Assembly (NCBI GenBank): GCA_913046035.1
Contig: CAJWSW010000002.1
Location: 4,046-68,045, forward strand
Direction of reading: 5' to 3'
From: an uncultured Alphaproteobacteria bacterium
GTDB taxonomy: Bacteria > Pseudomonadota > Alphaproteobacteria > MPNO01 > UBA830
Length of the DNA: 64,000 nucleotides
Part shown: in pieces, positions 1-64,000 of the stretch
Layout: every line of letters begins with the position of its first letter
Position numbering within the stretch: position 1 is the stretch's first letter
Position numbers and translations under genes: made by a program
The notes under the pieces: generated by a model
Databases searched by the model: none
Seen by the model: the letters and a program-made list of their open reading frames with translations, nothing else
Told to the model about the DNA's origin: nothing

Positions 1-851
1 ATCTCAGTATTACCATCCTGCGCCATGCTCATGATGACCTTGTTTCCATCAGGCGAAAAACGCGGTGCGAATGTCATACCCGGGAAATCACCAAGGTTTT
101 CTTTCTGCCCGGTCTCGAGATTGCGTAGATAGACCCGCGGTCGGCCGTCAACATACGACAAGTAAGTAATTTCTTGTGCAGTCGGCGAGAACCGAGGTGT
201 AAGTACAAGCGCCTCTCCGTCGGTCAAAAACCTGTGATTAGCCCCATCTTGGTCCATAATCGAGAGTCTTTTAATCCTGCGTTTGGCGGGTCCACTTTCC
301 GAGATATAGACTACACGGGTATCAAAATAGCCGCTTTCACCGGTGATACGCTTATAAACTTCATCTGCGATAATGTGGGCGACGCGTCGCCAATTGTTGG
401 GCGCAGTAAAATAGGCGAGACCGGTCATCTGGGACCCACCGAACACATCCCAAAGGCGGAATTCAACTTTTAAGCGACCGTCCTGCTGCGACCTCGCGCT
501 CCCCGACACTAAAGCTTGAGCATTGATCTGACGCCAATCACCGAACCTAGGTTGAACCTGAAGTGCGGCAACCTGCTGAATAAAAGCGCGCCTATCAATA
601 GGCTGAAACAATCCAGATCTCTCGAGATCAGCGGAGATTAAATCAGCAATCTTACGGCCAATTTCCGCCTCATCTTTAGTCTTCCCAAAAAATTCTGGGA
701 TCGCGATAGGTAATGGTTCGACAGTGCCGCGCGTAATGTCGACTCGCAACTGTGCCTCCGATGGCGTAGTAAAAATAAATGCTACTAATACAAAAACAGT
801 ATTCAGCAGGGCCACTCCGCGAGCACAATGGGTTTTGTAAGACAGGTTCAT
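1..851 (-). CDS. tolB: Tol-Pal system protein TolB, N-terminal part (C-terminus lies beyond window start)
   Basis: Reverse-strand translation from ATG at 851 gives [16 protein letters not shown]... and continues ...[54 protein letters not shown]. Beta-propeller repeats typical of TolB. Start overlaps the tolA stop as ATGA. Not in the ORF track because it is open-ended. Confidence 0.85.
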
Positions 852-1753
852 TGACCAAGCGCTTCCTTAGGATCAAAGTTTAATACGATTTCTCTCCACA
901 TATCATAATGCTTATATGGGAGCTTTATCGGCACACAAGAGGGATCGCGGAGCGCTCGAAGGGCGCTCTCAGCAACGGCCCGAAAAAACGGATCATTACC
1001 CAACCGCCCTCGGTCTTGAATCCGCGGCACCGCGCTGAGCGATCCATCCTGATTGAACCGCATCCAGATCGCAACCTCCATATTGGCTGCATTCTTTGCT
1101 CCAGCCTGAATTTTCCAACACGGAGAAACTTGTCGCTTAATAGCCTCTGACAATTGGGCAGCGATACGTCGTTGTTCGAATTGCGACCGCCGAAACTTTT
1201 GTTCTGTTCGTTTTGCCAACTTATCCTCTTTTTTTGTAGCACCCAGCTTCGAGAGCTTTTTTTGCTTTTCCAAATTTTTCAACACACTAAAAAATTGTTT
1301 TTCTTTGTCCAGCGGAAGTTTCGGCTTTTTCTTTGGACGCGGTCCAGGTTTTTTCTTAGAAGAGGCCGCAAGCTGTTTCGGTTTGGGTTTCGGTTTCGGT
1401 AGGCTGGGTTTCGCATCCGGTTTACGCTTTGGTTTTGGTACCACCTCTGTCTCCAAATTCGGAGGGATAGGCGGCGCGGTCTTGACGGCAGTATTCGGCA
1501 AAGGCTCAGGAGGCTGTGCCACTTGTTTGGGTGATTTTCGCGTTATCGACCTCTCAGGGGCTTTGAGCGGTGATTTACGTGTTTTCGGTTTTCTGTGCTC
1601 TGGCAGTCTCGCAAATTCATCCTGCGAGACAACCTCAACCGCCACAGGCACCACTCCTTTGCGTTCTGATTGCAGGATTTTGGGCAGACCAACCAATATT
1701 AACAAAACTATGATCGTATGAAGTAAACCTGAAATCGCCGCGCCGTATCGCAT
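848..1753 (-). CDS. tolA: TolA-like envelope protein: N-terminal TM anchor, Pro/Lys/Glu-rich low-complexity linker, C-terminal TolA/TonB-type domain
   Basis: Position between tolR and tolB. TM helix [24 protein letters not shown]-rich middle region. Size 301 aa. Confidence 0.7.
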
Positions 1754-1756
1754 TGA

Positions 1757-2221
1757 TCACTTTTGCCCTCTAGGGGCTTCCCTTGGTAATTGAGTGATAA
1801 GTGCTACACGTGAAAATCCCGCGCGATTTACTGCTCCCATAACCTCCATTACGCGACCATACTCAATCATCTGATCACCTCGAACAAAAATACGGGTATC
1901 TCTTTTATTATTGGTAATTGCATCCAATCGCGGCACGAGCTGATTGAGCGTGATTTTGGTTTCCTGCAAAAAAACTTCACCTTTCGCATTAACGCTTATA
2001 ACCAGCGGCTCATCCTGACCAACCATCTGGGATGCATCAGTTTTTGGAAGGTCGACCGGCACGCCGACAGTTAGCAGTGGCGCGGTTACCATGAATACGA
2101 CCAATAGCACCAACATAACGTCAACGAGCGGGGTCACATTGATTTCACTCATCGGAATATAGCTTCCGCTTCGTCGGCCTCGGCCGCGTACAGCCGGTCT
2201 ATTGTTTGACATTATAGCCAT
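1757..2221 (-). CDS. tolR: TolR (ExbD/TolR family biopolymer transport protein)
   Basis: 154 aa with single TM VTPLVDVMLVLLVVFMV carrying the conserved Asp. Immediately downstream of tolQ. Confidence 0.85.
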   Translation of the reverse strand: MAIMSNNRPAVRGRGRRSGSYIPMSEINVTPLVDVMLVLLVVFMVTAPLLTVGVPVDLPKTDASQMVGQDEPLVISVNAKGEVFLQETKITLNQLVPRLDAITNNKRDTRIFVRGDQMIEYGRVMEVMGAVNRAGFSRVALITQLPREAPRGQK

Positions 2222-2224
2222 AAA

Positions 2225-2956
2225 TCAGTCCCCATCCTCAGCCTGCCGAGAGAGGATAGCCCCAAATTCGCCAGCGAATGCCTCAAGATGCCCTGCAAAC
2301 CGACTGATATCGGTCGATAACTTATTGTAGGCAATAACAGCCGGGATTGCCGCCACAAGTCCCAGAGCCGTAGCGAATAAAGCCTCGGCGATACCAGGTG
2401 CTACCACTGCAAGCGAGGTGTTTTTTGACACTGCAATTGCCGTGAAACTGTTCATTATTCCCCATACAGTGCCGAACAGGCCAACGAATGGCGCTGTCGA
2501 CCCCACGGAAGCCAAAAAAGTCATATAACGTTCAAGATGGTCTAGCTCTCGGTTGAGGGTGATCTGCATTACTCGGTCGATGCGTTCGGATAGGTTCTGA
2601 TGTCCGTCGCTATCCCGTCCAGATCGCCCTGCCGAACGCCGCCATTCTCGCATCGCTGCAGAAAAGACAGCAGACATTGGATCAACGGGGCGAGTTCCAA
2701 TCCGATCAAAAAGATCATCCAAAGATCCACCTGACCAGAAAGTCTCTTCAAATTGGGATGCCTGCAATCGCAACCGCCGTATTCGTCTGACTTTTTCAAA
2801 GATAATTGCCCAGCACCAAAACGAGGCGAGCAGCAAGCCAATCATTACCGCTTTCACAACGAAATCGGCCTGCAAAAACAATCCCCAAATTGACATGTCT
2901 GCATTCACAGAACCTGCCAATGCCGCGGACTGAACCGCTGTTGCTTCCATACTCAT
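2225..2956 (-). CDS. tolQ: TolQ (MotA/TolQ/ExbB proton channel)
   Basis: 243 aa, three TM segments, conserved C-terminal channel motifs (GLFGTVWGIM, AIAVSKNTSLAVVAPGIAEALFATALGLVAAIPAV). Confidence 0.9.
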   Translation of the reverse strand: MSMEATAVQSAALAGSVNADMSIWGLFLQADFVVKAVMIGLLLASFWCWAIIFEKVRRIRRLRLQASQFEETFWSGGSLDDLFDRIGTRPVDPMSAVFSAAMREWRRSAGRSGRDSDGHQNLSERIDRVMQITLNRELDHLERYMTFLASVGSTAPFVGLFGTVWGIMNSFTAIAVSKNTSLAVVAPGIAEALFATALGLVAAIPAVIAYNKLSTDISRFAGHLEAFAGEFGAILSRQAEDGD

Positions 2957-2984
2957 ATCTGTAATACGCCTATTTTGATGTCAA

Positions 2985-3401
2985 TCATGATATTTTCAAA
3001 TTTAGCGCTAATCGAAGATTTTCTGGCAAGCGAACTGGACGGCTATTTCTGTTCAGGCATACCAGCTGTATTTTGATACCTACGAGTGTAGCCCCTTCCC
3101 GCTTAACCAGCTGTTCAAGCCAGAAACTAGCGCCGGTTGTCTTGAGACTACGAGTGCAAATTTGAAGCGCATCATCTAGCCGCGCGGGTCTAAAATAGTC
3201 CACTTCGCATCTTCGAACCGCGAAAACCAAACTTCTCTCTGTCATCAAGGCAATATGATCAAATCCAGCGTCGCGGAGGAACTCCGTCCGCGCTCGTTCA
3301 GCGAACCGGAGATAATTACTATAATAGACAACACCTCCCGCATCGGTATCCTCGTAATATACACGGATCGAATGGAGGTGTTCCATTCCCACGTTAGTCA
3401 T
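2985..3401 (-). CDS. ybgC: Tol-Pal-associated acyl-CoA thioesterase YbgC (hotdog fold)
   Basis: 4HBT-like hotdog motif [21 protein letters not shown]. Located directly upstream of tolQ. Start chosen at internal Met to avoid a long overlap with ruvB; the ORF track extends to 3431. Confidence 0.75.
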
Positions 3402-4443
3402 CACCATCTTCCGCCGTTCTAAGAAGATCAAGCTGGGAATCGTGTCCCTTCGGCACAGAGAAACCTAAATGTTTATAAGCATTGAGCGTTAACATGCGTC
3501 CCCGGGGTGAACGCTGGAGCAACCCACATTGCAGTAAAAAAGGCTCGATTACTTCCTCGATCGCGTCCCGCTGTTCTGACAGAGCTGCCGCCAAAGTGTC
3601 GACGCCAACGGGTCCTCCAGAGTAGTTCGCTGCGATACAAGATAAATAACGTCGATCCATGGAATCAAGACCGAGCTCGTCAACCTCCAAACGTCTAAGA
3701 GCCTCATCAGCAATCTTTGAGCACACCGAATGCACCCCAGCAACGCCTGCAAAATCGCGTACTCTCCGTAAGAGCCGAACAGCGACACGCGGCGTGCCGC
3801 GTGAACGAGCAGCAATTTCTCTCGCACCGTCTTCTGTCAAATTAATGCCGAGCACAGAAGCACCCCTGAGGACGACTTGCTCCAGATCTTTAACCTCATA
3901 GAATTCAAGCCGCATCGGGATACCAAAACGTTCTCGAAGTGGTGTAGTCAGCAATCCGGAACGCGTCGTTGCTCCTACTAGCGTAAATGGCGGTAATTCA
4001 ATCTGGACCGACCGGGCGGACGGCCCTTCGCCAATAATTAAGTCTAACTTGCCATCCTCCATCGCGGGATAGAGAATTTCCTCTACCGTCGAGTTAAGCC
4101 TGTGAATCTCATCAATAAACAAGACATCGAAAGGTTCGAGGTTGGTTAGAATTGCAGCGAGGTCCCCAGCTTTGGAAATTACTGGACCCGATGTCGCCCG
4201 AAAGCCGACGCCCAGTTCACGAGCCACGATTTGCGCCAGTGTCGTCTTTCCAAGACCGGGAGGCCCAAAAAACAAAACATGGTCCATTGCCTCGCGGCGA
4301 TCGCGGGCAGCTTTAACGAAAACGCCGAGGTTTTCACGGAGTGCAGACTGGCCAACGAAATCATCAAGCAACTGCGGCCGAACATGCTTTTCGGACTGGT
4401 CGCCCTCTGAGAAATCTGTCGCAACAGCGCGGTCTTCAGTCAT
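3394..4443 (-). CDS. ruvB: Holliday junction branch migration ATPase RuvB
   Basis: Walker [24 protein letters not shown]+ domain, 349 aa. Confidence 0.95.
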
Positions 4444-5057
4444 CCCGACAACTCTCGCAGACCGGCGCGGATTAGATCTTCAACTGGAGCCGCTTCGCTG
4501 GAAGTATTGATCGCGCTTGATACAGCAGAAAATGCGGCGCTGCGCTGATATCCCAGATTTACTAGAGCCGATACTGCATCATCGAAAGCAGCCGAACCCG
4601 AACCTTTCCCTGACGCGGCAGAAGCAGTCGCTGAAGGAAACGCAGACCCCGGCAAACCACCTGTTTTATCTTTAAGCTCACTAAGAAGCCGGGTCGCTAG
4701 CTTTGGTCCCACTCCTGGCGCCCGAGTTATCATCCCTTTATCCTCAGAAAGAATCGCATCCGATAATTCCGCCGGCGACAGCACAGAGAGGATACCTAAG
4801 CCCACCTTTGCACCAACCCCTTGAACAGAGGTTAGTAGCCGGAACCAATCGCGTTCAGCCTGATCGAGAAAACCGTAGAGATGAATGTGGTCTTCTCGAA
4901 TATGAGTTTCGATAATTAAAGAGACGATTTCTCCACGAGACGGAAAATTTATCAAAGTACGTGTTGAACAGAAAATAAGATAACCCACACCGTTGGTATC
5001 AATCACGACCCAGTCTTCGCCGGTTGAATCCAATACGCCGGTAAGCTTTGCAATCAT
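4440..5057 (-). CDS. ruvA: Holliday junction DNA helicase subunit RuvA
   Basis: [10 protein letters not shown]... N-terminus typical of RuvA, 205 aa. 4-nt overlap with ruvB. Confidence 0.9.
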
Positions 5058-5569
5058 ACGCGCACTTTCTTCGGAAAATCATACCTGACATTGGGCGGGC
5101 GACGGTGGTGAGCATGGCATATAGCAATCGCAAGGGCATCGGAAGCGTCTGCACTTTTTGGTTTTGCGCCAGGGAGGAGAACGCTCACCATCGTCTGCAC
5201 TTGGCGCTTGTCTGCATGCCCATTCCCAACCAGCGATTTCTTAATTAAATTAGCAGGGTATTCAGCAACGGGGATCCCAGCCTGGGCAGGCGCTAGCATA
5301 ACAGCGCCGCGCGCTTGGCCGAGCTTTAACGTTGATGATGGGTTTTTGTTTACAAATGTTTCCTCAACCGCAGCCTCTGCGGGGCCGAAAGCCTCTATCA
5401 CCCCCGATAAAGCATCAAACAACTGCGACAGCCTCTCTGCGAGGGGCAGGCTCACCGTAGACGCGACCTCGCCAGACGCCACATGCACAAGATTACTCCC
5501 ATCAACTTCGATAACGCCCCAGCCTGTGCGCCGCAATCCGGGATCTAAGCCTATCAGCCGCAATGCCAT
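5054..5569 (-). CDS. ruvC: Crossover junction endodeoxyribonuclease RuvC
   Basis: MALRLIGLDPGLRRTGWGVIEVDG... RNase H-like fold signature. Start moved to internal Met at 5569; the ORF track extends to 5671 and overlaps yebC. Confidence 0.85.
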   Translation of the reverse strand: MALRLIGLDPGLRRTGWGVIEVDGSNLVHVASGEVASTVSLPLAERLSQLFDALSGVIEAFGPAEAAVEETFVNKNPSSTLKLGQARGAVMLAPAQAGIPVAEYPANLIKKSLVGNGHADKRQVQTMVSVLLPGAKPKSADASDALAIAICHAHHRRPPNVRYDFPKKVRV

Positions 5570-5585
5570 TAGCGCCCTCCTAGGC

Positions 5586-6332
5586 TCATCTCGAGAGTTG
5601 TTCCATGACTTCCTCATCAATTTCGACGTTTGAAGATACCTTTTGAACATCGTCGTTATCCTCAAGCGCATCCACGAGACTTAGCAACGTTTTGGCGCTT
5701 TCAGCGTCAAGATTCACATTGTTCTGCGGTTTCCATGATAATTCCGCAGACTCAGCTGTCCCGAACTTTTCTTCCAGCCTGTCTCGAACATCGTTAAAGT
5801 CGTTTGGATCACAAATAACTTCGTGACCGTCATTGGTTGATTCTACATCCTGCGCACCAGCCTCTAGGGCAACTTCGAACATTGCATCAGCGTCCGCTAC
5901 CTGCGCGGGATATATCACTTGTCCCACGCGATCGAACATGAAACTAACACTGCCGGTTTCACCAAGATTACCACCAAATTTCGTAAAAGCGGCGCGCACA
6001 TCGCTTGCTGTTCGATTTCTGTTATCGGTAAGCGCCTCAACGATTACAGCGACACCTTTAGGACCGTAACCCTCGTATCGGATTTCTTCGAATTGTTCAG
6101 TATCATCGCTTCCTGAGCCGCGCGCGATAGCCCGCTCCATAGTATCCTTTCCCATATTCGCGCTTTTGGATGCCGCAATTGCCGCTCGTAGACGGGGATT
6201 AGAATCTGGATCCCCTCCGTTTTTGGCCGCGACCGTAAGTTCGCGAATTAGTTTGGTGAAAACCTTGGCTCGCTTGGCATCCTGTGCACCTTTTCGATAC
6301 TGGATATTTTTGAATTTGGAATGGCCAGCCAT
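5586..6332 (-). CDS. yebC: YebC/PmpR family DNA-binding transcriptional regulator
   Basis: [37 protein letters not shown]... is the canonical YebC N-terminus. Confidence 0.9.
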
Positions 6333-6852
6333 TATCGCTCCAACTTTTCTAATAAACTTGCAAACTTATACTATATCTCGTGGCAGTACGACCATAAGAC
6401 CCCATAATTTCCCTACTACAGCACCAATACACGAATAGTTGAATAATGTGGCAAGAATGGGGCGCTCGCAGGGGCTTATGCTTGTTTTTGACTATTACCC
6501 CTATTGGATCACCTGCATGTCGGCCGGTATGATATCGATCTTTAATAGCGATGTCCGTGATATAACAGGTTCCGTTAAGGCATGTTTGTTATTTATGGAT
6601 CTGAGTTCGGGTCAGCTTTCGGTCTAGCAATGTAACTCGGGCATTTTCTTCGATAAAAGCGAAAGCCGATTGGCGCAAAGGCAAGTCATCAAAGAGTGTG
6701 AATAAAGGCAAAAGCCCGTAAGCTTGATCGGAATAAGTGCGCCAACAAGAGAAATTCGCTCATTTCTAGCGCACTAAATCCAAAACTTTCGTAGACAGGG
6801 AGGCGCCGCACCATACACTTACAATAATTACACAACGCTCTGGAGACCTGCG

Positions 6853-7245
6853 ATGAAAAAGAGTGAGTTATTTGAAAAAGGCGCCGCCACCCGGCGCGAC
6901 GTTATGGGCCCCGACATTGCCAAAAAAATGGACGAAACGGTGTACACCGGACCCGTTATGGAGACGTTTGCGGAATTTGCCACCGAAGCTGTGTTTGGAT
7001 TGCTATGGTCACGGCCCGGCCTCGACCACAAAACTCGTGCTATAGTTACCGTCACTAGCGATGTTTGCAACCAATGCTGGCCGGAGCTCGAGATACATCT
7101 TCGCTTTGCACTTAATCTCGGCTGGACGGAGGAAGAGCTCACAGAAACGTTACTACATCTTGGTGGCTATATTGGTGTACCAGTTATCCGAGAAGCCATG
7201 CTAATCGCAGACCGTGTTTTTGCTGAAGCAGAACGAATAGAGTGA
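6853..7245 (+). CDS. Carboxymuconolactone decarboxylase family protein (PcaC/AhpD-like)
   Basis: 130 aa, CMD-family pattern around ...LLWSRPGLDHKTRAIVTVTSDVCNQCWPELEIH. Confidence 0.7.
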   Translation: MKKSELFEKGAATRRDVMGPDIAKKMDETVYTGPVMETFAEFATEAVFGLLWSRPGLDHKTRAIVTVTSDVCNQCWPELEIHLRFALNLGWTEEELTETLLHLGGYIGVPVIREAMLIADRVFAEAERIE

Positions 7246-7267
7246 ATCTTACGCCGCAAATTCACGC

Positions 7268-8080
7268 CTAGCCCGGCTCTTCTCTTCGCAGGCGACCGCC
7301 AATTCGAACTGGACAGATATGAGTCGCGAGGCCCGTTTTATCATCGGTATCTACAAGGATGGCACAGAGAGTGGCCTCACCTTGGGCTGCCTCCATTCGA
7401 GCAGTAGGCATTTTCCGGACGAACCGTTCGACCGAAATTTCTTTACGAATACCTATTACAGAATCGTAATCGCCACACATTCCAATATCGGTAATGTAGC
7501 CAGTGCCACTGGGGAATATTTGGGCGTCAGCTGTAGGTATGTGGGTGTGAGTGCCCACGACCACTGAAACTCGGCCATCTAAGAAGTGACCCATAGCCAT
7601 TTTTTCGCTGGATGCCTCGCCATGAAAATCAAGTACGATGGCCTGAGCATTTGAACCAAGACGCCACGTTTCCAGCATATTTTCGACAGCGGCAAATGGG
7701 TCGTCGAGAGGATCCATAAATAATCGCGCCATCAGTTGAACAACCACGACGCCTCGGCCTTGGGCATCTGCAAGCCTTGAAATACCCTTGCCAGGGGTGC
7801 CTTTTGGAAAATTAGCAGGCCTCAAAATACGCGGCTCTTTATCAAAATGGGGGATAATCTCTCTCTGATCCCAAACATGGTTGCCAGTGGTAATCGCGTC
7901 AGCACCCGCTTCAAAAAATTCATCACAAATTTTAGGGGTAATTCCAAACCCTCCTGCAGCGTTCTCACCGTTAATGATCACGAAATCTACTCGATAGCGG
8001 TCACGCAGCTTCGGCAGGTGTTGGGCAATAGCCTTGCGACCGGATCGGCCCACGACGTCACCGCAAATCAAAATACGCAT
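7268..8080 (-). CDS. YmdB-like metallophosphoesterase (TIGR00282 family)
   Basis: MRILICGDVVGRSGRKA...FVIINGENAAGGFGIT... metal-binding motifs of the YmdB family. Confidence 0.8.
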   Translation of the reverse strand: MRILICGDVVGRSGRKAIAQHLPKLRDRYRVDFVIINGENAAGGFGITPKICDEFFEAGADAITTGNHVWDQREIIPHFDKEPRILRPANFPKGTPGKGISRLADAQGRGVVVVQLMARLFMDPLDDPFAAVENMLETWRLGSNAQAIVLDFHGEASSEKMAMGHFLDGRVSVVVGTHTHIPTADAQIFPSGTGYITDIGMCGDYDSVIGIRKEISVERFVRKMPTARMEAAQGEATLCAILVDTDDKTGLATHICPVRIGGRLRREEPG

Positions 8081-8716
8081 TTAAACGACAAATCCCTCTT
8101 TTTTGGCACTTGGGATGAGAACTCGCTTATCGGTAAGAATTAAGTCGAGTGGCTCGTCAAGCGGATGGGTGGGTATCTTAGCGCATTCCTGTTCCTCGTA
8201 ACCTACCCCGACGGCATCAACATTCCCGCATGCCCGCAGTGATTGGAGTGTACGATCATAATAGCCGCCACCATAGCCGATGCGATTTCCATGTGCATCA
8301 AAGCCCAATAAAGGCACGATTATCAGATCAGGAACCGCGTCAGTTCGCCTTGGGTGTGGCTCCTGCACGCCAAAAGCGGCATCAACAAGCTCATCACCAG
8401 GAAACCATCGGCGAAAGCTCTGTAGAGATGTGCTATCATTCATTACAGGTAATGCTGTGACTACCCCTTGCGAAGCCAAATCGTAAAGAATAGGCCGAAC
8501 GTCAATTTCATCTTTTAAAGGCCAATATGCCGCGACAGTTGAACCTGAGAGCTTCCCTCCAAAACGATCGACAAACAAATTATGCAGTCCAATTTTGGCA
8601 GTCGCGCAACGCGCCTTGTGAACATTATTTCGCCTTCGACGCAACTCTACCCGGAGTCTTAATTTTTCACGTTCAATGAAATCACAGCCAGAACTCAAAG
8701 CGATACCCTTTTTCAC
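8081..8716 (-). CDS. ygfA: 5-formyltetrahydrofolate cyclo-ligase
   Basis: C-terminal GYGGGYYDRTL motif, 211 aa. Confidence 0.85.
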   Translation of the reverse strand: MKKGIALSSGCDFIEREKLRLRVELRRRRNNVHKARCATAKIGLHNLFVDRFGGKLSGSTVAAYWPLKDEIDVRPILYDLASQGVVTALPVMNDSTSLQSFRRWFPGDELVDAAFGVQEPHPRRTDAVPDLIIVPLLGFDAHGNRIGYGGGYYDRTLQSLRACGNVDAVGVGYEEQECAKIPTHPLDEPLDLILTDKRVLIPSAKKEGFVV

Positions 8717-8721
8717 TTAAG

Positions 8722-8886
8722 TTGGCGGAGCCGTCTTGGTCGTTCGTCAATATGATCCTCTGCGGCCTGCACGAGACAGGTGGGCACCGCATGTCGGGAC
8801 CAAGACCCCGACAGAGACAGTTCCCGAGAGAGTTGTATTGGCCCCAGGGATGCAAGGACGTGTCGCACCAGACAGCACCGCCGGAT
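8722..8886 (-). ncRNA. ssrS: Candidate 6S RNA (ssrS) in the conserved zapA-ssrS-ygfA arrangement
   Basis: A 239-nt non-coding gap between zapA and ygfA on the same strand. Minus-strand 5' segment CCGGCGGTGCTGTC (plus 8871-8884) can pair 11/12 with 3' segment GACGGCTCCGCC (plus 8724-8735), giving a closing stem about 165 nt apart. An internal GTCGGGGTCTTGGTCCCGAC hairpin sits on the 3' side of the putative central bubble. Boundaries are approximate. Confidence 0.45.
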
Positions 8887-8955
8887 TTCAAAATAGGACA
8901 TAAATTGTTCTCGGGAAATAAACTTTAATGCGTTTGTTGTACCGGGCTAGACAAT

Positions 8956-9276
8956 TTAAGCGAAACGCTGCGTGACAATTTCTATGCGGGTAGCAGCATC
9001 ATTCACGATACTGGCCAGCTTTGCCTCTGCCTCTTTTAAAGATACCGCAACGTCATCCGTTTTTTTAAGATTGGCGTGCACCTGAGCCAGTTCATCTGAA
9101 ATCATAAGGGCCGTCATAACCAAAAGTCTGGTGTCTCCCACTTGCCCTATGGATGACACCAGCTCCTGAACACGTTTTTCAAGATACTCACCAAGCTCTG
9201 CCAAGCGGGCTTCTTGGCCGTCATCGCAGATAATCTGATAATTTTTCCCGTTTACAGTAACTTCCACCTGTGACAT
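8956..9276 (-). CDS. zapA: Cell division protein ZapA
   Basis: 106 aa, MSQVEVTVNGKNYQIICDDGQEARLAELGEYLEKRV... ZapA fold signature. Confidence 0.8.
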   Translation of the reverse strand: MSQVEVTVNGKNYQIICDDGQEARLAELGEYLEKRVQELVSSIGQVGDTRLLVMTALMISDELAQVHANLKKTDDVAVSLKEAEAKLASIVNDAATRIEIVTQRFA

Positions 9277-9277
9277 G

Positions 9278-9502
9278 TCAATTTTCCAGAATGCTTTTTA
9301 TCCTCTGGATGGTATCATCAAGCTTTTCTGCCATAGATTTATTCAGAGCACGCAATTTACCCACTTCGGCCCGCGCCGCTTTCAAATCATCCTCTATCGG
9401 ATTCTGCGATGGAGAGACACCTCCGGGAGTTGCGCCCGCCGCCGCCTCAAGCGCCGAGAGCGCGCGGTTAAGGCGCTTTTCCGCTTCATCTAATTTCGAC
9501 AC
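9278..9502 (-). CDS. Small coiled-coil protein, ZauP/ZapB-like partner of ZapA
   Basis: 74 aa, entirely heptad-like (LDEAEKRLNRALSALEAAAG...). Lies 1 nt upstream of zapA on the same strand. Confidence 0.5.
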   Translation of the reverse strand: MSKLDEAEKRLNRALSALEAAAGATPGGVSPSQNPIEDDLKAARAEVGKLRALNKSMAEKLDDTIQRIKSILEN

Positions 9503-9731
9503 TAATTTGTCTAACCCACCAAGGTTTATGACCGTCAGGACAATACGACGAGGATCGAAGGGGCGTCAACCAGGCCGAAACAGCAGAGCGTCCCGCTATC
9601 CCCCACACGAATCACCGTCCCCGATTTTATATCGAAAAGGCTGGTTTTCCGCGAGTAATGGTTCCGTCAAAGATTGTGTTTTTTGGATCTATAGAGTAAT
9701 GAATCGGGTCAATATTTGGAGGGACTGAGCG

Positions 9732-10652
9732 ATGCGCGTTAGCCAAAAAGTGAAAAAAATTCTTGCTGGGTACGAAAGCGACAATCCTGGCACCAAAGGC
9801 AACCTGGCTCGTATCCTCATGCAGGGAAAACTCGGCGGCACCGGAAAGCTTGTAATCCTGCCCGTTGACCAGGGGTTTGAGCATGGTCCGGCACGCAGTT
9901 TCGCGCCGAATGCACAAGGTTACGACCCCCATTATCATTTCCAACTTGCAGTCGATGCTGGTCTTTCCGCCTATGCGGCCCCGCTTGGTATGATCGAAGC
10001 CGGCGCCGAGAGTTTCGCGGGCGCGATGCCAACAATCCTTAAATGCAATTCCGCTAATTCTCTAGCTACCGAGAAAGATCAGGCCGTCACTGCGTCTGTA
10101 AATGACGCGCTGAGGCTTGGTTGTTGCGCAATCGGATTCACTATATATCCCGGCTCCGAATATCAATTTGAACTGATTGAAGAAATCCGCGAGCTCGCGG
10201 AAGAAGCCAAGTCCGTAGGCCTTGCCGTCGTTGTTTGGTCCTATCCACGTGGCGGCACGGTTACTAAGGAAGGTGAGACTGCAATGGATGTCTGTGCCTA
10301 TGCAGCGCACATGGCAGCCCTAATCGGCGCACACATTATCAAGGTAAAACCGCCCACGGATGGAATGTTTCTTGATTCGGCAAAGAAAATCTACCAGAAG
10401 GAAAAAATTCCGATAAGTACACTGACCCAGCGGATAGAACATGTCGTCCAGTGTTGTTTTAACGGAAAACGCATCGTTGTATTTTCAGGCGGCGAGGCTA
10501 AGGATCTCGGCGGCATCTACGAAGAAGTTACAGCAATCCGCGACGGTGGCGGCAACGGATCTATCATTGGCCGCAATACCTTCCAACGCCCAAAAGAAGA
10601 AGCGATGGCAATGCTTGATCATATTATCAAGATTTACCAAAACAAAGCCTAA
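9732..10652 (+). CDS. Class I fructose-bisphosphate aldolase (DhnA/FbaB archaeal-type, DeoC/LacD superfamily)
   Basis: 306 aa, ...GKLVILPVDQGFEHGP... and Schiff-base lysine region IIKVKPP. Confidence 0.75.
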   Translation: MRVSQKVKKILAGYESDNPGTKGNLARILMQGKLGGTGKLVILPVDQGFEHGPARSFAPNAQGYDPHYHFQLAVDAGLSAYAAPLGMIEAGAESFAGAMPTILKCNSANSLATEKDQAVTASVNDALRLGCCAIGFTIYPGSEYQFELIEEIRELAEEAKSVGLAVVVWSYPRGGTVTKEGETAMDVCAYAAHMAALIGAHIIKVKPPTDGMFLDSAKKIYQKEKIPISTLTQRIEHVVQCCFNGKRIVVFSGGEAKDLGGIYEEVTAIRDGGGNGSIIGRNTFQRPKEEAMAMLDHIIKIYQNKA

Positions 10653-10723
10653 GAATTGCCATTGCTGAAGAGGAACAAGCCACAGCAGGCCCATGTTAGC
10701 CGGCCCACCAAAATGAGGCTCAC

Positions 10724-11368
10724 ATGCGCGCCGAAACTTGCCAGCTTTATTTAATTACGCCGCCAACATTCGGGACGGGTGGCGCTGTAGCATTTGCGGA
10801 TACCCTGGCCGCAGCTCTCGACGCGGGAGAGGTAGCCTGCGTGCAACTTCGGCTTAAAGGCGTTACAGATTCAGAAATACGACGCGCCACCGAAATAATC
10901 TGCCCGGTGGCTCAAGAGCGCGACGTCGCCTTTATTATTAACGATCGTGCCGACCTCGCCGCTGAAATGGGCTGCGACGGAGTTCATGTTGGCCAAGAAG
11001 ACACACCCTATGACGAAGCTCGGCGGCTGGTAGGCGGTGAAGCCATTGTGGGCGTAACATGCAAAGCTTCTAGAGAACTTGCATTTGAGGCTGGAGATGC
11101 CGGAGCCGACTACGTAGCCTTTGGAGCGTTTTTTGCGTCCACCACTAAGGCAATCACAACGCCTGCTGATATAAAGATTCTGTCATGGTGGCAGGAGGTA
11201 ATGACTGTACCCTGTGTCGCCATCGGCGGTATCACCATTAATAATTGCGACGCAGTAATCGATGCAGGTGCCGATTTTCTTGCCGTCTCGGCAGGGGTCT
11301 GGGATTACGAGGGTGGTCCGGCAAAGGCGGTCAAAGCATTTAATTCAAAGATATTTAATCGCAACTGA
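10724..11368 (+). CDS. thiE: Thiamine-phosphate synthase
   Basis: 214 aa, VQLRLKG...AFIINDRADLAAEMGCDGVHVGQED matches ThiE. Confidence 0.85.
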   Translation: MRAETCQLYLITPPTFGTGGAVAFADTLAAALDAGEVACVQLRLKGVTDSEIRRATEIICPVAQERDVAFIINDRADLAAEMGCDGVHVGQEDTPYDEARRLVGGEAIVGVTCKASRELAFEAGDAGADYVAFGAFFASTTKAITTPADIKILSWWQEVMTVPCVAIGGITINNCDAVIDAGADFLAVSAGVWDYEGGPAKAVKAFNSKIFNRN

Positions 11369-11638
11369 AACGGCACTTGCATCGCGAGCTTCAACTAACC
11401 GGTAATGCACTGCATTTTGGGGGCACTATTCCGGATAAAATCGGTAATGCGTTACCTATTTTCAAAATGCGGCTTTGCAGTGCGGCACGCTGCTGAAAAA
11501 TTCATACAAATTCTCTACCCTTTTGAGTCACCTAATTGCTCGCAACGTAAGGGCGAAGGAAGTGCACACTCGGTTTTATTTTCAGCGAGAACCTGATGCC
11601 GGCAGTGGGAGATCGGCTAGCTGCAGCCTAACCTGGAG

Positions 11639-12697
11639 TCAAGTAACAGATACTGGCGCCCATAAAACATCTTCGATATTTTCCGCACCAGTAGCCAACA
11701 TCACCAGCCGGTCGACCCCAAGAGCAATACCAGCGCAATCAGGGATACCGGAATTCAGTGCTGCCAATAACGCCTCGTCAATTGGGATGGGCTCATCGCC
11801 AGCCGCAACACGATTTTTTATCGTATTTAAGAACCTTCTCCGGTGCTCATCCGCATCTGTTAGCTCGCTGTAACCGTTGGCTAATTCCAACCCGCAAACA
11901 AAGATTTCAAATCGATCAGCTACACGCGGATCGTCCGGCGAGATGCGCGCGAGCGCGGACATCGAGGCAGGATAGGAATGCAGCACTACGGGAACCTCGA
12001 TACCCAAATTGGGTTCGATACGGTCAAGAAATATACGAAAGAAAATATCATCCCAATTATCGGTCGTATCGGTGTACACACCAACCGCTTCAGCAGCGCT
12101 GCGTAGCGCGGCTGTATCTGGGTCGAGCGGATCAGGCGTTGTGGCTAGGAGGTCGATACCTGTAAACCGCTCAACCGCTTCCGCCACCGATAGAAATTCC
12201 CACGGTGCAGATAGATTGCAAATATAGTCCCGATGTCGCGCCACCGGCCCGCAAACAGCACGCACAAACTCAATAGCCTCATCCGCCAGAGAACGCCAGT
12301 CAGCGCCGGTTTGGTACCATTCAAGCATTGTAAATTCGGGGTGATGTTTCGCCGTTCGCTCACCATTACGAAAAACCCGGGCTAACTGAAAAATGCGCTG
12401 CATTCCGGCAGCTAATAGTTTCTTCATTGCGAATTCGGGCGATGTATGGAGATAAACCGACCGGGCTGCGTCCCATGGGTCCAACAAAATAGTTTTAAAC
12501 GGAGAAATATGCAGTTCTATCCCAGGGGAAACCTGCAGGGCTGACGTCTCTACTTCAACATACCCTCGGCGATCAAAAAATTCACGCACCGATTTAACGA
12601 TGTCAGCGCGGCGAACCAAATAATCTGCACGACTTTCGAACCGGTCGGGATGCCACCAGGCATTTTTAGAAATTTCAGGGGTTTCGTTTTTTGGCAT
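11639..12697 (-). CDS. epmA: EF-P (R)-beta-lysine ligase EpmA (truncated LysRS paralog, PoxA/GenX)
   Basis: Class II aaRS catalytic core without anticodon domain (MPKNETPEISKNAWWHPDRF...RGYVEVETSALQVSPG...). Start reassigned to Met at 12697; the ORF track extends to 12931. Confidence 0.85.
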   Translation of the reverse strand: MPKNETPEISKNAWWHPDRFESRADYLVRRADIVKSVREFFDRRGYVEVETSALQVSPGIELHISPFKTILLDPWDAARSVYLHTSPEFAMKKLLAAGMQRIFQLARVFRNGERTAKHHPEFTMLEWYQTGADWRSLADEAIEFVRAVCGPVARHRDYICNLSAPWEFLSVAEAVERFTGIDLLATTPDPLDPDTAALRSAAEAVGVYTDTTDNWDDIFFRIFLDRIEPNLGIEVPVVLHSYPASMSALARISPDDPRVADRFEIFVCGLELANGYSELTDADEHRRRFLNTIKNRVAAGDEPIPIDEALLAALNSGIPDCAGIALGVDRLVMLATGAENIEDVLWAPVSVT

Positions 12698-12707
12698 TAA
12701 AGCGATA

Positions 12708-13787
12708 ATGCATAATATAATGAGGTCAGTCACCTTGCCTAACATAGCAAACCTTCCCACAGTCCTGCGTACAGGGCGACAGCTTGCTGATGCGGGCCTC
12801 ATAGCCGACGACGCTGCTAAAGTGACAGACCTGATCGGCAAAAGATACAGCGTTGCGATCCCGAACCAACTTGCTACTTTGATCAACCCTGCGGATCCGA
12901 AGGATCCAATCGCGCAACAATTCATACCCAACGCAGACGAATTATTTGCGCTGGACGACGAACACGAAGATCCAATTGGTGACGACGTGCGTTCACCATT
13001 GCGGGGGCTGGTTCACCGCTATCCTGACCGCGTGTTGTTAATGCCAACACTCTCCTGTCCTGTATACTGTCGATACTGTTTTCGCCGCGAAAAAGTAGGC
13101 CGTGATGCGGCTTCTCCATCAGCTGCAGATATGGAAAACGCTATCGATTATATAGGTAATCACTCGGAAATTCGCGAGGTCATCCTGACCGGTGGCGACC
13201 CCCTATCACTTTCCGACAACCGACTTGGCGCTCTTTTACGAGAGTTGGATGAGATCCCTCATCTATCAAATCTGAGGATTCATACGCGCGTGCCGGTTGC
13301 CCTACCTAGCCGGATCACAAGTAAACTGATTGATAACTTGCAGGTAAACCTGCCAATCTGGACATTGCTCCATGTCAACCACGCACGCGAGCTTACGAAC
13401 GATGTCGCTAATGCCTGTGCGCAATTGAATCAAGGCGGCATTCCGCTGCTATCACAGTCTGTACTTTTACGGGGCGTCAATGACAATGCGAAAACGCTCT
13501 CCGAATTATTCCGGCGCCTCGTCGAGCTGAAGGTAAAACCCTACTATCTCCATCACCCGGATAGAGCTCGAGGAACATCAAGGTTCCGGCTGACCATTCG
13601 TGAGGGTCTTAATCTTGTATACAGTCTCCGCGGTCGAATTTCCGGCCTTTGTCAACCAACCTATGTTGTGGACATTCCTGGCGGTTTCGGTAAGGTTCCG
13701 ATTAGCGGTATCCGCAAAACACATGATGGTAAAAACTGGCTTCTTACGGATTTTGAGGGTCGCCAACACATCTATCAAGAGGACTGA
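12708..13787 (+). CDS. epmB: EF-P beta-lysylation protein EpmB (lysine 2,3-aminomutase, radical SAM)
   Basis: CPVYCRYCFRRE radical-SAM cluster motif, 359 aa. Divergent from epmA. Exact start uncertain; a downstream Met is possible. Confidence 0.85.
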   Translation: MHNIMRSVTLPNIANLPTVLRTGRQLADAGLIADDAAKVTDLIGKRYSVAIPNQLATLINPADPKDPIAQQFIPNADELFALDDEHEDPIGDDVRSPLRGLVHRYPDRVLLMPTLSCPVYCRYCFRREKVGRDAASPSAADMENAIDYIGNHSEIREVILTGGDPLSLSDNRLGALLRELDEIPHLSNLRIHTRVPVALPSRITSKLIDNLQVNLPIWTLLHVNHARELTNDVANACAQLNQGGIPLLSQSVLLRGVNDNAKTLSELFRRLVELKVKPYYLHHPDRARGTSRFRLTIREGLNLVYSLRGRISGLCQPTYVVDIPGGFGKVPISGIRKTHDGKNWLLTDFEGRQHIYQED

Positions 13788-13983
13788 AATGAATGCCTTA
13801 GGCATTTGTAATGGAACAGGTCTCTCGGATACTCCGCGTAATGTCATCAGAATACCAAACAACTTTTTAAGTAGCTTGGCCTGCCTGCAACGAAAGAGTT
13901 AGCCGGGCCCTCGGATTGCCTATATTTCTCCACTCTGGTAGTCTGGTCATTCATAAAAAGAGACCATTGAGCGATAAATCGGG

Positions 13984-14550
13984 ATGAAAATCCAAGCCAA
14001 TACAATTCGCCCCGGCAACGTTATCGAGCATGCCGAAAAACAGTGGACTGTGCTTAAAACGGAAATGCTGCTTCCCGGTAAGGGCAATGCATTCATTCAA
14101 GTTGAAATGCGCGATATAAAGTCAGGCAATAAAACAAACGAGCGGTTCCGAACATCGGAAACCGTCGAAAAGCTGATGGTCGAGGAAAATGATGCCACCT
14201 ACCTATATGCCGATGGTGACCAAGTTACTTTCATGGACAGCAAGAACTATGAACAGTTTACACTAAACCGGGCAAGCATTGGCGACTCTGCAGCGTTTCT
14301 TCAAGAAGGAATGATGGTCACCGCAGAATTGATCGACGGTGTCATCACTGGTGTGCGTTTACCTCAGCACGTTACAATGGAAGTTGTCGAGGCTGATCCA
14401 GTTGTAAAAGGTCAGACTGCTTCGTCATCTTACAAACCGTCAATCGTCGAAAATAACGTCCGGGTTATGGTTCCGCCCCATATTGAGGCAGGCACGCGTA
14501 TCGTTGTGAACACCGAAGATGCCACCTACGTAGAGCGCGCCAAAGACTAA
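13984..14550 (+). CDS. efp: Elongation factor P
   Basis: 188 aa, MKIQANTIRPGNVIEHAEKQWTVLKTEMLLPGKGNAFIQVEMRD with modifiable Lys in the PGKGNA loop. Confidence 0.95.
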   Translation: MKIQANTIRPGNVIEHAEKQWTVLKTEMLLPGKGNAFIQVEMRDIKSGNKTNERFRTSETVEKLMVEENDATYLYADGDQVTFMDSKNYEQFTLNRASIGDSAAFLQEGMMVTAELIDGVITGVRLPQHVTMEVVEADPVVKGQTASSSYKPSIVENNVRVMVPPHIEAGTRIVVNTEDATYVERAKD

Positions 14551-14608
14551 TTGAAACTTAGGCGCCGCAATAAAACGCTTTATACCAAAACGAAAGACTG
14601 TCGCATCT

Positions 14609-15430
14609 ATGTCACTGCCCACGCCTCTAATAAATGTAATGGATGCTGCCGCCCGAAAGGCGTCGCGGCGACTAGTTCGTGACTTCGGCGAAATAGAACA
14701 ATTACAGGTATCAAGAAAGGGGCCTGGAGACTTCGTCTCTGAGGCCGATCGGCGAACAGAACAAGTCTTATACGATGAATTATCTAAAGCTAGACCAGGT
14801 TTTGGTTTCTTGATGGAGGAGGGCGGCGAAATCAATGGTGAGAGCGGCGACGAACGTTGGATCGTCGATCCTATTGACGGCACGACAAATTTTTTACATG
14901 GCATCCCCCATTTTGCAATCTCGATTGGCGTTGAACGTGACGGCAATTTGATTGCAGGAGTGGTTTACGAACCTATACACGACGAATTATTCTGGGCAGA
15001 AAATGGTGCCGGTTCCTATCTTAACCGGAAGCGCCTTCGCGTTTCTGAGCGCAGCACACTAGCGGACTCTCTTATCGCTACTGGAATCCCATTTGGAAAC
15101 CGCAAAGGCAAAAAATCCTTTATCGCAATGCTGAACGCGGTGATGGAAAAGACGTCAGGCGTGCGCCGGCTCGGATCCGCGTCATTAGATCTAGCTTATG
15201 TTGCAGCCGGACGATACGAGGGGTTCTGGGAGACCGGCCTTTCACCCTGGGATATCGCGGGCGGTATCGTAATTGTGCGTGAGGCGGGCGGTTTAGTAAG
15301 TGAAATTAACGGCCGCAATTCTATGCTTTACGGCACCTCAATTATTGCAACAAATCAGCATATATATGATCCATTTAGGAAACTACTCATGGATGCCGTG
15401 CGCGATGAAAATTTAAAACTTACGGAATGA
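14609..15430 (+). CDS. suhB: Inositol monophosphatase family protein (SuhB)
   Basis: WIVDPIDGTTNFLHGIPHFAISI and DLAYVAAGRYEGFWE motifs. Confidence 0.85.
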   Translation: MSLPTPLINVMDAAARKASRRLVRDFGEIEQLQVSRKGPGDFVSEADRRTEQVLYDELSKARPGFGFLMEEGGEINGESGDERWIVDPIDGTTNFLHGIPHFAISIGVERDGNLIAGVVYEPIHDELFWAENGAGSYLNRKRLRVSERSTLADSLIATGIPFGNRKGKKSFIAMLNAVMEKTSGVRRLGSASLDLAYVAAGRYEGFWETGLSPWDIAGGIVIVREAGGLVSEINGRNSMLYGTSIIATNQHIYDPFRKLLMDAVRDENLKLTE

Positions 15431-15559
15431 TCGCTGTATTTCAACAATTTGCTTTCTTCGCAGATTATCAAATCGGTTGTCCGCAAGCACCCGCTGAGGT
15501 AACGTAGTCCACGCAGGATCATTAGACTGCCGTAGGAAACTCGCGTTTTCAAATTTAGG

Positions 15560-16489
15560 TTGAAAAATATGCTTCCGGAGTCTTCAAAAAACATCTCGCA
15601 GACTTTCACTACAACCTTTGTTTTATTCATCATTTGTTGGGCGGAATCCGTCGCCGGCCAGACGATCATTGGCAATCGCTATTCTGCCTCAGTGTCCGTT
15701 GATCTCAGCGTACTCGAGCATATTGGCTCGAAGCCCAATGTTCCAATGTTGGTGCAGCCGTCTGTGCGTTCACTTTTACAGCCCAACACCCAGCCACGTC
15801 TAATTCCTAACACACAACCACTTCTAATGCCTAACGGGCGGCTTCCAACGGCGCCGTACGTGACCACTAAAAGAAAGGTCTTGCTCTCCCCACCTGTGCC
15901 CATAACGGGCTCGTCGCAGGCAAAAATAGCGAAAAGAAAAATTAAAACAGACAAACCTTCTAAGCCCAAAGTTTCCAACATATCCCCGATTAAGCCTCGC
16001 GTCGCTTCACCCGCGTCACCCAAACCGCCACCACGCCCGCCAAAAATCACAACTGTTCCAAAATCATCCGCCCCACTGCCACTTACTGCAATTAAAGCGC
16101 CAATCAAGTCGCCAACAACTTCAAAGCAGAAAGCCGCTCAAACGGCTCTGTCCAACGCGAATGTTGTGCTGAAACGCGGACAGCAGTTTAGGTTCAATTT
16201 CGCCAACGGCTCTTCCGAAATCAGCGAAGGCGCGCAAACCCGGCTCAAGAGCATCGCCGAATCTCTAGAGCGCGACGAGGAGCTTCGCTTGCAACTGCTT
16301 GCATATGCGGGGGGGGAAGGACAAACCCTCAGCCAGGCGCGGCGAACATCGCTTTCGCGCGGGCTAGCTATTCGGTCGCTTTTACTGGATAGGGGTATTC
16401 GGAGCGATCGGATTGATATGCGCGCGCTGGGAAACAAATCCGATGGTGGGCCGCCCAACCGGGTGGACATGATCATTAAGTCGCGGTGA
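15560..16489 (+). CDS. Secreted OmpA-like peptidoglycan-binding protein with tandem PNTQP repeats and a Pro/Lys-rich linker
   Basis: Signal-peptide-like N-terminus. Repeats PNTQPRLIPNTQPLLMPNG. PKP-rich linker. C-terminal OmpA_C-like domain (...LRLQLLAYAGGEGQTLSQARRTSLSRGLAIRSLLLDRGIRSDRIDMRALG). Confidence 0.65.
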   Translation: MKNMLPESSKNISQTFTTTFVLFIICWAESVAGQTIIGNRYSASVSVDLSVLEHIGSKPNVPMLVQPSVRSLLQPNTQPRLIPNTQPLLMPNGRLPTAPYVTTKRKVLLSPPVPITGSSQAKIAKRKIKTDKPSKPKVSNISPIKPRVASPASPKPPPRPPKITTVPKSSAPLPLTAIKAPIKSPTTSKQKAAQTALSNANVVLKRGQQFRFNFANGSSEISEGAQTRLKSIAESLERDEELRLQLLAYAGGEGQTLSQARRTSLSRGLAIRSLLLDRGIRSDRIDMRALGNKSDGGPPNRVDMIIKSR

Positions 16490-16541
16490 TACGGAATATA
16501 AGCGAAATATTTCACTGAAGCCTGATGGAGTTCACCGAGCG

Positions 16542-17690
16542 ATGATAAACCCGCGGCGCTACATGATGCGTATGATCGCATTTTTGCTTGCGGTTCTAGC
16601 TGTTGCGCTGACGTTGCTACCAAGCATAAAAACCGCGTTTACATCCAACGCGGCGCTGAACGGATTAATACTTGGCGTACTAATATTAGGGGTGGGGTAC
16701 ATCTTCCGGTCCGTCTTTGTTCTGACCCGTGAAGTCGCCTGGCTGAGACATTTTCGAGCTGGGCAACCGTCGGTCTCAAGCATTCCCGAACCACGTCTTC
16801 TAGCGCCTATGGCATCGATGTTAGGAGAACGCAACGAAGGTTTCAGCCTTTCAGCTATATCGATGCGTTCTCTCCTTGACGGTGTCGGCACACGCTTAGA
16901 CGAATCCCGCGACATTTCCCGTTATATGATTGGACTCCTTATATTCCTGGGGCTATTAGGTACATTCTGGGGGTTGCTGCAAACGATCGACGCTGTCGGG
17001 GATGTGATCGCCAACCTATCTGTTGGTTCCAACAAACTAGGTCCCGTGTTCGATAGTTTAAAAACTGGATTACAGGCACCGCTAGCCGGTATGGGAACGG
17101 CATTTTCATCATCTCTCTTCGGCCTTGCCGGGTCACTTATCCTTGGTTTCCTGGAACTTCAGGCCGGGCAGGCACAGAACCGATTTTATAACGATCTTGA
17201 GGACTGGCTTTCCGGACAAACACGGCTTGCATCTGGCGCCTTCTCCGGTGACATTGACCAATCCGTCCCCGCTTACGTGCAAGCGCTTCTAGAACAGACA
17301 GCTGATAGCCTTGAGAGTTTACAGCGCACACTGCAAAACGGCGAAAAAGCCCGCATCACCGCAAATAACAACATAACAGACTTGGTCGAACGCCTCGGCA
17401 TGCTCACCAGTCAGATGACGGCCGAACATGACCTGATGGCGCAACTGGCCGAAAGTCAAACAAAACTAACGCCAGTCCTTACGCGAATCGACGAGACTCT
17501 CACAAAAATTGGTAAAGGGGGACATACCTCTGACGATATACGAACACACGTCCAAAACATTGATTCTCAGTTATCGCGATTGTGCCAAGACTCAGCTAAT
17601 GCGCGAGCAGAATTTGCCCAAGAAGTGCGCGCCGAAATACGAGTACTTTCCCGAACCCTTGCGGCAATAGCTGAAAAGGGTAGCAACTAA
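16542..17690 (+). CDS. MotA/TolQ/ExbB-family proton-channel protein with about 190-aa C-terminal coiled-coil tail
   Basis: 4 predicted TMs (2+2). Channel-like TM3/TM4 (GLLIFLGLLGTFWGLLQTI; LAGMGTAFSSSLFGLAGSLILGF). Long heptad-rich tail. Confidence 0.7.
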   Translation: MINPRRYMMRMIAFLLAVLAVALTLLPSIKTAFTSNAALNGLILGVLILGVGYIFRSVFVLTREVAWLRHFRAGQPSVSSIPEPRLLAPMASMLGERNEGFSLSAISMRSLLDGVGTRLDESRDISRYMIGLLIFLGLLGTFWGLLQTIDAVGDVIANLSVGSNKLGPVFDSLKTGLQAPLAGMGTAFSSSLFGLAGSLILGFLELQAGQAQNRFYNDLEDWLSGQTRLASGAFSGDIDQSVPAYVQALLEQTADSLESLQRTLQNGEKARITANNNITDLVERLGMLTSQMTAEHDLMAQLAESQTKLTPVLTRIDETLTKIGKGGHTSDDIRTHVQNIDSQLSRLCQDSANARAEFAQEVRAEIRVLSRTLAAIAEKGSN

Positions 17691-17732
17691 ATGCCGCTCC
17701 CAACAAAATTCTACCACGACAACAGGTAAAGA

Positions 17733-19052
17733 ATGCCCGGGCCCATACGACGACAGAGACAGACATTTGATATCTGGCCTGGCTTCGTGGACGCTCTGTC
17801 AGCCCTGTTAATCGTCATTATTTTCCTATTAATGGTGTTTACACTTTCTCAATTTTTCTTGGGAGACATTCTCTCCGGACGCAATCAGGCACTTGAACGG
17901 GTCAACCAAAAACTGACGGAACTTTCAAAGGTGCTTTCCCTCGAACAGGAAACAAATTTAAGCTTATCCAAGAAAATCACACAGCTCACCACTGATCTGG
18001 AGGCGTCGACCGCATCCCGCGAAAAGATGTCAGTTCAATTAGCGGAATTGATAACACAACGGGACGCACTGCAGAAAAAACTTACCGACGCAAGGCAGAT
18101 TATCGGCAACGATAAGAAGAAGATTGAAACCCAACTTGCAGAAATTATTCAAATTAATAGGGATATTACGGCTCTGAAGGATGTTCGTGCAGCATTGGAA
18201 AAAAAAGTATCCAAACTTGCAGGAACTATAGCCGAACGAGACAGATCTTTGGGATCGTTGCGCGACAGGTCGAAAGAGTTAGAGACGAGAATGGCCGATG
18301 CAAAGAACCGTACCGCGCTAGCACAGAAAGAAATCGAAAAAAAAGAACTTACTATCCGAGAGCTGAGCGCCCAAGCACAGAGAATTGGCGATGACTTGAC
18401 CAAAGAACAACGGGCGAGCCAAGACCTACGCAGGAAAATCACTGTACTTAACACCCAACTGGTAGCATTGCGTTTGCAACTTACCCGTTTAAATGCCGCA
18501 CTAGAGGCGTCGGAGACAAGGGTTGCTGCTCAAGATGTCCAAATTGTGAGCCTAGGAAAGCGCCTTAACGAAGCGCTGGCGAGCAAAGTCGAAGAACTTG
18601 CGCGTTACCGATCCGAGTTTTTTGGACGACTTCGCGAGGCCCTAGGAAAACGCAGCGGCGTCCGCATCGTTGGCGACCGTTTTGTATTACAGTCAGAAGT
18701 GCTTTTTTCGACAGGGTCAGCTGATCTAAATCCAATCGGTCAAGAACAAATCGACAAGCTTGCTGCCACGCTTCAAGAAATCTCTGATCGAATTCCAGAC
18801 GATCTAAATTGGGTTCTGCGGGTTGACGGGCACACCGATAGTCGGCCGATTAGCACCCCAAAGTTTCCATCAAACTGGGAACTATCCGCGGCACGCGCGA
18901 TATCGGTCGTCAAAGCCCTGATCAATCGAGGTTTGCAGGCGGATCGACTGGTGGCGGCTGGTTTCGGCGAATTTCAGCCACTGGATGCACGGAATGACGA
19001 AGTTGCTTATCTGCGAAATCGCCGTATAGAGTTCAAACTGACCCAGCGTTAG
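17733..19052 (+). CDS. MotB/OmpA-family protein: N-terminal TM with conserved Asp, about 270-aa coiled coil, C-terminal peptidoglycan-binding domain
   Basis: FDIWPGFVDALSALLIVIIFLLMVF plug/TM like MotB/TolR. Continuous coiled coil residues about 45-320. C-terminal OmpA_C motif ...NRRIEFKL. Confidence 0.75.
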   Translation: MPGPIRRQRQTFDIWPGFVDALSALLIVIIFLLMVFTLSQFFLGDILSGRNQALERVNQKLTELSKVLSLEQETNLSLSKKITQLTTDLEASTASREKMSVQLAELITQRDALQKKLTDARQIIGNDKKKIETQLAEIIQINRDITALKDVRAALEKKVSKLAGTIAERDRSLGSLRDRSKELETRMADAKNRTALAQKEIEKKELTIRELSAQAQRIGDDLTKEQRASQDLRRKITVLNTQLVALRLQLTRLNAALEASETRVAAQDVQIVSLGKRLNEALASKVEELARYRSEFFGRLREALGKRSGVRIVGDRFVLQSEVLFSTGSADLNPIGQEQIDKLAATLQEISDRIPDDLNWVLRVDGHTDSRPISTPKFPSNWELSAARAISVVKALINRGLQADRLVAAGFGEFQPLDARNDEVAYLRNRRIEFKLTQR

Positions 19053-19136
19053 TTAGGTACTCAACCGACTCAATATTTCCCTATACTTAACGAAGCCTCT
19101 GCGGCAACTCCCAATGATCAATTCGTATTACCGAAC

Positions 19137-19361
19137 TTAATCAATGCCCAGATCTTTAAACCTGTTGTTGAATTTAGCGACCTGTCCTGCGGTATCGACT
19201 AAACGCTGGGATCCTCCAGTCCATGCTGGATGAGACTTGGAGTCAATATCAAGCTTCAACGTATCGCCAGGTGCGCCCCAGGTCGATCGGGTCGAGTAGG
19301 TTGTACCGTCAGTCATTACCACTTCTATCTCGTGATAATCCGGATGAATCTCTTTTTTCAA
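19137..19361 (-). CDS. rpmE: 50S ribosomal protein L31 (Cys-less, zinc-independent type)
   Basis: [29 protein letters not shown]...FNNRFK, 74 aa. No CxxC motifs. Confidence 0.85.
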
Positions 19362-19519
19362 CGCACTTCTCCTGCAACGTTGCGCGTTATAGGAGACGAA
19401 GACAACCTTTGCAACAACACATTCGCCCGGAAAGCATTCTGAGTAGGAACAAATTGGGAATACACCTCGTATTGAGGATTCACGCTAGAGACGACGGTAA
19501 TGCTGTTTACCTAATATAG

Positions 19520-19819
19520 CTAGTTTTTAAACAGAGCCTCCACACCACTCCGATGTGCTTCCTTTTTAGCAATTTCGGCACGCACCCTTTCGATCTCTTC
19601 CGCCAACTCGGTTATGTATTCGTTCAACTCCTCGATAGACATCGGATCGAGATCCTGTTTCGGTTTTTGGATATTTTGAGGCAGATCGTCGTTGATATCC
19701 AAGTCATTACTCCAGTTAATGTGGTTTTGTCGATTAAGGTTCCTACTTGCCAGTCTGCCGCTAAGGCGATAGACCTGCAACAAAGGTTTAAAAAAATCGA
19801 GTCGATCTTTAGATGTCAT
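19520..19819 (-). CDS. DUF1192-family small protein (alphaproteobacterial). True start may be the internal Met (MSIEELNEY...)
   Basis: C-terminal 40 aa SIEELNEYITELAEEIERVRAEIAKKEAHRSGVEALFK matches the DUF1192 pattern. Confidence 0.5.
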   Translation of the reverse strand: MTSKDRLDFFKPLLQVYRLSGRLASRNLNRQNHINWSNDLDINDDLPQNIQKPKQDLDPMSIEELNEYITELAEEIERVRAEIAKKEAHRSGVEALFKN

Positions 19820-20814
19820 TTGACATTCCCAAAACTATGAACGCAGTAGAAATTTCTGAGTTTGGCGGCCCTGAAGTGCTTAAGTCGACTACCCGGCCGG
19901 TTCCAGAGCCCAGCGATGGGGAATTATTGGTCCGAAACGCAGCCGTAGGAGTGAATTTTCCCGATACGATGCAGCGCCAAGGTGGCTATCCGCCTCCACC
20001 GGGCATCACCGACATCCCAGGACTGGAACTTGCCGGCACGGTGGTTGCAGTTGGTCCCAACAATTCGCGCTATTCAGTAGGTGACGAAGTGTGTGCGCTT
20101 GTTTCAGGTGGAGCTTACGCTGAATATAGTGTTGTTCCAGAACCGCTCGCCCTGCCGTTGCCGAAAGGCTATGATACGGTTCGCTCGGCGGCCATTCCCG
20201 AAAATTTCTTCACTGTTTGGACCAATCTATTTGACGGTGTGCAACTGGTCCGTGGTGACAGTATTCTTATACACGGTGGTTCGGGTGGTATAGGTACTGC
20301 AGCCATCCAAGTATCGCGAGCTTTTGGGGCCACTGTTTACACAACTGCGCGTAATGCCGAAAAGTGCAAAGCGTGTAAACAGCTAGGCGCGGAACTGGCA
20401 ATAAATTACACTGACGAAGATTTTGTTGAAATCGTAAAAGACGCGACAGGAGGTGCCGGATGTTCTGTTGTCTTAGATATGGTGGGCGGGGATTATTTCA
20501 CGCGTAACCTTGAGGTTCTTGCGATGGATGGGCGCCTAGTGCAGGTCGCCGTTCAGAAAGGTGCTAAGGTGGACCTTTTTATACCAACCATTATGTCCAA
20601 GCGACTGCGTTACACCGGGTCAACGCTCCGACCGAGAACAGTACAACAGAAGGCTGCCATCGCAGAGGCCGTTGAACATAACCTCTGGCCGTTATTCGAA
20701 AAAGGCGATATCAAGCCCCTTATATACACAACCTTCCCGCTCACAGACGCTGCCGACGCGCATGCACTTATGGAGAGCAGCGACCACATAGGGAAGATCA
20801 TCCTAAGCGTTTAG
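19813..20814 (+). CDS. qor: NADPH:quinone oxidoreductase (zinc-type alcohol dehydrogenase superfamily, Qor)
   Basis: MDR fold. GGSGGIGTAAIQ nucleotide-binding motif. 333 aa. Confidence 0.85.
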   Translation: MSFDIPKTMNAVEISEFGGPEVLKSTTRPVPEPSDGELLVRNAAVGVNFPDTMQRQGGYPPPPGITDIPGLELAGTVVAVGPNNSRYSVGDEVCALVSGGAYAEYSVVPEPLALPLPKGYDTVRSAAIPENFFTVWTNLFDGVQLVRGDSILIHGGSGGIGTAAIQVSRAFGATVYTTARNAEKCKACKQLGAELAINYTDEDFVEIVKDATGGAGCSVVLDMVGGDYFTRNLEVLAMDGRLVQVAVQKGAKVDLFIPTIMSKRLRYTGSTLRPRTVQQKAAIAEAVEHNLWPLFEKGDIKPLIYTTFPLTDAADAHALMESSDHIGKIILSV

Positions 20815-20871
20815 CGGGACGGCCCAGCCAGCGGCGAACGCACAACCAAAGAGATCAGAAAGCATATTAAT

Positions 20872-21492
20872 ATGGCCAATCAAGCAACTGAAAATGCAAA
20901 ACCGCTTATGCCCAAAGCCACGGCAGTGTGGCTTATCGAAAATACCGGCCTGACTTTCCGCCAAATTGGTGCTTTTTGCGGACTACACGAATTAGAGGTG
21001 CAAAGTATTGCGGACGACGAAGTCGCAATCGGGATGGTCGGCTACGACCCAATAGTCAATGGACAGCTTACAAAAGAAGAAATTGAACGCTGTGAAACGG
21101 ACCCAGCCGAACGCCTCATAATGGCGAAAACAAATGTACCACGGCCAGCCACCCGCACAAAGGGACCAAAATACACTCCCGTTTCCCGGCGCGGCGACAA
21201 GCCGGATGCGATCGCCTGGCTGGTTAAACACTATTCCAACCTCACTGATGCTCAAATATCTCGCTTAATCGGCACGACTAAACCGACTATTAAGGCTATT
21301 CGCGACCGATCACACTGGAATATGAACAATATAACTGCACGAGACCCAGTAGGGTTGGGTCTATGCAACCGCCAAGACTTGGACAAAGAGGTACTTAAGG
21401 CTGGATATTCATCGACTCTCGAAGCACCACCAGTAGACGAGGAAAAACTGAGCAAAACATCTGGTGTTCCAATGCCAGAATTCAAGCTATAA
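20872..21492 (+). CDS. DUF1013-family protein (conserved in alphaproteobacteria)
   Basis: 206 aa, ...PKATAVWLIENTGLTFRQIGAFCGLHELEVQ... duplicated HTH-like pattern typical of DUF1013. Confidence 0.65.
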   Translation: MANQATENAKPLMPKATAVWLIENTGLTFRQIGAFCGLHELEVQSIADDEVAIGMVGYDPIVNGQLTKEEIERCETDPAERLIMAKTNVPRPATRTKGPKYTPVSRRGDKPDAIAWLVKHYSNLTDAQISRLIGTTKPTIKAIRDRSHWNMNNITARDPVGLGLCNRQDLDKEVLKAGYSSTLEAPPVDEEKLSKTSGVPMPEFKL

Positions 21493-21516
21493 GCCAATTC
21501 GCGATTTTAATTGCAA

Positions 21517-21531
21517 ATTAAATGACCTAAC
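21517..21531. promoter_or_regulatory. Perfect CtrA-type full binding motif TTAA-N7-TTAA (TTAATTGCAAATTAA)
   Basis: Direct read. Lies in a 354-bp convergent intergenic region. Confidence 0.35.
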
Positions 21532-21846
21532 GGACACCACATCACAATCACACAAGTGACGCGCATAACATCCCTCCGCTTCATTTTTAACTGTAGTTTT
21601 CATTTTTACGTATGGAAGTTGCTTCCGTCTGTTGATTGATTTAACGACGAAGGAATTAGCTTCACGCTTTAACACTCGCACCAATACTTTTCATAAAGCT
21701 GCGTGTCGAGGTTCTCGTGTTTCTTATTGACGGCTTTCTCCGCGAACAAGAAGATTACAAAAAATTTTCGACCTACCCCCTTACAGCTTGAATTGACGCA
21801 CCCGAACTAATTGAAACGTTGATTTGAAAGCAAATCACAAAATATT

Positions 21847-22392
21847 TTAAAGCGCGTCTTCGAGCTGGAAATCATTGAGATTAGGGAACGCAATCCGCAA
21901 TACGAAACACAAATTCTGCTTATCGGAGACGGAAATCGATCCAAAAGTAGCGAAATAAGTGGAAAGATTAGATGCGGCATCGACTAACCTCTCCGACGCC
22001 GTCTTTCCCTTGTCCGCCGTCATATCAAGCACTTCAGTTAACATAAGCTGTTCAGCGTGTTCGCAATCAATTTCGGTCTTTTGTATTCGTTGACGAAGCG
22101 ATTCACTTAATTGCGATGGCGCATTTCCAATGCCGCCTTTCATGCGAACACGTATTGCCCTCAGCGCTCGAACAACATCCTCGTGCCAAACAGACACAGC
22201 ATCCAACAAAACAGTCATTTGCTCCGTAGTAAGGGAGCCACGGCCAGAAGCACCGACCCACATGCAGAATAGAAGAATATTAACATCCAGCTCATGGGCC
22301 TTCTGGAGCTCTAAAAATGCCGCTCCAACACCTTCGGACATGTAGACATCAAGTGAAAAATCCCAAAAGGGATGATCGGGAAATTCAGTCAA
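21847..22392 (-). CDS. TIGR02444/DUF2390-family hypothetical protein
   Basis: 181 aa, conserved alphaproteobacterial hypothetical pattern (HPFWDFSLDVY...ELDVNILLFCMW). Confidence 0.5.
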   Translation of the reverse strand: MTEFPDHPFWDFSLDVYMSEGVGAAFLELQKAHELDVNILLFCMWVGASGRGSLTTEQMTVLLDAVSVWHEDVVRALRAIRVRMKGGIGNAPSQLSESLRQRIQKTEIDCEHAEQLMLTEVLDMTADKGKTASERLVDAASNLSTYFATFGSISVSDKQNLCFVLRIAFPNLNDFQLEDAL

Positions 22393-22514
22393 GATTTCGC
22401 CCTTTCATACATTTTAATATCTTAAACGCCTCAAAATACGTCATCGCAAAGCTAACAGCGAGCTACTAATTCTGTTATTCTTTACTCTTACCGGGGTGAA
22501 AGCGACAATTAAAA

Positions 22515-22715
22515 ATGAGCGATCAAGAATTGCTTCGCCTTAAGTTGGCCGAGCTTAAACTCGAGCACCGTGACCTAGACGATGTGATCACCCGCCTAAC
22601 GGAACGGGCATCATATGACCAACTGCAACTTCAGCGGCTTAAGAAACGCAAACTTATACTTAAAGACCAGATCACCCGAGCAAAAGCTATGCTTCATCCT
22701 GATATCATAGCATGA
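22515..22715 (+). CDS. DUF465 (YdcH-like) small protein
   Basis: 66 aa, ...LKLEHRDLDDVI...LQRLKKRKLILKDQI matches DUF465. Confidence 0.6.
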   Translation: MSDQELLRLKLAELKLEHRDLDDVITRLTERASYDQLQLQRLKKRKLILKDQITRAKAMLHPDIIA

Positions 22716-22872
22716 AATCCGCCGTGTTTATCTGATAGGATGTGTCTTGCTTATGTAGCAATTAACGCAACAAATGGATAACCACGGATTGCGAATAAGC
22801 TGTTCCCGCCTATAATGTGAAATGCTGTAATCTCCTGCCGAACTGGCGGGGTGGCACTTAGAAGGGATTTCT

Positions 22873-23406
22873 ATGGCGGCTAATAGGAAATCAAAACAGC
22901 CAAAAGAGCGGCAGTCCGGTAAAAAAGCTGCAGTCGTGGGGATAATAATGGGCAGCCAATCGGATTGGTCCACCATGAAACATGCGGCTGATGTGCTCGA
23001 AACACTCGACGTTCAATTCGAAGCTAAAGTAGTTTCAGCGCATCGCACACCTGATCGAATGATAGAGTACGCCAAATCTGCAAAGGGACGCGGTCTCTGC
23101 GTTCTCGTGGCTGGCGCCGGCGGCGCTGCACACTTACCAGGGATGGTGGCGTCGATGACCACCCTCCCAGTACTTGGGGTGCCGGTGGAGAGCAAAGCAC
23201 TCAGCGGGTTAGACAGCCTATTGTCTATTACTCAGATGCCTGGTGGCGTGCCGGTCGGCACCCTTGCGATTGGTACTTCGGGAGCAAAGAATGCCGGGCT
23301 ACTAGCAGCATCAATCGTAGCGCTACAAGATAGTATAATAGAGAAACACCTTATCAAATGGCGCGCGAAACAGACTGCCAGCGTGCCGGAAAACCCGACC
23401 GGTTAG
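22873..23406 (+). CDS. purE: N5-carboxyaminoimidazole ribonucleotide mutase
   Basis: [14 protein letters not shown]...[16 protein letters not shown] motifs. Confidence 0.95.
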
Positions 23407-23421
23407 TCTAAGGCTTTTAAA

Positions 23422-24507
23422 ATGACCTCTCCCCTGCCACCTGGCGCGACAATTGGTATTCTTGGCGGCGGACAGCTTGGCCGTATGGCAGCATTGGCGG
23501 CATCCGATCTTGGCTACAAATGCCACATATTCAGCCCAGATGCAGATGCGCCAGCGAAGGAAGTGTCAGGGGCGCAGACAACCGCGCCATATGAAGATCT
23601 TGACGCCGCTAGAAAATTCGCGCAATCCGTGGATGTTGTTACATTTGAATTTGAGAATGTACCGGACGATGTATTGGCTGTTATCTCGGAGCTATCTCCT
23701 GTGCGGCCCAGCGCCGAGGCATTACATGTATCTCAAGACCGTCAAACGGAAAAGGCCTTCATAAATCGTCTTGGAATTTCTACTGCCCCTTGGGCTCCGG
23801 TCCTGGAACAGAGCGACCTGAGTACGGCTGCAGCCCAGACGGGATTTCCAGCGATTCTTAAAACTGCGCGCTTAGGATACGACGGTAAGGGGCAAGTGCG
23901 TGTTGATGCCAAATCTGATCTTATGGCGGCCTGGACAAGCATTGGAAAAATGCCTTCGGTACTTGAGGGTTTTGTAGATTTCGAACGAGAAATTTCCGTA
24001 ATTGTGGCGCGCAGTGTTGAAAGTAAAACAGAGAGCTACGTGCCCGTGGATAACGTGCACAAAGATCATATTCTCTATTCTACATCAGCGCCCTCTTCGG
24101 TATCTGAAGAAATTGGCGAAAAAGCAAAGCAGATTGCAGACAAAATCGTAACAGCCCTCAATCTTGTTGGCCTCCTCGCTGTGGAAATGTTTGTGATGCG
24201 GGATGGGAGTGTTTTGGTGAATGAAATAGCACCTAGACCCCACAATTCGGGCCACTGGACTATGGACGCATGCGCAGCAAGCCAATTTGAGCAGTTTATT
24301 CGCGCCGTTGTTGGTTTACCACTTCGGGATCCCTCACGCCATTCCAATGCTGTAATGACTAACCTCATAGGATACGAAGCTGACAGGTGGAAAGACTTAG
24401 CAGGAGAAGCGAGCACATGCCTACATCTCTACGGCAAAGCAAACGCCCTGCCTGGACGTAAAATGGGTCACGTCACCCGGCTTTTTCCAGCTAAAGGTTG
24501 TACATAA
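23422..24507 (+). CDS. purK: N5-carboxyaminoimidazole ribonucleotide synthase
   Basis: ATP-grasp. IGILGGGQLGRMAALAA N-terminus. 361 aa. Confidence 0.9.
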   Translation: MTSPLPPGATIGILGGGQLGRMAALAASDLGYKCHIFSPDADAPAKEVSGAQTTAPYEDLDAARKFAQSVDVVTFEFENVPDDVLAVISELSPVRPSAEALHVSQDRQTEKAFINRLGISTAPWAPVLEQSDLSTAAAQTGFPAILKTARLGYDGKGQVRVDAKSDLMAAWTSIGKMPSVLEGFVDFEREISVIVARSVESKTESYVPVDNVHKDHILYSTSAPSSVSEEIGEKAKQIADKIVTALNLVGLLAVEMFVMRDGSVLVNEIAPRPHNSGHWTMDACAASQFEQFIRAVVGLPLRDPSRHSNAVMTNLIGYEADRWKDLAGEASTCLHLYGKANALPGRKMGHVTRLFPAKGCT

Positions 24508-25148
24508 CGTTTTTTAATAACACCGGTAATGACGTTCAACGGACTCAGAACGCGATCACACGTGTGCTCAAAACGTTTGCGGGTAGCGTGTATTTTCATT
24601 ACGTCACTGATCCGTCTGGACAAAAACTCGCGAGTGTCAGAACACTCTTCGCTGCGATCGTCAAGCCAGAAAAGTAGGGTTGTCCCCACGACCCCTGCAA
24701 GGAGGCCGCGCTTAGTGTAGAATGAGAAATCGGCGGACCGGTCGCCGACGGCGTACCATATGTCATCAACTGTTTGATAGAGCAGCCGAGCCCCTAGCAT
24801 GCTGTTTTGAGGCATAGCCAGCCAAGTCATCCCGCGGTGGACCGCTTCCTTGTGGGGTTCGAGAAAATTCAGTCGCGTTTCTACCGCCAAGCCCACGCGC
24901 TCATGCATACGCATTTTTGTTAGATCCTCCTCCTCAATCGAGTGGACCATGTACCGGTCCGCCTGTTGAGAAAAATGTCGGATCGCATCTACAACCCCCA
25001 GAGGAAACTCCCGCGCGACACATTCTTTGTCAAAGCCCAAATCAGAGGCAGCGTTGTTAAGTGCCGTAGCAGACCAACCATCGAACGGGATATGGTGCAG
25101 AGCGGCACCGATAAGCGCATCGCGCTCAGCAAGTGTTTCCTCTGTCAT
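24468..25148 (-). CDS. COQ9-family protein (rpsU-divergently-transcribed protein)
   Basis: 226 aa. Position divergent from rpsU and downstream of def. Confidence 0.7.
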   Translation of the reverse strand: MTEETLAERDALIGAALHHIPFDGWSATALNNAASDLGFDKECVAREFPLGVVDAIRHFSQQADRYMVHSIEEEDLTKMRMHERVGLAVETRLNFLEPHKEAVHRGMTWLAMPQNSMLGARLLYQTVDDIWYAVGDRSADFSFYTKRGLLAGVVGTTLLFWLDDRSEECSDTREFLSRRISDVMKIHATRKRFEHTCDRVLSPLNVITGVIKKRYVQPLAGKSRVT

Positions 25149-25150
25149 GT

Positions 25151-25726
25151 TTATCCCTCTTTGTCGACAGAAGACCCGGCCACATGCACCGTTGCATAAT
25201 CCATGAATGCCTTAAGCTCTTCATTGAAGCTGAGCAGCGAAAGGTCAGTCATACGCATTGGAAAAAGCACACCATCGAGATGATCTATTTCATGCTGAAC
25301 AACTCGGGCGTGAAAGTTAGTAGCTTCACGCTCGACCGCCTGGCCGTTTGGTAGGTAGCCACGATAGACAATGTGGGAATAGCGCGGAACCGCTCCAGTG
25401 ATACCGGGTATAGACAAACATCCCTCCCAACCCAACGTTAATTCATCGGTGACCGGTTCAAATTCGGGATTTATTAGCGCCGTTAGTGGAGAAAAATCGG
25501 TATCCGCGCCGTCCTCTCCGCCCCGTTCACGCGGTGACTTAAAAATGATGGCGCGTTTACCTTCGTAAACTTGCGGCGCGGCAAGCCCTACACCTACCGC
25601 ATCTTCCATGGTTTCAACCATGTCATCTAACAACTCTTCAACCTGTTTTGAGGTGGGGTCAGCGATTACAGCCGCCGACTTTAAAAGTACCGGTTGCCCC
25701 ATGCGGGCGATTTTTAAGAGGGTCAT
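25151..25726 (-). CDS. def: Peptide deformylase
   Basis: GVGLAAPQV, EGCLS, HEIDHLDG motifs. Confidence 0.9.
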   Translation of the reverse strand: MTLLKIARMGQPVLLKSAAVIADPTSKQVEELLDDMVETMEDAVGVGLAAPQVYEGKRAIIFKSPRERGGEDGADTDFSPLTALINPEFEPVTDELTLGWEGCLSIPGITGAVPRYSHIVYRGYLPNGQAVEREATNFHARVVQHEIDHLDGVLFPMRMTDLSLLSFNEELKAFMDYATVHVAGSSVDKEG

Positions 25727-25907
25727 AACATGTTCACAGTTGTAAGGAGCGTCAAAGTTTATAAATAGATTTTACTATTATAACTACGACTTCGGCGTTT
25801 AGGGCTTTAAAATCAAGTGCTAGTTGTGATATAAACTCGAAAAAGCCGGTGGAAACACCGGTTTTTGCTATTTTGCATTAAGATGCGGTCCTGAATAGGG
25901 CACTAAT

Positions 25908-26132
25908 TTGACTGGAGACGATGGAACCGTGGAAGTATCCGTTAGAGACAATGATGTCGACCAAGCGCTTCGCGCTCTAAAGAAAAAGATGCAACGCGAG
26001 GGCATTTTCCGGGAAATGAAAATGCGCCGCTCCTACGAAAAGCCATCCGAGCGGCGTGCCCGAGAGAAAGCGGAGGCCGTCAGACGGGCCCGTAAGCTGG
26101 AAAGAAAACGACTGGAACGCGAAGGCTTCTGA
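25908..26132 (+). CDS. rpsU: 30S ribosomal protein S21 (start codon uncertain; a GTG at about 25929 gives the canonical length)
   Basis: [58 protein letters not shown]. Confidence 0.9.
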
Positions 26133-26153
26133 GCTTTTTTTAAGAACGAGTGG

Positions 26154-26178
26154 AAAGGCCGCAACAAGCGGCTTTTTT
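26154..26178 (+). terminator. Rho-independent terminator after rpsU
   Basis: AAAGGCCGC-AACAA-GCGGCTTTTTT. Confidence 0.55.
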
Positions 26179-26229
26179 CATGCGCGATGTATCACCAATT
26201 GAATTCATGACCCACTTGAGCGAGCGACG

Positions 26230-27081
26230 GTGATGAGTGAAAAAAACGCCGATCAAATCGCATTTTGGAATAGTAGTCACGGCATAGCGTGGGCACGTAA
26301 TACCGACATTATAGATGTGATGTTTTCTGACATCACCGAAGCTATCGCAAGTGCGGCGGCGATCAATGTTGGCGATCATGTTCTTGATCTTGGCTGTGGA
26401 AGTGGTGGAACCATGCTCGCGGTGGCGAACCGAGTTGGCGCAGCAGGCTCGGTCACAGCAATAGATGTCTCCAACTCAATGATCGACCGTGCGGAAGAGC
26501 GATGTCGCGCTAAAAATTTGAAAAACGTCACGTGTATTCGAGGAGACGCTGCCTCCTATCCATTTTCCGACGCTTCTTTTAACAAATTGATTTCCCGTCT
26601 GGGCGCAATGTTCTTCGATGATCCTGCCGTTGCATTCACAAGACTTCGGCAAACACTTAAGCCCAGCGGACGCGTCGCCCTTGGAGTCTGGCGAGAACCT
26701 CGTGAAAACCACTGGGCAATGGAACCTGTGGCGGCGGCGAAGAAGTATTTAAATATGCCGCCTCGTCCCGGTCCCGAAGAGCCGGGCCCGTTCTCTTTCG
26801 CAAAACCAGATCGTGTCCGAAACATTCTAGCCGGAGCAGGATGGCGCGACATAGAGCTGTCGCCACTTAACTTCGTAATCCCACATGGCCGCTCGATAAC
26901 TGAAGCGCTTATCTTTGTGATGAGGATGGGTCCGCTTGCTGGGCCCCTATCCGAAGCAAGTGGCGAAAACCGAGTCAAGGCAATCGACGCTATCAAACAA
27001 GTATTGAAGAACAACACTGGCGACGACGGCATTGTCCGCATGGCAGGGGCATGCTGGATTGTTACGGCGCGGGCGGATTAA
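26230..27081 (+). CDS. Class I SAM-dependent methyltransferase
   Basis: VLDLGCGSGG motif I, 283 aa. Confidence 0.75.
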   Translation: MMSEKNADQIAFWNSSHGIAWARNTDIIDVMFSDITEAIASAAAINVGDHVLDLGCGSGGTMLAVANRVGAAGSVTAIDVSNSMIDRAEERCRAKNLKNVTCIRGDAASYPFSDASFNKLISRLGAMFFDDPAVAFTRLRQTLKPSGRVALGVWREPRENHWAMEPVAAAKKYLNMPPRPGPEEPGPFSFAKPDRVRNILAGAGWRDIELSPLNFVIPHGRSITEALIFVMRMGPLAGPLSEASGENRVKAIDAIKQVLKNNTGDDGIVRMAGACWIVTARAD

Positions 27082-27718
27082 AATGGCACACCTCTAGCGG
27101 CACATCATCGACGAAACGAGCGAGTGTATTGCGGGTCTCATTCAGCGAAATATTACTGTCGGCGGCCTCATTCACCACTATACGTTCAATCTGGATATTC
27201 CGCATATGCAACGCCTCAATCGCCGTAAGCGCGTGGCTTAAGCTGCCAAGATAGCTGCCAACGACTAGTACTACTGGCAAATCAATCGCAACCATTAGAT
27301 CGCGCATTGTGCGTTTTGCGTCTAGCGGCACCATCACGCCACCGGCTCCTTCTATGAGCAAACGGGCGCCGTCTTTTCGCGCATTTCTAATCGCCTTCCT
27401 ACAAAACTCAGTAATCTCGTCGACCGGCACCGTTCGACCCTCGAGTGCTGCTGCCATATCAGGAGACAATGGGGCAGCATATCGCCACGGCGAGATGCGA
27501 TGAATTGACTCCTCAATAGCATCTTCGCCTATGGCAGCGAGCAAAATACCGGTGTCACTCATCTGGGCAAAAGCTGGGTCAAAACCGCTGATCACTGGCT
27601 TTAAAACACGAACTACATCACCAGCGGCACGCCACTCACGGATCATTTTTTCGGCAACATAGGTCTTACCTCGGGCGGTGCCGCACGAAGTAACAAATAA
27701 CGCGCTCGCGTCAGCCAT
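27062..27718 (-). CDS. bioD: Dethiobiotin synthetase
   Basis: [24 protein letters not shown]-loop. Start at Met 27718, 8-nt overlap with bioF stop. Confidence 0.85.
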   Translation of the reverse strand: MADASALFVTSCGTARGKTYVAEKMIREWRAAGDVVRVLKPVISGFDPAFAQMSDTGILLAAIGEDAIEESIHRISPWRYAAPLSPDMAAALEGRTVPVDEITEFCRKAIRNARKDGARLLIEGAGGVMVPLDAKRTMRDLMVAIDLPVVLVVGSYLGSLSHALTAIEALHMRNIQIERIVVNEAADSNISLNETRNTLARFVDDVPLEVCHFNPPAP

Positions 27719-28898
27719 TGGTAATCTTGGACATGGACTCAAGATCCTCAATTAGGGGAATGACTGCGCCAACCAACGCGGCAACTTGTGCCTCCGTGTG
27801 TTCAGCAGTGAAGGTAAAGCGCAAACGCGACGTTCCAGCCGGAACCGTAGGGGGGCGAATAGGGGTGACAAGAAATCCACGTTCTTCCAGAAATTTTGAG
27901 GCGACGAGTGCCGCGTCTTCCTCACCGATAACCACCGGTACGATAGCGCTTTGAGGCGACGCAAGGCCCAATCTTGAGCAGAATAACTGCGCTAGCTTTA
28001 AAGGGCGCGCAACCCTCTCAGGGTCTCGCTGAATGATTTTAACACCCGCAATGGCAGCCGCAATCACCGATGGCGGTAGCCCGGTTGTATAAATTAAACT
28101 TCGGGCACGGTTTTTCATAAAATCGATAACCGAAGTTGATGCGCAAAGAAACGCGCCATAGCCGCCTACCGCTTTCGAGAGCGTGCCCATTTGTAATGGA
28201 ACATCTGGGTAAGGGTGATATTCAAAGGCGCTACCACGCCCCTCACCCAAAACGCCAAAGCCATGCGCGTCATCCACCATTAACCAAGCTTCGTGGTTAG
28301 TGCACAGATCTGCGAGAGTGTCTAAAGGAGCTCGGTCTCCATCCATGCTGAAAACACCTTCGGTCATCACAATACACTTGGCGACGAGGTTTCTTTCGCG
28401 TGAAAGAATTTCGGCAAGATCATCGGCATCGTTGTGGCGGAAGGTTAATATTTTTGCCCTTGAAGCTCGCGCACCCATGTACATCGATGCGTGTCCCAGG
28501 TTATCAATCACGATTAGATCTTCTGGACCGGCCAGCGCCGGCAAGATACCGCTATTTGCCATGTACCCGCTGCCGAAAACGCAGCTATCCTCAGTACCCT
28601 TCAACTCCGCAAGCCTTTTTTCAAGCTCGGCATAAAGCGGATTATTGCCGGTTATTAGGCGCGACGCCCCGGCGCCGACACCGTACAAAGCAATCGCCTC
28701 TGCAGCAGCTGCTTTCACCTCCGGGTGATGTGTCAGTCCAAGATAATCATTACAGCAAAAAGATATAAGGTCGCGCCCGTCACGCTGGATATGCACAGCA
28801 TCTGCTCTATAAGTTTCCACGACTGAGCGATACAACCCACGCGTGCTCAGGCTTTTGAGTTTGGATTTGGCGAACCGATCCAGCGATTCGTTAAACAT
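27711..28898 (-). CDS. bioF: 8-amino-7-oxononanoate synthase
   Basis: PLP fold-I, ...[12 protein letters not shown]... 395 aa. Confidence 0.9.
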
Positions 28899-28912
28899 GC
28901 AGAATCCCGCTT

Positions 28913-29947
28913 GTGATAGCTTTTAGCGCCCTTAGTATAGCGTATATGAGTTCTCCATCGATCCCATCTGATTCCGCCAACGAGATACGCAACGATTGGA
29001 CTAAGACAGAAGCTCGGAAGCTGATCTCAGCGCCATTAAATGATTTGTTGTATGACGCGCAAAAAATCCACCGCAGATACTTCGATGCTAACGAAGTGCA
29101 AGTTTCCACGCTACTGAGTATTAAGACGGGAGGATGTCCGGAAGACTGTTCTTACTGTTCTCAGAGTGCCCATCATAAATCCGATGTTGGCGCCGAAAAA
29201 TTGATGTCGCTAGAAGCTGTCAGGGCGGCAGCCCTCCGAGCAAAAGACTCTGGCGCTACCCGATTTTGCATGGGTGCTGCTTGGCGCGGACCGAAGGATC
29301 ACGATCTCGACAATGTTTGCGATATGATTAGCGAAGTAAAGGCGCTTGGGCTTGAAAGCTGCGCGACGCTGGGGATGCTAAAAGATGGTCAAGCAGAGCG
29401 ACTTAAGGAGGCAGGCCTCGACTTTTATAACCATAACCTCGATACGTCCGAAGAATATTATGAAAAGATAATCTCAACACGGAACTTCGAAGATCGACTA
29501 GCTACCCTAGCGCGGGTTCGCCAAGCCGGTATTAACGTTTGCTGCGGCGGTATTTTAGGCATGGGAGAGAACCGACATGATCGCGCCGATATGCTGCAAG
29601 TCCTAGCCTGCCTACCGGAACATCCAGAGAGTATACCTCTTAATATGCTGGTGCCTATCCCCGGAACACCGCTTGCCGATACTGACCCACTAGATCCGCT
29701 CGAACTAGTGCGGGCCGTTGCGACGGCCCGTATTATGATGCCTAAATCGATGGTTCGGCTATCCGCAGGCCGGTTGGAGTTAGATCCATCTAGCCAAGCG
29801 CTCTGTTTCCTCGCTGGGGCGAATTCTATTTTCTATGGAGATACACTGCTGACAACCGGTAATCCCCAGCAGCGCGTAGATCAAAATCTGTTTGAAAAGC
29901 TGGGTGTAAGACCTGCGCCCCTGGATGCCACCAGCCCAGCAGAATAG
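28913..29947 (+). CDS. bioB: Biotin synthase (true start possibly at the Met near 28946)
   Basis: Radical [14 protein letters not shown]. 344 aa. Confidence 0.9.
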
Positions 29948-29950
29948 CGC

Positions 29951-31216
29951 ATGACTGAGGTGCAAACACCCCACCTCTGGCTGCCCTACACGCAGATGCA
30001 AACAACCGCTGCGCCGCTGCGAGCCGCCCGAACGGCAGGCACGCGGATCATCCTGGATGACGGACGTGAATTGATTGACGCAGTGTCTTCTTGGTGGACA
30101 GCATGCCACGGTTACAATCACCCCCACATCATTATGGCAATGGAAAAGCAATTGCAGGACATGCCGCATGTCATGTTCGGGGGTCTAGTGCATGAGCCAG
30201 CAGAACGCCTGGCAAGTCGCCTATCAGCGATGCTGCCGGGGCAACTTAACAGAGTTTTTTTTGCTGACTCTGGCTCCGTCGCAGTCGAGGTTGCGATGAA
30301 GATGGCGGTCCAATACTGGATAAACCATGGAAATGTAGGCAGAACACGTTTTCTTAGCTTCCGCGACGGATATCATGGAGACACACTGGCGGCAATGTCA
30401 GTCACGGATCCAGACGAAGGGATGCACGCATTATTCAAAGGTTACTTACCAGAGCAGATCATCGCGCCAATCCCGCGGGACGAAAGCTCCAAGGCCGAAT
30501 TGCATCGCCTGTTAAGTAACCACGGCCACGAAATTGCCGGTATTATCGTTGAACCTCTAGTACAATGCGCGGGGGGCATGAAAATGTATGCCCCGGAGGT
30601 TCTGAAATTTATTGCTGACGCCGCTACCGAGGCTGACGTCCTATTAATTTGCGATGAAGTTGCCGTGAATTTTGGACGTACTGGCACGCTGTTCGCGCAT
30701 TCCCAATCACCCATCATACCGGATATTATTTGCCTAGGTAAAGCTTTGACCGGTGGCGCTATTAATCTGGCCGCCACAGTCGCAAAGACAGACGTGTTCA
30801 ATGCATTTCTGTCTGAAAAAATCGACAATGCACTAATGCACGGTCCAACCTACATGGGCAATCCTCTTGCTTGCGCAGCAGCGAATGCCTCGCTGGACCT
30901 TTTTGAGACAGAACCGCGCTTACGACAGGTGGCGGCAATAGAGGCGCAGCTTAAGCGCGAGCTGAAACCGGTTGAAGGCCTGCCGGGCGTCGTGGATGTG
31001 CGTGTTAAAGGCGCTATTGGGGCAGTCGAAGTGGAAGAACTTCACAACCTCGAATGGCTAAAATTTCAATTCGTTGAAGCAGGCATTTGGCTTCGCCCGT
31101 TTGGTAATGTGATTTATACAATGCCGCCGTTTACCGTGACCTCTTCAGAGCTCTCCGAAGTAACTGCTGCTATAACGCAGATCTTACCGAGGTGGCATGA
31201 GAGAAATAATGAGTGA
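29951..31216 (+). CDS. bioA: Adenosylmethionine-8-amino-7-oxononanoate aminotransferase
   Basis: Class III aminotransferase, 421 aa, follows bioB. Confidence 0.9.
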   Translation: MTEVQTPHLWLPYTQMQTTAAPLRAARTAGTRIILDDGRELIDAVSSWWTACHGYNHPHIIMAMEKQLQDMPHVMFGGLVHEPAERLASRLSAMLPGQLNRVFFADSGSVAVEVAMKMAVQYWINHGNVGRTRFLSFRDGYHGDTLAAMSVTDPDEGMHALFKGYLPEQIIAPIPRDESSKAELHRLLSNHGHEIAGIIVEPLVQCAGGMKMYAPEVLKFIADAATEADVLLICDEVAVNFGRTGTLFAHSQSPIIPDIICLGKALTGGAINLAATVAKTDVFNAFLSEKIDNALMHGPTYMGNPLACAAANASLDLFETEPRLRQVAAIEAQLKRELKPVEGLPGVVDVRVKGAIGAVEVEELHNLEWLKFQFVEAGIWLRPFGNVIYTMPPFTVTSSELSEVTAAITQILPRWHERNNE

Positions 31217-31462
31217 CGACGTCGATAGCTCCGCCTAAGTGAGCAATCCTACGGACAAATATGTAAAATTCGAATTGGACACATCCCAATTGAATTTAGC
31301 GCCAGGCTAAATTTAGCAGAATAGACTTGCACCAGAACTCTAAAAAAGCTCCAACAGTCAAAAAAATTAGGGTGCAAACTATAACTTCAACCATACACCG
31401 CCTGGGTATCAGGCTAGAACTTCCTTAGTCGAATGAATACGGCGCGATGAAAGTGAAATACT

Positions 31463-32194
31463 TTGAACAAAAAAAGAAAATCTCCAGGAGCCATGACGAG
31501 CGACCGCATTGAACTTTCCGCGACCGACGACAGCGGAAAATTTTGCGCCTACCTTACCGCGTTGCCAGAGACGCCAGGGCCTGGTGTCGTGATGCTACAT
31601 GAAATTCTTGGCATCACGCCCTGGATACACGAAATCGCAAATCAATTTTCGGTACGAGGTTATTGCGTAACCTTTCCGGATATATTCTGGCGACTTCAGC
31701 CTAATTTTGTTGCCGATTACCGCATTCCCCTGCAGCGCGAGAGAGGACTGCAGCTTCGCAGCGAAATCAATCACGAGAAAGCTATCGATGATATCGCGAC
31801 AGTGATCGAACACCTCAAGGCGCTGCCTGAATGCAACGGCAAAATCGCAGTAGTCGGCTTCTGCATGGGGGGTACACTTGCTTATTTATCAGCGGCGCGG
31901 CTGAAGCCTGATGCTGCTATCGTCTATTACGGGACCGAAGTGCATAGGTTCCTAGATGAGGGCTTAAATATAAATTGCCCCACGATATTTCATGCTGGGG
32001 TTCGCGATCAACATGTACCGCTCGATCTTCTGAACACTATCAGGGGGGCTCTTGAAGGCTTACCGAGTGTGGCGTTCCACTTGTATGACGCGGATCATGC
32101 TTTCGCCAACACGCATCGACCGGAATTATTTCAAGCCGCACCCACAGAACGTGCCCACAAATTAAGTTTCAAATTGCTCGATACATTGTTTTAG
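31463..32194 (+). CDS. Dienelactone hydrolase family protein
   Basis: GVVMLHEILG...VVGFCMGG nucleophile elbow. Confidence 0.75.
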   Translation: MNKKRKSPGAMTSDRIELSATDDSGKFCAYLTALPETPGPGVVMLHEILGITPWIHEIANQFSVRGYCVTFPDIFWRLQPNFVADYRIPLQRERGLQLRSEINHEKAIDDIATVIEHLKALPECNGKIAVVGFCMGGTLAYLSAARLKPDAAIVYYGTEVHRFLDEGLNINCPTIFHAGVRDQHVPLDLLNTIRGALEGLPSVAFHLYDADHAFANTHRPELFQAAPTERAHKLSFKLLDTLF

Positions 32195-32319
32195 CCTTAA
32201 ACCCCATGCCAAAATCAAACCGAAATAAAACGCGAAAGCCGGACCAGTCGTATTGGGTTTCTTATCCTTTGTTTGGCTACAAGCCTTTTTAGACATTGAA
32301 GAGGTGTACGCTCTATTCG

Positions 32320-32937
32320 TCAAAACTGACCCGTAAAAACCCTAGCTCCATAAGTCTTCTCGATATACCGACCAAAACGGAATTTGATTTCAGGGCCATC
32401 CATCGGAGGCTCTTCTATCTCATGATCATCCGAGGTGAACGGGTCGACCTCTAAGACCACAAATCGGTGCCCGTCAGCGTTGCCACGAAACGCCTCATCA
32501 AAACCATTTTCAAGTTCATTCATCGTCTCAAAGGACCAAATACGCGTGAGGCCCATGGATTTCGCCATTGCGACATAATCGTTTGCGGACTTATTCGGTA
32601 AATCCAGGTCGGATGTTCCGCCATAGACACGGTTGGAAACAAGTACATGGGTTAGGTTCGGCAGGTCTAAGTCACGCTCGACCATCAGCATCCCCGGGTT
32701 CATGGCAAAAGCGCCGTCACCCATGAATGCCCAGACTTTAGCTTCGGGAATACCATATGCGATCCCAGATCCCAGCAATGTAGAAAGGCTCATCGAGGCG
32801 TCTAGATAAAAAACCCGGTCGGCATCATGGGTCACCTCCCACCACATCTGTGATGAATTACCTGCCGATGTCACGACCAGTTCGTTTGACCATCGACTTG
32901 CCAAAAATTGAAAGGCCGCTCGGTAGGGAATTGACAT
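32320..32937 (-). CDS. ThDP-dependent decarboxylase beta subunit (ComE/sulfopyruvate- or phosphonopyruvate-decarboxylase-like, PP-binding domain)
   Basis: GDGAFAMN...N TPP-binding motif. 205 aa. Confidence 0.7.
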   Translation of the reverse strand: MSIPYRAAFQFLASRWSNELVVTSAGNSSQMWWEVTHDADRVFYLDASMSLSTLLGSGIAYGIPEAKVWAFMGDGAFAMNPGMLMVERDLDLPNLTHVLVSNRVYGGTSDLDLPNKSANDYVAMAKSMGLTRIWSFETMNELENGFDEAFRGNADGHRFVVLEVDPFTSDDHEIEEPPMDGPEIKFRFGRYIEKTYGARVFTGQF

Positions 32938-32940
32938 CGT

Positions 32941-33453
32941 TTAAGCATCCCCCCGTAAGACATCGCGGGTAAAGATTGCCACAGTTGGCCTGCTTACCGT
33001 GCGGGAATGATCATAGATGCTTTTTATTTCTGGTATCTTCTCACTGCTATCAATGACCTTATAGGTCAAGCTAATAGCGTCTAGTGCAGGCAAGAAATAA
33101 AGCCCATTTGAGACATGAAACTTTGCCTTATCGCCAGGTGCCCCCCGAAGTGTAGCAAGGATCGTCAATGGAATTTCATAGGTATAGTTAATTTTAGTAA
33201 TGGCGTAGATCAGGGTCATTAAGCCAGACGCACCCATTACTGCTAGCGACCCTGTGCCGGATAAAAACGCGCCTGAACACAATCCGACAGCAGACTCTTC
33301 TCGGTTCACTGACAAATGCCGAAAGCGCTCATCAGCATCAAATTCTCGGATCACGGACGCCATCCAGTTGTCCGGCAGGCTCGCAACCAATTCAACACCG
33401 CAATCAACTGCTTGTTGCACAATAAGTTTTGCCACAGCCGCAGGATTGCTCAT
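32941..33453 (-). CDS. ThDP-dependent decarboxylase alpha subunit (ComD-like, PYR domain)
   Basis: 170 aa TPP_enzyme_N-like. 3-nt spacing to beta subunit. Confidence 0.7.
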   Translation of the reverse strand: MSNPAAVAKLIVQQAVDCGVELVASLPDNWMASVIREFDADERFRHLSVNREESAVGLCSGAFLSGTGSLAVMGASGLMTLIYAITKINYTYEIPLTILATLRGAPGDKAKFHVSNGLYFLPALDAISLTYKVIDSSEKIPEIKSIYDHSRTVSRPTVAIFTRDVLRGDA

Positions 33454-35081
33454 CCGAGGTCAAACCCCTCATATCCATTTTGAGCAATCGCCATGCATTT
33501 CGTAATATAGGGTGGCCAGCCACCAATGTACGGAGCGAAGACGCGAGCCTTACCCTCTACGTTTGATCCGACGTACCATGAGTCACATTTGACCCGCAGA
33601 GAGGCGTCAGCGGCCCTATTTACCTCTGCGTCCCAATCAGCCTCGGCCTGAGGCGTGGCATCAATACGCGTATAAGAGTTCGCGCGCATATACTCTAAAC
33701 AGTCTCCAATCCAGTCACCGTGTTGCTCGGCACAGGTAACCATTGTTGCCAACACCGACGGACTACCCGCACTGACCATGTTGAACATATTCGGAAAACC
33801 TGCAATAGACAGGCCCATATAAGTATGAGGTCCATCAGCCCACTTCTCCTGAATTGTTTGCCCGTTCGCACCCGTAATCTCAATCCGCGTTACACTACCG
33901 GTCATCGCATCGAACCCGGTAGCATAGATAATCATATCTAAATTGTAGTCCTTACCTTCAGCACGCAGCCCGGACTCCGTTAACATCTCAATGCCTTTAT
34001 TACTAATATCAACGAGAGTAACGTTGTCACGGTTAAACATTTCGTAATAATTTGTTCCGGCGCAAAGTCGCTTGCAGCCGAATATCTCGTCGGGCGTCAG
34101 TCGGTCGAGCACCTCGTCATCCTTCACGATTTCGCTTACGCGATCACGCCAATAGCCCGCGACCTCTTTATTAGCATCCTCGTTAGTAAGAATATCATTA
34201 AATCCGCCGAGAAAGGGTAAACCGCCTATTTCCCATTGTTGATCTAGTCGTTCGCGGCGTTCCTCAGGCGGAAGATCGAAGACAGACTGATCATAACGTA
34301 GAAAATTGAAAGCAGAATTCTCTGCGTAGGCCTGTCTTCGAAAGCCTTTGTAATCAGACTTGATCAAGTCGACGTCTTCATCACTTAGCGGTCGGTTTTG
34401 AGAAGGGACGACAAAATTAGGGGTCCGTTGGTACAGATAAACGTGGGCGGCTTCTTGCGAAATCAAAGGTGCGGATTGTATCGCCGATGAGCCCGAGCCT
34501 ATAATGCCGACGCGCTTACCGGTAAAGTCAACTGGCTCTTTGGGCCACAGACTGGTCTGGTAAATTTCACCGCGAAAATCGTTTTCTCCATCAAATTTTG
34601 GCCGTATGGGCGCGGAAAGGCAGCCAACACTCATAATAAAATAACGTGCGCGGATCACCTCACTTTCGTCGGTCTCTATAACCCAAAGATCATTATCTTC
34701 GTCGAAGGTTGCCTTTCCCACGCGGGTATTAAATGTGATATCGCGGTTCAAATCGTAACGTTCAGCCACGTGCTCGATATAAGCGAGAATCTCTGGTTGC
34801 GAAGCGTAGCGTTCTTTCCAGCGCCACTCTTGCTGTAACTCCTCGGAAAACTGATAGGAGTACTGCATGCTTTCAATATCGCAGCGAGCACCCGGATATC
34901 GATTCCAATACCAAGTTCCGCCGACGCCACTAGCTGAATCAAAGCACCGGGCAGTGAAACCACCCTGACGCAAACGATAAAGCATGTAGATCCCGGTAAA
35001 ACCTGCACCCACTACAACAGCGTCTACATCAATCGCGGTTTTCGTTAGCGGGGTGTACCTGTCTGCCGCCGTACTATTCAT
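33450..35081 (-). CDS. Type I Baeyer-Villiger (flavin-containing) monooxygenase
   Basis: GAGFTG FAD motif. Fingerprint FRGEIYQTSLWP. Second GSGSSA NADP motif. 543 aa. Confidence 0.8.
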   Translation of the reverse strand: MNSTAADRYTPLTKTAIDVDAVVVGAGFTGIYMLYRLRQGGFTARCFDSASGVGGTWYWNRYPGARCDIESMQYSYQFSEELQQEWRWKERYASQPEILAYIEHVAERYDLNRDITFNTRVGKATFDEDNDLWVIETDESEVIRARYFIMSVGCLSAPIRPKFDGENDFRGEIYQTSLWPKEPVDFTGKRVGIIGSGSSAIQSAPLISQEAAHVYLYQRTPNFVVPSQNRPLSDEDVDLIKSDYKGFRRQAYAENSAFNFLRYDQSVFDLPPEERRERLDQQWEIGGLPFLGGFNDILTNEDANKEVAGYWRDRVSEIVKDDEVLDRLTPDEIFGCKRLCAGTNYYEMFNRDNVTLVDISNKGIEMLTESGLRAEGKDYNLDMIIYATGFDAMTGSVTRIEITGANGQTIQEKWADGPHTYMGLSIAGFPNMFNMVSAGSPSVLATMVTCAEQHGDWIGDCLEYMRANSYTRIDATPQAEADWDAEVNRAADASLRVKCDSWYVGSNVEGKARVFAPYIGGWPPYITKCMAIAQNGYEGFDLG

Positions 35082-35147
35082 GGGTAAAATTTCTCCAAAC
35101 TGTATAACAATACGTCACGTTTCTTTATTTAGCGAAACAAACACAAT

Positions 35148-35606
35148 CTATCCAGAAACCGCTCGATCTGTCCCTTGCGCATCAATCAGGATCGCAGCAA
35201 ACCGACATGGGTCAGGCCCATTGTTGACCCAGTTATGACTGGTGCCACGCTGGACTAGCACATCACCTGCTTTTAGATGGACCGTCTCTTCATCTAATAC
35301 CATTTCCATTTCCCCGGACATAACGATCACGTAATCAACAGTCTCGGTAAAATGTGGTTCTGCAGTAACCCCGGGTTGAATTTCGATAACGCGCATTAAC
35401 GTGCCATTTTTAGGTGGTGGGCGACCAATTTTACGAGCCCCGGCATCTTCACCGCCGTCGTAGGAGGCGGGCGCCTCATCTGAGACCCAAATAAGGCGGG
35501 AATCGTGACCTGGACGCCGAGACGTTATGTTTGAGGCAATATCGTCGATAAGAACGCAGGATCTGCCCTGAGGGTTATGTCCTGTTACTACCCTTCTGAT
35601 TTCCAT
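35148..35606 (-). CDS. Cupin domain protein
   Basis: 152 aa. Cupin_2-like beta-barrel motifs. Confidence 0.55.
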   Translation of the reverse strand: MEIRRVVTGHNPQGRSCVLIDDIASNITSRRPGHDSRLIWVSDEAPASYDGGEDAGARKIGRPPPKNGTLMRVIEIQPGVTAEPHFTETVDYVIVMSGEMEMVLDEETVHLKAGDVLVQRGTSHNWVNNGPDPCRFAAILIDAQGTDRAVSG

Positions 35607-35669
35607 TTACCTGTCCTCTTGCCTTAGCATAATGCGTTGAAGCAGTCTTCTTGACACAAATGGTAGCGC

Positions 35670-37025
35670 TTAGTGTCGGTCTTTTGCCGAAATCCCGACC
35701 TTCTCGAGCGCAGACACTTGCCTCTTCGCTAAAGACTTAACGTCGAAATCACCAATTAAATCGTGGAACATTCGGTGCCAATTAATTTCAGCTTTTAGGT
35801 GCAAGAACACAGATCCCAGTCCGATTGCCGCCCGATCCATAAGGACGAATTCGCGGGGCGGCGTTACACCGCCGAGCCGACGCAATTCAGCGTGCACCTT
35901 GCCAGCCACCTGGGCGCCATACATTGTCCCATCAGTCTCTTGAATCTTTCGCGGTCGGTCCTCAAGCAGGGGGCCATATACAAATTCCGCCCAAATATTA
36001 AGAGTATCTAGCAACTCATTTGAAAGGTCAGAGAAACCCCAAGTCTCATATGCGTGAACGGCCAAATCCCGGTTTCCTGTTTCGATCGCGCGATAAAGGT
36101 CTATTACCCCTCCAACGAAAAGAGGATTGAAGATCCTAATACAGCCGAAATCCATCAGGTTAACTGAACCGTCCTCGCACACCGAATAATTTCCCAGATG
36201 CGGATCACCGTGAATAGTGCCGTAATAGTAAAATGGCACATACCATGCTCGGAACATATTTTCAGCCACGCGATTTCGCATTTCTAGCTCTGCATCAACC
36301 AATTCGAGCAACGGGACGCCGTCGAGCCATGTCATAGTTAGCAAGCGGTCAGAAGAAAGCTGCGGCAGCGGCAGCGGAACGTGCACGCCTGGCTCATTAC
36401 TCAGCATCGCCCGATATAAATCCATGTGCTTCCGTTCTAGCTCGTAATTAAGCTCCTCGCGTAAACGGTCTGAGACTTCTTGATGGATCTGGCTAAAATC
36501 TACCGCTTTATCATATCGGCCATAAATAGAGAAAACGATACGCAGCTGCTTTAGGTCGGCCTCAACCGCTGATTTCATATCAGGATACTGTAATTTACAC
36601 GCAAGATTTTTACCGTCTGGATGGACTGCGCGATGGACCTGTCCAAGGGAAGCTGCAGCAGACGCTTCCTTGTTAAATTCTTCGAATTTCTCTTGCCAGC
36701 CCGCGCCGAGCTCAGCCGCCATGCGTCTGCGGACGAAAAGCCAACCCATTGCCGGTGCATTTGACTGAAGTTCAGCCAACTCCGCCACATATTCCTCTGG
36801 TAATAAGTCCGGCACAGTAGACATGATTTGTGCGACCTTCATGAGTGGCCCTTTGAGCCCACCCAGCGCCTGTTTTAGATCCTCGGCATGCTTGCCCTTA
36901 TCCAAGCTGAGGCCAAGGTAACGCTCGCCGGCAACCCGTACGGCCAGTCCACCGACCGCACGTCCGACCTTCGCATACCGTTTTGCTCGGCCACCAAAAG
37001 AATCATTTTCCGAGGCATCTGTCAC
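35670..37025 (-). CDS. ABC1/UbiB/ADCK-family atypical kinase
   Basis: AAASLGQVHRAVHPDGKNLACKLQYP and HGDPHLGN motifs. 451 aa. Confidence 0.8.
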   Translation of the reverse strand: MTDASENDSFGGRAKRYAKVGRAVGGLAVRVAGERYLGLSLDKGKHAEDLKQALGGLKGPLMKVAQIMSTVPDLLPEEYVAELAELQSNAPAMGWLFVRRRMAAELGAGWQEKFEEFNKEASAAASLGQVHRAVHPDGKNLACKLQYPDMKSAVEADLKQLRIVFSIYGRYDKAVDFSQIHQEVSDRLREELNYELERKHMDLYRAMLSNEPGVHVPLPLPQLSSDRLLTMTWLDGVPLLELVDAELEMRNRVAENMFRAWYVPFYYYGTIHGDPHLGNYSVCEDGSVNLMDFGCIRIFNPLFVGGVIDLYRAIETGNRDLAVHAYETWGFSDLSNELLDTLNIWAEFVYGPLLEDRPRKIQETDGTMYGAQVAGKVHAELRRLGGVTPPREFVLMDRAAIGLGSVFLHLKAEINWHRMFHDLIGDFDVKSLAKRQVSALEKVGISAKDRH

Positions 37026-38866
37026 GGCATAGCTTCCAGTTCGTCAATCATCCCACGCACCACGTCGAGACCTCTTTGCCAAAAGTCCGGGTTGGATGCG
37101 TCAAGGCCAAAAGGTCTCAACAACTCCCTGTGACGCAAAGACCCGCCGGCCCGCAACATATCGAGGTATTTATCGGCAAATCCCTCGACAGATTCCCTAT
37201 ATATTCCATACAGAGAATTCACTAAACAATCGCCGAACGCGTACGCGTAAACGTAAAATGGCGAATGGATAAAGTGAGGAATGTAAGCCCAGTACCAGCG
37301 ATAGTGATCGTCAAATCGAATTGCAGGCCCAAGACTTTCTGTTTGGATTTCGATCCAAATATCGCAAATATCCTCGGCAGTTAGCTCACCCTCGCGCCGC
37401 GCAGCATGCACGCGGAGTTCGAAGTTAAAGAATGCGATTTGCCGAACGACCGTATTCAGCATGTCTTCAACTTTTCCTGCCAACATGACCTTTCGTATTG
37501 CTATATCTTCCTGTGTGCGGATCATTTCGCGGAATGTCAGCATCTCGCCGAATACCGAAGCCGTTTCAGCCAACGTCAGTGGCGTATCAGCCATCAGATT
37601 ACCCTGAGCTGCGGCAAGCACCTGATGGCAGCCGTGTCCCAATTCATGCGCCAGCGTCATCACATCGCGCGTCTTACCCTGATAGTTTAATAACAGATAT
37701 GGATGTGCTGACGGCACTGTAGGATGGGCGAATGCCCCCGACGACTTTCCATCACGGACCGGGGCGTCTATCCATTTATTTTCAAAAAACCGTTTACCGA
37801 TATTAGCAAGGTCGGGGGAAAACTCGCGGTAGGCTGCTAGCACGGTTTCCGTTGCTTGCTCCCAGGGTATTATTCGATTGTCAGCCTCTGGCAGCGGCGC
37901 ATTTCTATCCCAATGGTCAAGCTGATCTTTGTCAAACCACTTTGCCTTCATCGCATAGTAACGATGAGATAGATCAGGGTAAGCTGCAGTTACTGCGACG
38001 TTCAACGCGTCAACGACCTCATCTTCAACCTGATTTGAGAGGTTCCGTGATGACGCTGGATGGGCAAATTTCCGCCACCGGTCTTCAATCTCAGATTCCT
38101 TCGCAAGCGTGTTAGTGATCAGCGAAAATACTCTCGCATGTTTAGCAAGCTCGCTTCCTAATGTTGCCGCAGCCGATTTCCGGATGCCCTCATCAGGACT
38201 AGACATCATGTTCATGACCTCCTCCGAGGTCAACTCTGCTTCACCGTTCTTAAATCGCATGTCCGCCATTGTTTCATCGAACAAACGACTCCAAGCTGCC
38301 CTCCCCGCCACGCGCTTATCGTGCAGCAGGCGCTCAATTTCCTCGCTCAACTGATAGGGCCGGAAAGAACGAATACTGTCTAACCAAGGCTTGTATTTCG
38401 AAACAGTGGCCGCCTTCATCTGCTTTAGTAAGATGTGATCCTCTATCTCATTCAATTCCAACGAGAAGAAAAGCACGTCGGCAGAAATGTCGTTCACTCG
38501 TTCCTGCATAGACTGATAAAACCGACCAGCCTCGGGATCCGAGACATCTTCAGCGTAGACTAATTGAGCATAAGACATAATCCGGCCTATGATCTCGTCT
38601 ATAACTTCATACTCCGAAATGGCAGCACCCAAAGCGTCGCCTGACAAACTTGCTAGCTTGCCTTTGTAGCGATCCGAAAATATTCGTGATTCTCGCGCTG
38701 CCTCCTCCAAGTCTGCTTCTAGCTCAGCACTATCAGGGGCAGGATAGAGATCAGAAAGATCCCATACCGGCAGATTCCCGAGGGCCTTATCAGGCGTAGT
38801 GTTGGCGACGGCGGTAGTCATCTCTGGTTCCTTCAAGCTTAACACGATATAAGTTCCTAAAAGCAA
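37022..38866 (-). CDS. pepF: Oligoendopeptidase F family (M3B metallopeptidase)
   Basis: HELGHGCH zinc motif. 614 aa. Confidence 0.85.
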   Translation of the reverse strand: MLLGTYIVLSLKEPEMTTAVANTTPDKALGNLPVWDLSDLYPAPDSAELEADLEEAARESRIFSDRYKGKLASLSGDALGAAISEYEVIDEIIGRIMSYAQLVYAEDVSDPEAGRFYQSMQERVNDISADVLFFSLELNEIEDHILLKQMKAATVSKYKPWLDSIRSFRPYQLSEEIERLLHDKRVAGRAAWSRLFDETMADMRFKNGEAELTSEEVMNMMSSPDEGIRKSAAATLGSELAKHARVFSLITNTLAKESEIEDRWRKFAHPASSRNLSNQVEDEVVDALNVAVTAAYPDLSHRYYAMKAKWFDKDQLDHWDRNAPLPEADNRIIPWEQATETVLAAYREFSPDLANIGKRFFENKWIDAPVRDGKSSGAFAHPTVPSAHPYLLLNYQGKTRDVMTLAHELGHGCHQVLAAAQGNLMADTPLTLAETASVFGEMLTFREMIRTQEDIAIRKVMLAGKVEDMLNTVVRQIAFFNFELRVHAARREGELTAEDICDIWIEIQTESLGPAIRFDDHYRWYWAYIPHFIHSPFYVYAYAFGDCLVNSLYGIYRESVEGFADKYLDMLRAGGSLRHRELLRPFGLDASNPDFWQRGLDVVRGMIDELEAMP

Positions 38867-38885
38867 AACGCCAACAGGGCTTGCA

Positions 38886-40652
38886 ATGGATTATGATAAA
38901 TTAAGTAGTCTGCCGGCGATGTTTTTCGCCAATACCAAAGATATTGGCAACAGGCCGTTTCTTTGGGCCAAACATGACGGCGAGTGGCAACCAACATCCG
39001 GTGAGGAGGCCCATAAAAAAGCTATCGCATTAAGCAATTCTCTCATTGAACTGGGAGTGTCAAAAGGTGACCGAATAGTCTTGGTTTCTGAAAGCCGTCC
39101 CGAATGGATGATCGCTGACATTGCGATTATGGCGACGGGCGCTATCTCTGTACCCGCATACACAACAAACCAGGTTAACGATCATGCGCACATCTTGCGC
39201 GATAGCGGCGCAAAGGGCGCGATTGTGTCGGGTCCAGCCCTCGCTAAGAATCTACTTCCGGCAGCTACAGAAGTTGGCATCGATTTTATCGTTGCAATAG
39301 AGGATATCAGCACCGGATCGCATGGTATTGCGATCCATCTTTGGGATGAATTGATCTCCAGACATGACGGTACAGTTCAATTAGAAAATGATATTGCACG
39401 AACAGACACATCTTGCCTCATTTATACCTCGGGCACAGGAGGTGTGCCAAAAGGTGTAATGTTGAGCCACGGGGCCATTATCGCTAATTGCAAGGGGGCG
39501 TTCCAATTATTGAATACCCTCGGCCTGGACGATGAGAGGTTTCTATCATTCTTGCCGCTATCACATTCATATGAGCACACGGCGGGCCTAATGTTCCCGC
39601 TCTCGATTAAAGCACAGATCTACTATGCCGAAGGAGTGGATAAACTCGCTGCAAATATGGAGGAAGTAGGTCCAACGATAATGACGGCTGTTCCACGGCT
39701 TTACGAGACCATGCACGGCCGCATTACACGTGGTGTGCAACAGAAAGGTGGGCTGTCGGAAAAATTATTTCTTAAAGCGGTCGAAAACGGTCGAAAAAAA
39801 TATGAGGGCAAACGTCGCACCCTCGGCGAAGCATTACTCGATCCACTGCTGACTAGGTTTGTTAGAGACAAAGTTGCCCGCCGGTTTGGTGGGAAGTTAA
39901 AGGCGATGGTTTCCGGAGGTGCACCACTTAATTACGATATTGGAACGTTCTTCAAAGCTCTTAATGTCCCATTGCTCCAGGGCTACGGACAAACGGAATC
40001 TGCGCCGATCATTAGCTGTAACGTCCCAAAGAAGAATAAAATTCACACGGTTGGTCCGAAGCTTGTTGACGTCGATCTGAAAATCGCAAATGACGGCGAA
40101 ATCCTTGTAAAAGGGGAGCTGGTAATGCAGGGTTACTGGAACATGCCCGAAGAAACGGCAGAAGTAATTGTCAATGGATGGCTGCACACCGGCGACATCG
40201 GGGAACTTGATGACGATGGCTATCTAATCATCACAGACCGGAAGAAGGACATCATTGTAAATGCGGGGGGAGACAATATTGCTCCGCAACGAATAGAGGG
40301 CTTCCTGACCTTACAGCCAGAGATTGCACAGGCAATGATTTACGGCGACCGAAAACCAAACCTATCGGCATTAATTTTGCCGGATCCCGAGTTTACGGCA
40401 GACTGGGCAAAGGAAACAGGAAAACCAACACCACATAACCTGGTGGACGACGATGGTTTTCGTGAGGCTATTTCAGCCGCAGTCGACCGGGTGAATGCAG
40501 ATCTATCGGTGATCGAGCGGGTACGCCGTTTCATAATAATAAACGAGCCCTTCACAATCGAAAACGAAATGATGACACCGTCTATGAAAATTCGCCGTCA
40601 CATTATTAAAGAACGCTACGGCGAAGCACTCGAAGCGCTTTACGTGCGATAA
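38886..40652 (+). CDS. fadD: Long-chain fatty-acid--CoA ligase (AMP-dependent synthetase)
   Basis: YTSGTGGVPKGV AMP-binding motif. 588 aa. Confidence 0.85.
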   Translation: MDYDKLSSLPAMFFANTKDIGNRPFLWAKHDGEWQPTSGEEAHKKAIALSNSLIELGVSKGDRIVLVSESRPEWMIADIAIMATGAISVPAYTTNQVNDHAHILRDSGAKGAIVSGPALAKNLLPAATEVGIDFIVAIEDISTGSHGIAIHLWDELISRHDGTVQLENDIARTDTSCLIYTSGTGGVPKGVMLSHGAIIANCKGAFQLLNTLGLDDERFLSFLPLSHSYEHTAGLMFPLSIKAQIYYAEGVDKLAANMEEVGPTIMTAVPRLYETMHGRITRGVQQKGGLSEKLFLKAVENGRKKYEGKRRTLGEALLDPLLTRFVRDKVARRFGGKLKAMVSGGAPLNYDIGTFFKALNVPLLQGYGQTESAPIISCNVPKKNKIHTVGPKLVDVDLKIANDGEILVKGELVMQGYWNMPEETAEVIVNGWLHTGDIGELDDDGYLIITDRKKDIIVNAGGDNIAPQRIEGFLTLQPEIAQAMIYGDRKPNLSALILPDPEFTADWAKETGKPTPHNLVDDDGFREAISAAVDRVNADLSVIERVRRFIIINEPFTIENEMMTPSMKIRRHIIKERYGEALEALYVR

Positions 40653-40779
40653 GTGCTGCATGTGGAGGACAGGTAAAAACAATTTGCATTTATGATTCAC
40701 GCCAAAACATGTTTATAGAAGATCTACCTTGGCGGGGTTTCCTGCCGTTGTAGTCTAAGTGGTTTGAAAGGAGTTCGCC

Positions 40780-41373
40780 GTGGTTACATTTTGTAGAATT
40801 ACTCTCCCCTTTGCCGCGGCAGTTATCATCGTCTTGACTACCTCCTGCACACAGCCAACTGGACTGGTCAATGTCGCATCTTCGCCGGTCGAAGATCGCT
40901 CTTTGAAAACATTGCACGACGATGCGGCTATTACCTTGGACATAAATGAGACGCTGATAGGGGAGAAATACAGTGACCTGTTCGCGGAGATTTCAACCGA
41001 CGTCTACGAGAATATTGTGATGATCACTGGCACTGTAAAATTCCCCCAAAACAAACAGCGAGCCACTCGCTTGGTACAAAGCGTCCAAAACGTCAAACGC
41101 ATTATAAACGAACTTCAGGTCACGGATGATTACAGCCCACGCGCGGCAGCAAATGATCTCTGGATCGAGACCAAGCTAAAAGTGAAGCTATTGGGCACAA
41201 AGGATATCCGCTCAATCAACTACCGGTGGCGATCCGTAAAGGGTGTTGTTTACTTAATTGGCGCTGGCCGCTCTCGGCAAGAAATAAGCAAAGTGCTCAC
41301 CGTAATTCGTCAGACGGAAAAAGTTAAAAAAGTGGTTAACCACACTTGGATCAGGCCACCCAAGACGATGTAG
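40780..41373 (+). CDS. BON-domain (OsmY-like) envelope protein, putative lipoprotein
   Basis: Signal peptide ending in ...LTTSC. Two BON-like repeats. Confidence 0.6.
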   Translation: MVTFCRITLPFAAAVIIVLTTSCTQPTGLVNVASSPVEDRSLKTLHDDAAITLDINETLIGEKYSDLFAEISTDVYENIVMITGTVKFPQNKQRATRLVQSVQNVKRIINELQVTDDYSPRAAANDLWIETKLKVKLLGTKDIRSINYRWRSVKGVVYLIGAGRSRQEISKVLTVIRQTEKVKKVVNHTWIRPPKTM

Positions 41374-41435
41374 GGCGATTTAAACATCGCACCGAAACGA
41401 GTTACTACTTGTATGGCAACGGGAAGGGAATTTCC

Positions 41436-42137
41436 ATGACGAGTAAAGAAATAGCGCTAATTGTCGGTGCCGGACGGGGTTTAAGTGCCTCGCTGACCCG
41501 ACTATTTGCGTCTGAAGATATGGACGTGGCCATCGCGGCTCGCAACACGGACAAGCTATCCGCGCTTTGCGAAGAAACAGGGGCTCAGGCCTACGCCTGT
41601 GATGCAGTCGATAGCGCACAGGTAGACCAGTTATTTGCCTCTGTCACTGCGGATATCGGTAAACCGGATGTTGTCGTCTACAACGCGTCCAACCGCGCTC
41701 GCGGACCGATCCAAAATCTAGATCCGGAGGCTGTTCGCACTGCGATTCAAGTCAGCTGCTTCGGCGGGTTCCTTGTTGCCCAAGCAGCAGCAAAACAAAT
41801 GATATCCCGTAAATCCGGCACCATCTTGCTTACAGGGGCATCAGCTAGTGTTAAGGGTTATCCGAATTCATCTTCGTTTGCGATGGGCAAGTTCGGGCTC
41901 AGAGGTTTGGCCCAGTCTCTAGCCCGTGAATTGCAACCTCAGAATATCCACGTAGCTCATTTCGTTATCGACGGCGGCATCCTGCAAGGGAGCCATGACC
42001 CAAGAGCTCCTGAACGCGGCGAGGATGCTATGTTGCTGCCTGATGAAATAGCGAAGGATTACCTTCACGTTCACCGTCAGCACCGTTCATCGTGGACTTG
42101 GGAAATCGAGTTACGTCCTTGGGTTGAAAAATTCTAA
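41436..42137 (+). CDS. SDR-family oxidoreductase
   Basis: IVGAGRGLSASL Rossmann motif, YxxxK region. Start at Met 41436 with GGGAAGGGA SD. Confidence 0.8.
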   Translation: MTSKEIALIVGAGRGLSASLTRLFASEDMDVAIAARNTDKLSALCEETGAQAYACDAVDSAQVDQLFASVTADIGKPDVVVYNASNRARGPIQNLDPEAVRTAIQVSCFGGFLVAQAAAKQMISRKSGTILLTGASASVKGYPNSSSFAMGKFGLRGLAQSLARELQPQNIHVAHFVIDGGILQGSHDPRAPERGEDAMLLPDEIAKDYLHVHRQHRSSWTWEIELRPWVEKF

Positions 42138-42222
42138 ATAAGCGGGCCGAATATTACTACCGCAAAACACAGAATTAAGCGGATAAAAAGGCCGATCTCA
42201 ATCGAACCTTTAAACCGTAAAT

Positions 42223-42501
42223 TTATTCAGCGGCCTGAACCGATCCCATAGGCCGTTCGATCATACCTAGGGCCGAGAGGTATGTATCAAGTAAGAATTC
42301 CGCTTCCTGACGATCGCTATCATCCATTTTTCGGAGAGAAACGACTTTACGCATTGTCTTAACATCGAAGCCCACACCCTTAGCTTCGGCATAGACCTCT
42401 TTAATATCTGCCATCAACGCCATTTTTTCTTCTTCAAGCCTCTCGATGCGTTCAATAAAAGACCGCAACCGATCATGCGCTACTGTGCCACCTTCAGCCA
42501 T
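42223..42501 (-). CDS. gapR: GapR-like nucleoid-associated protein (DUF2312)
   Basis: 92 aa. ...[38 protein letters not shown]... matches the DUF2312/GapR family. The ORF track gives a 5'-overextended ORF. Confidence 0.75.
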
Positions 42502-42584
42502 CCTATCCCTCTCAGTGTTTGTTAACCCACACGAAAGAAGACTAAGTAGGCAAGGTCGAATCGGAAAGAAAATGGGTGAAAGGT

Positions 42585-42593
42585 TTATCCACA
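42585..42593 (+). promoter_or_regulatory. Consensus DnaA box TTATCCACA about 85 bp upstream of gapR
   Basis: Direct read. A single 9-mer could occur by chance. Confidence 0.25.
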
Positions 42594-42634
42594 CTAAGCC
42601 CATTATCCGTGGAAAACTGCTGGTGTAATGTGAG

Positions 42635-42931
42635 CTAGTGTGCGCTGTTCGACTCCTTAAATTTAGCCTTTTGCTCGGGTGTAGCCTCCGTCTGGTATTT
42701 ATCGCGCCATTCCGCAAACGGCATCCCGTAGACAATTTCACGGGCATCGTCCTTACTCATTTCGACACCTTTTTCATTAGCCGCTTCCTGATACCAACGG
42801 CTTAGGCAATTGCGGCAAAAACCTGACAAATTCATAAGATCGATGTTTTGAACATCTGTGCGTTCGCCCAAATGCTTCACTAAACTGCGAAACGCAGCTG
42901 CTTCAAGTTCAATGCGGGTCTGGTCATTCAT
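42635..42931 (-). CDS. DUF1244-family protein
   Basis: 98 aa with CRNCLSRWY motif. Confidence 0.55.
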
Positions 42932-43020
42932 ACCATCTCTCCTAAAGGACGTATTAGTCTGGTATAGGACTTATAGCATGCGCTTGGAAAACGTTTCCAC
43001 GAAAGATATAGGACGACTGA

Positions 43021-43935
43021 ATGGCCCAACTAACTGATACTGCCCGGTTGCGTCGCGAACGTATTGCAATACTCGCAATCTTTATTGGAGCCGTCATAAT
43101 TGGGTTCGCCCCAATACTCGTGCGATTGAGCGAACTCGGGCCTATGGCGACCGGTTTTCATCGGTTTCTGCTCGCGGTTCCGTTGTACTGGCTTATCGCG
43201 GCTTCCATTCCTCAGAAAGCTGTGAGCGAGGGAAATGAGACGCCTCGCTCATTTCGCGATTTTTTACTCATTGGAATGGCAGGTTTATATCTCGCTGCTG
43301 ATATTGCCGCGTGGCACTATTCGATCCAAATGACAACGGTTGCCAATTCAACACTACTTGCCAATGTTGCGCCCGTATTTGTGGTGCTCGGCGGCTGGCT
43401 TATTTTCCGAACACGGGTAACCAAGACTTATCTCCTTGGTCTCGGCGCTGCCATGATAGGTGTATTTATTCTATCCCGGGCTAGCCTCTCTCTCAGCGAC
43501 AATCATTTTTTTGGTGATCTCGTAGGCCTACTTGCTGCGTTTTTCTATGCCGCCTATCAGATGTCGGTCGAACGCCTACGCAAAAGATTTTCAACCATTA
43601 CTATTATGAAATTCGCTATTCCCATAAGCGCCCTGTGCATGGTCCCTATTGCACTGGCTAGTGGCGACGAACTGCTCCCTGTTACACTTGCTGGTTGGGC
43701 GTTTCTGGTTGCGCTGGCGGCAGGCCCGCAGGTCTTTGGTCAGGGATTAATTGCATGGGCGCTTGCGCACCTACCGGTCGCCTTCGCCTCGGTTAGCTTG
43801 CTTATACAACCGGTGACTGCAGGATTTGTGGCCTGGCTACTTTTCGACGAAGTGATCGGAACGCAGCAGGCAATCGGCGGGCTTATTGTTTTAGCAGGCA
43901 TCATGTTAGCACGGCGCGGTAGTAGCCGGCGATGA
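43021..43935 (+). CDS. DMT-superfamily (EamA) transporter
   Basis: 10-TM profile, two EamA repeats, 304 aa. Confidence 0.75.
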   Translation: MAQLTDTARLRRERIAILAIFIGAVIIGFAPILVRLSELGPMATGFHRFLLAVPLYWLIAASIPQKAVSEGNETPRSFRDFLLIGMAGLYLAADIAAWHYSIQMTTVANSTLLANVAPVFVVLGGWLIFRTRVTKTYLLGLGAAMIGVFILSRASLSLSDNHFFGDLVGLLAAFFYAAYQMSVERLRKRFSTITIMKFAIPISALCMVPIALASGDELLPVTLAGWAFLVALAAGPQVFGQGLIAWALAHLPVAFASVSLLIQPVTAGFVAWLLFDEVIGTQQAIGGLIVLAGIMLARRGSSRR

Positions 43936-45182
43936 GCACACTGCACCCAGAGAGGTTCCTGCGCGGCCTCTTTGATATTGCCGTTGAATCAGCCAACCCA
44001 TCACAAATTTTACCCCCCCACCTACCGCTGCCGCCGACTGGTCGTACACTCGTGTTATCGGCCGGAAAAGCCGCAGCCTCCATGGCACGCGCTGTGGAAA
44101 CCCTTTGGCTTGGAGATCTGTCAGGATTAGCAGTGACACGTTATGGGCATGGCGTTGAATGCGAGCATATTGAGGTAATCGAAGCAGGTCATCCTCTGCC
44201 AGATGACGCAGGCCACGGCGCAGCTCGTCGGTTTCTCGCCCTGGCGGACGGCCTTGGAAAAGATGATCTTTTGCTGTTTCTAATTTCGGGAGGGGCATCT
44301 GCATTACTAGTCGAACCGCCAGAAGGGCTTGGATTGAATGACAAAAGGTTGATAACCCACGCGTTGCTGGAGTCCGGAGCGCCAATTGACGAGATAAACT
44401 GCGTTCGTAAGCACCTTTCAGCAATCAAAGGTGGACGGCTTGCCGCTGCTGCGTATCCCGCACGCGTAGCGACGCTCGCCATATCAGACGTACCAAATGA
44501 TGACCCGACAGTGATAGGCTCGGGACCGACCACAGGTGATCCGACTACCTGCGCAGACGCATTGGCAATTGCAGACCACCGAGCAATAAGGCTGCCCGAG
44601 CACGTTCGAAGAGCGCTTTCGGCCGGCTCCTGGGAAACCATTAAACCCGATGACCCTTTATTGGCTAACGCATACTATCGCCTTGTCGCTGGACCCGCTG
44701 GCTCGCAGAAAGCCGCAGCAAACGCGGCAGAGAGTGCACAAATCAAACCGATGCTTTTAGGCGCCAATCTGGAAGGAGAGGCCCGAGATGTCGGTTACGA
44801 ACACGCGGGGATCGCGAGAGCGGCCCCGCCGGGGGTGATTCTTTCTGGCGGTGAAACAACTGTTACTTTGAAGGGCCGCCGTGGACGGGGAGGTCGCAAC
44901 TGCGAGTATCTCTTGGCGTTGGCCATCGCACTCGAGGGGGCGCCGGGTATTCACGCAATTGCGTGCGATACTGATGGAATTGATGGCACAGAAGACGCAG
45001 CCGGTGCTCATATTCGACCTGACACCCTGATGAGGGCAGCCTCTGCAGGTTTAAATCCCCTCAAGATGTTGGAGGAGCACGACAGCTTCACCTTTTTTGA
45101 GAAACTTGATGATTTAATCTGGACCGGCCCAACCCGAACCAACGTTAATGATTTTCGAGCGATAATGGTCACTGGTAGATAA
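43932..45182 (+). CDS. Glycerate 2-kinase (MOFRL family; hydroxypyruvate reductase-like)
   Basis: 416 aa, MOFRL N- and C-domains. 4-nt overlap with the upstream gene. Confidence 0.8.
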   Translation: MSTLHPERFLRGLFDIAVESANPSQILPPHLPLPPTGRTLVLSAGKAAASMARAVETLWLGDLSGLAVTRYGHGVECEHIEVIEAGHPLPDDAGHGAARRFLALADGLGKDDLLLFLISGGASALLVEPPEGLGLNDKRLITHALLESGAPIDEINCVRKHLSAIKGGRLAAAAYPARVATLAISDVPNDDPTVIGSGPTTGDPTTCADALAIADHRAIRLPEHVRRALSAGSWETIKPDDPLLANAYYRLVAGPAGSQKAAANAAESAQIKPMLLGANLEGEARDVGYEHAGIARAAPPGVILSGGETTVTLKGRRGRGGRNCEYLLALAIALEGAPGIHAIACDTDGIDGTEDAAGAHIRPDTLMRAASAGLNPLKMLEEHDSFTFFEKLDDLIWTGPTRTNVNDFRAIMVTGR

Positions 45183-45211
45183 CTATATCCACCTATTCTA
45201 TAACGTAAAAC

Positions 45212-46639
45212 ATGAACCGAAACCGGCGTGCAAAGATCGTAGCCACTCTTGGCCCGGCAAGTAATACCCAAGAACAAATCGAAAAACTGTTCGTTGCTGG
45301 CGCAGATGTCTTTCGCTTCAACTTTAGTCACGGCACCCATGATGAACATATGGCCCGAATGGAAGAAATTCGCGCCATCGAACACCAGTATGGACGACCA
45401 ATATCCGTCATCGCAGATTTACAGGGGCCGAAGCTACGTATCGGCCAAATAAAAGAGGGCGGGGTTCATCTCGGAGAAGGGCAGACATTCCGTCTAGACC
45501 TCGATAAGGCCCTCGGCGATCACGATCGAGTGCCCCTACTCCATCCCGAAATTTTCTCGGCGCTCAGAACAGATACCCAGATTTTTCTGGATGATGGCAA
45601 GATCCGATTACAGGTCGTTGATGCGGGCAAGGACTATGCGGAGACAGTTGTAACTGCGGGTGGCTTGCTAACCGACCGAAAGGGCGTCAACGTTCCTAAT
45701 GCAGTCCTGCCCGTCGCTGCTATGACAGATAAGGACCGCTCGGACTTAGAACACGCTTTATTAATTGGCGTGGACTGGATTGCGCTGTCATTCGTTCAGC
45801 GTCCAAACGATCTCGCCGAAGCGCGAAAATTAATCTGCGACAGAGCTGCCATCATCTCAAAGCTCGAAAAACCCTCTGCAATCGAAAGGCTAGAAGAAAT
45901 CATCGAATTATCTGACGCGATAATGGTTGCGCGCGGCGACCTTGGCGTTGAATTACCCCCCGAAGATGTGCCCGCTCTTCAAAAACAGATTATTCGGCAA
46001 TGCCGGGAAACGGGCAAACCCGTAGTGGTCGCCACTCAGATGCTTGAGTCAATGATCAATGCGCCAACGCCAACCCGAGCAGAAGCATCAGATATAGCTA
46101 CCGCTATTTATGACGGGGCGGATGCAGTGATGCTGTCTGCAGAAACAGCAGTGGGCGAATACCCAGTTGAGGCGGTTTCTATCATGAACCGCATTATCAA
46201 TCGCACTGAACAGGATGACGCCTATCGAGCGATAATGGTTACCACACACCCGGATCCCGAACGAACTGCGCAAGATGCCATAACGGCGGCAGCCCGACAG
46301 GTGGCAGAAACGATTGGGGCCACAGCTATCGTCACCTACACAACATCAGGCTCAACGACATTGCGCGCGGCGCGCGAACGTCCCGAAGTTCCGATCTTAT
46401 GCCTAACAGAAAAGCGGTCTACGGCTAATCAGTTGGTCCTTGTATGGGGCATTCATAGCGTGATTACAAAAGATGTGAGAAATTTCGCTGATATGATTGA
46501 AAGAGCGTGCCAGATAGCATGCGAACAAGGCTTAGCAAAAAATGGTGACCGGCTCGTTGTTACCGCCGGCGTGCCATTCGGAACACCGGGCGCTACAAAT
46601 ATCCTGAGGATTGCTAGAGTGGACGACCAATTATTCTGA
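45212..46639 (+). CDS. pyk: Pyruvate kinase
   Basis: MNRNRRAKIVATLGPAS..., MVARGDLG motif. 475 aa. Confidence 0.95.
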   Translation: MNRNRRAKIVATLGPASNTQEQIEKLFVAGADVFRFNFSHGTHDEHMARMEEIRAIEHQYGRPISVIADLQGPKLRIGQIKEGGVHLGEGQTFRLDLDKALGDHDRVPLLHPEIFSALRTDTQIFLDDGKIRLQVVDAGKDYAETVVTAGGLLTDRKGVNVPNAVLPVAAMTDKDRSDLEHALLIGVDWIALSFVQRPNDLAEARKLICDRAAIISKLEKPSAIERLEEIIELSDAIMVARGDLGVELPPEDVPALQKQIIRQCRETGKPVVVATQMLESMINAPTPTRAEASDIATAIYDGADAVMLSAETAVGEYPVEAVSIMNRIINRTEQDDAYRAIMVTTHPDPERTAQDAITAAARQVAETIGATAIVTYTTSGSTTLRAARERPEVPILCLTEKRSTANQLVLVWGIHSVITKDVRNFADMIERACQIACEQGLAKNGDRLVVTAGVPFGTPGATNILRIARVDDQLF

Positions 46640-46803
46640 CGTTCAACTTTAAATTGTTGCATCAATGCCCTGGTGTGAACCGCGCTTACCTCAATACGGT
46701 GAAGTGATCCGCAACGGAAAGCGTGTCGACCCACAGAAGATCAGTCGCAATCAAACCCTTTTTCGCGTTCCACCTGCCTCTCAACACCTATCCGAGGCGT
46801 TTA

Positions 46804-47358
46804 TTAGACCTGCTTCCCGTGAACCGTTTTTCGTAGCTCTTCAATGTAAGTTTTTGCGCCGGGCAAATGCGGGTGGATCTTCAACGCTGCCTCGAAAGCC
46901 TTAAGGGCTTCACGTTCGTGTCCTATTGCAAGGTTGATTAAACCTAGACCCGACAGAGCGCCAAAGTGGCGCGGTTCAAGCGACAGCGTTTTCTGAATGT
47001 CGATTACCGAGTCTTGATATCGACCGAGCAGGTAATTGACAGTTGCTCGTTTGTTCCACGCCTCAGCGAAGTCCGGTTGAACCTCGGTAACTTTACTAAA
47101 CGCTGCAAGCGCCTCTTCATTACTCTCTCTGCCCATTGCCTGAAGGCCTTTGAGGATGAGCGCGTCCAACTCGCCGTTCCCTGACATTAACCAGATATTC
47201 CAAATCAATTTTTCAATCGGCAGGGCCTCCTCTAATGTTTCCGCCGATTTTAACTTTTCGAACAACATCGGTAGACGTGCATCGTTCTGGCTTGCCTGCA
47301 TCGGAACAGAAAACGTGAGTGTCGCTGCTGTCGCAATCCAATGAAGAAAACTTTTCAC
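46804..47358 (-). CDS. Secreted tetratricopeptide-repeat protein (proposed GTG start at 47358)
   Basis: Signal peptide MKSFLHWIATAATLTFSVPMQA after GTG with an AAGGA SD. TPR repeats. The ORF track extends to 47463. Confidence 0.5.
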   Translation of the reverse strand: MKSFLHWIATAATLTFSVPMQASQNDARLPMLFEKLKSAETLEEALPIEKLIWNIWLMSGNGELDALILKGLQAMGRESNEEALAAFSKVTEVQPDFAEAWNKRATVNYLLGRYQDSVIDIQKTLSLEPRHFGALSGLGLINLAIGHEREALKAFEAALKIHPHLPGAKTYIEELRKTVHGKQV

Positions 47359-48659
47359 TAAACTTTTAATCCTTCTGGGCGGGGACCACCTGTACCCCAA
47401 TCTAAAAGCTCCACAGTATGCAGAACAGGAACCTCTACTGCGTCTTGGATCTGTATCATACACCCTATATTACCAGTTGCGATTACATCCGGCAGTGTAC
47501 GACTTATATGAGCGACTTTCCGGTCACGAAGTTGACTGGCTATCTCTGGCTGCATCAGATTGTAAGTACCCGCGGATCCACAACACAAATGTGCCTCATC
47601 GGGTTCCGAGACGTTGAAACCCAGGGTTGCAAGCAGCTTTTGAGGTGTTGCTGTTATTTCCTGACCATGTTGCAGCGAACACGCACTATGATAGGTGACG
47701 CGTAAGCCACCACGATCGGAATTAGGCAAAACGTCCATCTCTGACACAAATTCCGAAACATCGCGCGTAAGTTCGCTGATACGTCGGGATTTTTCGGCGT
47801 AAGCCTTATCGTTCCTAAGTATGAATGCGTAATCCTTAACCATTGTGCCGCATCCGGATGCATTCACGATGATAGCGTCAACATTATCGGCTGCTTGATC
47901 TAAGTCGATTTCGTGGGTCCACGCGTCAACGTTTGCTCTCATTAATCTTTTTGTGGTTTTCTCTTGGCCTACATGATGCGCGATAGCACCGCAACAACCG
48001 GAGCCTTTGGCAACAATGACTTCGCAACCTAGACGTGTCAGTAACCGCACAGTCGCTTCATTGATTCGCGCGGCTAGTACCTGTTGAACACACCCTTGCA
48101 TCAGTAGGACACGCTTTCGACGTTTACCCTCTGCAGGCCAAATGACCGGGCCAGAGCCCAACGGAGATGACGAGGGTGCCGACGGCGCCAGCATTAACAT
48201 TACGCGCAAACGCTTGGGTATTAGGCCGGAAATCGAGCGGGCTAATTTTGCAAGTCGTAGCAGAAGGAGAAAACGACTTGGGTGTGGCAAGACAGCGCCA
48301 ATCATCGCTCTGACGATTCGGTCGATTATCGGCCGAGTATAAGTTTTTTCAATATGCAAACGAGCGTGATCAATCAGATGCATGTAATTTACACCTGATG
48401 GGCATGTGGTCATACAAGACATGCATGAGAGACATCGATCTAAATGTTTAACAACAGTTTCTGTCGGAGGTTTTCCACTTTCGAGCATGTCCTTCATTAG
48501 ATAGATACGACCACGCGGACTATCTAGTTCGTCTCCAAGTAAAACGTAGGTGGGGCATGTCGCCGTGCAAAAGCCACAATGCACGCATTTCCGCAGTATT
48601 TTTTCTGACTCAGCCAGGTCTGAATCTGCCAGTTGCGCAAGCGAGAAATTCGTCTGCAT
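47358..48659 (-). CDS. glcF: Glycolate oxidase iron-sulfur subunit
   Basis: Two CxxCxxCxxxCP ferredoxin motifs plus CCG domains. 433 aa. Confidence 0.85.
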   Translation of the reverse strand: MQTNFSLAQLADSDLAESEKILRKCVHCGFCTATCPTYVLLGDELDSPRGRIYLMKDMLESGKPPTETVVKHLDRCLSCMSCMTTCPSGVNYMHLIDHARLHIEKTYTRPIIDRIVRAMIGAVLPHPSRFLLLLRLAKLARSISGLIPKRLRVMLMLAPSAPSSSPLGSGPVIWPAEGKRRKRVLLMQGCVQQVLAARINEATVRLLTRLGCEVIVAKGSGCCGAIAHHVGQEKTTKRLMRANVDAWTHEIDLDQAADNVDAIIVNASGCGTMVKDYAFILRNDKAYAEKSRRISELTRDVSEFVSEMDVLPNSDRGGLRVTYHSACSLQHGQEITATPQKLLATLGFNVSEPDEAHLCCGSAGTYNLMQPEIASQLRDRKVAHISRTLPDVIATGNIGCMIQIQDAVEVPVLHTVELLDWGTGGPRPEGLKV

Positions 48660-48662
48660 AAA

Positions 48663-49889
48663 TCAAACACCCTCGAACATACGGCCAGGGTTAAGAATAC
48701 GTTTTGGATCAAATGCGTCTTTTATACGTTCTGTCAGGCGCGCAACGGCCGGCAGCTCAGGATGGAACACTGGTTCAAGGGCCCGTTGTTTTATGCTGCC
48801 TCGGATCAAGGTAGCGTGGCCACCCTCGGCGCCCATCGTCCGGCGTATGATGCTGGAGCCACCATCGTCCATCCCGGAAACCTGCGCCCAAATTAATCCG
48901 CCACCCCAGTCTAGAAACGCGTCCATATCAGCCACCGCATGAAGTTTATTTAGCAGCGCTTGTGCTTCCGCCGGCGCGACGGAAATTTTCCATAAAGCAT
49001 CACGATCGCCAAAATCGATAAATGCACGCACATCCCGCACTTCGCGCCAAAAATTAAGTGAATTATGTGAATGTAGTTCTTCAAGATCGCCAAACGACGC
49101 CAGATCTTCGCGGAGTGATCGACAGCGTTCTTCAACTGATCTGCTGATCCCCTCAAGTCTCAACGCCGCAAGTGCGGCACCCGAGCTGGCGACGTAAGAT
49201 ACTGCCGACTTAGAAACAATAGATTGTGGTAACCAGGCAGCCGCGGAGACGTCGTGCGGACTAGAAAGAGCCGCAGTCATTACCGAGAGCGCAACGGACA
49301 GGTTAGGGCAGTTTACAAGCAGTGTGCGGGTTTTTTCCGGCGCGGGCATAACCTTGACAGTTATATCGGTCATTACGCCCAGTGTTCCCCAAGACCCCGC
49401 CATTAACTTGCAAAGGTCATAGCCGGTTACATTTTTCACCACACGGCCACCAGATCTAAAGATTTCCCCTCGTCCTGAAACCGCCTCAACCCCAAGGAAA
49501 TGGTCACGGGCGGCTCCCACCTTGATACGACGAGGTCCCGCAAGATTCCCGGCTACCACGCCACCTAGCGTTCCCAAGTTCAAAGGAGCGCCAAGTAAAG
49601 GACCATAATCGGGTGGTTCAAATGCCAGCATCTGGCCATTCTGAGCCAATTCAGACTGGAGGTGCGTCATAGTAGTTCCAGGGCCGGCACGCAATACCAG
49701 CTCATCCGGCTCATATAACGAAATCCCGTTTAGCGCAGATGTGCTCAGGATATGGTCAGTCTCCATTGGCCTTCCAATGGAGCGCCGTGATCCTGCACCC
49801 ATGATTTCAAGCGTCTTTTCGGAGGTGATAGCATCTGCGATGATCTCGCAGGTATCCCTGGCCGTTATCGGATTTAGTTGTTCCGTCAT
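48663..49889 (-). CDS. glcE: Glycolate oxidase FAD-binding subunit
   Basis: FAD_binding_4 domain. Start moved to Met 49889 to avoid overlap with glcD. Confidence 0.75.
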   Translation of the reverse strand: MTEQLNPITARDTCEIIADAITSEKTLEIMGAGSRRSIGRPMETDHILSTSALNGISLYEPDELVLRAGPGTTMTHLQSELAQNGQMLAFEPPDYGPLLGAPLNLGTLGGVVAGNLAGPRRIKVGAARDHFLGVEAVSGRGEIFRSGGRVVKNVTGYDLCKLMAGSWGTLGVMTDITVKVMPAPEKTRTLLVNCPNLSVALSVMTAALSSPHDVSAAAWLPQSIVSKSAVSYVASSGAALAALRLEGISRSVEERCRSLREDLASFGDLEELHSHNSLNFWREVRDVRAFIDFGDRDALWKISVAPAEAQALLNKLHAVADMDAFLDWGGGLIWAQVSGMDDGGSSIIRRTMGAEGGHATLIRGSIKQRALEPVFHPELPAVARLTERIKDAFDPKRILNPGRMFEGV

Positions 49890-49896
49890 CAACCCA

Positions 49897-51384
49897 CTAG
49901 AACCTTGGAAGATCCGGAAATCGCGTCTGCTGTGAGTGGATATGGACGCGGCCAAGTTCCGCACACCTGTGCAAGGTAGGAAATACTTTGCCAGGGTTAA
50001 GTTGCTGTGTTGGATCGAAAGCGCATTTGACGCGCTGCTGTTGATTGAGGTCTACCTCGGTAAACATTTCGCCCATTAGGTCTCGCTTTTCTACCCCTAC
50101 GCCATGCTCACCAGTGAGTACGCCGCCTACTTCAACACAAAGCTTTAATATTTCCGCACCAAATTGCTCTGCTTTCTCTAGTTCTCCCGGTGAATTGGCA
50201 TCATAAAGAATAAGAGGGTGCAAATTTCCATCACCAGCGTGAAAAACATTTGCAACTCGAAGGCCGAAATCCTCAGAAAAATCCGACATTCTATCAAGAA
50301 CCTCAGACAGTCGGTTCCTTGGGATGGTCCCATCCATACAGTAGTAGTCTGGAGAAATGCGGCCAACGGCAGGAAACGCCGCTTTTCGTCCAGCCCAAAA
50401 ATCGTTTCGTTCATTTTCACTTTCACTGATGCGAATACTTTGGGCCCCATTTTTGCGAGCGATTGCCTCCACCCTCAAAATTAATTCGTCAACCTCCACC
50501 GATGGACCGTCCAGTTCCACGATCAGCAAGGCGTCCGCTTCGAGGGGATAACCCACTTTGACAAAAGCCTCTGCGGCATGGATTGCAGGCTGATCCATCA
50601 TTTCCATTCCCGCCGGAATAATGCCTGCACCGATGATATCAGCCACGCAAGTACCGGCGCTTTGGCTCGACGGGAAGCCTATTAAAATTGCCCGCGCGGT
50701 CGATGGACTTCGCAGGATACGCACAGTTACCTCCGTAATAACCCCGAGGAGTCCCTCCGAGCCTGTCACAATACCCATCAAGTCGTAACCGCCGGCATCG
50801 AGATACTTTCCGCCAAGACGGACTATTTCACCGTCCATGAGTACCATCTCAATACCAAGTAAATTGTTGGTAGTGAGCCCATATTTCAGGCAATGGACCC
50901 CGCCCGAATTTTCCGCAACATTTCCGCCAATCGAGCACGCTATTTGACTTGACGGATCGGGGGCATAGTAAAAACCTTCGCCATTCACCGCATTTGTAAT
51001 CGCAAGATTCGTCACACCGGTCTGCGCGCGCACGCATCTATTCTTGTAATCAACCTCTAAAATACGATTAAACTTCCCCAGGCCGAGCGTAATCCCATCG
51101 GCAAGCGGCAACGCACCGCCGGATAACGACGTGCCCGCCCCCCTCGGCACAATCTTAATCCCTTCGCCGTAGCAATATTGGAGCACATCAGAAACCTGCT
51201 CCGTTGTCTCTGGAAGAACAACAATGAGAGGCAGCTGCCTATAAGCGGTTAGGCCGTCGCACTCATAAGCGCGCAATTCTTCTTCCTCAGCAATTACGCA
51301 TTCTGCTGGCAAAATTCGACGCAAATCTGAGACAATTTCAGTTCGCCGGGATAGAACACCATTATTTGGTTCGGGCATGCGCAT
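49897..51384 (-). CDS. glcD: Glycolate oxidase subunit GlcD (FAD-linked oxidase)
   Basis: 495 aa, FAD-binding PCMH domain plus C-terminal oxidase domain. Confidence 0.85.
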   Translation of the reverse strand: MRMPEPNNGVLSRRTEIVSDLRRILPAECVIAEEEELRAYECDGLTAYRQLPLIVVLPETTEQVSDVLQYCYGEGIKIVPRGAGTSLSGGALPLADGITLGLGKFNRILEVDYKNRCVRAQTGVTNLAITNAVNGEGFYYAPDPSSQIACSIGGNVAENSGGVHCLKYGLTTNNLLGIEMVLMDGEIVRLGGKYLDAGGYDLMGIVTGSEGLLGVITEVTVRILRSPSTARAILIGFPSSQSAGTCVADIIGAGIIPAGMEMMDQPAIHAAEAFVKVGYPLEADALLIVELDGPSVEVDELILRVEAIARKNGAQSIRISESENERNDFWAGRKAAFPAVGRISPDYYCMDGTIPRNRLSEVLDRMSDFSEDFGLRVANVFHAGDGNLHPLILYDANSPGELEKAEQFGAEILKLCVEVGGVLTGEHGVGVEKRDLMGEMFTEVDLNQQQRVKCAFDPTQQLNPGKVFPTLHRCAELGRVHIHSQQTRFPDLPRF

Positions 51385-51432
51385 GTTAAATTGAACCCAA
51401 TTTAATTTTGAACCAGTTTAACGAAGCGCCTG

Positions 51433-51462
51433 GAAAACGAAAACCGCGCCAGATGGCGCGGC
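51433..51462 (-). terminator. Rho-independent terminator downstream of the L36 gene
   Basis: Minus-strand CCGCGCC-AUCU-GGCGCGG followed by UUUUCGUUUU. Confidence 0.5.
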
Positions 51463-51488
51463 CGGCAATTTTCCTCGTAACGAAGGTA

Positions 51489-51614
51489 TTAGCCTTGGCG
51501 AGCTTTAAACCGCGGGTTACGTTTATTAATGACATAAGTGCGACCCCGCCGGCGAATAACACGGCAGAAACGATCCCGTTTTTTAACTGATTTGAGCGAG
51601 TTTACAACTTTCAT
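51489..51614 (-). CDS. rpmJ: 50S ribosomal protein L36, YkgO/type-B (zinc-independent) form
   Basis: [41 protein letters not shown] (41 aa) resembles E. coli YkgO. It is embedded in a longer annotated ORF (51489..51689). Confidence 0.7.
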
Positions 51615-52012
51615 GGCTTGACCCTTCGCTGTATGCACAGCGTATAACCGAAAGCGCTGGAAGTTACTGGCCCGCATTCGGCCTGTCAATGGAGGTTTTT
51701 AGCCGTTTTCCATGTCGTGCTTTAAGCAAAATACCCACTGATTTTCACCAACACGAAATACAAATCCATTGTCTTGAATTCCGAAAGTTAAGTTTCCAAT
51801 AGGGTACCGTATGGCGTTTTGTACATACCGGCGTCTACGTGTACATTCGTTACCGCGGCATCTTTTATCCTAATTTTTATCTAGGTGTCTTTGAAATATT
51901 CAAATGACATCACTGTATCTTGCTGTCTAAGAAAATATTCTCCGCCTATATACGCCTTAAAGTAAACATCCTGATACTTGGATGGGAAATCTTACGAATT
52001 TTCTCGATTACA

Positions 52013-52930
52013 CTACTCGCCTAGATAGCGAAACCCGAAAGTGTCACCGTGCGGCACAATCAACCCCGCGGTTGGGTTTGGAAAGTGGGAGGGAAAAATC
52101 GTAACATCCGTGTCTGCATAACGATCCAAAAAGGCCGTTCGCGTCAACCGGGCCGCCTCCATATCAGCGCATGCGACTGTGCTCCAGTGCGGAATGTGAC
52201 ACTGGATCATATGGTGCATCATATCGCCGCAAAGAATTGCCTTGGCCCCGCCTGAACGAATGGATAGGCCAACCATACCGGGCGTGTGACCGGGTAACGG
52301 TTCCAGAACCAACCCATCATCCAATTGGTGATCCATATCAACGAGCACCTCCTGTTTTGCTTCGAGGATCGGTAAAACACTATCTACGATATAGTCACCG
52401 GTACGTGCCATCTGATCCTGTTCAGATTGTTGTTTCCAAAACTCCAGTTCTGCTTTTGCGAAAATATATTTTGCGTTCGGGAAGGTCGGTACCCAACACC
52501 CGTTTTCCAACCTGGTGTTCCAGCCAACATGATCAACGTGCATATGGGTACAAAGGACGTAGTCGATATCTTCTGGCGCAACCCCGAGCTTTAAAAAATT
52601 ATCCATCCACGGAAAATTAGCGTCATCAAACAGTTCCCGATTGCGCGGCTTGTGATTACCAACGCAAGTATCTACCAAAATCGTATGGCGAGGTGTCCGA
52701 ATTAGGAAGGCCTGAATATTGATAACTACATTGCCGGATACCGGATCATAATGACGTGGCACCATCCAGTCACGATGTGGGTCAATGGCAGCTTCATCCC
52801 AATCTGGGAAAAAAGTGGTAGCTCCAAGCATCGGCATCTCTATCTCTACAATTCGGGTGATAGTGATATCGCCGAAGGTGAAATCGAACATAGGCACTCC
52901 GTGTTTGACCATCATAGCGCCACTGCTCAA
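52013..52930 (-). CDS. MBL-fold metallo-hydrolase
   Basis: HMHVDHVGW (HxHxDH) motif. 305 aa. Confidence 0.7.
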   Translation of the reverse strand: MSSGAMMVKHGVPMFDFTFGDITITRIVEIEMPMLGATTFFPDWDEAAIDPHRDWMVPRHYDPVSGNVVINIQAFLIRTPRHTILVDTCVGNHKPRNRELFDDANFPWMDNFLKLGVAPEDIDYVLCTHMHVDHVGWNTRLENGCWVPTFPNAKYIFAKAELEFWKQQSEQDQMARTGDYIVDSVLPILEAKQEVLVDMDHQLDDGLVLEPLPGHTPGMVGLSIRSGGAKAILCGDMMHHMIQCHIPHWSTVACADMEAARLTRTAFLDRYADTDVTIFPSHFPNPTAGLIVPHGDTFGFRYLGE

Positions 52931-53035
52931 ACGCGATCAGCGCGCAATTCTGCCGTGAACTACACTAAGAAAGCGGCTACGCCTCAGCCTGCACTTTTCG
53001 AGAAGAGAAGCCTCACAAAATCTCGATTAATGGCT

Positions 53036-53899
53036 TTATTTCTCGTTACGCACCGGATTAGAGAGCAATCCAACCCCCTCGATCTCGACCTCGCACGTAT
53101 CGCCCTGCTTCATAAATATTGGCGGTTTTCTGACAAAGCCAACGCCCGGCCCGGTTCCGGTCAAAATGATATCGCCAGGCATCAACGTGATCGCACGCGC
53201 AAGTTCGTAGACCAGTGTCTTCACGTCAAACACCATTTCCCGGGTATTAGTTACTTGCAGAACGTTCCCATTTAGCCGCAGCTCGACGTCCAGCCCCTTG
53301 GCGCCAGCGGGTAATTCATCAGCTGTAACAAAATCTGGGCCTATCGAACCGGACGAGTCGAAGTTCTTGCCTATTGTCCATTGTGACGCCTTCATCTGAT
53401 AGTCACGAATGGAGCCTTCATTGGCCACCGAGTATCCAGCGACATAGTCGAGGGCCTCGGATTTCTTTATATTACGGGCCTTCTTGCCAATCACAGCAAC
53501 CATCTCGGCTTCATAATCAAAATGCTTCGATGCCTTGGGACGAATTAGGGCCTGACCATGAGCGACGAATGAGGTCGTAAAACGGGTGAACACGACAGGA
53601 TAAGTAGGAATCTTTAAGCCGGCCTCCGCGGCATGGTCTTTATAGTTGAGACCAATACAGAAAATTTTATCGGGTTTCTGTATCGGTGTAAGGTAGCTTA
53701 CGCGCCCTTTAACGACCGCGCTTGGCTTTGCTTTCCTGGCAGCGCGCCCAGCACGCTGCATTGCGCCCTTACCTTGTGCAATCAGCCCCTTCAGATCTGT
53801 AGGTATCTTCTTATCGACCTTCGACAGGTCTACAAGCCCGGCATCGGTTCGCACCCCAATCTTATTCTTGCCATCTTTTTTGAAAGAAACGAAACGCAT
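53036..53899 (-). CDS. Fumarylacetoacetate hydrolase (FAH) family protein (2-keto-4-pentenoate hydratase-like)
   Basis: 287 aa FAH-fold, ...DYEAEMVAVIGK... metal-binding region. Confidence 0.8.
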   Translation of the reverse strand: MRFVSFKKDGKNKIGVRTDAGLVDLSKVDKKIPTDLKGLIAQGKGAMQRAGRAARKAKPSAVVKGRVSYLTPIQKPDKIFCIGLNYKDHAAEAGLKIPTYPVVFTRFTTSFVAHGQALIRPKASKHFDYEAEMVAVIGKKARNIKKSEALDYVAGYSVANEGSIRDYQMKASQWTIGKNFDSSGSIGPDFVTADELPAGAKGLDVELRLNGNVLQVTNTREMVFDVKTLVYELARAITLMPGDIILTGTGPGVGFVRKPPIFMKQGDTCEVEIEGVGLLSNPVRNEK

Positions 53900-54003
53900 T
53901 GAAAACCCCCGTTTTACATATTGTTCTTAAGATACTTGAGCCAGCATTTGCTGAAACTGGACGCGAAACCTAAACCATCGCACCCCTCATTCAAGCTGTT
54001 TCC

Positions 54004-54693
54004 CTATTGTAGCTCGTAGCCCTTCTCATAGTGCAAGTAAATGCCGTCAAAATAGAACCAGCGCATACGAGCACTTTCACGCGCGAAGTAGATAGCAGCC
54101 TCCTTCATTTCTGGAGTAGTGCAATGACGTTCAAGAATCTCAAACCCCCTGTTACTATGTTCAATATCTACTTCGGAGTGCAGCCAGAAATGTTTTATCG
54201 CCTCTTCATCAAAATTGTAGTTATCCCGTAGCGAGGGCAGCACCCGGCTGTAAAGTCTTGGCGACTGAGATTCTGTGCCGATCCGTATGGCGGCCACCCC
54301 GCAGTACCAATCTTCCTCTCTCGCAACCTTCTTTAACCAATCCGCCCAGGAGCGCGTTGTTGGGAGCCCCTCACCTGCCCTTACGGTTTCGAGATCGGCG
54401 CCATTGGCTTTCGCAAACTGCAGAACAATCTCCATATGAGGTTCGTCAGGATCTTCTTCTTCATGAAAATTCTCTAGCTCCAGCTCGATAACGTCGTTTG
54501 GTGCCTTTGCACAGATTTGAAACGTCGCCTCTGTTAACATGTTCGATATCCAGTGATAATGCTCGACTGCCCAACCCATGCAGGCATTGCGACCTAAATT
54601 ACCAGCTGCCAATTCGTCCCACATAGGATGATCAGCGCAGTGGCGCTCATTCACAGCGTCTTCTAAGGACTGTCTGAACGCTGATTTATTCAT
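54004..54693 (-). CDS. TenA/PqqC-like heme-oxygenase-fold protein (iron-containing redox enzyme family)
   Basis: 229 aa all-helical. His/Glu-rich helices (AVEHYHW...EEDPDEPHMEIVLQFA...WLHSEVDIEH). Confidence 0.55.
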   Translation of the reverse strand: MNKSAFRQSLEDAVNERHCADHPMWDELAAGNLGRNACMGWAVEHYHWISNMLTEATFQICAKAPNDVIELELENFHEEEDPDEPHMEIVLQFAKANGADLETVRAGEGLPTTRSWADWLKKVAREEDWYCGVAAIRIGTESQSPRLYSRVLPSLRDNYNFDEEAIKHFWLHSEVDIEHSNRGFEILERHCTTPEMKEAAIYFARESARMRWFYFDGIYLHYEKGYELQ

Positions 54694-54868
54694 AATCGTT
54701 TCCTTCCAATACGATTAAATCGGGAGAGCTAGATAAAGAATTCATATCCCGGCCCCGGTCCAATTTTGTAGGCAGTTATTCATGAATTCAAGCTCAGTGA
54801 CTAACTTTGTCTCCGCAAGCTAATCGCCCCGTTTGTCAGCCCTTCCTAACATAGGAAACCGGAGGCAT

Positions 54869-54982
54869 ATGATGAACGAAACTAATGGCTTGGAACACGA
54901 CACTAGTACACACCTCAGACTACGCCAGGAATTTCTAATCCGTCAGCTACAAAAGCTATATTTCGCTTTTGTTTATAGATAG
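54869..54982 (+). CDS. Hypothetical 37-aa small ORF with strong SD (GGAGG-N5-ATG)
   Basis: MMNETNGLEHDTSTHLRLRQEFLIRQLQKLYFAFVYR. Below the ORF-track size cutoff. Sits in a 480-bp gap inside the minus-strand cluster. Speculative. Confidence 0.2.
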   Translation: MMNETNGLEHDTSTHLRLRQEFLIRQLQKLYFAFVYR

Positions 54983-55176
54983 GCTGAGTTTGATCTCACG
55001 TAATAGAATATGCCGTTCGCCGCGTTCTAAATGACGACAAAACCGCTTCATAATCTCCGTCAGAAAGCATGATCTAACTCAAAGACCCAAAGAGCAGACG
55101 AGTAAAGGCGCCGGAGTGACCAACAAAAAACGCACTCCTGTCGAGCTATCCCAACATCTTGTTCGGCTTTCTCAAT

Positions 55177-56514
55177 CTACTCGGCAGCCATCTTTGGAGA
55201 ATTAGCCTCGATAGTATCATTGTTATTGCGATTGGTCGCAAACTTGACTTCCGCTGGCTCGTAAATTTCATGCTGAATCTTAAAATAGCCTTCCTCATAC
55301 TGCCCATCGCTGGTTGGTGCCATTGATATCGAGTCAAATGGGCACACATCCAAACAAAGCTCGCAACCAATGCACTTATCGGTATGCACATTGATTTTAC
55401 CAGCCGGATCCTGTGACAAAGCCTCGTAGAAACACATCTGAATGCAGACGTTACAGGTCGGGTTCTGGCAAGTTTCAGCGTTGACGTTAGCGTGGATGCG
55501 ATCCTTGGCAAACTGATCGGAATAATCCGTCGCTGCGGCGTCAGACGCTATACCATACATCGACTTGATGTCATCGTATCCATGTTCATCCATAAAACGG
55601 TCAAGCCCGCGGATAATATTAGGCAGCCACTTCATACCCTTAATCATCAGCACCGAACCTACCTCAACGACATCTGCGCCGGTCATTATAAATTCCACGA
55701 TATCGCGATGGTCGAAAACACCGTTTGACCCCGCGATCGGGATACCGACCTGTTTGTAGATATTGTGCACATATCTGAGCGAAAGTGGCTTTGTCCAGGT
55801 TCCGCCGATACCCGCCGTTCCGCCAAGACGCGGCTGCGCGGTATCAATATCTACTGCGAAACCAGTATAACGGTTAGTCGCGGTAACGGCGGCAGCTCCT
55901 GCTTCCTGCGCCGCCCTTGCAATTTCAACGGGCTTCGATTGGTCAGGGGTTAGCTTAATAATAACAGGAATGTCGACAGCTTCACACACCGCCTGTGTCA
56001 CGTTAAATGCGACCTCAGGATCTTGGCCAATCATGGAACCGCCATGCACTCCTGGCATCAGCGCCGGATGCGGGCAGCCAAAATTCAGTTCAACCATTGG
56101 TAGGCCGCAATCCTCAATAGTGCGACAAATATCCTTCCAGCCTTCGATATCTTTCGCGCCGGCACTGCCGATCAAATGAGCATCGCGTTCACGCGCGTAT
56201 TCGCCCAACTCTTTCAAATAAGGGATCCATTCTTTGTAATAGGTGCTCGAATAACCGGATCGACTATAAAATTTAAAATCGCGCGGTACTTTTCCTTTAA
56301 TGATATCTCCACGATCATTCATGATCGCGTATTTTGAGTTCATGGTGAGGACGGCCATATCATCAATGTCGGTGAGCGTCTTAATAATTGCACCAGACGC
56401 ACCATAATCGAATGCCTGCATCATCAAGTCGGGACTATTGGTCGTTTCAAGAGATGCAATGACGACCGGGTTCTTAAAAGGGACCCCACAAAATTCTACC
56501 GACAAATCGGCCAT
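55177..56514 (-). CDS. PreA-like dihydropyrimidine/dihydroorotate dehydrogenase-family flavoprotein with C-terminal 2x[4Fe-4S] ferredoxin domain
   Basis: TIM-barrel DHOD/DPD-like motifs (NFGCPH, GGIGG...). C-terminal CxxCxxCxxxCP x2. 445 aa. Confidence 0.8.
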   Translation of the reverse strand: MADLSVEFCGVPFKNPVVIASLETTNSPDLMMQAFDYGASGAIIKTLTDIDDMAVLTMNSKYAIMNDRGDIIKGKVPRDFKFYSRSGYSSTYYKEWIPYLKELGEYARERDAHLIGSAGAKDIEGWKDICRTIEDCGLPMVELNFGCPHPALMPGVHGGSMIGQDPEVAFNVTQAVCEAVDIPVIIKLTPDQSKPVEIARAAQEAGAAAVTATNRYTGFAVDIDTAQPRLGGTAGIGGTWTKPLSLRYVHNIYKQVGIPIAGSNGVFDHRDIVEFIMTGADVVEVGSVLMIKGMKWLPNIIRGLDRFMDEHGYDDIKSMYGIASDAAATDYSDQFAKDRIHANVNAETCQNPTCNVCIQMCFYEALSQDPAGKINVHTDKCIGCELCLDVCPFDSISMAPTSDGQYEEGYFKIQHEIYEPAEVKFATNRNNNDTIEANSPKMAAE

Positions 56515-56628
56515 GCTATATCCTCCTAAGTGCTTACTGCGCAGTATATATTTGACTGCAAATAGATTTTGGCCCTTTTAAAGACCAATTGCTAGCCGCA
56601 ATGTAAAGTGCACTACATTGATAAGCTC

Positions 56629-58374
56629 TCACATAGAGCCTCGGAGTGCATTAGTTGCGCCGCTATCGACGGATTTTCCATCAGCAGACGCTACCACTCC
56701 ATATATATCCCTCATAGTAACGTCCGAGATGATCCCATCACGCCAATCCCGTAGGACTAATTCCGGATCTCGTTCTAGCGGCGGGCCGTATCCCCCACCC
56801 CCTGGCGATTGCGTGACAAACCTTACTGTATCGGTCCTGCGCAATCCGAATTTCGGCGCTTCTTCTATTTCACCGTCACTATGCCGCAGATGCATACGCC
56901 CGGACGCGCCGTTTTTCCCCCCATTAATGCCGTAGCCAGTCTCGTAGTTGAGACCCTCACCCCGGAAAGAATGTGTTGCCGGCGTCAGGATATCAACCTC
57001 GTAATCGCAGCCGGACCCTCCACGGTATTTTCCAGGACCAGCGGCATCAATGCGGAATTCCTGGCGGTGGAACATCACTGGATAGAGCTGTTCGTAAACT
57101 TCGACATTCGGCATCGTAAGCCCACCAAGGGTGCAGACATGGCCGATCTGATTAAATCCGTCGCGGCCATCAACAGCGCCGGAACCGGCCGCTGCAGCAC
57201 CGTGATAGAACACATATGGATGACCGCTGTCCTCCTTGCCGACGGAAATGCCGAACACATTTTTAGCCCAACCCGCACAGCCGCGGTCAGGGTCCGCTTG
57301 AGCCAGCGCTTTCCAAACAGCATGAATAATTTCATGGGCGAAGAATACTGTACACATGGTGGTTGGCGCCCCCTCATTTGCGTTGACTATTGTGCCTTCG
57401 GGCGCAATAACGTCGACGCATCGGAATGCCCCCTCATTATGAGGGAGATTTGGGTCAAGGAATGACGCTAAAGCCGTATATATTGCTGAATAAGTATTAC
57501 CCAAAGACGAATTCTTGAAGCCTAGTATCTGATCGTCGGTGCCCGTGAAATCTACGGTCATGTTCTCATTCTCGATCGTCAATCGCACACGAACGGTAAC
57601 GTCGCGGATCTCAAAGCAATCATTATCCGACCGGTCTTCAGCCTCATAAACGCCATCAGGTAATTTAGAAATCTCTGCTCTAACCGACCTGTCTGCGTGA
57701 TCGAGCACGCCTGTGAAGTAATCCATAGCGTTGTCGATGCCTAATTCTTCAACCAGCGCTGCTACGCGTTCCATACCAATACGTGTCGACCCTAACATCG
57801 CGCGAAGATCACCATCTTGCAGATGTGGCGTACGGGTGTTCAGCATGAGCAGCTTCCATAGGTCTTCCCGTGTCTTGCCTGCCTCAACCAACTTTATAAC
57901 CGGGAGGCGCACGCCTTCCGACCAAGCATCGGTCGCAGTGGGGTTATAAGCGCCAGCTGCTCCACCACCGATATCCGACTGATGCGCTCGGTTGCAGGTG
58001 AGCCCGACCATCTGGCCGTCGACAAAGACGGGCCGCGCGATCACCCAGTCAGGTAAGTGGTTTCCACCGGCTTCCCATGGGTCATTCAACAGATATACAT
58101 CGCCTTCGGCTAACTCTGATCCAAAATCTCGCAGAATTGCGCGCACGCCAAAACCACCGCTTCCGGTGTGTATGGGGATGCCGTCCGCTTGGCTAACAAC
58201 CTCGCCGGTTGGCCCCGCAATAAAGCAGGAAAAATCGTGGGCCTGGCTGAAAATAGGACTTCGCGCAGTACGCACCATCACCCAACCCATCTGATGGGAA
58301 ATATGATCAAGCCTGTTTTGCGTGAGCGCGAGAATTACAGGATCAAGCTTATCTGCAACTTTTTTGGAGTCCAT
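56629..58374 (-). CDS. Hydantoinase B/oxoprolinase family protein (HyuB)
   Basis: 581 aa Hydantoinase_B-like. 4 nt downstream of hyuA. Confidence 0.85.
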   Translation of the reverse strand: MDSKKVADKLDPVILALTQNRLDHISHQMGWVMVRTARSPIFSQAHDFSCFIAGPTGEVVSQADGIPIHTGSGGFGVRAILRDFGSELAEGDVYLLNDPWEAGGNHLPDWVIARPVFVDGQMVGLTCNRAHQSDIGGGAAGAYNPTATDAWSEGVRLPVIKLVEAGKTREDLWKLLMLNTRTPHLQDGDLRAMLGSTRIGMERVAALVEELGIDNAMDYFTGVLDHADRSVRAEISKLPDGVYEAEDRSDNDCFEIRDVTVRVRLTIENENMTVDFTGTDDQILGFKNSSLGNTYSAIYTALASFLDPNLPHNEGAFRCVDVIAPEGTIVNANEGAPTTMCTVFFAHEIIHAVWKALAQADPDRGCAGWAKNVFGISVGKEDSGHPYVFYHGAAAAGSGAVDGRDGFNQIGHVCTLGGLTMPNVEVYEQLYPVMFHRQEFRIDAAGPGKYRGGSGCDYEVDILTPATHSFRGEGLNYETGYGINGGKNGASGRMHLRHSDGEIEEAPKFGLRRTDTVRFVTQSPGGGGYGPPLERDPELVLRDWRDGIISDVTMRDIYGVVASADGKSVDSGATNALRGSM

Positions 58375-58378
58375 CGGA

Positions 58379-60454
58379 TTAATCCTCCGTAACGAAGGTG
58401 ACCATGTAATTATTCAGGGCGTCAACGGTAACTCTATCACCTGGGCCAACAAGAATTGTCGTGGTCGCCTCCTCAATGATTGCGGGGCCAACGAAACCTT
58501 GACCATGGCTCAGGTCAGCGCCGCGATATATGGGAGTATCGAGAAAATCACGCGCAGACTCAGCATAGACGGGTCGCCTCTCGATCGGACTTACCTCTAC
58601 TTTCACTGCATCAAATTTTGGATCCTCGAGAGGGGGTAACTTGCCAATTCCGACAACGCGCAGTTTTGCAATATTTATCCGACTCTCAGGATTAATATGG
58701 CCAAATTGACGGTCATATTCGATCTCGAACGCCGTACGGATTTCGTCCGGCATCGCATCCGGATCGAGCGCAACCCGGACGTCCCATTGCTGCCCCTCAT
58801 AATGAAGATCCAACTCATATCCAAACTCAGTATTTTCCTCGCTAAAACCCTCGTTTTGCAGGGCTTCTAGCGCTTGTTTTGCAAGATGCGTGTAACCTTC
58901 AGAGATGACATTTGCCGTATCTGCGTTTAGTTCGCGCATAACTACCTGGACGAAATCACGGCGCACGTCCGCATGTTGCATTCCAATCGCACAAAACGCA
59001 CCGGCCTGACGAGGGATATAAACCGCCCTTGCCCCCAACTTACGTCCGACGCTTGCGCCATGCATCGGACCTGCTCCGCCACAGGCAATCAATATGAAGC
59101 GACCAGGGTTATAACCACGCTGTATGCTTATCCTTTCAACAGCATGAAGTAGGTTCTGTTCTACGATACGGATAAGGCCTGCCGCCGCATCGGTGCGGGA
59201 GATGCCTGCCGGGTTAGCGATTTCGGTGTCTAAGGCCTTTTCGGCAAGCGACATATCCAGCGATACTGAACCACCAGCATAAGGCCCCGGTCGCATTCGG
59301 CCAAGGACCAGATGCGCGTCAGTAACTGTCGGCCGTGTTCCGCCCAGCCCGTAAGCCGCTGGGCCTGGATTAGCGCCCGCTCCTTCGGGACCCGCGTACA
59401 TCAACCCAGCGCCATCAATACCAGAAATCGTGCCGCCACCTGCCCCTACAGTGTGGATATCAACCGAAGGCGTCACCAAGTCGTAATCGTTTACAGACAG
59501 CGCGTCGGTAATCGCAACACGGCCTTCATGCATAAGCATCACGTCACAACTGGTACCACCGATTTCCATGCTAACAAGGTTATTCTCGCCTATCCCCGTT
59601 GCGAGATGCTGCATCGCTCCGACACCTGCAGACGGGCCAGACAGCAACAAGTTTACTGGTTGACGTATCAGCTGATCCAGCGACGCAGCTCCGCCGTTAG
59701 ACTGCAGCATCAAAAGCTTCGTCTTCAGGCCCATGTCGATCAACTTTTGTTGCAACGCAGTGAGATAGGTCGCAACGCGCGGCATCACATATGCATTCAC
59801 GGCGGTGGTCGAGGTGCGTTCGTATTCTCCCATGATAGGAACAATGTCGGAAGACACTGAGACCCACTCGCAGACGTTTTCATCACGCACTAATTTGGCG
59901 ACGGCGTCTTCGTGGGAAGTGTTTACAAAGCTATTCAAAAGACTGACGGCGATGGACTCAACACCTTCATCACGAAATGTCGCGCATGCAATCCTAACAT
60001 CATCAAGGTTTACAGGCTCGATCTCATTTCCTTTCGCGTCAATACGTCCCCCTACCGGAAGCCGCAAATAGCGTGGGATCAACACCGGCGGGTAGGGTGT
60101 CCGGTGATCCCAGGGATCCTTACGGAGCCCGCGCCGCGCTTCAAGGCTATCGCGGAAGCCGGTGGTGGTCAGTAAGCCAACGACTGCACCCTTACCCTCA
60201 AGCAATGTATTGGTTGCGACCGTAGAGCCGTGAAGAAAAAACTGGCAATTGCCAAGAAACTTTTCTATCGGTTGATTAAGTGACGCACAGGCAGTGAGCA
60301 GCGCATCAATAACACCCTCGCCCGGATCAGCCGGTACTGATGGCACTTTATATACCTCGGTTCGCCCGTCGCTATCGGCTACAACAAGATCGGTAAAGGT
60401 TCCGCCTACATCTACACCGACGCGCCATGGCGGTGACTTAATTGTTATCGTCAT
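58379..60454 (-). CDS. Hydantoinase A/oxoprolinase family protein (HyuA), ATP-dependent
   Basis: N-terminal RVGVDVGGTFTDLV ASKHA ATPase motif. 691 aa. Confidence 0.85.
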   Translation of the reverse strand: MTITIKSPPWRVGVDVGGTFTDLVVADSDGRTEVYKVPSVPADPGEGVIDALLTACASLNQPIEKFLGNCQFFLHGSTVATNTLLEGKGAVVGLLTTTGFRDSLEARRGLRKDPWDHRTPYPPVLIPRYLRLPVGGRIDAKGNEIEPVNLDDVRIACATFRDEGVESIAVSLLNSFVNTSHEDAVAKLVRDENVCEWVSVSSDIVPIMGEYERTSTTAVNAYVMPRVATYLTALQQKLIDMGLKTKLLMLQSNGGAASLDQLIRQPVNLLLSGPSAGVGAMQHLATGIGENNLVSMEIGGTSCDVMLMHEGRVAITDALSVNDYDLVTPSVDIHTVGAGGGTISGIDGAGLMYAGPEGAGANPGPAAYGLGGTRPTVTDAHLVLGRMRPGPYAGGSVSLDMSLAEKALDTEIANPAGISRTDAAAGLIRIVEQNLLHAVERISIQRGYNPGRFILIACGGAGPMHGASVGRKLGARAVYIPRQAGAFCAIGMQHADVRRDFVQVVMRELNADTANVISEGYTHLAKQALEALQNEGFSEENTEFGYELDLHYEGQQWDVRVALDPDAMPDEIRTAFEIEYDRQFGHINPESRINIAKLRVVGIGKLPPLEDPKFDAVKVEVSPIERRPVYAESARDFLDTPIYRGADLSHGQGFVGPAIIEEATTTILVGPGDRVTVDALNNYMVTFVTED

Positions 60455-60596
60455 AAAAGTTCCCGATCAAGTCTCCGAAAATTAGTCGGCTATTATACTC
60501 CCTATTCGGAGCGTTTGGTCAAATCGTGACTAAGCAATGCTGCCTGAAATACATCCAAAGCCATTAGGGCGGCTTAAAAATTAATGAAAAAGAAGA

Positions 60597-61664
60597 TCAG
60601 TCAGCAGCCTGAGCCGTCTTTTTTTCGTCGCCATAACGGCGACGGATTACACGTCGCATCGCCAACAACCCCTCATCTGCGGGAATGGTGCCTCGAGGGT
60701 TTGCATCCCTGTTCAGTGCTTTTGGATCCATGTCGATTGCGCGCTGCTGCGCCTCATAAATATGAAGATCTTCTCGCAAAACATTGTTCATCTGCTCAAC
60801 AAAGAGCTCGCGCATATGCTCCGGCACCTTGTCCTCATGCCCGGCGACGGTCCAAAACTGATGGGTTGTAGTTTCTGTTTCCGGGGTCATTGCGTGGTAT
60901 ACGACAAACCCCCAATCACCCTGATCATGATTTCGGGTTTTCTGGTCAGCACCAACGCCAGCGTCCACGGAACCATTGTTAATGTTTATATATGCGGGCG
61001 GAATGAATTGGCTCATTTGCCAACGGTCGATATTATTTTTAAATCCACCGTACTGACGAAATGCAAGTGCTGGCTCAATATCTTCCATCCAGCGGGTTAC
61101 TCGGACACTGTCGCCATCCAGCTCCGTTGTAAGTTGCGCCATTTCCGCTACAGCCCGGTTACCGGTGGTCGAGCCATGTACGTAAGTAAGGTGCGACAGG
61201 TCCAAAAGGTTATCTAGAATCAGACGGTAACCAGCGTTGACGTAGGTTTGTCCCTGCGCCTTAATCCAATGTTCGTTTTCGTTATATTGATGATAGTCAG
61301 GTAGCAAAGCCTCATCGGCTTTTGAAGGGTCGCCCGGCCAGTAGAATAACCATCCGTTCCGTTCAGCAACCGGATAGCGTTTCACGGTTGCCCAGGTCGG
61401 TGCCGTTTCTGACCCAGGCAGATGAATGCAATTGCCATCACAGTTAAAAATCATGCCGTGGTAACCGCACTCAATGTCATCGCCTACCAATCTCCCTTCA
61501 GATAGGGGTAGGTTTCGGTGCGGACAACGGTTTTCCAATGCAACGGGTGTCCCATCCTCCTTGCGGTAAAAAACGATATATTTGTTTAACAGAACACGAC
61601 CAAGAAGCTCGCGGTCAACATCTCTCGACCATGCCCCCACATACCAACAATTTTTAAGAAACAT
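60597..61664 (-). CDS. Rieske [2Fe-2S] non-heme-iron oxygenase alpha subunit, VanA-like (O/N-demethylase/monooxygenase family)
   Basis: MFLKNCWYV... CPHRNLPLSEGRLVGDDIECGYHG Rieske motif. WPGD. 355 aa, collinear with VanA-type proteins. Confidence 0.8.
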   Translation of the reverse strand: MFLKNCWYVGAWSRDVDRELLGRVLLNKYIVFYRKEDGTPVALENRCPHRNLPLSEGRLVGDDIECGYHGMIFNCDGNCIHLPGSETAPTWATVKRYPVAERNGWLFYWPGDPSKADEALLPDYHQYNENEHWIKAQGQTYVNAGYRLILDNLLDLSHLTYVHGSTTGNRAVAEMAQLTTELDGDSVRVTRWMEDIEPALAFRQYGGFKNNIDRWQMSQFIPPAYININNGSVDAGVGADQKTRNHDQGDWGFVVYHAMTPETETTTHQFWTVAGHEDKVPEHMRELFVEQMNNVLREDLHIYEAQQRAIDMDPKALNRDANPRGTIPADEGLLAMRRVIRRRYGDEKKTAQAAD

Positions 61665-61816
61665 TTACACCCTCGCAAAACCAGATCTAAACATTCTGGG
61701 CCGGATAATAAGCAATCCGATTTTCAGTATGGTGACCCGCAGAGAGGGGAGTCAATGGTCCAAAGGGGAACGTTTTGGGGTAGTGTAAAGTCCAGTGAAA
61801 AGGAGAACGAGCTGAT

Positions 61817-64000
61817 ATGGGGTATATGGGGCAGCCACTGAAACGTCGTGAAGACGCTCGATTTTTGAGAGGATCAGGACGGTATGTAGACGACATTGTT
61901 TTGCCAAATATGGCATGGTGCGCCTTCTTACGGTCACCACATGCTCATGCAGAGATCAAAGGGATCAATTCTTCAGTAGCGAGAAGAATGCCGGGTATTC
62001 TAAAAATCCTTACCCACACGGAATGGGAAGCAGCGGGGCTTGGCCAACTTACTGTAGTTCACCCAATGCCGTTTGACGACGGAAGGCTGATGAATGAGAG
62101 TCCGCGCCCGGCGTTCGCGTCTGATCGAGTTCGCCACGTGGGCGATGTCGTTGCCGCTGTTATTGCAGAAACTAGGGCGCAGGCGGAAGACGCGGTTGAT
62201 ATAATAGAGGTTGAGTATAATATCCTGCCCTCAGTGACGGATGTGTCCCGCGCGCTGGATACAAACGCACCAATTATTCACCCACAATTTGGTGATAACA
62301 CGGTCTTTGAGATCGAAAAGGGCGACCCTGAAGCAACGACGCGCGCCCTTGCAGACGCATTCGAAGTTGTTGAAATGACGTTACCTTCGAACCGGGTAGC
62401 GGGTAGCCCTATGGAGCCACGGTCGTACCTATGTGATTTCGATATTGCTACGGAGCGTTACACTCTCTATGCCACTACTCAAACACCTCACTATCTTAGA
62501 CGCTGGCTTTCGAATTACACATTGTTTGTGCCCGAGAGTAATATCCGGGTCATTGCGCCGGACGTTGGCGGGGGCTTTGGTTTAAAGGTCCATTATTCGG
62601 TAGAGGCACCAACAGTGGCTTGGGCGGCTGGCATCCTTGGCAGACCCGTCAAGTGGACCGCAACGCGATCTGAATGCCTAGTGTCAGATTCCCAAGCCCG
62701 CGACCATCATACTGTCGCTAGAATGGGCTTTTCGAAGAACGGCGACATTCTGGCGCTGCAGGTCGACACCGTCGCGGCGCTCGGCGGGTATTTGTCAAAC
62801 TTCGCGCCGAGCATTCCTGGTAACTCCTATCCCCAAACCCTAACCGGCCTTTATCGCACACCAGTCGCCCATCTCCGGGTGCGAGGCGCCTACACAAACA
62901 CCGTGCCGGTAGATGCCTATCGCGGTTCCGGCAGACCGGAAGCGGCCTGGGTCAACGAGCGACTAACCGAACAGGGTGCCCGGCAACTAGGTATTGATGT
63001 AGCGGAAATCCGACGCAAAAATTTTATACGTGCCGAGGACTTCCCTTACCCGACCCCGAGTGGGCGCACCTACGACTGCGGTAACCCGCCGCTGCTTTTT
63101 GAGAAGCTTATTCGTCTGGCAAACTACGAAGCCCTCCGGGCCGAACAGATATGCAAGCGTGACGAGGGAAAACTTATGGGCATCGGTATATCTTGCTTTC
63201 TTGATAAATCGGGAACAGGAAATAGCGCAAATCTCGCATCCCGCGGTGGCATGCACGGTGGGTATGAGAGTGCGATCGTTAGGGTTCATACCGATGGACG
63301 TGTCACACTTTTTTCCGGGAGCCATAGCCATGGTCAGGGACACGACATCACCTATTCCCAAATCGTGGCTGACCGGCTTGGGATCAACGTTGATGAAATA
63401 AATTTAGTAGAGGGTGACACCGACATGGTGCCGTTCGGCAATGGCACCTGGGGGTCGAGGTCATTGACGGTTGGAGGCTCGGCAATGATGATTGCGGCCG
63501 ACCGTATTGCTGCTCGAGCCCGAGAGATTGCTGCTCACATGCTCGAATGCGCCGAGCGAGATTTGGAATATGCTAATGCCGTTTACACCGTGCGGGGGAC
63601 CGACCGACAGGTTTCATTTAAGGATATCGCCGACAGTGCCTATCACGGTGCGCTGCTGCCGCCAAATGCCGACGGCACTGTTACGCCGGGACTCGAAGAG
63701 ACCGTATTCTGGGAACCAAAGGACACGAATGATCCGCAAGCCATGCATTTGGCCGTTGTTTTGGTAGATTCCGATACAGGTGTAGTCACCCTTCGAGATT
63801 ACTTCACTTCTGATGATTGCGGCGTAGTGATAAATCCGATGATAGTTGAGGGCCAAATCCACGGCGGCCTGGGGCAGGGTATTGGCCAGGCACTTATGGA
63901 AGATGTGATCTACGATCATAATGGGGGCGGACAGCTGCTAACCGGAACATTTACCGATTATTGTTTGCCACGCGCAGACGATCTTCCATCGTTCAACCAA
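61817..64000 (+). CDS. Molybdopterin-binding xanthine-dehydrogenase-family large subunit (CoxL-like Mo hydroxylase), partial; continues past window end
   Basis: AGGAG SD, 11 nt, then ATG. 728 codons open to the end. VDAYRGSGRPEA active-site loop (AYRGAGR type, not CO-DH AYRCSFR). Not in the ORF track because it is open-ended. Confidence 0.85.
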   Translation, partial: MGYMGQPLKRREDARFLRGSGRYVDDIVLPNMAWCAFLRSPHAHAEIKGINSSVARRMPGILKILTHTEWEAAGLGQLTVVHPMPFDDGRLMNESPRPAFASDRVRHVGDVVAAVIAETRAQAEDAVDIIEVEYNILPSVTDVSRALDTNAPIIHPQFGDNTVFEIEKGDPEATTRALADAFEVVEMTLPSNRVAGSPMEPRSYLCDFDIATERYTLYATTQTPHYLRRWLSNYTLFVPESNIRVIAPDVGGGFGLKVHYSVEAPTVAWAAGILGRPVKWTATRSECLVSDSQARDHHTVARMGFSKNGDILALQVDTVAALGGYLSNFAPSIPGNSYPQTLTGLYRTPVAHLRVRGAYTNTVPVDAYRGSGRPEAAWVNERLTEQGARQLGIDVAEIRRKNFIRAEDFPYPTPSGRTYDCGNPPLLFEKLIRLANYEALRAEQICKRDEGKLMGIGISCFLDKSGTGNSANLASRGGMHGGYESAIVRVHTDGRVTLFSGSHSHGQGHDITYSQIVADRLGINVDEINLVEGDTDMVPFGNGTWGSRSLTVGGSAMMIAADRIAARAREIAAHMLECAERDLEYANAVYTVRGTDRQVSFKDIADSAYHGALLPPNADGTVTPGLEETVFWEPKDTNDPQAMHLAVVLVDSDTGVVTLRDYFTSDDCGVVINPMIVEGQIHGGLGQGIGQALMEDVIYDHNGGGQLLTGTFTDYCLPRADDLPSFNQ

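Follow-up and report, generated by a model that had tools for sequence, protein, structure and literature searches.

The stretch of DNA analyzed here (64 kb; hereafter, the window) carries a row of minus-strand genes in which a 239-nt gap separates zapA from the gene for 5-formyltetrahydrofolate cyclo-ligase. The features of this locus are listed below in the direction of transcription, with the evidence for each in parentheses.

9278-9502, minus strand: DUF4164 ORF, 74 aa, coiled-coil-like (PF13747, E 3.9e-07)
8956-9276, minus strand: zapA, cell division protein ZapA (PF05164, E 1e-18)
8890-8918, minus strand: predicted sigma-70-type ssrS promoter (comparison of upstream regions)
8724-8881, minus strand: 6S RNA (ssrS), RF00013 match, 158 nt, 62% GC (Rfam, our own model R1, fold)
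8081-8716, minus strand: 5-formyltetrahydrofolate cyclo-ligase, ygfA/fau (PF01812, E 6.8e-35)
7268-8080, minus strand: YmdB-like metallophosphoesterase gene (PF13277, E 1.5e-103)

According to ORF calls and Pfam, the gap occupies exactly positions 8717 to 8955 and both flanking genes lie on the minus strand, as given in a preliminary description of this DNA. The cyclo-ligase gene has an alternative start codon (TTG at 8698, with AAAGGG before it); if this is the true start, the gap is 18 nt longer. The distance from the 3' end of the 6S RNA to the cyclo-ligase ORF is 8 nt for the start at GTG 8716 and 26 nt for that at TTG 8698. On the other side of the gap, the DUF4164 ORF adjoins zapA, with its stop codon ending at 9278 and the zapA ATG at 9276. 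ARAGORN retrieved no tRNA genes from the 64-kb window. Farther upstream, a thiamine-phosphate synthase-like ORF lies at 10724-11368 on the plus strand; its counterpart in related loci carries PF02581, and the Rfam scan of the window at gathering thresholds found no TPP riboswitch before it.

Family assignment and related loci

The whole 64-kb window was scanned against all 4227 Rfam families at their gathering thresholds. The covariance model RF00013 (6S RNA) matched positions 8724-8881 of the minus strand with 65.0 bits (gathering score, 46.4; E 1.4e-10), and no other family reached its gathering threshold within the window. The match spans model positions 1 to 187 of 187 and is thus not truncated. 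An Infernal search with RF00013 had been the first check named in the preliminary description, which proposed a 6S RNA in this gap; its outcome is a full-length match above threshold. The score of the window RNA under RF00013 is modest compared with that of Escherichia coli 6S RNA (65 versus 140 bits). A covariance model of our own, R1, which was built from RF00013-matched sequences of related loci, gave the window RNA 158 bits; this was the single match, with no second 6S copy found by R1 within the 64-kb window. The GC content of the RNA is 62%, against about 50% for the window. The mature RNA probably extends from 8724 to 8881-8883, and its length of 158 nt in the Rfam match (159 nt if G8882 pairs with C8724) is near the size of about 165 nt that had been predicted. 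All defining traits of the 6S family that can be tested on sequence are present in the window RNA.

Related loci were collected by way of the cyclo-ligase. This protein has no exact copy on record, and its nearest homologues (95 to 82% identity) come from ENA/TARA marine metagenome assemblies. The close homologues that carry a name are called only "Alphaproteobacteria bacterium" or "Rhodospirillales bacterium"; among GTDB species-representative genomes, the best cyclo-ligase identity is 40 to 47%. The resulting set comprised 87 loci: 7 close-relative contigs (L081-L083, L087, and L089-L091) and 80 loci from GTDB genomes, obtained with a cyclo-ligase profile. All seven close-relative contigs share the order DeoC (minus strand) followed by DUF4164, ZapA, gap, cyclo-ligase, and YmdB-like phosphoesterase. 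Among the 40 loci scanned first, RF00013 was found above threshold just upstream of the cyclo-ligase gene and co-oriented with it in 31, including 7/7 close relatives. R1 added 25 6S RNAs among the remaining loci, for a total of 56/87. A length of 153 to 165 nt and a short apical arm are common to all 57 alphaproteobacterial sequences (the window and the 56 loci).

The linkage of ssrS with ygfA, which the preliminary description had invoked as widely conserved, is borne out both by the annotation of zapA, ssrS, and fau in E. coli K-12 and by the recurrence of the arrangement in the relatives fetched here. According to PMC7641849, ZapA and EVE genes flank ssrS in beta- and gammaproteobacteria "but not in alpha-proteobacteria." In our set, no fewer than 38 of the 56 loci have a ZapA-like ORF directly upstream of the 6S RNA (single-query tblastn, a lower bound); thus, at least the ZapA half of the linkage extends to Alphaproteobacteria, and the locus set as a whole indicates that the zapA-ssrS-ygfA linkage is common in this class.

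Among the loci without a match are those of Rhodobacterales and Pelagibacteraceae, the few beta- and gammaproteobacterial contigs, several other alphaproteobacterial contigs, and contigs that are too short upstream. In no locus of Rhodobacterales (L035, L047-L049, L051, L054, L057, L058, L060, L066, L068, L070-L072, and L080) or Pelagibacteraceae (L069, L073, L075, L078, and L079) did R1 detect a 6S RNA within 3 kb of the cyclo-ligase gene. In these two groups, it appears that either the ssrS-ygfA linkage is broken or the 6S RNA is too divergent for R1.

Two further regularities concern the neighboring genes. The YmdB-like gene begins at the base directly after the cyclo-ligase stop codon in the window and in every close relative (listed for L081, L083, L087, and L089-L091). 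The DUF4164 ORF is kept directly upstream of zapA in all close relatives. In Caulobacter, the ZapA partner ZauP is encoded just upstream of zapA. On that basis, the array DUF4164-zapA-ssrS-ygfA may correspond in Alphaproteobacteria to zapB-zapA-ssrS-ygfA, an array described for beta- and gammaproteobacteria (PMC7641849).

Secondary structure, covariation, and competing explanations

RNA folding was another check named in the preliminary description, and the minimum-free-energy (MFE) fold of the window RNA is a single long rod of the 6S type. At -72.5 kcal/mol, it is more stable than every one of 200 dinucleotide shuffles (mean, -55.7 kcal/mol; z, -4.28; 0/200 equal it). The parts of the RNA, numbered from its modeled 5' end, are as follows.

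8864-8881, minus strand: closing stem, 5' strand (nt 1-18), pairing with 8742-8725 (fold and covariation)
8840-8850, minus strand: internal ("downstream") helix, 5' strand UCCCUGGGGCC (nt 32-42) (Rfam alignment, fold, helices 3 and 4)
8826-8839, minus strand: central bubble, 5' side AAUACAACUCUCUC (nt 43-56) (Rfam model position)
8782-8825, minus strand: terminal ("upstream") arm, with stem nt 57-65/92-100 (GGGAACUGU / GCGGUGCCC) (fold, RNAalifold, covariation)
8766-8781, minus strand: central bubble, 3' side, with CCCACCU and the latent hairpin CCUGU-CUCGU-GCAGG (nt 102-116) (alignment, RNAalifold)
8724-8742, minus strand: closing stem, 3' strand (nt 140-158), including GACGGCTCCGCC (fold and covariation)

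Three motifs had been singled out in the preliminary description, and each occurs once, on the minus strand. Two of them, CCGGCGGTGCTGTC (8884-8871, minus strand) and GACGGCTCCGCC (8735-8724, minus strand), which are separated by 135 nt, had been proposed as a closing stem and are indeed paired in the MFE fold; G8882-C8724 is a possible extra closing pair. The internal-helix strand UCCCUGGGGCC pairs with 8767-8756 and is the predicted template for the short product RNA (pRNA) discussed below. From the Rfam alignment and the fold, the central bubble consists of nt 43-56 and 101-114. The unconstrained MFE structure puts three weak pairs inside it, and forcing the bubble open costs just 1.4 kcal/mol.

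The third motif, GTCGGGGTCTTGGTCCCGAC (8812-8793), was misassigned. It had been taken for the hairpin on the 3' side of the central bubble but belongs to the tip of the terminal stem, where it is the core of the apical hairpin (nt 69-90) that caps the terminal arm. The Rfam alignment agrees, placing the GUCGGGGUCUUGGUCCCGAC hairpin (8812-8793) at the tip of the terminal arm and leaving model positions of about 80 to 113 deleted. The true hairpin of the 3' bubble half is CCUGUCUCGUGCAGG (8780-8766, minus strand; CCUGU/CUCGU/GCAGG), which is supported by covariation.

Covariation was assessed on a MAFFT alignment of 32 6S RNAs that had not been fitted to any structure. The pairs that the window RNA forms in the canonical 6S structure were projected onto this alignment and counted. 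Standard pairs occupied 86.2% of 1453 cells, compared with 37 to 47% when the 3' partners were slid by 1 to 3 columns, a large margin even though a structure taken from one member works somewhat in its favor. Compensatory double changes were seen at 30/46 pairs, versus 13 to 18 in the slid controls, and none of 500 column shuffles reached any of the five measures. The signal extends from the closing stem (helix 1; 16 pairs, 10 of them compensatory, with 82% of cells paired) to the terminal arm, where helix 5 is paired in 100% of cells with compensatory changes at 5/8 pairs and helix 6 has them at 6/8 pairs. The closing stem, the terminal stem, the apical hairpin, and the small hairpin on the 3' side of the bubble were each recovered at least in part in the RNAalifold consensus. 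For this last hairpin, RNAalifold on the 32-sequence alignment recorded changes from GC to AU in 8 sequences and from CG to UA in 5. Across the same 32 sequences, GGGA and CCCACCU, which lie on either side of the central bubble, are invariant, and GGCC in the bubble region is invariant or nearly so.

A structured element in this position might instead act in cis as a 5' leader on the cyclo-ligase mRNA, such as a folate-responsive riboswitch or attenuator, rather than as a free RNA. Just 8 to 26 nt, with no terminator in them, separate the end of the element from the cyclo-ligase start, so that one initial transcript would carry both. However, the Rfam scan of the window returned RF00013 alone and no riboswitch or leader family at threshold, and the architecture, the invariant bubble motifs, and the nucleotide equivalent to E. 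coli U44 all fit a 6S RNA. Co-transcription is, moreover, no obstacle to a free RNA: a passage of PMC7641849 cites ssrS-ygfA of E. coli as likewise co-transcribed, yet processed to free 6S RNA. We therefore consider a leader very improbable.

A protein-coding gap is less probable still. Mechanical ORFs of 43 to 69 aa overlap the gap on both strands in the ORF list, among them minus-strand ORFs of 62 aa (ATG at 8901) and 69 aa (TTG at 8891) and a plus-strand ORF of 68 aa, any one of which might encode a small protein. Against this, four close-relative loci carry a stop at codon 3 of the 62-aa frame and two carry stops in the 69-aa frame, while the plus-strand ORF of the close relatives lacks a start codon and is interrupted by stops. 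Length differences of 1 to 2 nt in L090 and L091 shift all frames, and the substitutions are of the kind that compensates for base pairing. The earlier statement that the gap holds no plausible ORF thus stands in substance, the mechanical ORFs being present but broken in close relatives, and sequence comparison argues that the small-protein reading is, in substance, refuted. A decayed ssrS remnant that kept the model match and lost expression or activity, as a weak -35 element (3/6) and a moderate score might suggest, is equally remote, given a core that is nearly invariant among eight relatives while the flanking intergenic sequence has freely diverged, pairing that is kept by compensatory changes, a conserved promoter -10 element, and no second copy within the window (R1).

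The family match, the rod fold, the covariation, and the synteny all agree that the gap holds a 6S RNA gene. We put at about 95% the probability that the element is an ordinary alphaproteobacterial ssrS gene, encoding an RNA of about 158 to 160 nt in the canonical zapA-ssrS-ygfA position. The main value of this assignment is correct annotation: what looks like an "empty" 239-nt gap is the gene of a global transcription regulator, and, the gap being a 6S gene, no ORF should be called there. The RNA itself is not novel. It is a known RNA, to which the window adds one instance in a marine alphaproteobacterium that is uncultured; routine annotation with Rfam would call it 6S, and it raises no new question.

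Transcription signals

The predicted ssrS promoter consists of a -35 element, TTTCCC (8918-8913), a 17-nt spacer, and a -10 element, TATTTT (8895-8890), that ends 8 nt before the modeled 5' end at 8881. C8896, directly before the -10 box, gives it the alphaproteobacterial form CTAnnT. The alphaproteobacterial sigma-70 consensus is CTTGAC-N17-CTATAT, and CTAnnT fits its -10 element. In eight close relatives, a conserved block, AAGTTGATTTCCCG...TG..CTA..T, stands directly upstream of the RNA, and the rest of the spacer is unalignable. In the wider set, an ungapped view of 32 upstream regions shows that most have the form (A/C)TTGCC-N16-17-CTA(n)(A/T)T. A CTANNT ending 4 to 16 nt before the modeled 5' end is present in 32/57 sequences; the expected number is 2.4, and none of 500 shuffles gave more than 7.

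A generic scan for sigma-70 promoters and terminators found neither on the minus strand between 8500 and 9600; the promoter was missed because its -35 element, TTTCCC, matches TTGACA at only 3/6 positions. The common form of this element in other alphaproteobacteria is TTGCC. The -35 was placed at ATTTCC/TTTCCC on the basis of the ATTGCC-N17-CTAnnT spacing in those bacteria. TTGATT/TTTATT (8922-8917) was considered as an alternative -35 and rejected, as it lies 20 nt from CTATTT.

From this arrangement, transcription is predicted to start at about 8881-8883, at or at most 2 nt from the modeled 5' end. Members of the 6S family are expressed as abundant, stable small RNAs of about 150 to 200 nt, and in the window the conserved promoter-like element may serve such expression. 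No T-run or terminator was found between the 6S RNA and the cyclo-ligase gene. This absence leads us to infer co-transcription with the cyclo-ligase gene, the polymerase probably running on into it, followed by formation of the 6S 3' end through processing or factor-dependent termination, as for ssrS-ygfA of E. coli. The cyclo-ligase gene is thus probably expressed through ssrS read-through, and in the window lineage a single transcription unit probably spans ssrS and the cyclo-ligase and YmdB genes.

The placement of these signals varies among the related loci. In many alphaproteobacteria, the final codons of zapA, which encode the conserved C terminus ...RIE.IA.RL..., also contain the ATTGCC of the 6S -35 element (L004, L006, L007, L011, L015, L016, L022, L025, L031, L034, L036, and L041), and the zapA stop codon lies in or beside the -10 box (cCTAaAT). 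The same bases seem to be constrained in these loci both as protein and as promoter. In the window lineage, the promoter is shifted into the intergenic spacer, about 40 to 65 nt downstream of the zapA stop codon. At the other end of the RNA, four Hyphomicrobiales-type loci (L009, L012, L017, and L020) have a T-rich run directly after the closing stem (e.g., CGCCACTTTTTCTTTT), and in these the stem might also serve as an intrinsic terminator. Such a run is absent after the closing stem in the window copy and in its close relatives.

Predicted function and comparison with known 6S RNAs

As an open-promoter mimic, the 6S RNA of E. coli binds the sigma-70 holoenzyme and is then used by the polymerase as a template for a short pRNA starting from U44 (PMC9670815, PMC8876501), the residue named as the pRNA start site (PMC9670815). 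Synthesis of the pRNA unzips the downstream helix, and the freed 3' strand joins with the 3' half of the bubble in a release-promoting hairpin (PMC9670815, PMC8876501). By homology with this system (PMC9670815, PMC8876501), RNA polymerase binding and pRNA synthesis may be expected of the window RNA.

Several features of the window RNA can be set against the E. coli model. Nucleotide 45 (U, at 8837) occupies the same Rfam model position as E. coli U44, a correspondence of position only. In constrained folding, blocking nt 38-45, which mimics an 8-mer pRNA, causes a hairpin of nt 102-106/112-116 to form, and this hairpin persists with longer pRNAs. Its two outer pairs, C102-G116 and C103-G115, use the same G residues as the uppermost pairs of the internal helix (C41-G116 and C42-G115), so that the two compete in the way demanded by the E. 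coli model. At 5 bp, the predicted release hairpin is shorter than the 9-bp hairpin of E. coli.

The following course would be consistent with these features. Transcribed from its own sigma-70-type promoter (TTTCCC / TATTTT), the rod would mimic an open promoter and occupy the active site of the housekeeping RNA polymerase holoenzyme, so dampening sigma-70-dependent transcription when growth slows; both steps are proposed by homology with E. coli. Upon a nutrient upshift, the polymerase would copy the RNA from U45 (8837) into a short pRNA, predicted to read 5'-AUUGGCCCCAGGG... and, more fully, 5'-AUUGGCCCCAGGGAUGCAAG, beginning with 5'-AUUGGCCCC; at a length of 8 to 20 nt, such pRNAs would be complementary to 8837-8856. 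The pRNA would unzip the internal helix and free G115 and G116, the 3'-bubble hairpin (8780-8766) would then form, and the 6S:pRNA complex would be released.

The likeness to E. coli 6S RNA (ssrS, b2911; RF00013) goes beyond membership in the same family by covariance model. The one-strand order zapA-ssrS-fau (5-FTHF cyclo-ligase) of E. coli K-12 is the same as in the window, and in both cases no terminator precedes the downstream gene. Both RNAs are rods with a central bubble that carries CCCUG.GCC.AU on its 5' side and CACCU on its 3' side, and the predicted window pRNA, AUUGGCCCCAGGG, resembles the E. coli pRNA, AUCGGCUCAGGGG. They differ in length (158 nt in the window versus 184 nt in E. 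coli), the apical arm of the window RNA being about 30 nt shorter (model positions of about 80 to 113). They also differ in where transcription starts, which is predicted to be at or within 2 nt of the modeled 5' end in the window and is 9 nt upstream for E. coli P1 (PMC9670815).

Bacillus subtilis 6S-1 belongs to the same mechanism class, being an open-promoter mimic that is released by pRNA synthesis. The three inner pairs of the 3'-bubble hairpin of the window RNA could pre-form in the free RNA, as is the case for 6S-1 (PMC8876501). The genomic context of 6S-1 is different, and in both sequence and context the window RNA is of the proteobacterial type.

A more specific reading with two parts can be built on these comparisons; we regard it as tentative and, on balance, unlikely. 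In its first part, which concerns the marine lineage of the window, the start of the primary transcript would be the mature 5' end, without 5' processing, and co-transcription with the cyclo-ligase and YmdB-like genes would be obligate, with formation of the 6S 3' end setting the expression of both genes. In its second part, release by way of the short, partly pre-formed 5-bp hairpin would fall between the E. coli type (9 bp, induced) and the B. subtilis type (pre-formed, short).

The 6S RNAs of other alphaproteobacteria (56 loci, e.g., L018 of Rhodopseudomonas palustris BisB18) fall into the same length class as the window RNA (153 to 165 nt) and share with it the short apical hairpin, the invariant CCCACCU, a CTAnnT -10 box located 6 to 16 nt upstream, and the position before the cyclo-ligase gene. 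An RNA from this class, sra56 of Sinorhizobium meliloti, has been experimentally detected and identified as a 6S analogue (PMC2245857).

What the first reader, a model, noticed from the sequence alone, without database searches (positions are those of the whole stretch)
15560..19052. Orphan stator-like three-gene module with extreme coiled-coil extensions, a paralog of the Tol-Pal machine in the same window
Three co-directional, tightly spaced genes:
1. A secreted OmpA-like peptidoglycan-binding protein with tandem PNTQP repeats and a PKP-rich linker.
2. A MotA/TolQ/ExbB-type channel with a 2+2 TM layout and a 190-aa cytoplasmic coiled-coil tail.
3. A MotB/TolR-type partner carrying the proton-relay Asp (FVDALSALLIVIIFLL), about 270 residues of uninterrupted coiled coil, and a C-terminal OmpA_C peptidoglycan anchor.
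The genuine tolQRAB operon sits at 848-2956, so this is a second, different ion-driven motor. No flagellar, TonB-box or ZorC/D/E partner genes are present, so it is not a flagellar stator, an ExbBD-TonB system or a canonical Zorya defence system. The ZorA-like long cytoplasmic tail on the A subunit, combined with a ruler-like coiled coil on the B subunit, is unusual. If extended as a single helix the coil would be about 40 nm.
Candidate functions are an envelope-spanning mechanotransducer, an envelope-integrity system or a defence sensor.
Basis: partly seen in the sequence, partly recalled or inferred. Interest (0 to 1): 0.65.

Follow-up and report, generated by a model that had tools for sequence, protein, structure and literature searches.

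The report
Conserved alphaproteobacterial stator-like motor with rod
These three genes encode a proton-channel "stator" complex that is not flagellar, not Tol/Ton and not a Zorya phage-defence system; it belongs to a widespread but essentially unstudied core-genome family of Alphaproteobacteria whose cell-wall-anchoring subunit carries a 20-70 nm coiled-coil rod.

Summary
Three co-directional genes encode:
- g1 (15569-16489): a secreted OmpA-like protein.
- g2 (16542-17690): a 4-TM MotA/ZorA-like A subunit.
- g3 (17733-19052): a MotB-like B subunit with an invariant TM Asp20, a roughly 230-260-residue coiled coil in one heptad register, and a canonical peptidoglycan-binding domain.

The module is not an orphan. 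g3 passes NCBIfam NF006543 (PRK09039, "peptidoglycan-binding protein"). In 80 genomes the order efp-suhB-(g1)-A-B-…-rpmE is conserved, and Sinorhizobium meliloti shares the suhB-A-B-…-rpmE part.

No flagellar, Zorya-effector or TonB/TolA partner is nearby, and no defence genes flank it. Similarity to the window's own TolQ is only at superfamily level.

New here: the B rod varies from about 150 to 470 residues between species, almost always in steps of 7. It is therefore a genuine, continuous coiled coil, longer than the 9 nm IM-to-wall gap cited for E. coli.

Komagataeibacter hansenii "motA/motB", from a non-flagellate genus, very likely belong to this family. Overexpression there lengthens cells and GFP fusions are polar.

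Best reading: a housekeeping 5:2 proton-driven envelope motor of unknown output. It is a new variant of a known kind.

The parts
15569..16489 (+). g1: secreted OmpA-like accessory protein (306 aa from ATG 15569; TTG 15560 is the mechanical ORF start)
   Evidence: ORF. The closest homologues are 306 aa. An AGG lies 10 nt upstream of the ATG. Pfam OmpA scores 31.7 bits, above the 27.2 cutoff. A homologue sits immediately upstream of the A gene in 60 of 80 related loci.
15569..15655 (+). g1 signal peptide (about residues 1-29; the cleavage site before QT is inferred)
   Evidence: There is a single hydrophobic segment. Homologues align with A-x-A/G followed by Q-T. The cleavage site was inferred from the alignment and not run through a predictor.
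15656..15736 (+). g1 conserved N-terminal motif, QT-IG-x5-SVSVDLSVL-x2-G
   Evidence: The motif is conserved in homologues from many genomes, with V42, V44, V48, L49 and G53 invariant or nearly so. Its function is unknown.
15737..16171 (+). g1 Pro/Lys-rich variable linker, including the 8-residue PNTQP tandem duplication
   Evidence: PNTQP occurs at residues 72 and 80. The linker is highly variable in length and sequence between homologues. The duplication is absent from the closest homologues P0395 and P0396.
16172..16486 (+). g1 C-terminal OmpA-like domain, with AYAGG in place of the usual GHTD
   Evidence: Pfam OmpA matches residues 214-293. The block LRLQLLAYAGG…SQARRxSLSRxLAxR…RVD is conserved. 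The usual Asp of the GHTD motif is replaced, so peptidoglycan binding is uncertain; this is read from the sequence.
16542..17690 (+). g2: A subunit (382 aa), 4-TM MotA/ZorA-like channel protein
   Evidence: PADLOC ZorA1 gives E=6.6e-17 and ZorA3 gives E=4.6e-10. Pfam MotA_ExbB scores 18.9 bits, below the 22.9 cutoff. The best Foldseek PDB matches are TolQ, ExbB and ZorA chains. There are more than 8000 homologues, the closest 120 being 63-98% identical and about 380 aa.
16926..17159 (+). g2 TM3, periplasmic loop and TM4 core (residues 129-206), with invariant LGLLGT141F-G and GMGTAFS189-S191LFGL
   Evidence: This segment is the most conserved membrane part, with mean column identity 0.86. It is also the region matched by the ZorA, MotA_ExbB and TolQ profiles.
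17160..17687 (+). g2 cytoplasmic tail (residues 207-382): post-TM4 helix, disordered linker 227-243, then helices 244-323 and 329-381
   Evidence: Secondary structure and pLDDT are from AF2. The heptad register breaks at P311 and G324-327. Column identity is 0.97 for 207-226 and 0.77-0.79 for the two tail helices.
17733..19052 (+). g3: B subunit (439 aa), member of NCBIfam NF006543 / PRK09039
   Evidence: NF006543 scores 448.8 bits against a cutoff of 305. A 100% identical protein, P0121, is on record. An orthologue follows the A gene in 77 of 80 loci.
17790..17792 (+). g3 Asp20 codon, the universal proton-binding Asp of B subunits
   Evidence: W15-P16-G17-F18-V19-D20 are invariant in 55 homologues. 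The role is assigned by analogy with ZorB Asp26 and MotB Asp (PMC11946911).
17862..18644 (+). g3 periplasmic coiled-coil rod (about residues 44-304)
   Evidence: One heptad register and no Pro. 27 of 33 conserved hydrophobic residues fall on a/d positions. AF2 predicts helices 16-187 and 194-304. Between-species indels are multiples of 7.
18645..19049 (+). g3 MotB-type peptidoglycan-binding (OmpA_C) domain
   Evidence: Pfam OmpA scores 58.4 bits. The best PDB sequence matches are MotS, MotB and PomB PG-binding domains at E=4e-16 to 1e-10. GHTD, NWELS-AR and NRRIEFK are invariant.

Best explanation
g2 and g3 encode the A and B subunits of a non-flagellar, non-Zorya, non-Tol/Ton member of the MotAB/ExbBD/TolQR/ZorAB superfamily of ion-driven motors. 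The family is a core-genome module of Alphaproteobacteria whose B subunit is the PRK09039 "peptidoglycan-binding protein".

Proposed mechanism (inferred by homology, not shown):
1. Five A subunits surround two B transmembrane helices.
2. Protons pass via B Asp20 and the polar A residues Thr141 and Ser189/Ser191.
3. The two B chains leave the membrane as one continuous parallel two-stranded coiled coil. Here it is about 34-38 nm long; across the family it ranges from about 22 to 70 nm.
4. The rod ends in a MotB-type domain that grips peptidoglycan.
5. With B held by the wall, proton flow turns the A ring.
6. The highly conserved cytoplasmic tail of A (a linker plus two long helices per subunit) is the output, acting on a partner that is still unknown.
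7. g1 is a secreted OmpA-like accessory protein found with the pair in most, but not all, lineages.

The physiological role is most likely in cell-envelope or cell-shape housekeeping, such as elongation, division or pole-related processes. Swimming or phage defence is less likely.
For: Superfamily assignment:
- ZorA HMM hits for g2, E=6.6e-17 to 1e-9.
- All top fold matches are TolQ, ExbB or ZorA chains.
- The B TM carries an invariant Asp.
- A and B are adjacent in 77 of 80 loci.

B family membership:
- NF006543 scores 448.8 bits against a cutoff of 305.

Peptidoglycan anchor:
- MotB/PomB/MotS PG-binding domains match at E down to 4e-16.
- The binding motifs are invariant.

Continuous coil:
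- A single heptad register and no Pro.
- a/d enrichment, p=3e-10.
- The Asp-to-YRSEFF spacing is 173-492 residues in 72 genomes. 51 of 72 fall in one mod-7 class, and 16 more are offset by a 4-residue stutter.
- Indels lie at only two sites, both in the N-terminal half of the rod, so a fixed hairpin is unlikely.

Core-genome, non-mobile, non-defence status:
- efp-suhB-(g1)-A-B-…-rpmE synteny holds in 80 genomes, and S. meliloti shares suhB-A-B-ABC-rpmE without g1.
- No phage hits, and the only "plasmid" hits are five 3.5-4.6-Mb Sinorhizobium/Shinella replicons of chromosome size.
- No PADLOC hits in the flanking genes.

Output through the tail:
- The tail is as conserved as the channel, with column identity 0.77-0.97.

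Function hint from Komagataeibacter hansenii "motA/motB" (348 and 321 aa):
- The genus has no flagella. Overexpression gives elongated cells and more colony spreading, GFP fusions are polar, and disruptants are viable (PMC6570709; PMC7347698).
- Primer-encoded termini fit this family: MTRPTTY against MTHPRRY, and …IEFRLTDR* against …IEFKLTQR*.
Against: - Neither stoichiometry, ion flow, rotation nor PG binding was tested.
- Pfam MotA_ExbB is below threshold for g2, and no solved structure matches by sequence profile.
- AF2 confidence is moderate (pLDDT 68.5 and 72.6), and the models are monomers.
- The AF2 monomer of g3 folds back at residues 188-193. I argue this is an artefact, but it is not excluded.
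- A rod of 22-70 nm greatly exceeds the roughly 9 nm IM-to-PG distance quoted for E. coli (PMC11946911). The geometry of a simple wall-anchored stator is therefore unexplained.
- No output partner is identifiable from gene neighbourhood.
- K. hansenii orthology rests on short primer-encoded peptides, protein lengths and the paper's BLAST table, not on full sequences. The overexpression phenotypes are indirect.
Confidence: 0.6

Rival explanations
1. A Tol/Ton-like trans-envelope force transducer. The B rod stands up, passes through the wall and delivers PMF-derived force or rotation to the outer periplasm or outer membrane, as TolA, TonB or GldM do. g1 (conserved N-terminal strand motif, Pro-rich spacer, OmpA-like domain) would be the outer partner.
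For: - The shortest rods, about 150 residues or 22 nm, already exceed the IM-to-PG gap and approach periplasm-spanning length (9 nm gap from PMC11946911).
- g1 has a TonB-like Pro-rich spacer and a conserved N-terminal strand-like motif.
- 5:2 motors with periplasm-spanning partners are an established theme (PMC12204202).
Against: - The B tip is a fully conserved MotB-type PG-binding domain, not an outer-membrane-protein-binding domain.
- Rods of 60-70 nm cannot stand upright in a periplasm.
- g1 linker length does not co-vary with rod length, rho=0.04, n=31.
- g1 is absent next to the pair in 20 of 80 loci and in S. meliloti.
- No TolA/TonB-type gene is adjacent.
Confidence: 0.2
2. A mainly structural inner-membrane-to-wall tether or spacer. 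The channel is vestigial or only gates assembly, and the coiled coil acts as a flexible leash that limits or organises membrane-wall distance or lateral position.
For: - Rod length is evolutionarily labile: 439 to 523 aa within relatives at least 50% identical, and 173-492 residues overall.
- This fits a minimum-length or leash role better than a precise mechanical part.
Against: - The proton-path residues are invariant across the family: B Asp20, and A Thr141, Ser189 and Ser191.
- The A cytoplasmic tail is strongly conserved. A passive tether would not require either.
Confidence: 0.1
3. A Zorya-like phage-defence sensor whose effectors are encoded elsewhere or are unknown.
For: - The best HMM matches of g2 are ZorA models, and g3 matches ZorB3 at E=6e-26.
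- Like ZorA, the A subunit has a helical cytoplasmic tail.
Against: - NCBIfam ZorA models score 15-18 bits against cutoffs of 100-500.
- No ZorC/D/E/F/G or any PADLOC hit lies in the flanks.
- Housekeeping synteny is fixed across many genera rather than showing island-like patchiness.
- The tail is 176 aa, whereas the E. coli ZorA tail is residues 223-729 (PMC11946911).
- ZorB has no linker, whereas g3 has a rod of about 260 residues.
Confidence: 0.06
4. An extra flagellar stator (MotCD- or MotS-like) misplaced from the flagellar regulon.
For: - Public annotation calls homologues "flagellar motor protein MotA" or "chemotaxis protein MotB".
- The g3 C-terminal domain matches the MotD and MotS models at 94-105 bits.
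Against: - All flagellar MotB equivalog scores are far below their cutoffs of 250-300.
- No flagellar MotA model hits g2 at E<=0.1.
- There is no plug or flexible linker; a rigid coil takes its place.
- No flagellar genes occur in the window or in 80 related loci.
- The probable orthologues are kept by non-flagellate Komagataeibacter (PMC6570709).
Confidence: 0.03

Closest known systems
Zorya ZorAB (ZorA5B2 proton-driven motor; PDB 8qyd, 8vvn)
   Same: The g2 TM core scores best against ZorA HMMs and ZorA chains are among the best fold matches. Both systems have a B subunit with a TM Asp and a dimeric PG-binding domain, and both A subunits have a helical cytoplasmic tail.
   Different: - ZorA has 3 TM helices and a roughly 500-residue, 70 nm tail. 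g2 has 4 TM helices and a 176-residue tail split into two helices.
- The ZorB PG-binding domain is fused to the TM helix without a linker, whereas g3 has a rod of about 260 residues.
- There are no ZorC/D/E/F/G genes nearby.
- The context is core-genome synteny rather than a defence island.
Flagellar stators MotAB / PomAB / MotCD / MotPS
   Same: Both have a 4-TM A-subunit topology. The g3 C-terminal domain is most similar by sequence to MotB/MotS/PomB PG-binding domains. Homologues carry the same public annotation.
   Different: - The cytoplasmic TM2-TM3 loop is short (66 aa).
- No flagellar model passes its cutoff.
- There is no plug or flexible linker.
- There is no flagellar gene context.
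- The family appears to be retained in aflagellate Komagataeibacter.
TolQRA-Pal and ExbBD-TonB
   Same: All belong to the same 5:2 motor superfamily, and TolQ and ExbB are the best Foldseek matches. A long periplasmic helical element (TolA domain II) and an OmpA-like partner (Pal) are conceptual parallels to the g3 rod and to g1.
   Different: - g3 has no ExbD/TolR domain and carries its own OmpA_C domain.
- There is no separate TolA/TonB protein.
- g1 has no lipobox.
- The true tolQ-tolR-tolA-tolB operon is elsewhere in the window.
- Only 29 profile columns align with the window's TolQ.
GldLM / PorLM (gliding and T9SS motor)
   Same: In both, the B-type subunit itself carries a long periplasmic extension. 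This comparison rests on my own knowledge of the GldLM literature and on the list of 5:2 motors in PMC12204202.
   Different: The GldM periplasmic part is made of globular domains reaching an outer-membrane complex. The g3 periplasmic part is a plain coiled coil ending in a PG-binding domain. No sequence similarity was detected.
Komagataeibacter hansenii "MotA/MotB" (Jacek et al., PMC6570709)
   Same: These are very probably the same family. They form an adjacent gene pair of 348 and 321 aa in a non-flagellate alphaproteobacterium, and the primer-encoded N- and C-termini match the family. The MotB BLAST hits are to Rhizobium and Rhodospirillum "OmpA/MotB" proteins at 46-48% identity over 95-98% coverage.
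   Different: The B subunit is shorter, with a coil of roughly 130 residues. The paper interprets the genes as motility genes. Orthology could not be verified with full sequences here.
NCBIfam NF006543 / PRK09039 "peptidoglycan-binding protein"
   Same: g3 is a member: 448.8 bits against a cutoff of 305.
   Different: The model is 350 positions long and g3 matches it in two stretches, because g3 has about 14 extra heptads in the coil. The family name carries no functional information.

Membership tests
5:2 ion-driven motor superfamily (MotA/ExbB/TolQ/ZorA + MotB/ExbD/TolR/ZorB) | A subunit with the conserved two-helix channel core (G-x-x-G-T motif helix plus polar partner helix) | tested here: met
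   PADLOC ZorA1 E=6.6e-17 and ZorA3 E=4.6e-10 on residues 123-206. All top Foldseek matches are TolQ, ExbB or ZorA. LGLLGT141F-G is invariant. Caveat: Pfam MotA_ExbB scores 18.9, below its 22.9 gathering cutoff.
5:2 ion-driven motor superfamily (MotA/ExbB/TolQ/ZorA + MotB/ExbD/TolR/ZorB) | B subunit with a single N-terminal TM helix carrying a conserved Asp | tested here: met
   One TM segment at 11-49. D20 is invariant in 55 sequences.
5:2 ion-driven motor superfamily (MotA/ExbB/TolQ/ZorA + MotB/ExbD/TolR/ZorB) | A and B genes adjacent and co-directional | tested here: met
   The gap is 42 bp in the window. B follows A in 77 of 80 loci.
5:2 ion-driven motor superfamily (MotA/ExbB/TolQ/ZorA + MotB/ExbD/TolR/ZorB) | A5B2 stoichiometry and ion-driven rotation | not testable with these tools
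   Only single-chain AF2 was available. This needs AF-Multimer, cryo-EM or biophysics.
Flagellar stator (MotAB/PomAB) | Passes a curated flagellar MotA or MotB equivalog model | tested here: not met
   g3 scores 43-105 bits against cutoffs of 250-301. g2 has no flagellar MotA hit at E<=0.1.
Flagellar stator (MotAB/PomAB) | B subunit with plug helix and flexible linker between TM and PG-binding domain | tested here: not met
   The TM helix runs straight into a heptad-regular, Pro-free coil of about 260 residues.
Flagellar stator (MotAB/PomAB) | Genomic or regulatory association with flagellar genes | tested here: not met
   The neighbours are epmA/epmB-like genes, efp, suhB-like, rpmE, DUF1192, a qor-like dehydrogenase and TrcR. 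The same housekeeping neighbours recur in 80 loci.
Zorya anti-phage system | ZorA passing curated ZorA models, with a long (hundreds of residues) single tail | tested here: not met
   NCBIfam ZorA_4 scores 17.6 against 500 and ZorA_2 scores 15 against 100. The tail is 176 aa, with a disordered linker and a break at 324-328. The E. coli ZorA tail is residues 223-729.
Zorya anti-phage system | Adjacent effector genes (zorC/zorD, zorE, or zorF/zorG) | tested here: not met
   Seven flanking proteins have no PADLOC hit. g1 has none either.
Zorya anti-phage system | ZorB PG-binding domain fused to the TM helix without a linker | tested here: not met
   About 260 helical residues separate the TM helix from the PG-binding domain. 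The ZorB description is from PMC11946911.
Tol-Pal / Ton systems | B subunit of the ExbD/TolR family (PF02472) | tested here: not met
   g3 has no ExbD hit. The window's real TolR scores 104.9 bits.
Tol-Pal / Ton systems | Separate TolA/TonB-type transducer gene in the cluster | tested here: not met
   No such gene lies between suhB and rpmE. g1 has only a cleavable signal-type segment.
NCBIfam NF006543 (PRK09039.1-2) peptidoglycan-binding protein | Whole-protein score above the curated cutoff | tested here: met
   g3 scores 448.8 bits against a cutoff of 305. It is also above cutoff for NF006545 and NF006544.
OmpA-like PG-binding domain (PF00691) | Score above the gathering cutoff, and conserved PG-contact motifs (GHTD / N-x-x-LS-x-x-RA / NRR) | tested here: met
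   g3 scores 58.4 bits with all motifs invariant.
OmpA-like PG-binding domain (PF00691) | The same criteria applied to g1 | tested here: inconclusive
   g1 passes the cutoff (31.7 against 27.2). However, the family-wide motif is AYAGG rather than GHTD, so the Asp is missing, while the Arg-containing helix SLSR-LA-R and the RVD motif are kept. Binding cannot be judged from sequence alone.

The most novel reading that the evidence does not exclude
This is the founding example of a third, alphaproteobacteria-wide, housekeeping class of PMF-driven envelope motor alongside Tol and Ton. In this reading the B dimer is a heptad-exact periplasmic coiled-coil shaft or tether of 22-70 nm between the channel and the cell wall, and the rotating A ring signals or does work in the cytoplasm through a conserved ten-helix tail. 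The function would be linked to cell elongation, division or pole identity.
Probability: 0.35. Interest if true: 0.8.

Novelty: new variant of a known kind. Interest (0 to 1): 0.56.

Why it matters
- 5:2 ion-driven motors are known to power flagella, Ton uptake, Tol-dependent division, gliding/T9SS and Zorya defence. Each newly characterised class has revealed a new way to couple the proton gradient to work.
- This family is present in many alphaproteobacterial orders. Named or annotated examples seen here include Rhodospirillales-type lineages, Sinorhizobium, Shinella, Hyphomicrobiaceae, Sphingomonadales, Elioraea and probably Komagataeibacter.
- It sits in a fixed housekeeping locus.
- It has an architecture with no studied counterpart: a rigid coiled-coil rod built into the wall-anchoring subunit.
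- It is currently mislabelled as flagellar MotA/MotB, or as a bare "peptidoglycan-binding protein".
- It is directly testable in tractable hosts. In S. meliloti the genes are inferred to be SMc03993 and SMc03992. K. hansenii already has viable mutants.
- The heptad-quantised length variation offers a natural experiment on whether rod length or rod phase matters.

Tried and rejected
1. I asked whether the S. meliloti orthologues are among the Rgs polar-growth factors. They are not named in the paper or its held supplements. Only the neighbouring Sel1 gene is RgsF (SMc03995), confirmed by mapping a published primer.
2. The CenKR regulon paper (Rhodobacter) does not mention MotA, MotB or OmpA.
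3. Literature searches for PRK09039, for stator-like or MotAB-like proteins in Alphaproteobacteria, and for surveys of 5:2 motors found no description of this family. The MotAB evolution paper describes heterogeneous non-flagellar "GIT" groups but nothing matching this architecture.
4. A sequence-profile search of the A family against all PDB chains gave nothing significant. A single-sequence search gave nothing either.
5. The AF2 monomer of g3 folds into a hairpin at residues 188-193. I rejected this as the native state for three reasons:
   - the heptad register is unbroken across the turn;
   - the turn has pLDDT below 50;
   - natural insertions of 7-63 residues occur only at positions 115 and 170, in one "arm", without compensation in the other.
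6. I tested whether the g1 Pro-rich linker length tracks B rod length, which would suggest both span the same gap. It does not: rho=0.04, n=31.
7. Promoter and terminator scans of 15300-19450 were no better than shuffles.
8. A fold search against AFDB50, intended to find named orthologues in model organisms, was unavailable.
9. The g2 Pfam "Apolipoprotein" hit (26.9 bits against a cutoff of 90) and the SMC/Rad50/JetC hits are generic coiled-coil similarity and carry no meaning.

Full report
**1. What is in the sequence**

Three co-directional ORFs lie between a suhB-type inositol monophosphatase gene (14609-15430) and a convergent rpmE (19137-19361). They are g1 at 15560/15569-16489, g2 at 16542-17690 and g3 at 17733-19052, separated by gaps of 52 and 42 bp.

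Simple promoter and terminator scans were uninformative.

The closest g1 homologues are 306 aa, and an AGG sits 10 nt upstream of ATG 15569. The real g1 start is therefore probably 15569.

The rest of the window is ordinary chromosome:
- ruvCAB-ybgC-tolQ-tolR, an ORF in the tolA position (no Pfam hit) and tolB, all on the minus strand at the left edge;
- epmA-like, epmB-like and efp genes;
- DUF1192, a quinone-oxidoreductase-like gene, TrcR and DUF2390;
- glycolate-oxidase-like genes, pyruvate kinase and hydantoinases.

No flagellar or defence genes were found.

**2. The three proteins**

*g1.* It has one N-terminal hydrophobic segment, consistent with a signal peptide and with no lipobox. Next comes a short motif conserved in many genomes (QT-IG…SVSVDLSVL..G), then a Pro/Lys-rich linker that varies greatly in length, then a conserved C-terminal domain of about 100 residues. 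That domain passes Pfam OmpA at 31.7 bits against a cutoff of 27.2. The family-wide motif is AYAGG rather than GHTD, so peptidoglycan binding is uncertain. The "PNTQP repeat" is an 8-residue duplication absent from the nearest homologues.

*g2.* It has four hydrophobic helices in a 2+2 layout with a Lys/Arg-rich N-terminus, which is the MotA-type topology.
- Pfam MotA_ExbB is sub-threshold at 18.9 bits against 22.9.
- PADLOC ZorA models hit the TM3-TM4 core and part of the tail, at E=6.6e-17 and 4.6e-10.
- The AF2 model (pLDDT 68.5) finds TolQ, ExbB and ZorA chains as its best PDB matches, with target-normalised TM-scores of 0.43-0.55. MotA ranks lower.
- Neither the sequence nor a family profile matches any solved chain.
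- The window's own TolQ aligns over only 29 columns.
- The 176-residue tail is predicted as a very conserved post-TM4 helix (207-226, column identity 0.97), a disordered linker (227-243), and two long helices (244-323 and 329-381). The two helices are as conserved as the channel.

*g3.* It has a short basic N-terminus and one TM helix carrying the invariant WPGFVD20 motif. From the membrane exit, a helix runs to about residue 304. It contains no proline, one heptad register holds from about residue 36 to about 265, and 27 of 33 conserved aliphatic residues lie on a/d positions (p=3e-10). The C-terminal domain is a canonical MotB-type peptidoglycan-binding domain with GHTD, NWELS-AR and NRRIEFK invariant. 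PDB MotS, MotB and PomB match at E=4e-16 to 1e-10. g3 passes the NCBIfam equivalog NF006543 (PRK09039, "peptidoglycan-binding protein") with 448.8 bits against a cutoff of 305.

**3. It is a large, conserved family**

The closest 120 A proteins are all about 380 aa and 63-98% identical.
- Against 1.84 billion representative proteins, g2 has 570 clusters at E<1e-30 and 1593 at E<1e-10.
The best 80 are Rhodospirillales-type and other Alphaproteobacteria: Nitrospirillum, Kiloniella, Elioraea, Nisaea, Defluviicoccus and Dongiaceae.
- Cluster members are also labelled Hyphomicrobiaceae and Sphingomonadales.
- In these 80 loci B follows A in 77 and g1 precedes A in 60. suhB (64), efp (59) and rpmE (50) flank them.
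- S. meliloti has the same suhB-A(368 aa)-B(342 aa)-ABC transporter-rpmE-DUF1465-DUF1192 arrangement without g1. Its B is 44% identical to g3 over 300 residues.
- The family is absent from the phage collection. In the plasmid collection it occurs only on five 3.5-4.6-Mb Sinorhizobium/Shinella replicons of chromosome size.

This is core-genome behaviour, not that of a defence island.

**4. The rod**

Among the 120 closest B homologues, the lengths are 439, 446, 453, 460, 467, 481, 495, 516 and 523 aa. 116 of 120 differ from 439 by a multiple of 7.

Across 72 diverse genomes the distance from the TM Asp to the YRSEFF motif, which opens the PG-binding domain, ranges from 173 to 492 residues.
- 51 of 72 fall in one mod-7 class.
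- 16 more are offset by 4, which is the classical coiled-coil "stutter".
- 19 of 31 distinct lengths share one class (corrected p≈1.5e-8).

One B subunit of 625 aa was read directly. Insertions sit at two hot spots, after residues 115 and 170.

I conclude three things:
- The coil is genuine and is kept continuous by selection.
- It is most simply a parallel two-stranded rod made by the two B chains. The AF2 monomer hairpin is not compatible with one-sided insertions of 7-63 residues.
- Its length, roughly 22-70 nm at 0.148 nm per residue and about 34-38 nm here, is not a fixed ruler.

Every member exceeds the roughly 9 nm inner-membrane-to-peptidoglycan distance cited for E. coli (PMC11946911). 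The rod must therefore tilt, lie in the periplasm or cross the wall. This is unexplained. The A subunit, by contrast, is length-invariant at 378-387 aa.

**5. Functional hints**

K. hansenii "motA" (348 aa) and "motB" (321 aa) were studied as motility genes, although the paper states that the genus lacks flagella.
- Overexpression elongated cells and increased colony spreading.
- C-terminal GFP fusions were polar in short cells and bipolar in longer cells.
- Disruption mutants are viable and make denser cellulose (PMC6570709; PMC7347698).

The published primers encode MTRPTTY… for MotA, against MTHPRRY in this family. For MotB they encode MARRSRR… and …IEFRLTDR*, against …IEFKLTQR* in this family. 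The paper's BLAST table links MotB to Rhizobium and Rhodospirillum "OmpA/MotB" proteins at 46-48% identity with near-full coverage. I regard orthology as very likely but unproven.

In S. meliloti the pair lies two genes downstream of rgsF, a polar-growth factor. The pair itself does not appear among the Rgs proteins. A ChvI DNA-binding screen recovered a fragment inside SMc03993 (PMC3687685). By gene numbering SMc03993 should be the A gene; this is inferred and weak.

**6. Mechanism (inferred)**

By homology with solved MotAB, ExbBD, TolQR and ZorAB complexes, five A subunits should enclose two B helices. Protons would pass via Asp20 and the invariant Thr141/Ser189/Ser191. If B is fixed to the wall, the A ring turns.

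The unusual parts are the rigid rod in place of the MotB plug and linker (or of ZorB's direct fusion), and a compact, highly conserved A tail that probably forms the output surface.

I favour a housekeeping envelope or shape role, with confidence of about 0.6 for the overall picture and lower confidence for the physiological role. The rivals are a Tol/Ton/GldM-like trans-envelope transducer with g1 as outer partner (0.2), a mainly structural tether (0.1), a Zorya-like sensor (0.06) and a flagellar stator (0.03).

**7. Comparison and novelty**

Membership of the 5:2 motor superfamily is met at HMM, fold, motif and gene-order level. Membership of the flagellar-stator, Zorya and Tol/Ton families each fails on tested defining features. 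g3 is a bona fide member of the uncharacterised PRK09039 family.

My literature searches found no paper that describes this architecture or assigns it a function.

I rate it a new variant of a known kind. It is of moderate-to-good interest because it is widespread, conserved, mis-annotated and experimentally accessible. It is not categorically new, and no function was established here.

Noticed in passing
window 11639-14550: An epmA-like gene (class II tRNA-synthetase-like, minus strand), an epmB-like gene (radical SAM / lysine 2,3-aminomutase C-terminal domain) and efp sit together just upstream of suhB. This looks like a complete EF-P beta-lysylation set. The same trio recurs in only about 19-22 of the 80 related loci, whereas efp-suhB recurs in about 60. 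The mechanical epmA ORF (TTG at 12931) overlaps epmB and is probably too long.
   Followed up: partly
L081 4268-5413 (S. meliloti CP090106.1) relative to L081 6770-8907: The Sel1/TPR polar-growth factor RgsF (SMc03995) lies two genes upstream of the S. meliloti A/B pair; its identity was confirmed by mapping a published primer. The record itself is a 3.7-Mb replicon deposited as "plasmid pSymB".
   Followed up: partly
L047 8597-10429 (minus strand); L081 8894-10708 (minus strand); absent from window 19052-19137: In many genomes, including Kiloniella and S. meliloti, a roughly 600-aa ABC exporter-type gene sits convergently between the B gene and rpmE. It is missing in this window and in its closest relatives L001-L005.
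   Followed up: no
L042 7179-9056; also L037, L043, L067: Some B subunits are about 590-660 aa, with visibly repetitive coiled-coil segments (a 625-aa example was read). These correspond to the 627-position NCBIfam subfamily NF006542. Rod expansion appears to proceed by tandem duplication of heptad-multiple blocks.
   Followed up: partly
window 20872-21492 and 19520-19819: TrcR (PF06242, transcriptional cell-cycle regulator, 211.8 bits) and DUF1192 lie just downstream. S. meliloti has DUF1465 and DUF1192 in the equivalent place. The locus therefore sits among alphaproteobacteria-specific genes.
   Followed up: no
window 15779-15826 (g1 residues 71-86): The PNTQP "repeat" is a single 8-residue tandem duplication (QPNTQPRL / IPNTQPLL). 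It is absent from g1 homologues that are 60-70% identical, so it is a recent local event and not a family feature.
   Followed up: yes
P0242, P0282, P0290, P0364 (representative hits to g2): A few A-subunit relatives are 574-614 aa, with 39-44% identity over the first roughly 350 residues and two or three matched stretches. They may carry longer or duplicated tails, intermediate towards ZorA-like lengths.
   Followed up: no
window 16138-16623 (-), 15679-16107 (-), 18149-18454 (-): Long antisense ORFs of 101-161 aa overlap g1 and g3. Nothing suggests they are genes; they are likely by-products of the composition of the sense strand.
   Followed up: no

Follow-up and report, generated by a model that had tools for sequence, protein, structure and literature searches.

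The locus considered here raises the question of whether six neighboring genes of an uncultured marine Alphaproteobacteria bacterium form one operon that couples a Baeyer-Villiger monooxygenase (BVMO) to a split ThDP-dependent decarboxylase, as the original prediction had it, or whether separate units lie side by side. All six genes are on the minus strand of the window (the whole 64-kb stretch of DNA that was analyzed), in the order pepF, ABC1, cupin, BVMO, alpha, and beta, and the predicted coordinates and spacings proved exact throughout. The pepF and ABC1 genes overlap by 4 nt (37022-37025, from coordinates), gaps of 63 and 66 nt separate ABC1 from cupin and cupin from BVMO, and, as read from the sequence, the BVMO stop and alpha start share a 4-nt overlap (ATGA) while alpha and beta are spaced by 3 nt. 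The block is core, syntenic DNA flanked by bio genes and an acyl-CoA ligase gene; a DLH-type hydrolase encoded nearby is coupled to bioA rather than to the BVMO-alpha-beta cluster.

The alpha subunit (32941-33453, minus strand; 170 aa) matches Pfam TPP_enzyme_N and corresponds to the PYR (pyrimidine-binding) domain with the catalytic glutamate; the beta subunit (32320-32937, minus strand; 205 aa) matches TPP_enzyme_C (E = 3e-12), the PP (diphosphate-binding) domain. The beta gene directly follows alpha in 82/82 related loci. Both ThDP motifs, the NREES glutamate of alpha and GDG-X26-N of beta, are intact across these relatives: VNREESA and TKINYTYE of alpha are invariant in the family, as are the NREES glutamates in 83 alpha sequences, and GDGAF...N (X26) of beta is conserved in 79 relatives. 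The domain pair, the adjacent genes, and the intact cofactor motifs uphold the prediction of a split ThDP enzyme with ComDE/Ppd-type architecture. Assignment to a named family is another matter. The best NCBIfam matches of the two subunits are ComD (TIGR03845; 91.2 bits, cut-off 147.95) and ComE (TIGR03846; 80 bits, cut-off 221.5), both below threshold; for the Ppd model TIGR03297 (cut-off 312.5) they reach 60.7 and 57.8 bits. The nearest solved structures to alpha are remote (9u8q, E = 8.5e-13; RhiE, 9iz3, E = 5.9e-12); beta matches the RhiE/RhiF-type structure (PDB 9IZ3) at E = 3.1e-7, with identity of only ~30% for the pair. By these scores the alpha/beta pair is predicted to be a heterodimeric ThDP-dependent decarboxylase of an uncharacterized family, neither ComDE nor Ppd.

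The genes that accompany this family elsewhere were counted within 6 kb of 68 alpha/beta loci outside the marine alphaproteobacterial clade to which the window belongs. The large subunit of a CoxL-form-II-like Mo hydroxylase (MoCoL) is found in 37/68 loci (25 on the same strand) and a class II aldolase-like protein (AldoII) in 28/68, and the typical non-marine order is AldoII > MoCoL > alpha > beta. A molybdenum hydroxylase, rather than a BVMO, is what usually accompanies the alpha/beta family. TRZ/ATZ amidohydrolases occur in 7/68 loci; in Deltaproteobacterial loci a TRZ/ATZ-type amidohydrolase and an SBP accompany alpha and beta, and a three-subunit Mo hydroxylase is encoded convergently. 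Some alpha/beta relatives adjoin ABC transporters, TRAP or TctC transporters. SsuA-like binding proteins are present in 11 loci and TauD-like dioxygenases in 3, in each case with matches below their own cut-offs; such neighbors would instead fit a sulfonate substrate.

The window itself contains a CoxL-form-II/xanthine-oxidase-type Mo hydroxylase large subunit gene (61823-63994, plus strand; cut by the window end), which lies 29 kb from alpha/beta. Its product has the Pfam domains Ald_Xan_dh_C, MoCoBD_1, and MoCoBD_2 and carries the motif AYRGSGR. It shares 64-66% identity with the Mo subunits encoded beside alpha/beta in Xanthobacteraceae, nests within their clade, and is likely the ortholog of the alpha/beta-linked Mo enzyme of other lineages.

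A scan of 57 ORFs bears on the substrate; it spanned nearly the full 64 kb, apart from short ORFs below 9.8 kb (five) and near 19.2-19.8 kb (two) and two further ORFs within the MoCoL region. Among the 57 there are no genes for PEP mutase, xsc, suyAB, cuyA, sulfolactate metabolism, or coenzyme M, nor pta, sulfolactate dehydrogenase, or a sulfite exporter; the earlier remark that PEP mutase, sulfolactate, and coenzyme-M genes are missing nearby thus holds for the scanned set. Identity with Ppd (RhiEF) was rejected, given scores far under the TIGR03297 cut-off and no PEP_mutase-family gene among the scanned ORFs. A true catabolic sulfopyruvate decarboxylase (ComDE), which would pass sulfoacetaldehyde to oxidizing enzymes in marine or soil organosulfonate use, would agree with ComD and ComE being the top matches and with the JGI annotation of relatives as 'sulfopyruvate decarboxylase'; it would also suit the SsuA-family-like binding proteins and ABC transporters (11 loci), the TauD-like dioxygenases (3), and the TRAP/TctC transporters near some relatives, as well as the reported expression of comDE-annotated genes in marine SAR116 and Planktomarina (bioRxiv 10.1101/2024.12.10.627767). 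This reading is nevertheless improbable: the scores fall far under curated equivalog cut-offs (91 vs 148, 80 vs 221.5), the matches to SsuA and TauD are likewise sub-threshold, the pathway genes just listed are absent from the 57 ORFs, and the dominant partners, Mo hydroxylase and class II aldolase-like protein, are foreign to known sulfolactate pathways.

The BVMO (33450-35081, minus strand; 543 aa) matches steroid monooxygenase 4ap1 and phenylacetone monooxygenase 1w4x with E ~1e-170. Both Rossmann motifs are present (GAGFTG and GSGSSA), and the protein carries GGTWYWNRYPGARCD, which fits the [A/G]GxWxxxx[F/Y]P[G/M]xxxD motif. Its fingerprint, FRGEIYQTSLWP, departs from the strict FxGxxxHxxxW[P/D] in that a glutamine is aligned to the STMO histidine; the change is common to the marine BVMO subfamily, while more distant homologs retain histidine. 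By its homology and its Rossmann and [A/G]GxWxxxx[F/Y]P[G/M]xxxD motifs the protein is a genuine type I, PAMO/STMO-type enzyme. A sister clade of ~74% identity has the same His-to-Gln fingerprint and consists of monocistronic genes in unrelated contexts. The locus encodes no esterase that could partner the BVMO.

Adjacency of BVMO, alpha, and beta is found in 8/15 loci of the one marine alphaproteobacterial clade. In five of those eight (the window, L007, L008, L012, and L013) stop and start overlap as ATGA/GTGA; L017 and L024 have short BVMO-alpha gaps in place of the overlap, and in L009 BVMO and alpha are parted by a 2-kb insertion that carries a PAS gene on the opposite strand. The recurrence of the 4-nt overlap in four further genomes bears out the predicted translational coupling of BVMO to alpha. 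In the tree of pepF, ABC1, alpha, and beta (neighbor-joining with midpoint rooting and no support values, as for all trees here), the state with cupin and BVMO occupies all deep branches and the loci without BVMO group together in one clade, so that a single loss of BVMO is implied; alpha/beta remain intact in this monophyletic subclade. On that topology BVMO-alpha coupling would be ancestral to one marine clade and lost once. Conservation of BVMO with the decarboxylase among relatives, proposed at the outset as a test, went largely against the prediction, for it extends no further than those 8/15 loci: the BVMO is paired with none of the alpha/beta loci outside the marine clade (0/68), and alpha/beta with none of the BVMO-anchored loci (0/86). 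The pairing is real but local to one uncultured marine Alphaproteobacteria clade, and it does not represent a general new pathway; the module is a lineage-specific accessory built around an uncharacterized decarboxylase family.

The same observations can be read to mean that the BVMO is a mere neighbor, inserted 5' of alpha/beta in an ancestor, carried along by synteny, accidentally co-transcribed, and acting on an unrelated substrate while alpha/beta use the unlinked Mo hydroxylase. The absence of the pairing from all 68 other alpha/beta loci and all 86 BVMO loci, the clean loss in one subclade with alpha/beta unchanged, the insertion tolerated in L009, the Mo ortholog within the window, and the closest outside BVMOs, which are stand-alone genes (one among IS elements), all favor it. 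A functional link of BVMO to alpha/beta would be based on no more than adjacency, overlap, and vertical retention, and synteny alone could explain the retention since the flanking core genes (pepF, ABC1, bioA, and bioB) are retained equally well. Against it, the 4-nt overlap has been preserved in five genomes despite protein divergence to 72-79% identity, and the arrangement spans the deepest splits of the marine clade. A neighbor without functional connection is on this evidence a serious but rather unlikely explanation.

The small cupin (35148-35606, minus strand; 152 aa; Pfam Cupin_2, E = 4e-13) occurs in 14/15 marine-clade loci and is there a more faithful neighbor of alpha/beta than the BVMO. 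A homolog of 35% identity is found inside the same-strand alpha/beta cluster of L023; homologs of 54-68% identity occur in unrelated contexts.

Upstream of the cupin, the ABC1/UbiB-family atypical kinase-like protein (35670-37025, minus strand; 451 aa; Pfam ABC1, E = 3e-53) scores 158.6 against the UbiB equivalog TIGR01982 (cut-off 487.55), so that UbiB proper is rejected and the ABC1 domain assignment alone stands. The M3-family oligoendopeptidase encoded by pepF (37022-38866, minus strand; 614 aa) passes the M3 subfamily model TIGR02290 (662 bits vs cut-off 561.7); with 311.7 against the pepF equivalog TIGR00181 (cut-off 490.55), it is not oligoendopeptidase F (PepF) proper. Within the marine clade ABC1 and pepF are always together, and they are found beside alpha/beta in none of the 68 loci outside it. 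In L017 and L024 an opposite-strand acyl-CoA-ligase-like gene parts pepF-ABC1 from cupin-BVMO-alpha-beta. ABC1 and the upstream peptidase gene probably form a separate unit, and the split together with the absence of pepF/ABC1 outside the marine clade contradicts the coherent six-gene operon originally proposed. One dedicated operon, with peptidase, kinase, and cupin as members of a new route from 2-oxoacid through aldehyde or ketone to ester or acid, would account for genes that run in one direction, overlap by 4 nt at two junctions, and are nowhere more than 66 nt apart, and the promoter/terminator scan of the block region gave nothing above chance and no convincing internal terminator. Even so it is very improbable, considering also that a promoter-like element, TTGATC-N17-TAnnnT, is kept 5' of the cupin in several genomes and that the region is otherwise core genome.

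The preferred reading, tentatively held at a probability of roughly 0.45, is that two units are juxtaposed in the core chromosome. The first, pepF-ABC1, would be a conserved housekeeping-type pair; the second, cupin-BVMO-alpha-beta, would be a small oxidative module around the heterodimeric ThDP decarboxylase, with decarboxylation followed by oxidation. In such a module alpha/beta would remove CO2 from an alpha-keto acid or an alpha-keto-acid-like heterocyclic carboxylate, and the carbon left with C-H (an aldehyde or heteroaromatic CH) would be oxidized. In most lineages the Mo hydroxylase, whose ortholog in the window genome is unlinked, may be the oxidant of this second step; in the marine lineage the aldehyde or ketone formed on this route may be oxidized by the NADPH/O2-dependent BVMO, as an accessory or an alternative enzyme. 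The predicted two-step decarboxylase-BVMO route is accordingly sustained in part: the genes are coupled, and anciently so in one marine clade, but the usual partner is a Mo hydroxylase.

The BVMO is homologous to PAMO and STMO over its full length and has the GGxWxxxxYPGxxxD motif along with both motifs for dinucleotide binding; it differs by the fingerprint glutamine of the whole marine subfamily and by having no adjacent esterase here. Like ComD/ComE (EC 4.1.1.79), alpha/beta are encoded by tightly spaced genes in that order, one for a PYR subunit (~170 aa) and one for a PP subunit (190-205 aa); the window's pair differs in its sub-cut-off scores and in a context without coenzyme-M or sulfolactate genes among the scanned ORFs, and the conserved neighbors of the family are others. 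RhiE/RhiF and the fused phosphonopyruvate decarboxylases (EC 4.1.1.82; PDB 9IZ3) share the heteromeric ThDP architecture and homology (5.9e-12 for alpha, 3.1e-7 for beta), at only ~30% identity, with ~58-61 bits vs 312.5 for TIGR03297 and no PEP mutase among the scanned window ORFs.

The quinoxaline-carboxylate decarboxylase of lumichrome catabolism in Nocardioides simplex, LumK/LumL, is a ThDP enzyme of two subunits that acts on a heterocycle; the amidohydrolase LumM acts before it and the xanthine-oxidase-type LumJ after it (PMC12746152). The systems differ in that LumJ is fused (140 kDa) whereas the large subunit here is a separate, CoxL-form-II-like protein; in the window, moreover, 29 kb lie between the Mo gene and alpha/beta, the BVMO holds the position upstream of alpha, and alpha/beta adjoin no genes of the Rieske, P450, or catechol dioxygenase kinds. 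By published description, LumK/LumL (~20 and 23 kDa) is encoded beside a Mo hydroxylase, as alpha/beta are in many non-marine relatives, and its substrate is decarboxylated before the freed carbon is hydroxylated, an order of steps that the alpha/beta route would share. With MoCoL-alpha-beta in 37/68 relatives and a TRZ/ATZ amidohydrolase in 7, an amidohydrolase being the upstream enzyme in Lum as well, the non-marine arrangement of alpha/beta and Mo hydroxylase resembles, by analogy, the logic of LumK/LumL-LumJ.

The original prediction described six closely spaced minus-strand genes, and all six ORFs are present at the positions and with the spacings claimed. By Pfam and NCBIfam matches, they encode a 205-aa TPP_enzyme_C protein (beta; 32320-32937, minus strand), a 170-aa TPP_enzyme_N protein (alpha; 32941-33453, minus strand), a 543-aa flavin monooxygenase (33450-35081, minus strand), a 152-aa Cupin_2 protein, a 451-aa ABC1 kinase-like protein (35670-37025, minus strand), and a 614-aa M3 oligoendopeptidase (pepF) that scores above the TIGR02290 cut-off. 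The pepF and ABC1 genes overlap by 4 nt, and the monooxygenase stop and the alpha start share the sequence ATGA; a spacer of 3 nt separates alpha from beta, and the two spacers left in the cluster measure 63 and 66 nt. The monooxygenase matches steroid monooxygenase and phenylacetone monooxygenase (E ~1e-170), and by sequence it is a genuine type I Baeyer-Villiger monooxygenase (BVMO). A promoter/terminator scan and an Rfam search inside the cluster gave nothing informative; the sole Rfam match in the window is a 6S (SsrS) RNA at 8724-8881 on the minus strand (65 bits versus a gathering score of 46.4). The COQ9 and ABC1/UbiB families are tied to ubiquinone biosynthesis in other organisms, and a COQ9-domain protein is encoded at 24468-25148 (minus strand), 10 kb from the ABC1/UbiB-like kinase gene.

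The assignment of alpha and beta to a split ThDP decarboxylase of the ComDE or Ppd kind holds for the catalytic motifs, as the NREES glutamate of alpha and the GDG-X26-N motif of beta are invariant, but not for the family: the proteins fall far under the curated cut-offs of the ComD (91 bits versus 148), ComE (80 versus 221.5), and Ppd (~60 versus 312.5) models. That the pair is a true ComDE is therefore distinctly unlikely; cluster look-ups of relatives return automated 'sulfopyruvate decarboxylase' labels only. Similarity of alpha/beta to the split enzymes of solved structure, RhiEF and 9u8q, is just remote, and no mention of 9U8Q was found in the literature. In a library of 50%-identity representatives there are 17 matches at E <= 1e-30 versus 987 at E <= 1e-3, which marks the alpha/beta family as compact and distinct. 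As originally noted for the neighbourhood, PEP mutase, sulfolactate, and coenzyme-M genes are missing from the 57 window ORFs scanned, and xsc, suyAB, and cuyA were likewise not found among them.

Alpha has more than 1,400 homologs. A scan with alpha, limited to one genome per species, gave the 80 best genome matches (loci L006-L085); three context look-ups added five loci and three duplicates were dropped, for a total of 82. All 80 best matches are metagenome-assembled genomes (MAGs) with no cultured isolate among them, which may be why the family is uncharacterised. ORFs were called with a GC3-filtered caller and tblastn anchors. Alpha and beta are an obligate pair, forming one ThDP enzyme; in tblastn with the six window proteins, beta directly follows alpha in 82 of 82 loci.

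The partner that recurs most widely is a molybdenum hydroxylase. Within 6 kb of alpha/beta in the 68 non-marine loci, a xanthine-oxidase/CoxL-type Mo large subunit is found in 37, a class II aldolase-like protein in 28, a TctC receptor in 22, an SsuA-like binding protein with an ABC transporter in 11, an ILVD-family dehydratase in nine, a TRZ/ATZ-type amidohydrolase in seven, and a TauD-like dioxygenase in three; the usual gene order is aldolase-like protein, Mo large subunit, alpha, beta. The window has its own CoxL-form-II-like Mo large subunit (motif AYRGSGR; 61823-63994, plus strand, cut by the window end), which is 64-66% identical to Xanthobacteraceae subunits encoded directly upstream of alpha/beta and nests in their clade; this Mo enzyme, although unlinked, probably works with the decarboxylase. 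The more general finding of this analysis is an uncharacterised family of decarboxylases that partners with a Mo hydroxylase.

The genes for the SsuA-family-like binding protein and ABC transporter lie upstream of the aldolase-Mo-alpha-beta run in the 11 loci (e.g. L033, L043, and L067), and the TauD/TfdA-family dioxygenase gene is directly downstream of beta in L046, L052, and L072. Because of these neighbours a sulfonate substrate for alpha/beta is possible, but it is not favoured; both sets of matches score below curated cut-offs. DUF1989 proteins also recur near alpha/beta, in four loci (loci listed for the family: L029, L041, L078, L174; L086-L089); they are found, too, beside a cupin homolog and beside a full-length ThDP enzyme 5 kb from a stand-alone BVMO.

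Among the 82 loci, pepF, ABC1, cupin, and BVMO genes (tblastn) are confined to one clade of marine Alphaproteobacteria, comprising 15 loci in MAGs named UBA830, UBA7314, and Rhodospirillaceae, with alpha at least 71% identical. The full order pepF-ABC1-cupin-BVMO-alpha-beta occurs in the window and in L007, L008, L009, L012, L013, L017, and L024; the cupin is present without the BVMO in L006, L010, L011, L014, L015, and L016, and both are missing from L001. In a neighbour-joining tree of four shared proteins, the cupin-plus-BVMO state is found on all deep branches and the BVMO-less loci form one clade, indicating one ancestral acquisition and one loss.

In this one lineage, the decarboxylase is translationally coupled to a BVMO similar to PAMO and STMO. 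The stop/start overlap between BVMO and alpha (ATGA or GTGA) is retained in five marine-clade genomes, the gap is about 25 nt in two, and in L009 a 2-kb insertion with an opposite-strand PAS gene separates the two genes. The proposed coupling is real and exceeds chance within the clade, but it is an accessory arrangement specific to this lineage and no conserved pathway. BVMO and decarboxylase are paired in eight marine-clade loci, and alpha/beta occurs without the BVMO in seven. A functional link between the two enzymes is given a probability of about 0.45. That they are mere neighbours would suit the seven BVMO-less loci and the insertion in L009, and is rather unlikely given the retained overlaps.

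The six genes do not behave as one functional unit. An acyl-CoA-ligase-like gene on the opposite strand splits ABC1 from the cupin gene in L017 and L024, and a promoter-like element, TTGATC-N17-TA(A/C)(A/T)GT, precedes the cupin start by ~40-70 nt in L006, L010, L011, L014-L017, and L024 (in the window's own 63-nt spacer it is less clear). This element suggests that a separate promoter serves the cupin-(BVMO)-alpha-beta unit, and together with the opposite-strand gene it means that pepF-ABC1 is best treated as a separate unit. The cupin was also considered as a general partner of alpha/beta and was rejected, as its 54-68% identical homologs sit in unrelated contexts. One homolog (54% identical; locus L175, 1743-3436) is followed after 3 nt by a gene for a FAD_binding_3 (group A) flavin monooxygenase, a second case of a cupin homolog preceding a flavin monooxygenase.

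The BVMO belongs to a distinct subfamily. At residues FRGEIYQTSLWP, glutamine replaces the conserved histidine of the type I fingerprint FxGxxxHxxxWP, and this holds across the whole marine subfamily (loci L007-L024 and BVMO homologs P0146-P0207); homologs at or below 65% identity keep the histidine. The BVMO tree resolves two sister clades with the common fingerprint F.GE.YQTS.WP, one consisting of the alpha/beta-adjacent enzymes and the other monocistronic, such as P0163 (74% identical), which is flanked by genes for a peroxidase and a DHDPS-family protein. BVMO homologs of 64% identity also stand alone, one of them among IS elements. Alpha, beta, cupin, ABC1, and pepF occur in none of the 86 BVMO-anchored loci. 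A metagenome scan based on a BVMO alignment, with overly generic peptide patterns (GGTWYWN and CDIESMQ), which retrieved mostly BVMOs of 42-54% identity and serves as a negative control, not an ortholog census, found alpha/beta in none of its 80 loci. No literature pairing 'sulfopyruvate decarboxylase' with 'Baeyer-Villiger' was found.

Outside this cluster the window carries alphaproteobacterial core genome (including tolQR, ruvABC, yebC, thiE, efp, purEK, def, gapR, trcR, glycolate oxidase, and pyruvate kinase), with an acyl-CoA ligase gene beyond pepF. Beyond beta lies a biotin cluster (26230-32194) with a BioC-like methyltransferase (26230-27081, plus strand), bioD and bioF (27062-28898, minus strand), bioB and bioA (28913-31216, plus strand), and a DLH/YghX-like hydrolase (31463-32194, plus strand). 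The hydrolase was rejected as an esterase acting with the BVMO: its gene runs in the same direction as bioB-bioA, shares an overlap with bioA in L001, and also occurs in loci that lack the BVMO. The enzyme may serve this lineage as its pimeloyl-ACP methyl ester esterase. Adjoining the Mo subunit, a minus-strand run of catabolic genes at 52013-61664 encodes an MBL-fold hydrolase, an FAA-family hydrolase, a TenA/haem-oxygenase-like protein, a PreA-like DHO_dh + 4Fe-4S protein, hydantoinase/oxoprolinase B and A, and a VanA-type Rieske oxygenase, and looks like an island for degradation of N-heterocycles or hydantoins. Exact-sequence look-up gave no database record for the window Rieske protein or BVMO.

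In the mechanism proposed here, alpha/beta would remove the carboxyl group of a keto-acid or keto-acid-like carboxylate, and the resulting aldehyde or heteroaromatic C-H would then be oxidised, normally by the Mo hydroxylase; in the marine clade the BVMO would act additionally or alternatively. A broader version is a long shot: that the large uncharacterised alpha/beta family and its CoxL-form-II-like Mo hydroxylase make up a widespread system in which keto-acid-like (possibly N-heterocyclic) carboxylates are decarboxylated in one step and hydroxylated in the next, and that one oxic-ocean clade of Alphaproteobacteria recruited a Gln-type BVMO to the operon position of the Mo hydroxylase as a Mo-independent oxidant of the same intermediate, driven by O2 and NADPH. 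As a minor variation limited to one lineage, the BVMO coupling is a natural experiment on whether a flavin monooxygenase can replace a Mo hydroxylase. Soil and marine Proteobacteria commonly encode this decarboxylase family, and inferences about organosulfonate cycling from ocean metatranscriptomes draw on its automated 'sulfopyruvate decarboxylase' labels; they would have to be corrected if the family has another function, as suggested by the Mo hydroxylases and amidohydrolases encoded near it.

Two-subunit ThDP decarboxylases are known from the biosynthesis of coenzyme M (ComDE) and rhizocticin (RhiEF) (PMC12141560). A third case, LumK/LumL of Nocardioides simplex, was published in 2025; its substrate is a quinoxaline carboxylic acid, a mimic of an alpha-keto acid, which it decarboxylates once the amidohydrolase LumM has acted, and the xanthine-oxidase-type LumJ then hydroxylates the carbon so freed (PMC12746152). 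If the alpha/beta family does have a function other than sulfopyruvate decarboxylation, it could provide a further example of such chemistry for characterisation. In four Deltaproteobacteria MAGs (L025, L027, L036, and L076), genes for a TRZ/ATZ-type amidohydrolase and a solute-binding protein precede alpha and beta, and in the last three, genes for a three-subunit Mo hydroxylase run convergently towards this block (large, 2Fe-2S, and FAD-binding subunits; L025 is too short to show it), an arrangement that resembles the reaction order of LumM, LumK/LumL, and LumJ. The non-marine loci in which a Mo hydroxylase adjoins alpha/beta likewise follow the logic of LumK/LumL and LumJ, a likeness of gene neighbourhood.

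Follow-up and report, generated by a model that had tools for sequence, protein, structure and literature searches.

A stretch of 64,000 nt from an uncultured marine alphaproteobacterium (assembly GCA_913046035.1, contig CAJWSW010000002.1, positions 4,046–68,045), hereafter the window, carries at 52013–64000 what we read, with a probability of about one half, as a streamlined modular catabolic locus. Its substrate would be a carboxylated N-heteroaromatic compound that is hydroxylated, reduced and then opened as a lactam at the expense of ATP; a pyridine-carboxylate-like compound, possibly N- or O-methylated, is likely. A sequence-only reading of the same DNA is partly supported by our analysis. 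All eight ORFs that it named are present, seven on the minus strand and one on the plus strand that runs off the window, and strong, full-length Pfam matches bear out every domain call; the CoxL start is corrected from 61818 to 61817.

61817..64000, plus strand: CoxL-type Mo hydroxylase large subunit (Ald_Xan_dh_C, MoCoBD_1, MoCoBD_2)
60597..61664, minus strand: VanA-type Rieske non-haem iron oxygenase, an alpha subunit alone, 355 aa (Rieske, VanA_C)
58379..60454, minus strand: HyuA, 691 aa (three domains: Hydant_A_N, Hydantoinase_A, Hydant_A_C)
56629..58374, minus strand: HyuB, 581 aa (Hydantoinase_B, 3.5e-154)
55177..56514, minus strand: PreA-like reductase, FMN / 2x[4Fe-4S], 445 aa (DHO_dh, 2.5e-32; Fer4_21, a 4Fe-4S dicluster)
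54004..54693, minus strand: HDO, haem-oxygenase-like dimetal oxidase/oxygenase, 229 aa (Haem_oxygenas_2, 3.6e-20; TENA_THI-4)
53036..53899, minus strand: FAH-family C-C hydrolase or decarboxylase, 287 aa (FAA_hydrolase, 4.9e-65)
52013..52930, minus strand: MBL-fold lactonase-like hydrolase, 305 aa from a TTG start (Lactamase_B, 3.7e-22)
51489-51614, minus strand: rpmJ, between the cluster and glcDEF

The cluster is set apart from glcDEF by rpmJ and a hairpin terminator. Promoter and terminator scans gave results no better than chance, and the 64-kb window contains no regulator or transporter for the cluster.

The locus is layered and modular

Synteny was examined in about 170 related loci. The core consists of HyuA, HyuB and the PreA-like reductase, usually followed by HDO and FAH, and is shared by 10 or more different genomes of uncultured alphaproteobacteria, some of which have no Rieske, CoxL or MBL gene. 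The gene order of the window is repeated in related genomes, all of them uncultured, and is therefore not the product of chance. The locus is layered rather than one fixed operon, and its variable parts are the Rieske, CoxL and MBL genes. The Rieske gene is missing in several related loci, including L012, whose PreA is internally deleted; L092 lacks both HDO and CoxL; and CoxL-Rid lies 3.4 Mb away from the core in one 4.48-Mb genome. The compact set of the earlier description is not a single eight-gene unit conserved together.

A different explanation is that deletion in a streamlined genome has fortuitously juxtaposed HyuAB-PreA-like, HDO-FAH, CoxL-Rid, Rieske and MBL genes that serve separate substrates. 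Every module is found somewhere without the others, the genes that separate modules in relatives (MarR, luciferase-like, DUF1223, GST and 3-HAO) are lost from the window, and the neighbours of HDO differ greatly across 75 loci (SDR, bicupin, Amidohydro_2 and CoA-transferase among them). However, such a mosaic is rather unlikely, because members of these families come together again in unrelated lineages, in other orders and as other paralogues. The PreA-like gene recurs with HyuAB and, at 41–47% identity, beside CoxL-type and Rid genes. A Burkholderiaceae MAG (L090) contains CoxLMS, HyuBA and a PreA-like gene (63–74% identity) together with an amidase and a ferredoxin, and its HyuB orthologue (74% identity) adjoins the PreA-like gene; L099 combines a PreA-like gene and a divergent HyuAB with two Mo hydroxylases, alongside MarR and DctP. 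HDO recurs with Rieske and with CoxL genes at 62–69% identity, the Rieske homologue of Defluviicoccus-type loci being 62–65% identical, and with divergent HyuAB in L015 and L079. That PreA-like genes keep turning up next to HyuAB and Mo hydroxylases, across lineages and in varying arrangements, backs the earlier proposal that a compound is hydroxylated, reduced and opened as a lactam with ATP.

Carboxylate transporters (DctP/DctPQM, TAXI-TRAP and TctABC) and MarR genes are found in the loci of relatives. MarR regulators such as NicR are typical of pyridine- and aromatic-acid loci.

The reductase belongs to a PreT-less subfamily

The PreA-like protein falls into a subfamily of its own, whose genes have no PreT beside them. 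PreT is adjacent in 0 of 13 PreA-like loci compared with 38 of 42 canonical PreA loci, whereas a CoxL-type gene adjoins 6/13 and 2/42, and HyuAB 4/7 and 0/42, respectively. The FMN lysines and the catalytic Cys are retained; when it is aligned with pig DPD, K574, N668, C671 (catalytic), K709 and N736 are conserved, while N609 is replaced by Ser and T737 by Arg. Family members do not vary at S84-R85-S86-G87-Y88, N214-R215 and eight Cys, and of these residues R85 and R215 occupy uracil-binding positions. These two Arg, together with the TRAP/TTT transporters of relatives, point to a carboxylated substrate.

The cluster could alternatively encode a variant of reductive pyrimidine, orotate or hydantoin catabolism, with HyuAB in place of dihydropyrimidinase or dihydroorotase, and the PreA-like protein would then reduce uracil, thymine or orotate. 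The best NCBIfam match of the reductase is indeed PreA (233.8 bits), and it has the FMN / 2x[4Fe-4S] architecture of the pyrimidine enzymes together with their catalytic Cys and a portion of their pyrimidine pocket, including two pyrimidine-binding Asn. A ring-opening amidohydrolase step would follow reduction as in the pyrimidine pathway, and Rut-like families (luciferase-like, Rid, isochorismatase, flavin reductase and Xan_ur permease) lie near HDO homologues. In contrast, that PreA score falls short of the 335-bit cut-off, PreT is never adjacent, two uracil-site residues are changed, and opening would proceed via ATP-dependent HyuAB. The cluster contains no beta-ureidopropionase or carbamoylase, and TRAP/TTT transporters, not nucleobase permeases, occur in most of the relatives' loci. 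We consider such a pyrimidine-type pathway improbable.

HyuAB and the Rieske oxygenase

HyuA and HyuB, with hyuB lying 4 bases 3´ of hyuA, are the predicted ATP-binding and catalytic subunits of a hydantoinase/oxoprolinase-family lactamase. The solved structures nearest to HyuA are caprolactamase 6YRA (1.4e-130) and N-methylhydantoinase 7HK5, with carboxylases farther away, and HyuB is nearest to chain B of 6YRA (1.3e-95). By these matches the branch is closest to lactamases, not carboxylases, and it has the two-subunit Hydantoinase_A/B architecture of CapAB, N-methylhydantoinase and OplAB. This closeness would also suit a simple lactam or N-methylhydantoin operon (creatinine, 5-oxoproline or caprolactam-type) with unrelated redox genes beside it, but we give that reading very little weight. 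The NCBIfam scores for CapA (572) and CapB (381) are well under the equivalog cut-offs of 1000. The cluster lacks creatinine deaminase, N-carbamoylsarcosine amidase, sarcosine oxidase and aminotransferase genes, and HyuAB recurs in tight linkage with the PreA-like reductase, in a context of Mo hydroxylases that sets it apart from CapAB and OplAB.

The Rieske gene is divergent from CoxL, and its product carries a CPH...CGYH cluster motif and the iron motif NLLDLSHLTYVH. Among solved structures this product is nearest to 7QWT and dicamba O-demethylase DdmC.

The CoxL-type hydroxylase and the end of the window

CoxL is cut at the window end, with 728 of about 794 aa inside, and its full length of 794 aa was read from a 99%-identical Tara scaffold. 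Among solved structures CoxL is nearest to CO dehydrogenase large chains, from which it differs in having no Cu-binding Cys, and to quinoline 2-oxidoreductase and 6-hydroxypseudooxynicotine dehydrogenase. Its active-site loop, AYRGSGR, is a variant of the AYRGxGR loop shared with form II CoxL-like enzymes, a class without settled activity whose motif is AYRGAGR (PMC13240472). Unlike these, it has no adjacent coxS/coxM and is translationally coupled to a Rid-family gene.

The sequence-only reading had suggested that a missing regulator, the Rieske reductase and the Mo small and medium subunits may lie past the window end. Three relatives that extend beyond it (L087, L088 and L089) speak against this: CoxL is followed only by the Rid-family gene and then by an unrelated minus-strand gene, and neither CoxS/CoxM nor maturation genes nor a regulator were found 3´ of CoxL. 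Small or medium CoxL subunits, PreT and a Rieske reductase are likewise absent from the whole 64-kb window. The Rid protein has Ser at the position of the RidA Arg that is essential for imine hydrolysis (PMC4433059), which makes a Rid-based deamination step weak.

HDO, FAH and MBL proteins

All six CADD ligand positions (E79, H86, E141, H172, D176 and H179) are invariant in HDO. Its AlphaFold model (pLDDT 90.6) has CADD as the nearest fold (TM 0.83–0.89), which is common to CADD (Chlamydia pABA synthase), PqqC and the haem-oxygenase-like diiron oxidases BesC, UndA, HrmI and FlcD. The sacrificial Y27 and K152 of CADD are not conserved, and the match to the CADD model, at 84.6, stays under its cut-off of 200. 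The family is narrow, forming a single 50%-identity cluster, and all of its genome-collection loci (78/78) come from MAGs. The HDO genes lie in catabolic loci that also hold transporters, whereas the characterised HDOs are, as far as is known, biosynthetic.

Among solved structures, FAH is nearest to L-2,4-diketo-3-deoxyrhamnonate hydrolase (8GSR), HpcE and FAHD1; its gene lies directly 3´ of HDO in 12 related loci and 3´ of a MarR gene in L092. The solved structures most like the MBL protein are those of AHL lactonase (4ZO2) and of methyl parathion hydrolase. Its TTG start is doubtful because relatives align only from residue 8–14, and the true start is probably the ATG at 52891, giving 292 aa. 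In relatives the MBL gene lies 0.3–3.5 kb past FAH, in L001 and L002 directly after GST and 3-hydroxyanthranilate dioxygenase genes, a pair that is lost from the window; it is missing from genomes with the five-gene core. MBL is peripheral, and probably a remnant of an adjoining module.

A proposed route and its closest known counterparts

In the preferred reading, which we base on family membership, active-site residues and gene neighbourhood, the VanA-type oxygenase would demethylate or hydroxylate the incoming compound, and the CoxL-type enzyme would place a hydroxyl beside the ring N to yield a pyridone or lactam. The PreA-like protein would then reduce the C=C conjugated to the lactam carbonyl via its DPD-type Cys, with the substrate carboxylate held by the two invariant Arg, and HyuAB would hydrolyse the non-aromatic lactam using ATP. 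The resulting amino or enamine acid may be handled by the Rid-family and FAH-family proteins, FAH cutting a C-C bond or decarboxylating a 2-oxo or 1,3-dicarbonyl acid. HDO is a putative accessory O2-dependent dimetal oxidase that travels with this locus and with other aromatic-carboxylate loci. Electron partners, transporter and regulator would be encoded elsewhere.

Literature searches found no characterised pathway with this gene set, and all NCBIfam equivalogs score under their cut-offs, in agreement with the earlier statement that no nameable pathway fits. The nearest logic is that of the nicotinate route through 6-hydroxynicotinate and 1,4,5,6-tetrahydro-6-oxonicotinate, a chemistry that Kitts (1992) is also reported to describe. 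In Eubacterium barkeri and Azorhizobium caulinodans, nicotinate is converted to 6-hydroxynicotinate by Mo hydroxylation beside the ring N, the pyridone C=C is reduced to tetrahydro-6-oxonicotinate, and hydrolytic C-N opening is followed by ammonia loss and then decarboxylation or further processing (PMC9304392). There, opening is catalysed by an enamidase instead of ATP-dependent HyuAB; the cluster, whose reductase is a PreT-less PreA/DPD-like protein, also has HDO, a Rieske oxygenase and FAH.

The aerobic nic (P. putida), pic (A. faecalis), tgn (trigonelline) and hom (homarine) systems probably act on a similar class of compound. The MarR regulators of the cluster's relatives are a further shared feature, as is the Mo hydroxylase with which nic and pic begin. 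Unlike the proposed route, all four cleave the ring oxidatively, and none has HyuAB, a PreA-like protein or HDO. A 2,5-dihydroxypyridine dioxygenase is employed by nic and pic, and homABCDE and tgnAB use families other than those of the cluster: TgnB is a luciferase-like flavin monooxygenase, HomA has a FAD-binding domain, and HomAB is proposed to act like TgnAB. If the proposed route is true, the locus would represent N-heterocycle breakdown by enzyme families so far undescribed for that job.

Gene content and boundaries of the cluster

All the domains that a sequence-only reading had named in the cluster at 52013–64000 were recovered as strong, full-length Pfam matches, in seven open reading frames on the minus strand and one on the plus strand. 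The genes and the features that delimit them are as follows.

Features of the cluster and its surroundings
42223–42747: GapR gene, which marks an alphaproteobacterium
51463–51442, minus strand: terminator-like hairpin with a 9-bp stem, after rpmJ
51489–51614, minus strand: rpmJ (ribosomal protein L36), 41 aa, previously unlisted
52013–52930, minus strand: MBL-fold hydrolase (MBL); Lactamase_B
53036–53899, minus strand: FAH-family protein (FAH); FAA_hydrolase
54004–54693, minus strand: haem-oxygenase-like dimetal oxidase/oxygenase (HDO); Haem_oxygenas_2 / TENA
55177–56514, minus strand: PreA-like reductase; DHO_dh and 4Fe-4S dicluster
56629–58374, minus strand: HyuB; Hydantoinase_B
58379–60454, minus strand: HyuA; Hydantoinase_A domains
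60597–61664, minus strand: Rieske oxygenase alpha subunit; Rieske and VanA_C
61817 to beyond 64000, plus strand, off the window end: CoxL-type molybdenum hydroxylase large subunit; Ald_Xan_dh_C and MoCoBD_1/2

None of the eight cluster proteins reaches an NCBIfam equivalog cut-off. The nearest relatives of the window are metagenome-assembled genomes (MAGs) labelled Alphaproteobacteria or Rhodospirillaceae, and the remaining window is core chromosome that carries tolQR, ruvABC, purEK, biotin synthesis, EF-P and glcDEF genes. The rpmJ gene and its hairpin form the boundary between the cluster and glcDEF, and approximately 180 bp at this site are kept at 72–78% DNA identity in seven relatives. 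Promoter and terminator scans showed no excess over the shuffled expectation.

Several other regions were recorded. The block at 43932–51384 contains glycolate/glyoxylate genes (glycerate kinase-like (DUF4147/MOFRL), pyruvate kinase, a TPR protein and glcF-glcE-glcD), which are syntenic with the cluster in close relatives yet separate in function. A 6S RNA (SsrS; 8724–8881, minus strand; Rfam RF00013, 65 bits) is the sole Rfam match in the window, which has no tRNAs. The segment 32320–35606 (minus strand) holds a 205-aa ORF with only the C-terminal TPP-binding domain, a 170-aa ORF without a Pfam match, an FMO/Baeyer-Villiger-like monooxygenase (543 aa) and a cupin. At 11639–14550, the neighbours of EF-P are a truncated gene of the class II lysyl-tRNA synthetase type and a gene for a radical SAM protein, an arrangement that looks like the EpmA/EpmB EF-P lysylation system; the listed coordinates of these two ORFs share about 220 bases, and the start of one of them is therefore probably wrong.

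The PreA-like reductase has an altered pocket and no PreT

The PreA-like protein shares with PreA and DPD the DHO_dh FMN domain and the C-terminal 2×[4Fe-4S] domain (Pfam). Alignment with pig DPD revealed that the catalytic Cys is kept (C147 aligns with C671), as are the FMN lysines K574 and K709 and the residues Asn668 and Asn736. In contrast, Asn609 and Thr737 of the uracil site are replaced by Ser and Arg, respectively, and both replacements are family-invariant. Among 13 family members (63–95% identity), S84-R85-S86-G87-Y88, N214-R215 and the eight cluster Cys do not vary. The NCBIfam PreA model gives 233.8 bits, below its cut-off of 335. PreT (FAD/NAD(P)H, Fer4_20), which is absent from the window, adjoins 38 of the 42 canonical loci but none of the 13 PreA-like loci.

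Genes adjacent to PreA and PreA-like genes, counted only where a locus has 5 kb or more of flanking sequence
Canonical PreA, <40% identity, 42 loci: PreT 38, HyuAB 0, CoxL-type 2
PreA-like, 40–59% identity, 6 loci: PreT 0, HyuAB 0, CoxL-type 4
PreA-like, at least 60% identity, 7 loci: PreT 0, HyuAB 4, CoxL-type 2

This module of a PreT-less PreA-like reductase and HyuAB is previously undescribed. The two invariant Arg at pyrimidine-pocket positions, together with the carboxylate-type transporters of relatives (DctP/DctPQM, TAXI-TRAP, TctABC), suggest that the PreA-like substrate is anionic. A variant pyrimidine, orotate or hydantoin pathway would fit the preserved catalytic Cys and the two retained Asn of the pyrimidine pocket; with Asn609 and Thr737 replaced and PreT adjacent to none of the PreA-like loci, we regard it as improbable.

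HyuAB, the Rieske oxygenase, FAH and MBL

The hyuA and hyuB genes lie 4 bases apart and encode full-length adjacent subunits, one with Hydant_A_N, Hydantoinase_A and Hydant_A_C and the other with Hydantoinase_B, as in ATP-dependent lactamases. HyuAB is thus assigned to the broad hydantoinase/oxoprolinase lactamase family, with ATP dependence predicted from sequence. Its nearest structures are caprolactamase (6YRA) and N-methylhydantoinase (7HK5), and the acetone/acetophenone carboxylases are much further away. Identity with the caprolactamase CapAB is rejected by scores of 572.4 bits (CapA) and 381 bits (CapB) against an NCBIfam cut-off of 1000 per subunit. Plain lactam utilisation would account for HyuAB and its proximity to caprolactamase, and it would leave the PreA-like, Rieske and CoxL genes beside it without a part; we consider it very unlikely.

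The Rieske protein has the CxH...CxxH motif, the His pair of the mononuclear iron and the VanA_C domain of the VanA-type oxygenases. Its cluster and iron motifs are intact, and its nearest structures are 7QWT and dicamba demethylase. The window has no VanB-type reductase. FAH resembles 2,4-diketo-acid hydrolases, HpcE and FAHD1. The scores rule against L-2,4-diketo-3-deoxyrhamnonate hydrolase (215 bits; NCBIfam cut-off 500) and HpaG (180.5 bits; cut-off 276.4), and the protein can be placed only in the FAH superfamily. MBL resembles lactonases, and a quorum-quenching AHL lactonase (AidB, AiiA) is likewise rejected (82.7 bits; NCBIfam cut-off 360).

CoxL is coupled to a Rid protein and lacks partner subunits

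The sequence past 64000 was judged from a Tara Oceans scaffold that is 99% identical to the window (L088) and from two more distant loci (L087 and L089); an exact-sequence look-up of the window Rieske protein returned no record. All three loci agree on a full CoxL of 794–796 aa, followed by a 134-aa Rid-family (PF01042) gene with stop and start codons that touch or overlap, and then by unrelated genes. The gene after Rid (L087, 12687–13397, minus strand; L088, 4730–5302, minus strand) is conserved and lacks a confident Pfam family; its only match, a weak one with E values of about 1e-4 to 1e-5, is to EpmC, which hydroxylates EF-P. No CoxS, CoxM, maturation gene or regulator follows CoxL-Rid in the three loci. 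When the 64 kb were searched by tblastn with the CoxS, CoxM, ferredoxin, MarR, luciferase-like, GST, 3-hydroxyanthranilate dioxygenase (3-HAO), DUF1223 and TRAP proteins of relatives, none was found, while the positive controls worked; the intergenic gaps also hold no remnants of MarR, luciferase-like, GST, 3-HAO, DUF1223, CoxS/M or TRAP genes. The earlier suggestion that the missing subunits and regulator lie just beyond the window end is therefore not borne out.

The active-site loop of CoxL is AYRGSGR. Form I aerobic CO dehydrogenases carry the Cu-binding motif (A/S)YRCS(F/L)R, and form II enzymes, whose activity is still undecided, carry AYRGAGR (PMC13240472). The CoxL loop resembles the latter, and a form I CO dehydrogenase is rejected on the basis of this loop and of the absence of coxM and coxS in the window and downstream in relatives.

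When Rid proteins were aligned to E. coli RidA, Ser occupied the Arg105 column in 4/4 CoxL-linked orthologues. Other lineages have Rid genes enclosed by two HDO paralogues, and their products, only 29% identical to CoxL-linked Rid, show the same Ser. Arg105 is essential for imine hydrolysis by RidA, and Ser is found at this position in only about 10% of RidA proteins (PMC4433059). On this replacement a canonical RidA imine deaminase is rejected, and a simple enamine-deaminase role is doubtful. CoxL of the cluster is a form-II-like orphan, and the Rid protein to which it is coupled lacks the Arg.

Conservation is layered and the parts re-associate

The window proteins were searched by tblastn against loci from three sources: a scan for HDO that took a single genome from each species (78 loci, every one from a MAG), a PreA-seeded metagenome scan (80 loci) and eleven context look-ups. 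Naive ORF calling in GC-rich loci gave spurious antisense clusters, which were discarded. The locus belongs to uncultured marine Alphaproteobacteria, and near-identical copies of it are present in Tara Oceans assemblies.

Conservation is layered. The order Rieske-HyuA-HyuB-PreA-HDO-FAH...MBL-(rpmJ)-glcDEF is confined to close relatives with 77–95% protein identity (L001, L007, L011, L016 and L087). The window and the loci L087/L009, L011, L012 and L088 share one position for the divergent CoxL, and L016 may do so too; its candidate homologue, P0128, is 79% identical to the window CoxL. The five-gene core HyuA-HyuB-PreA-(MarR)-HDO-FAH stands alone in L004/L017, L013 and L014/L018, with a TAXI-type TRAP transporter inserted in L014; in the L004 genome (4.48 Mb) a CoxL-Rid pair lies 3.4 Mb from the core. 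L092, on a 214-kb contig, carries Rid, MarR, Rieske, HyuAB, PreA, MarR, FAH and, at the matching position, a 173-aa ORF that is a putative MBL, with neither HDO nor CoxL (variant locus at 11335–12205). L012 (6515–7585) has a PreA-like gene that lacks residues 174–293 and has no Rieske gene. MBL lies 0.3–3.5 kb past FAH in relatives, directly after GST and 3-HAO genes in L001 and L002; the window has lost all genes between FAH and MBL as well as both MarR genes.

The strongest argument for a joint function is that the same parts re-associate in unrelated lineages. A Burkholderiaceae MAG (L090) carries orthologues of HyuB (74%), HyuA (63%) and PreA-like (73%). The CoxLMS hydroxylase beside them is complete, and the neighbourhood also encodes a DAO-type oxidase, an amidase and a small 4Fe-4S ferredoxin. 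In L099, IorAB-type and CoxLMS-type hydroxylases flank MarR, PreA-like (63%), a divergent HyuAB (30–34%) and DctP, and in L091 the neighbours of PreA-like (78%) are genes of the Rid, MFS transporter, VanA-type Rieske and Amidohydro_2 families. PreA-like homologues at 41–47% identity again lie beside CoxL-type and Rid genes. A plasmid tblastn with the PreA-like protein gave no match. A fortuitous mosaic of modules would be in keeping with the layered conservation and the distant CoxL-Rid pair; given the repeated re-association, we judge it unlikely, though the most credible of the rival explanations.

HDO resembles CADD but lacks its Tyr27 and Lys152

The AlphaFold model of HDO (pLDDT 90.6) is closest to CADD (TM 0.83–0.89), followed by PqqC, TenA, BesC and UndA. 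The six metal ligands of CADD (E81, H88, E142, H174, D178 and H181) all align and are invariant in HDO. In contrast, Tyr27 and Lys152 of CADD, the sacrificial residue and the amine donor, align with T/W and V, respectively. These replacements and a score of 84.6 against an NCBIfam cut-off of 200 rule out a CADD-type pABA synthase; PqqC is rejected by 47.1 bits against a cut-off of 240 and by the lack of nearby pqq genes.

The HDO family is narrow: among 1066 representatives of the superfamily it makes up a single cluster at 50% identity. It is nonetheless present in MAGs of Alphaproteobacteria, Binatia, Chloroflexota and ‘delta’ lineages, and a genome often has more than one copy. Defluviicoccus-type loci combine HDO with Rieske (62–65%), DctPQM, an HDO paralogue and Rid. 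Other loci contain CoxLSM (67–69%), an HDO paralogue, Rid, an FAD monooxygenase, a creatininase-family gene and a nucleobase permease, and those of Binatia contain SDR, bicupin, Amidohydro_2, TctABC, CoA-transferase and thioesterase genes. These varied neighbours make HDO look like an accessory enzyme that depends on O2 and serves the catabolism of aromatic or heteroaromatic carboxylates. To our knowledge, all characterised HDOs are biosynthetic.

Two or three HDO paralogues can share a locus (L041, 3203–9551; L046, 1475–12955; L084, 8860–10693), and in two MAGs (L041 and L046, the latter with the isolate name Baikal-deep-G48) they are interleaved with CoxL-type hydroxylases. A paralogue-Rid-HDO triad was found at 13 loci. 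A plasmid tblastn with HDO recovered only homologues of about 32% identity; they belong to Skermanella, Cupriavidus and Caballeronia, where the surrounding genes differ and encode 2Fe-2S ferredoxins, ALDH and ornithine cyclodeaminase. Two of these from cultured bacteria (L172, Skermanella plasmid pTT6-1, 7275–13855; L173, Caballeronia pSBC2-4, 6824–13866) neighbour three or four small 2Fe-2S ferredoxin genes, an aldehyde dehydrogenase, a haem-binding protein, an ornithine cyclodeaminase and a GntR regulator, and represent another uncharacterised, genetically tractable cluster.

A proposed route for a carboxylated N-heteroaromatic compound

We propose, with a probability of about one half, that the cluster encodes hydroxylation, reduction and ATP-dependent lactam opening of a carboxylated N-heteroaromatic compound. 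The earlier observation of this gene set is confirmed, and its interpretation as an N-heterocycle route is supported in part. A literature search for this gene combination returned nothing relevant. The route is analogous to nicotinate degradation in E. barkeri and Azorhizobium, in which nicotinate is converted to 6-hydroxynicotinate and tetrahydro-6-oxonicotinate before ring opening (PMC9304392). The logic is the same but the enzyme families differ, at least for ring opening, where HyuAB stands in place of enamidase. Candidate substrates, as leads from chemistry, would be picolinate, nicotinate, quinolinate and their methylated forms. 6-Hydroxypicolinate could yield 2-oxoadipate via reduction, ring opening and deamination, and 6-hydroxyquinolinate could yield a 3-carboxy-2-oxo acid, which would suit an FAH-type decarboxylase. 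The known homarine (homABCDE) and trigonelline (tgn) pathways are recognised by a TgnA/TgnB-like two-component flavin oxygenase, a peptidase or hydrolase and an aldehyde dehydrogenase (PMC13236597); TgnB is luciferase-like. All of these families are absent from the cluster, and both pathways are rejected on that ground.

CoxL and the PreA-like reductase are both orphans, the first without its FAD and 2Fe-2S subunits and the second without PreT, and may form a self-contained electron loop. Ring electrons from Mo hydroxylation would pass, directly or via a ferredoxin, to the [4Fe-4S]/FMN centres of the PreA-like protein and reduce the same ring, and an aromatic N-heterocycle would thereby become a hydrolysable lactam at no net redox cost. 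The joint proposal that this loop operates together with a first catabolic HDO is speculative, and we hold it to be rather improbable. If true, HDO would give the haem-oxygenase-like dimetal enzymes their first member dedicated to catabolism, one that acts in the breakdown of aromatic or heteroaromatic carboxylates in Alphaproteobacteria, Binatia and Chloroflexota.

Implications

The PreA-like/HyuAB module, the form-II-like CoxL with its Arg-less Rid, and the putative catabolic HDO are known from uncultured bacteria only. In public records, HDO homologues are named ‘pyrroloquinoline-quinone synthase’ or ‘TenA family transcriptional regulator’, PreA-like homologues ‘tRNA-dihydrouridine synthase’ or ‘dihydroorotate dehydrogenase’, and CoxL homologues ‘carbon-monoxide dehydrogenase large subunit’. 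These names look misleading, and since many such genes carry them, we flag a systematic misannotation.

If the proposed route is right, the cluster represents an undescribed enzymatic solution for the degradation of pyridine-type carboxylates, with picolinate, nicotinate, quinolinate or the methylated homarine and trigonelline as candidates. Homarine and trigonelline are released in quantity by phytoplankton. The route would also give testable functions to PreT-less PreA-like reductases, to form-II-like CoxL proteins without partner subunits, to Arg-less Rid proteins and to the catabolic HDO branch.
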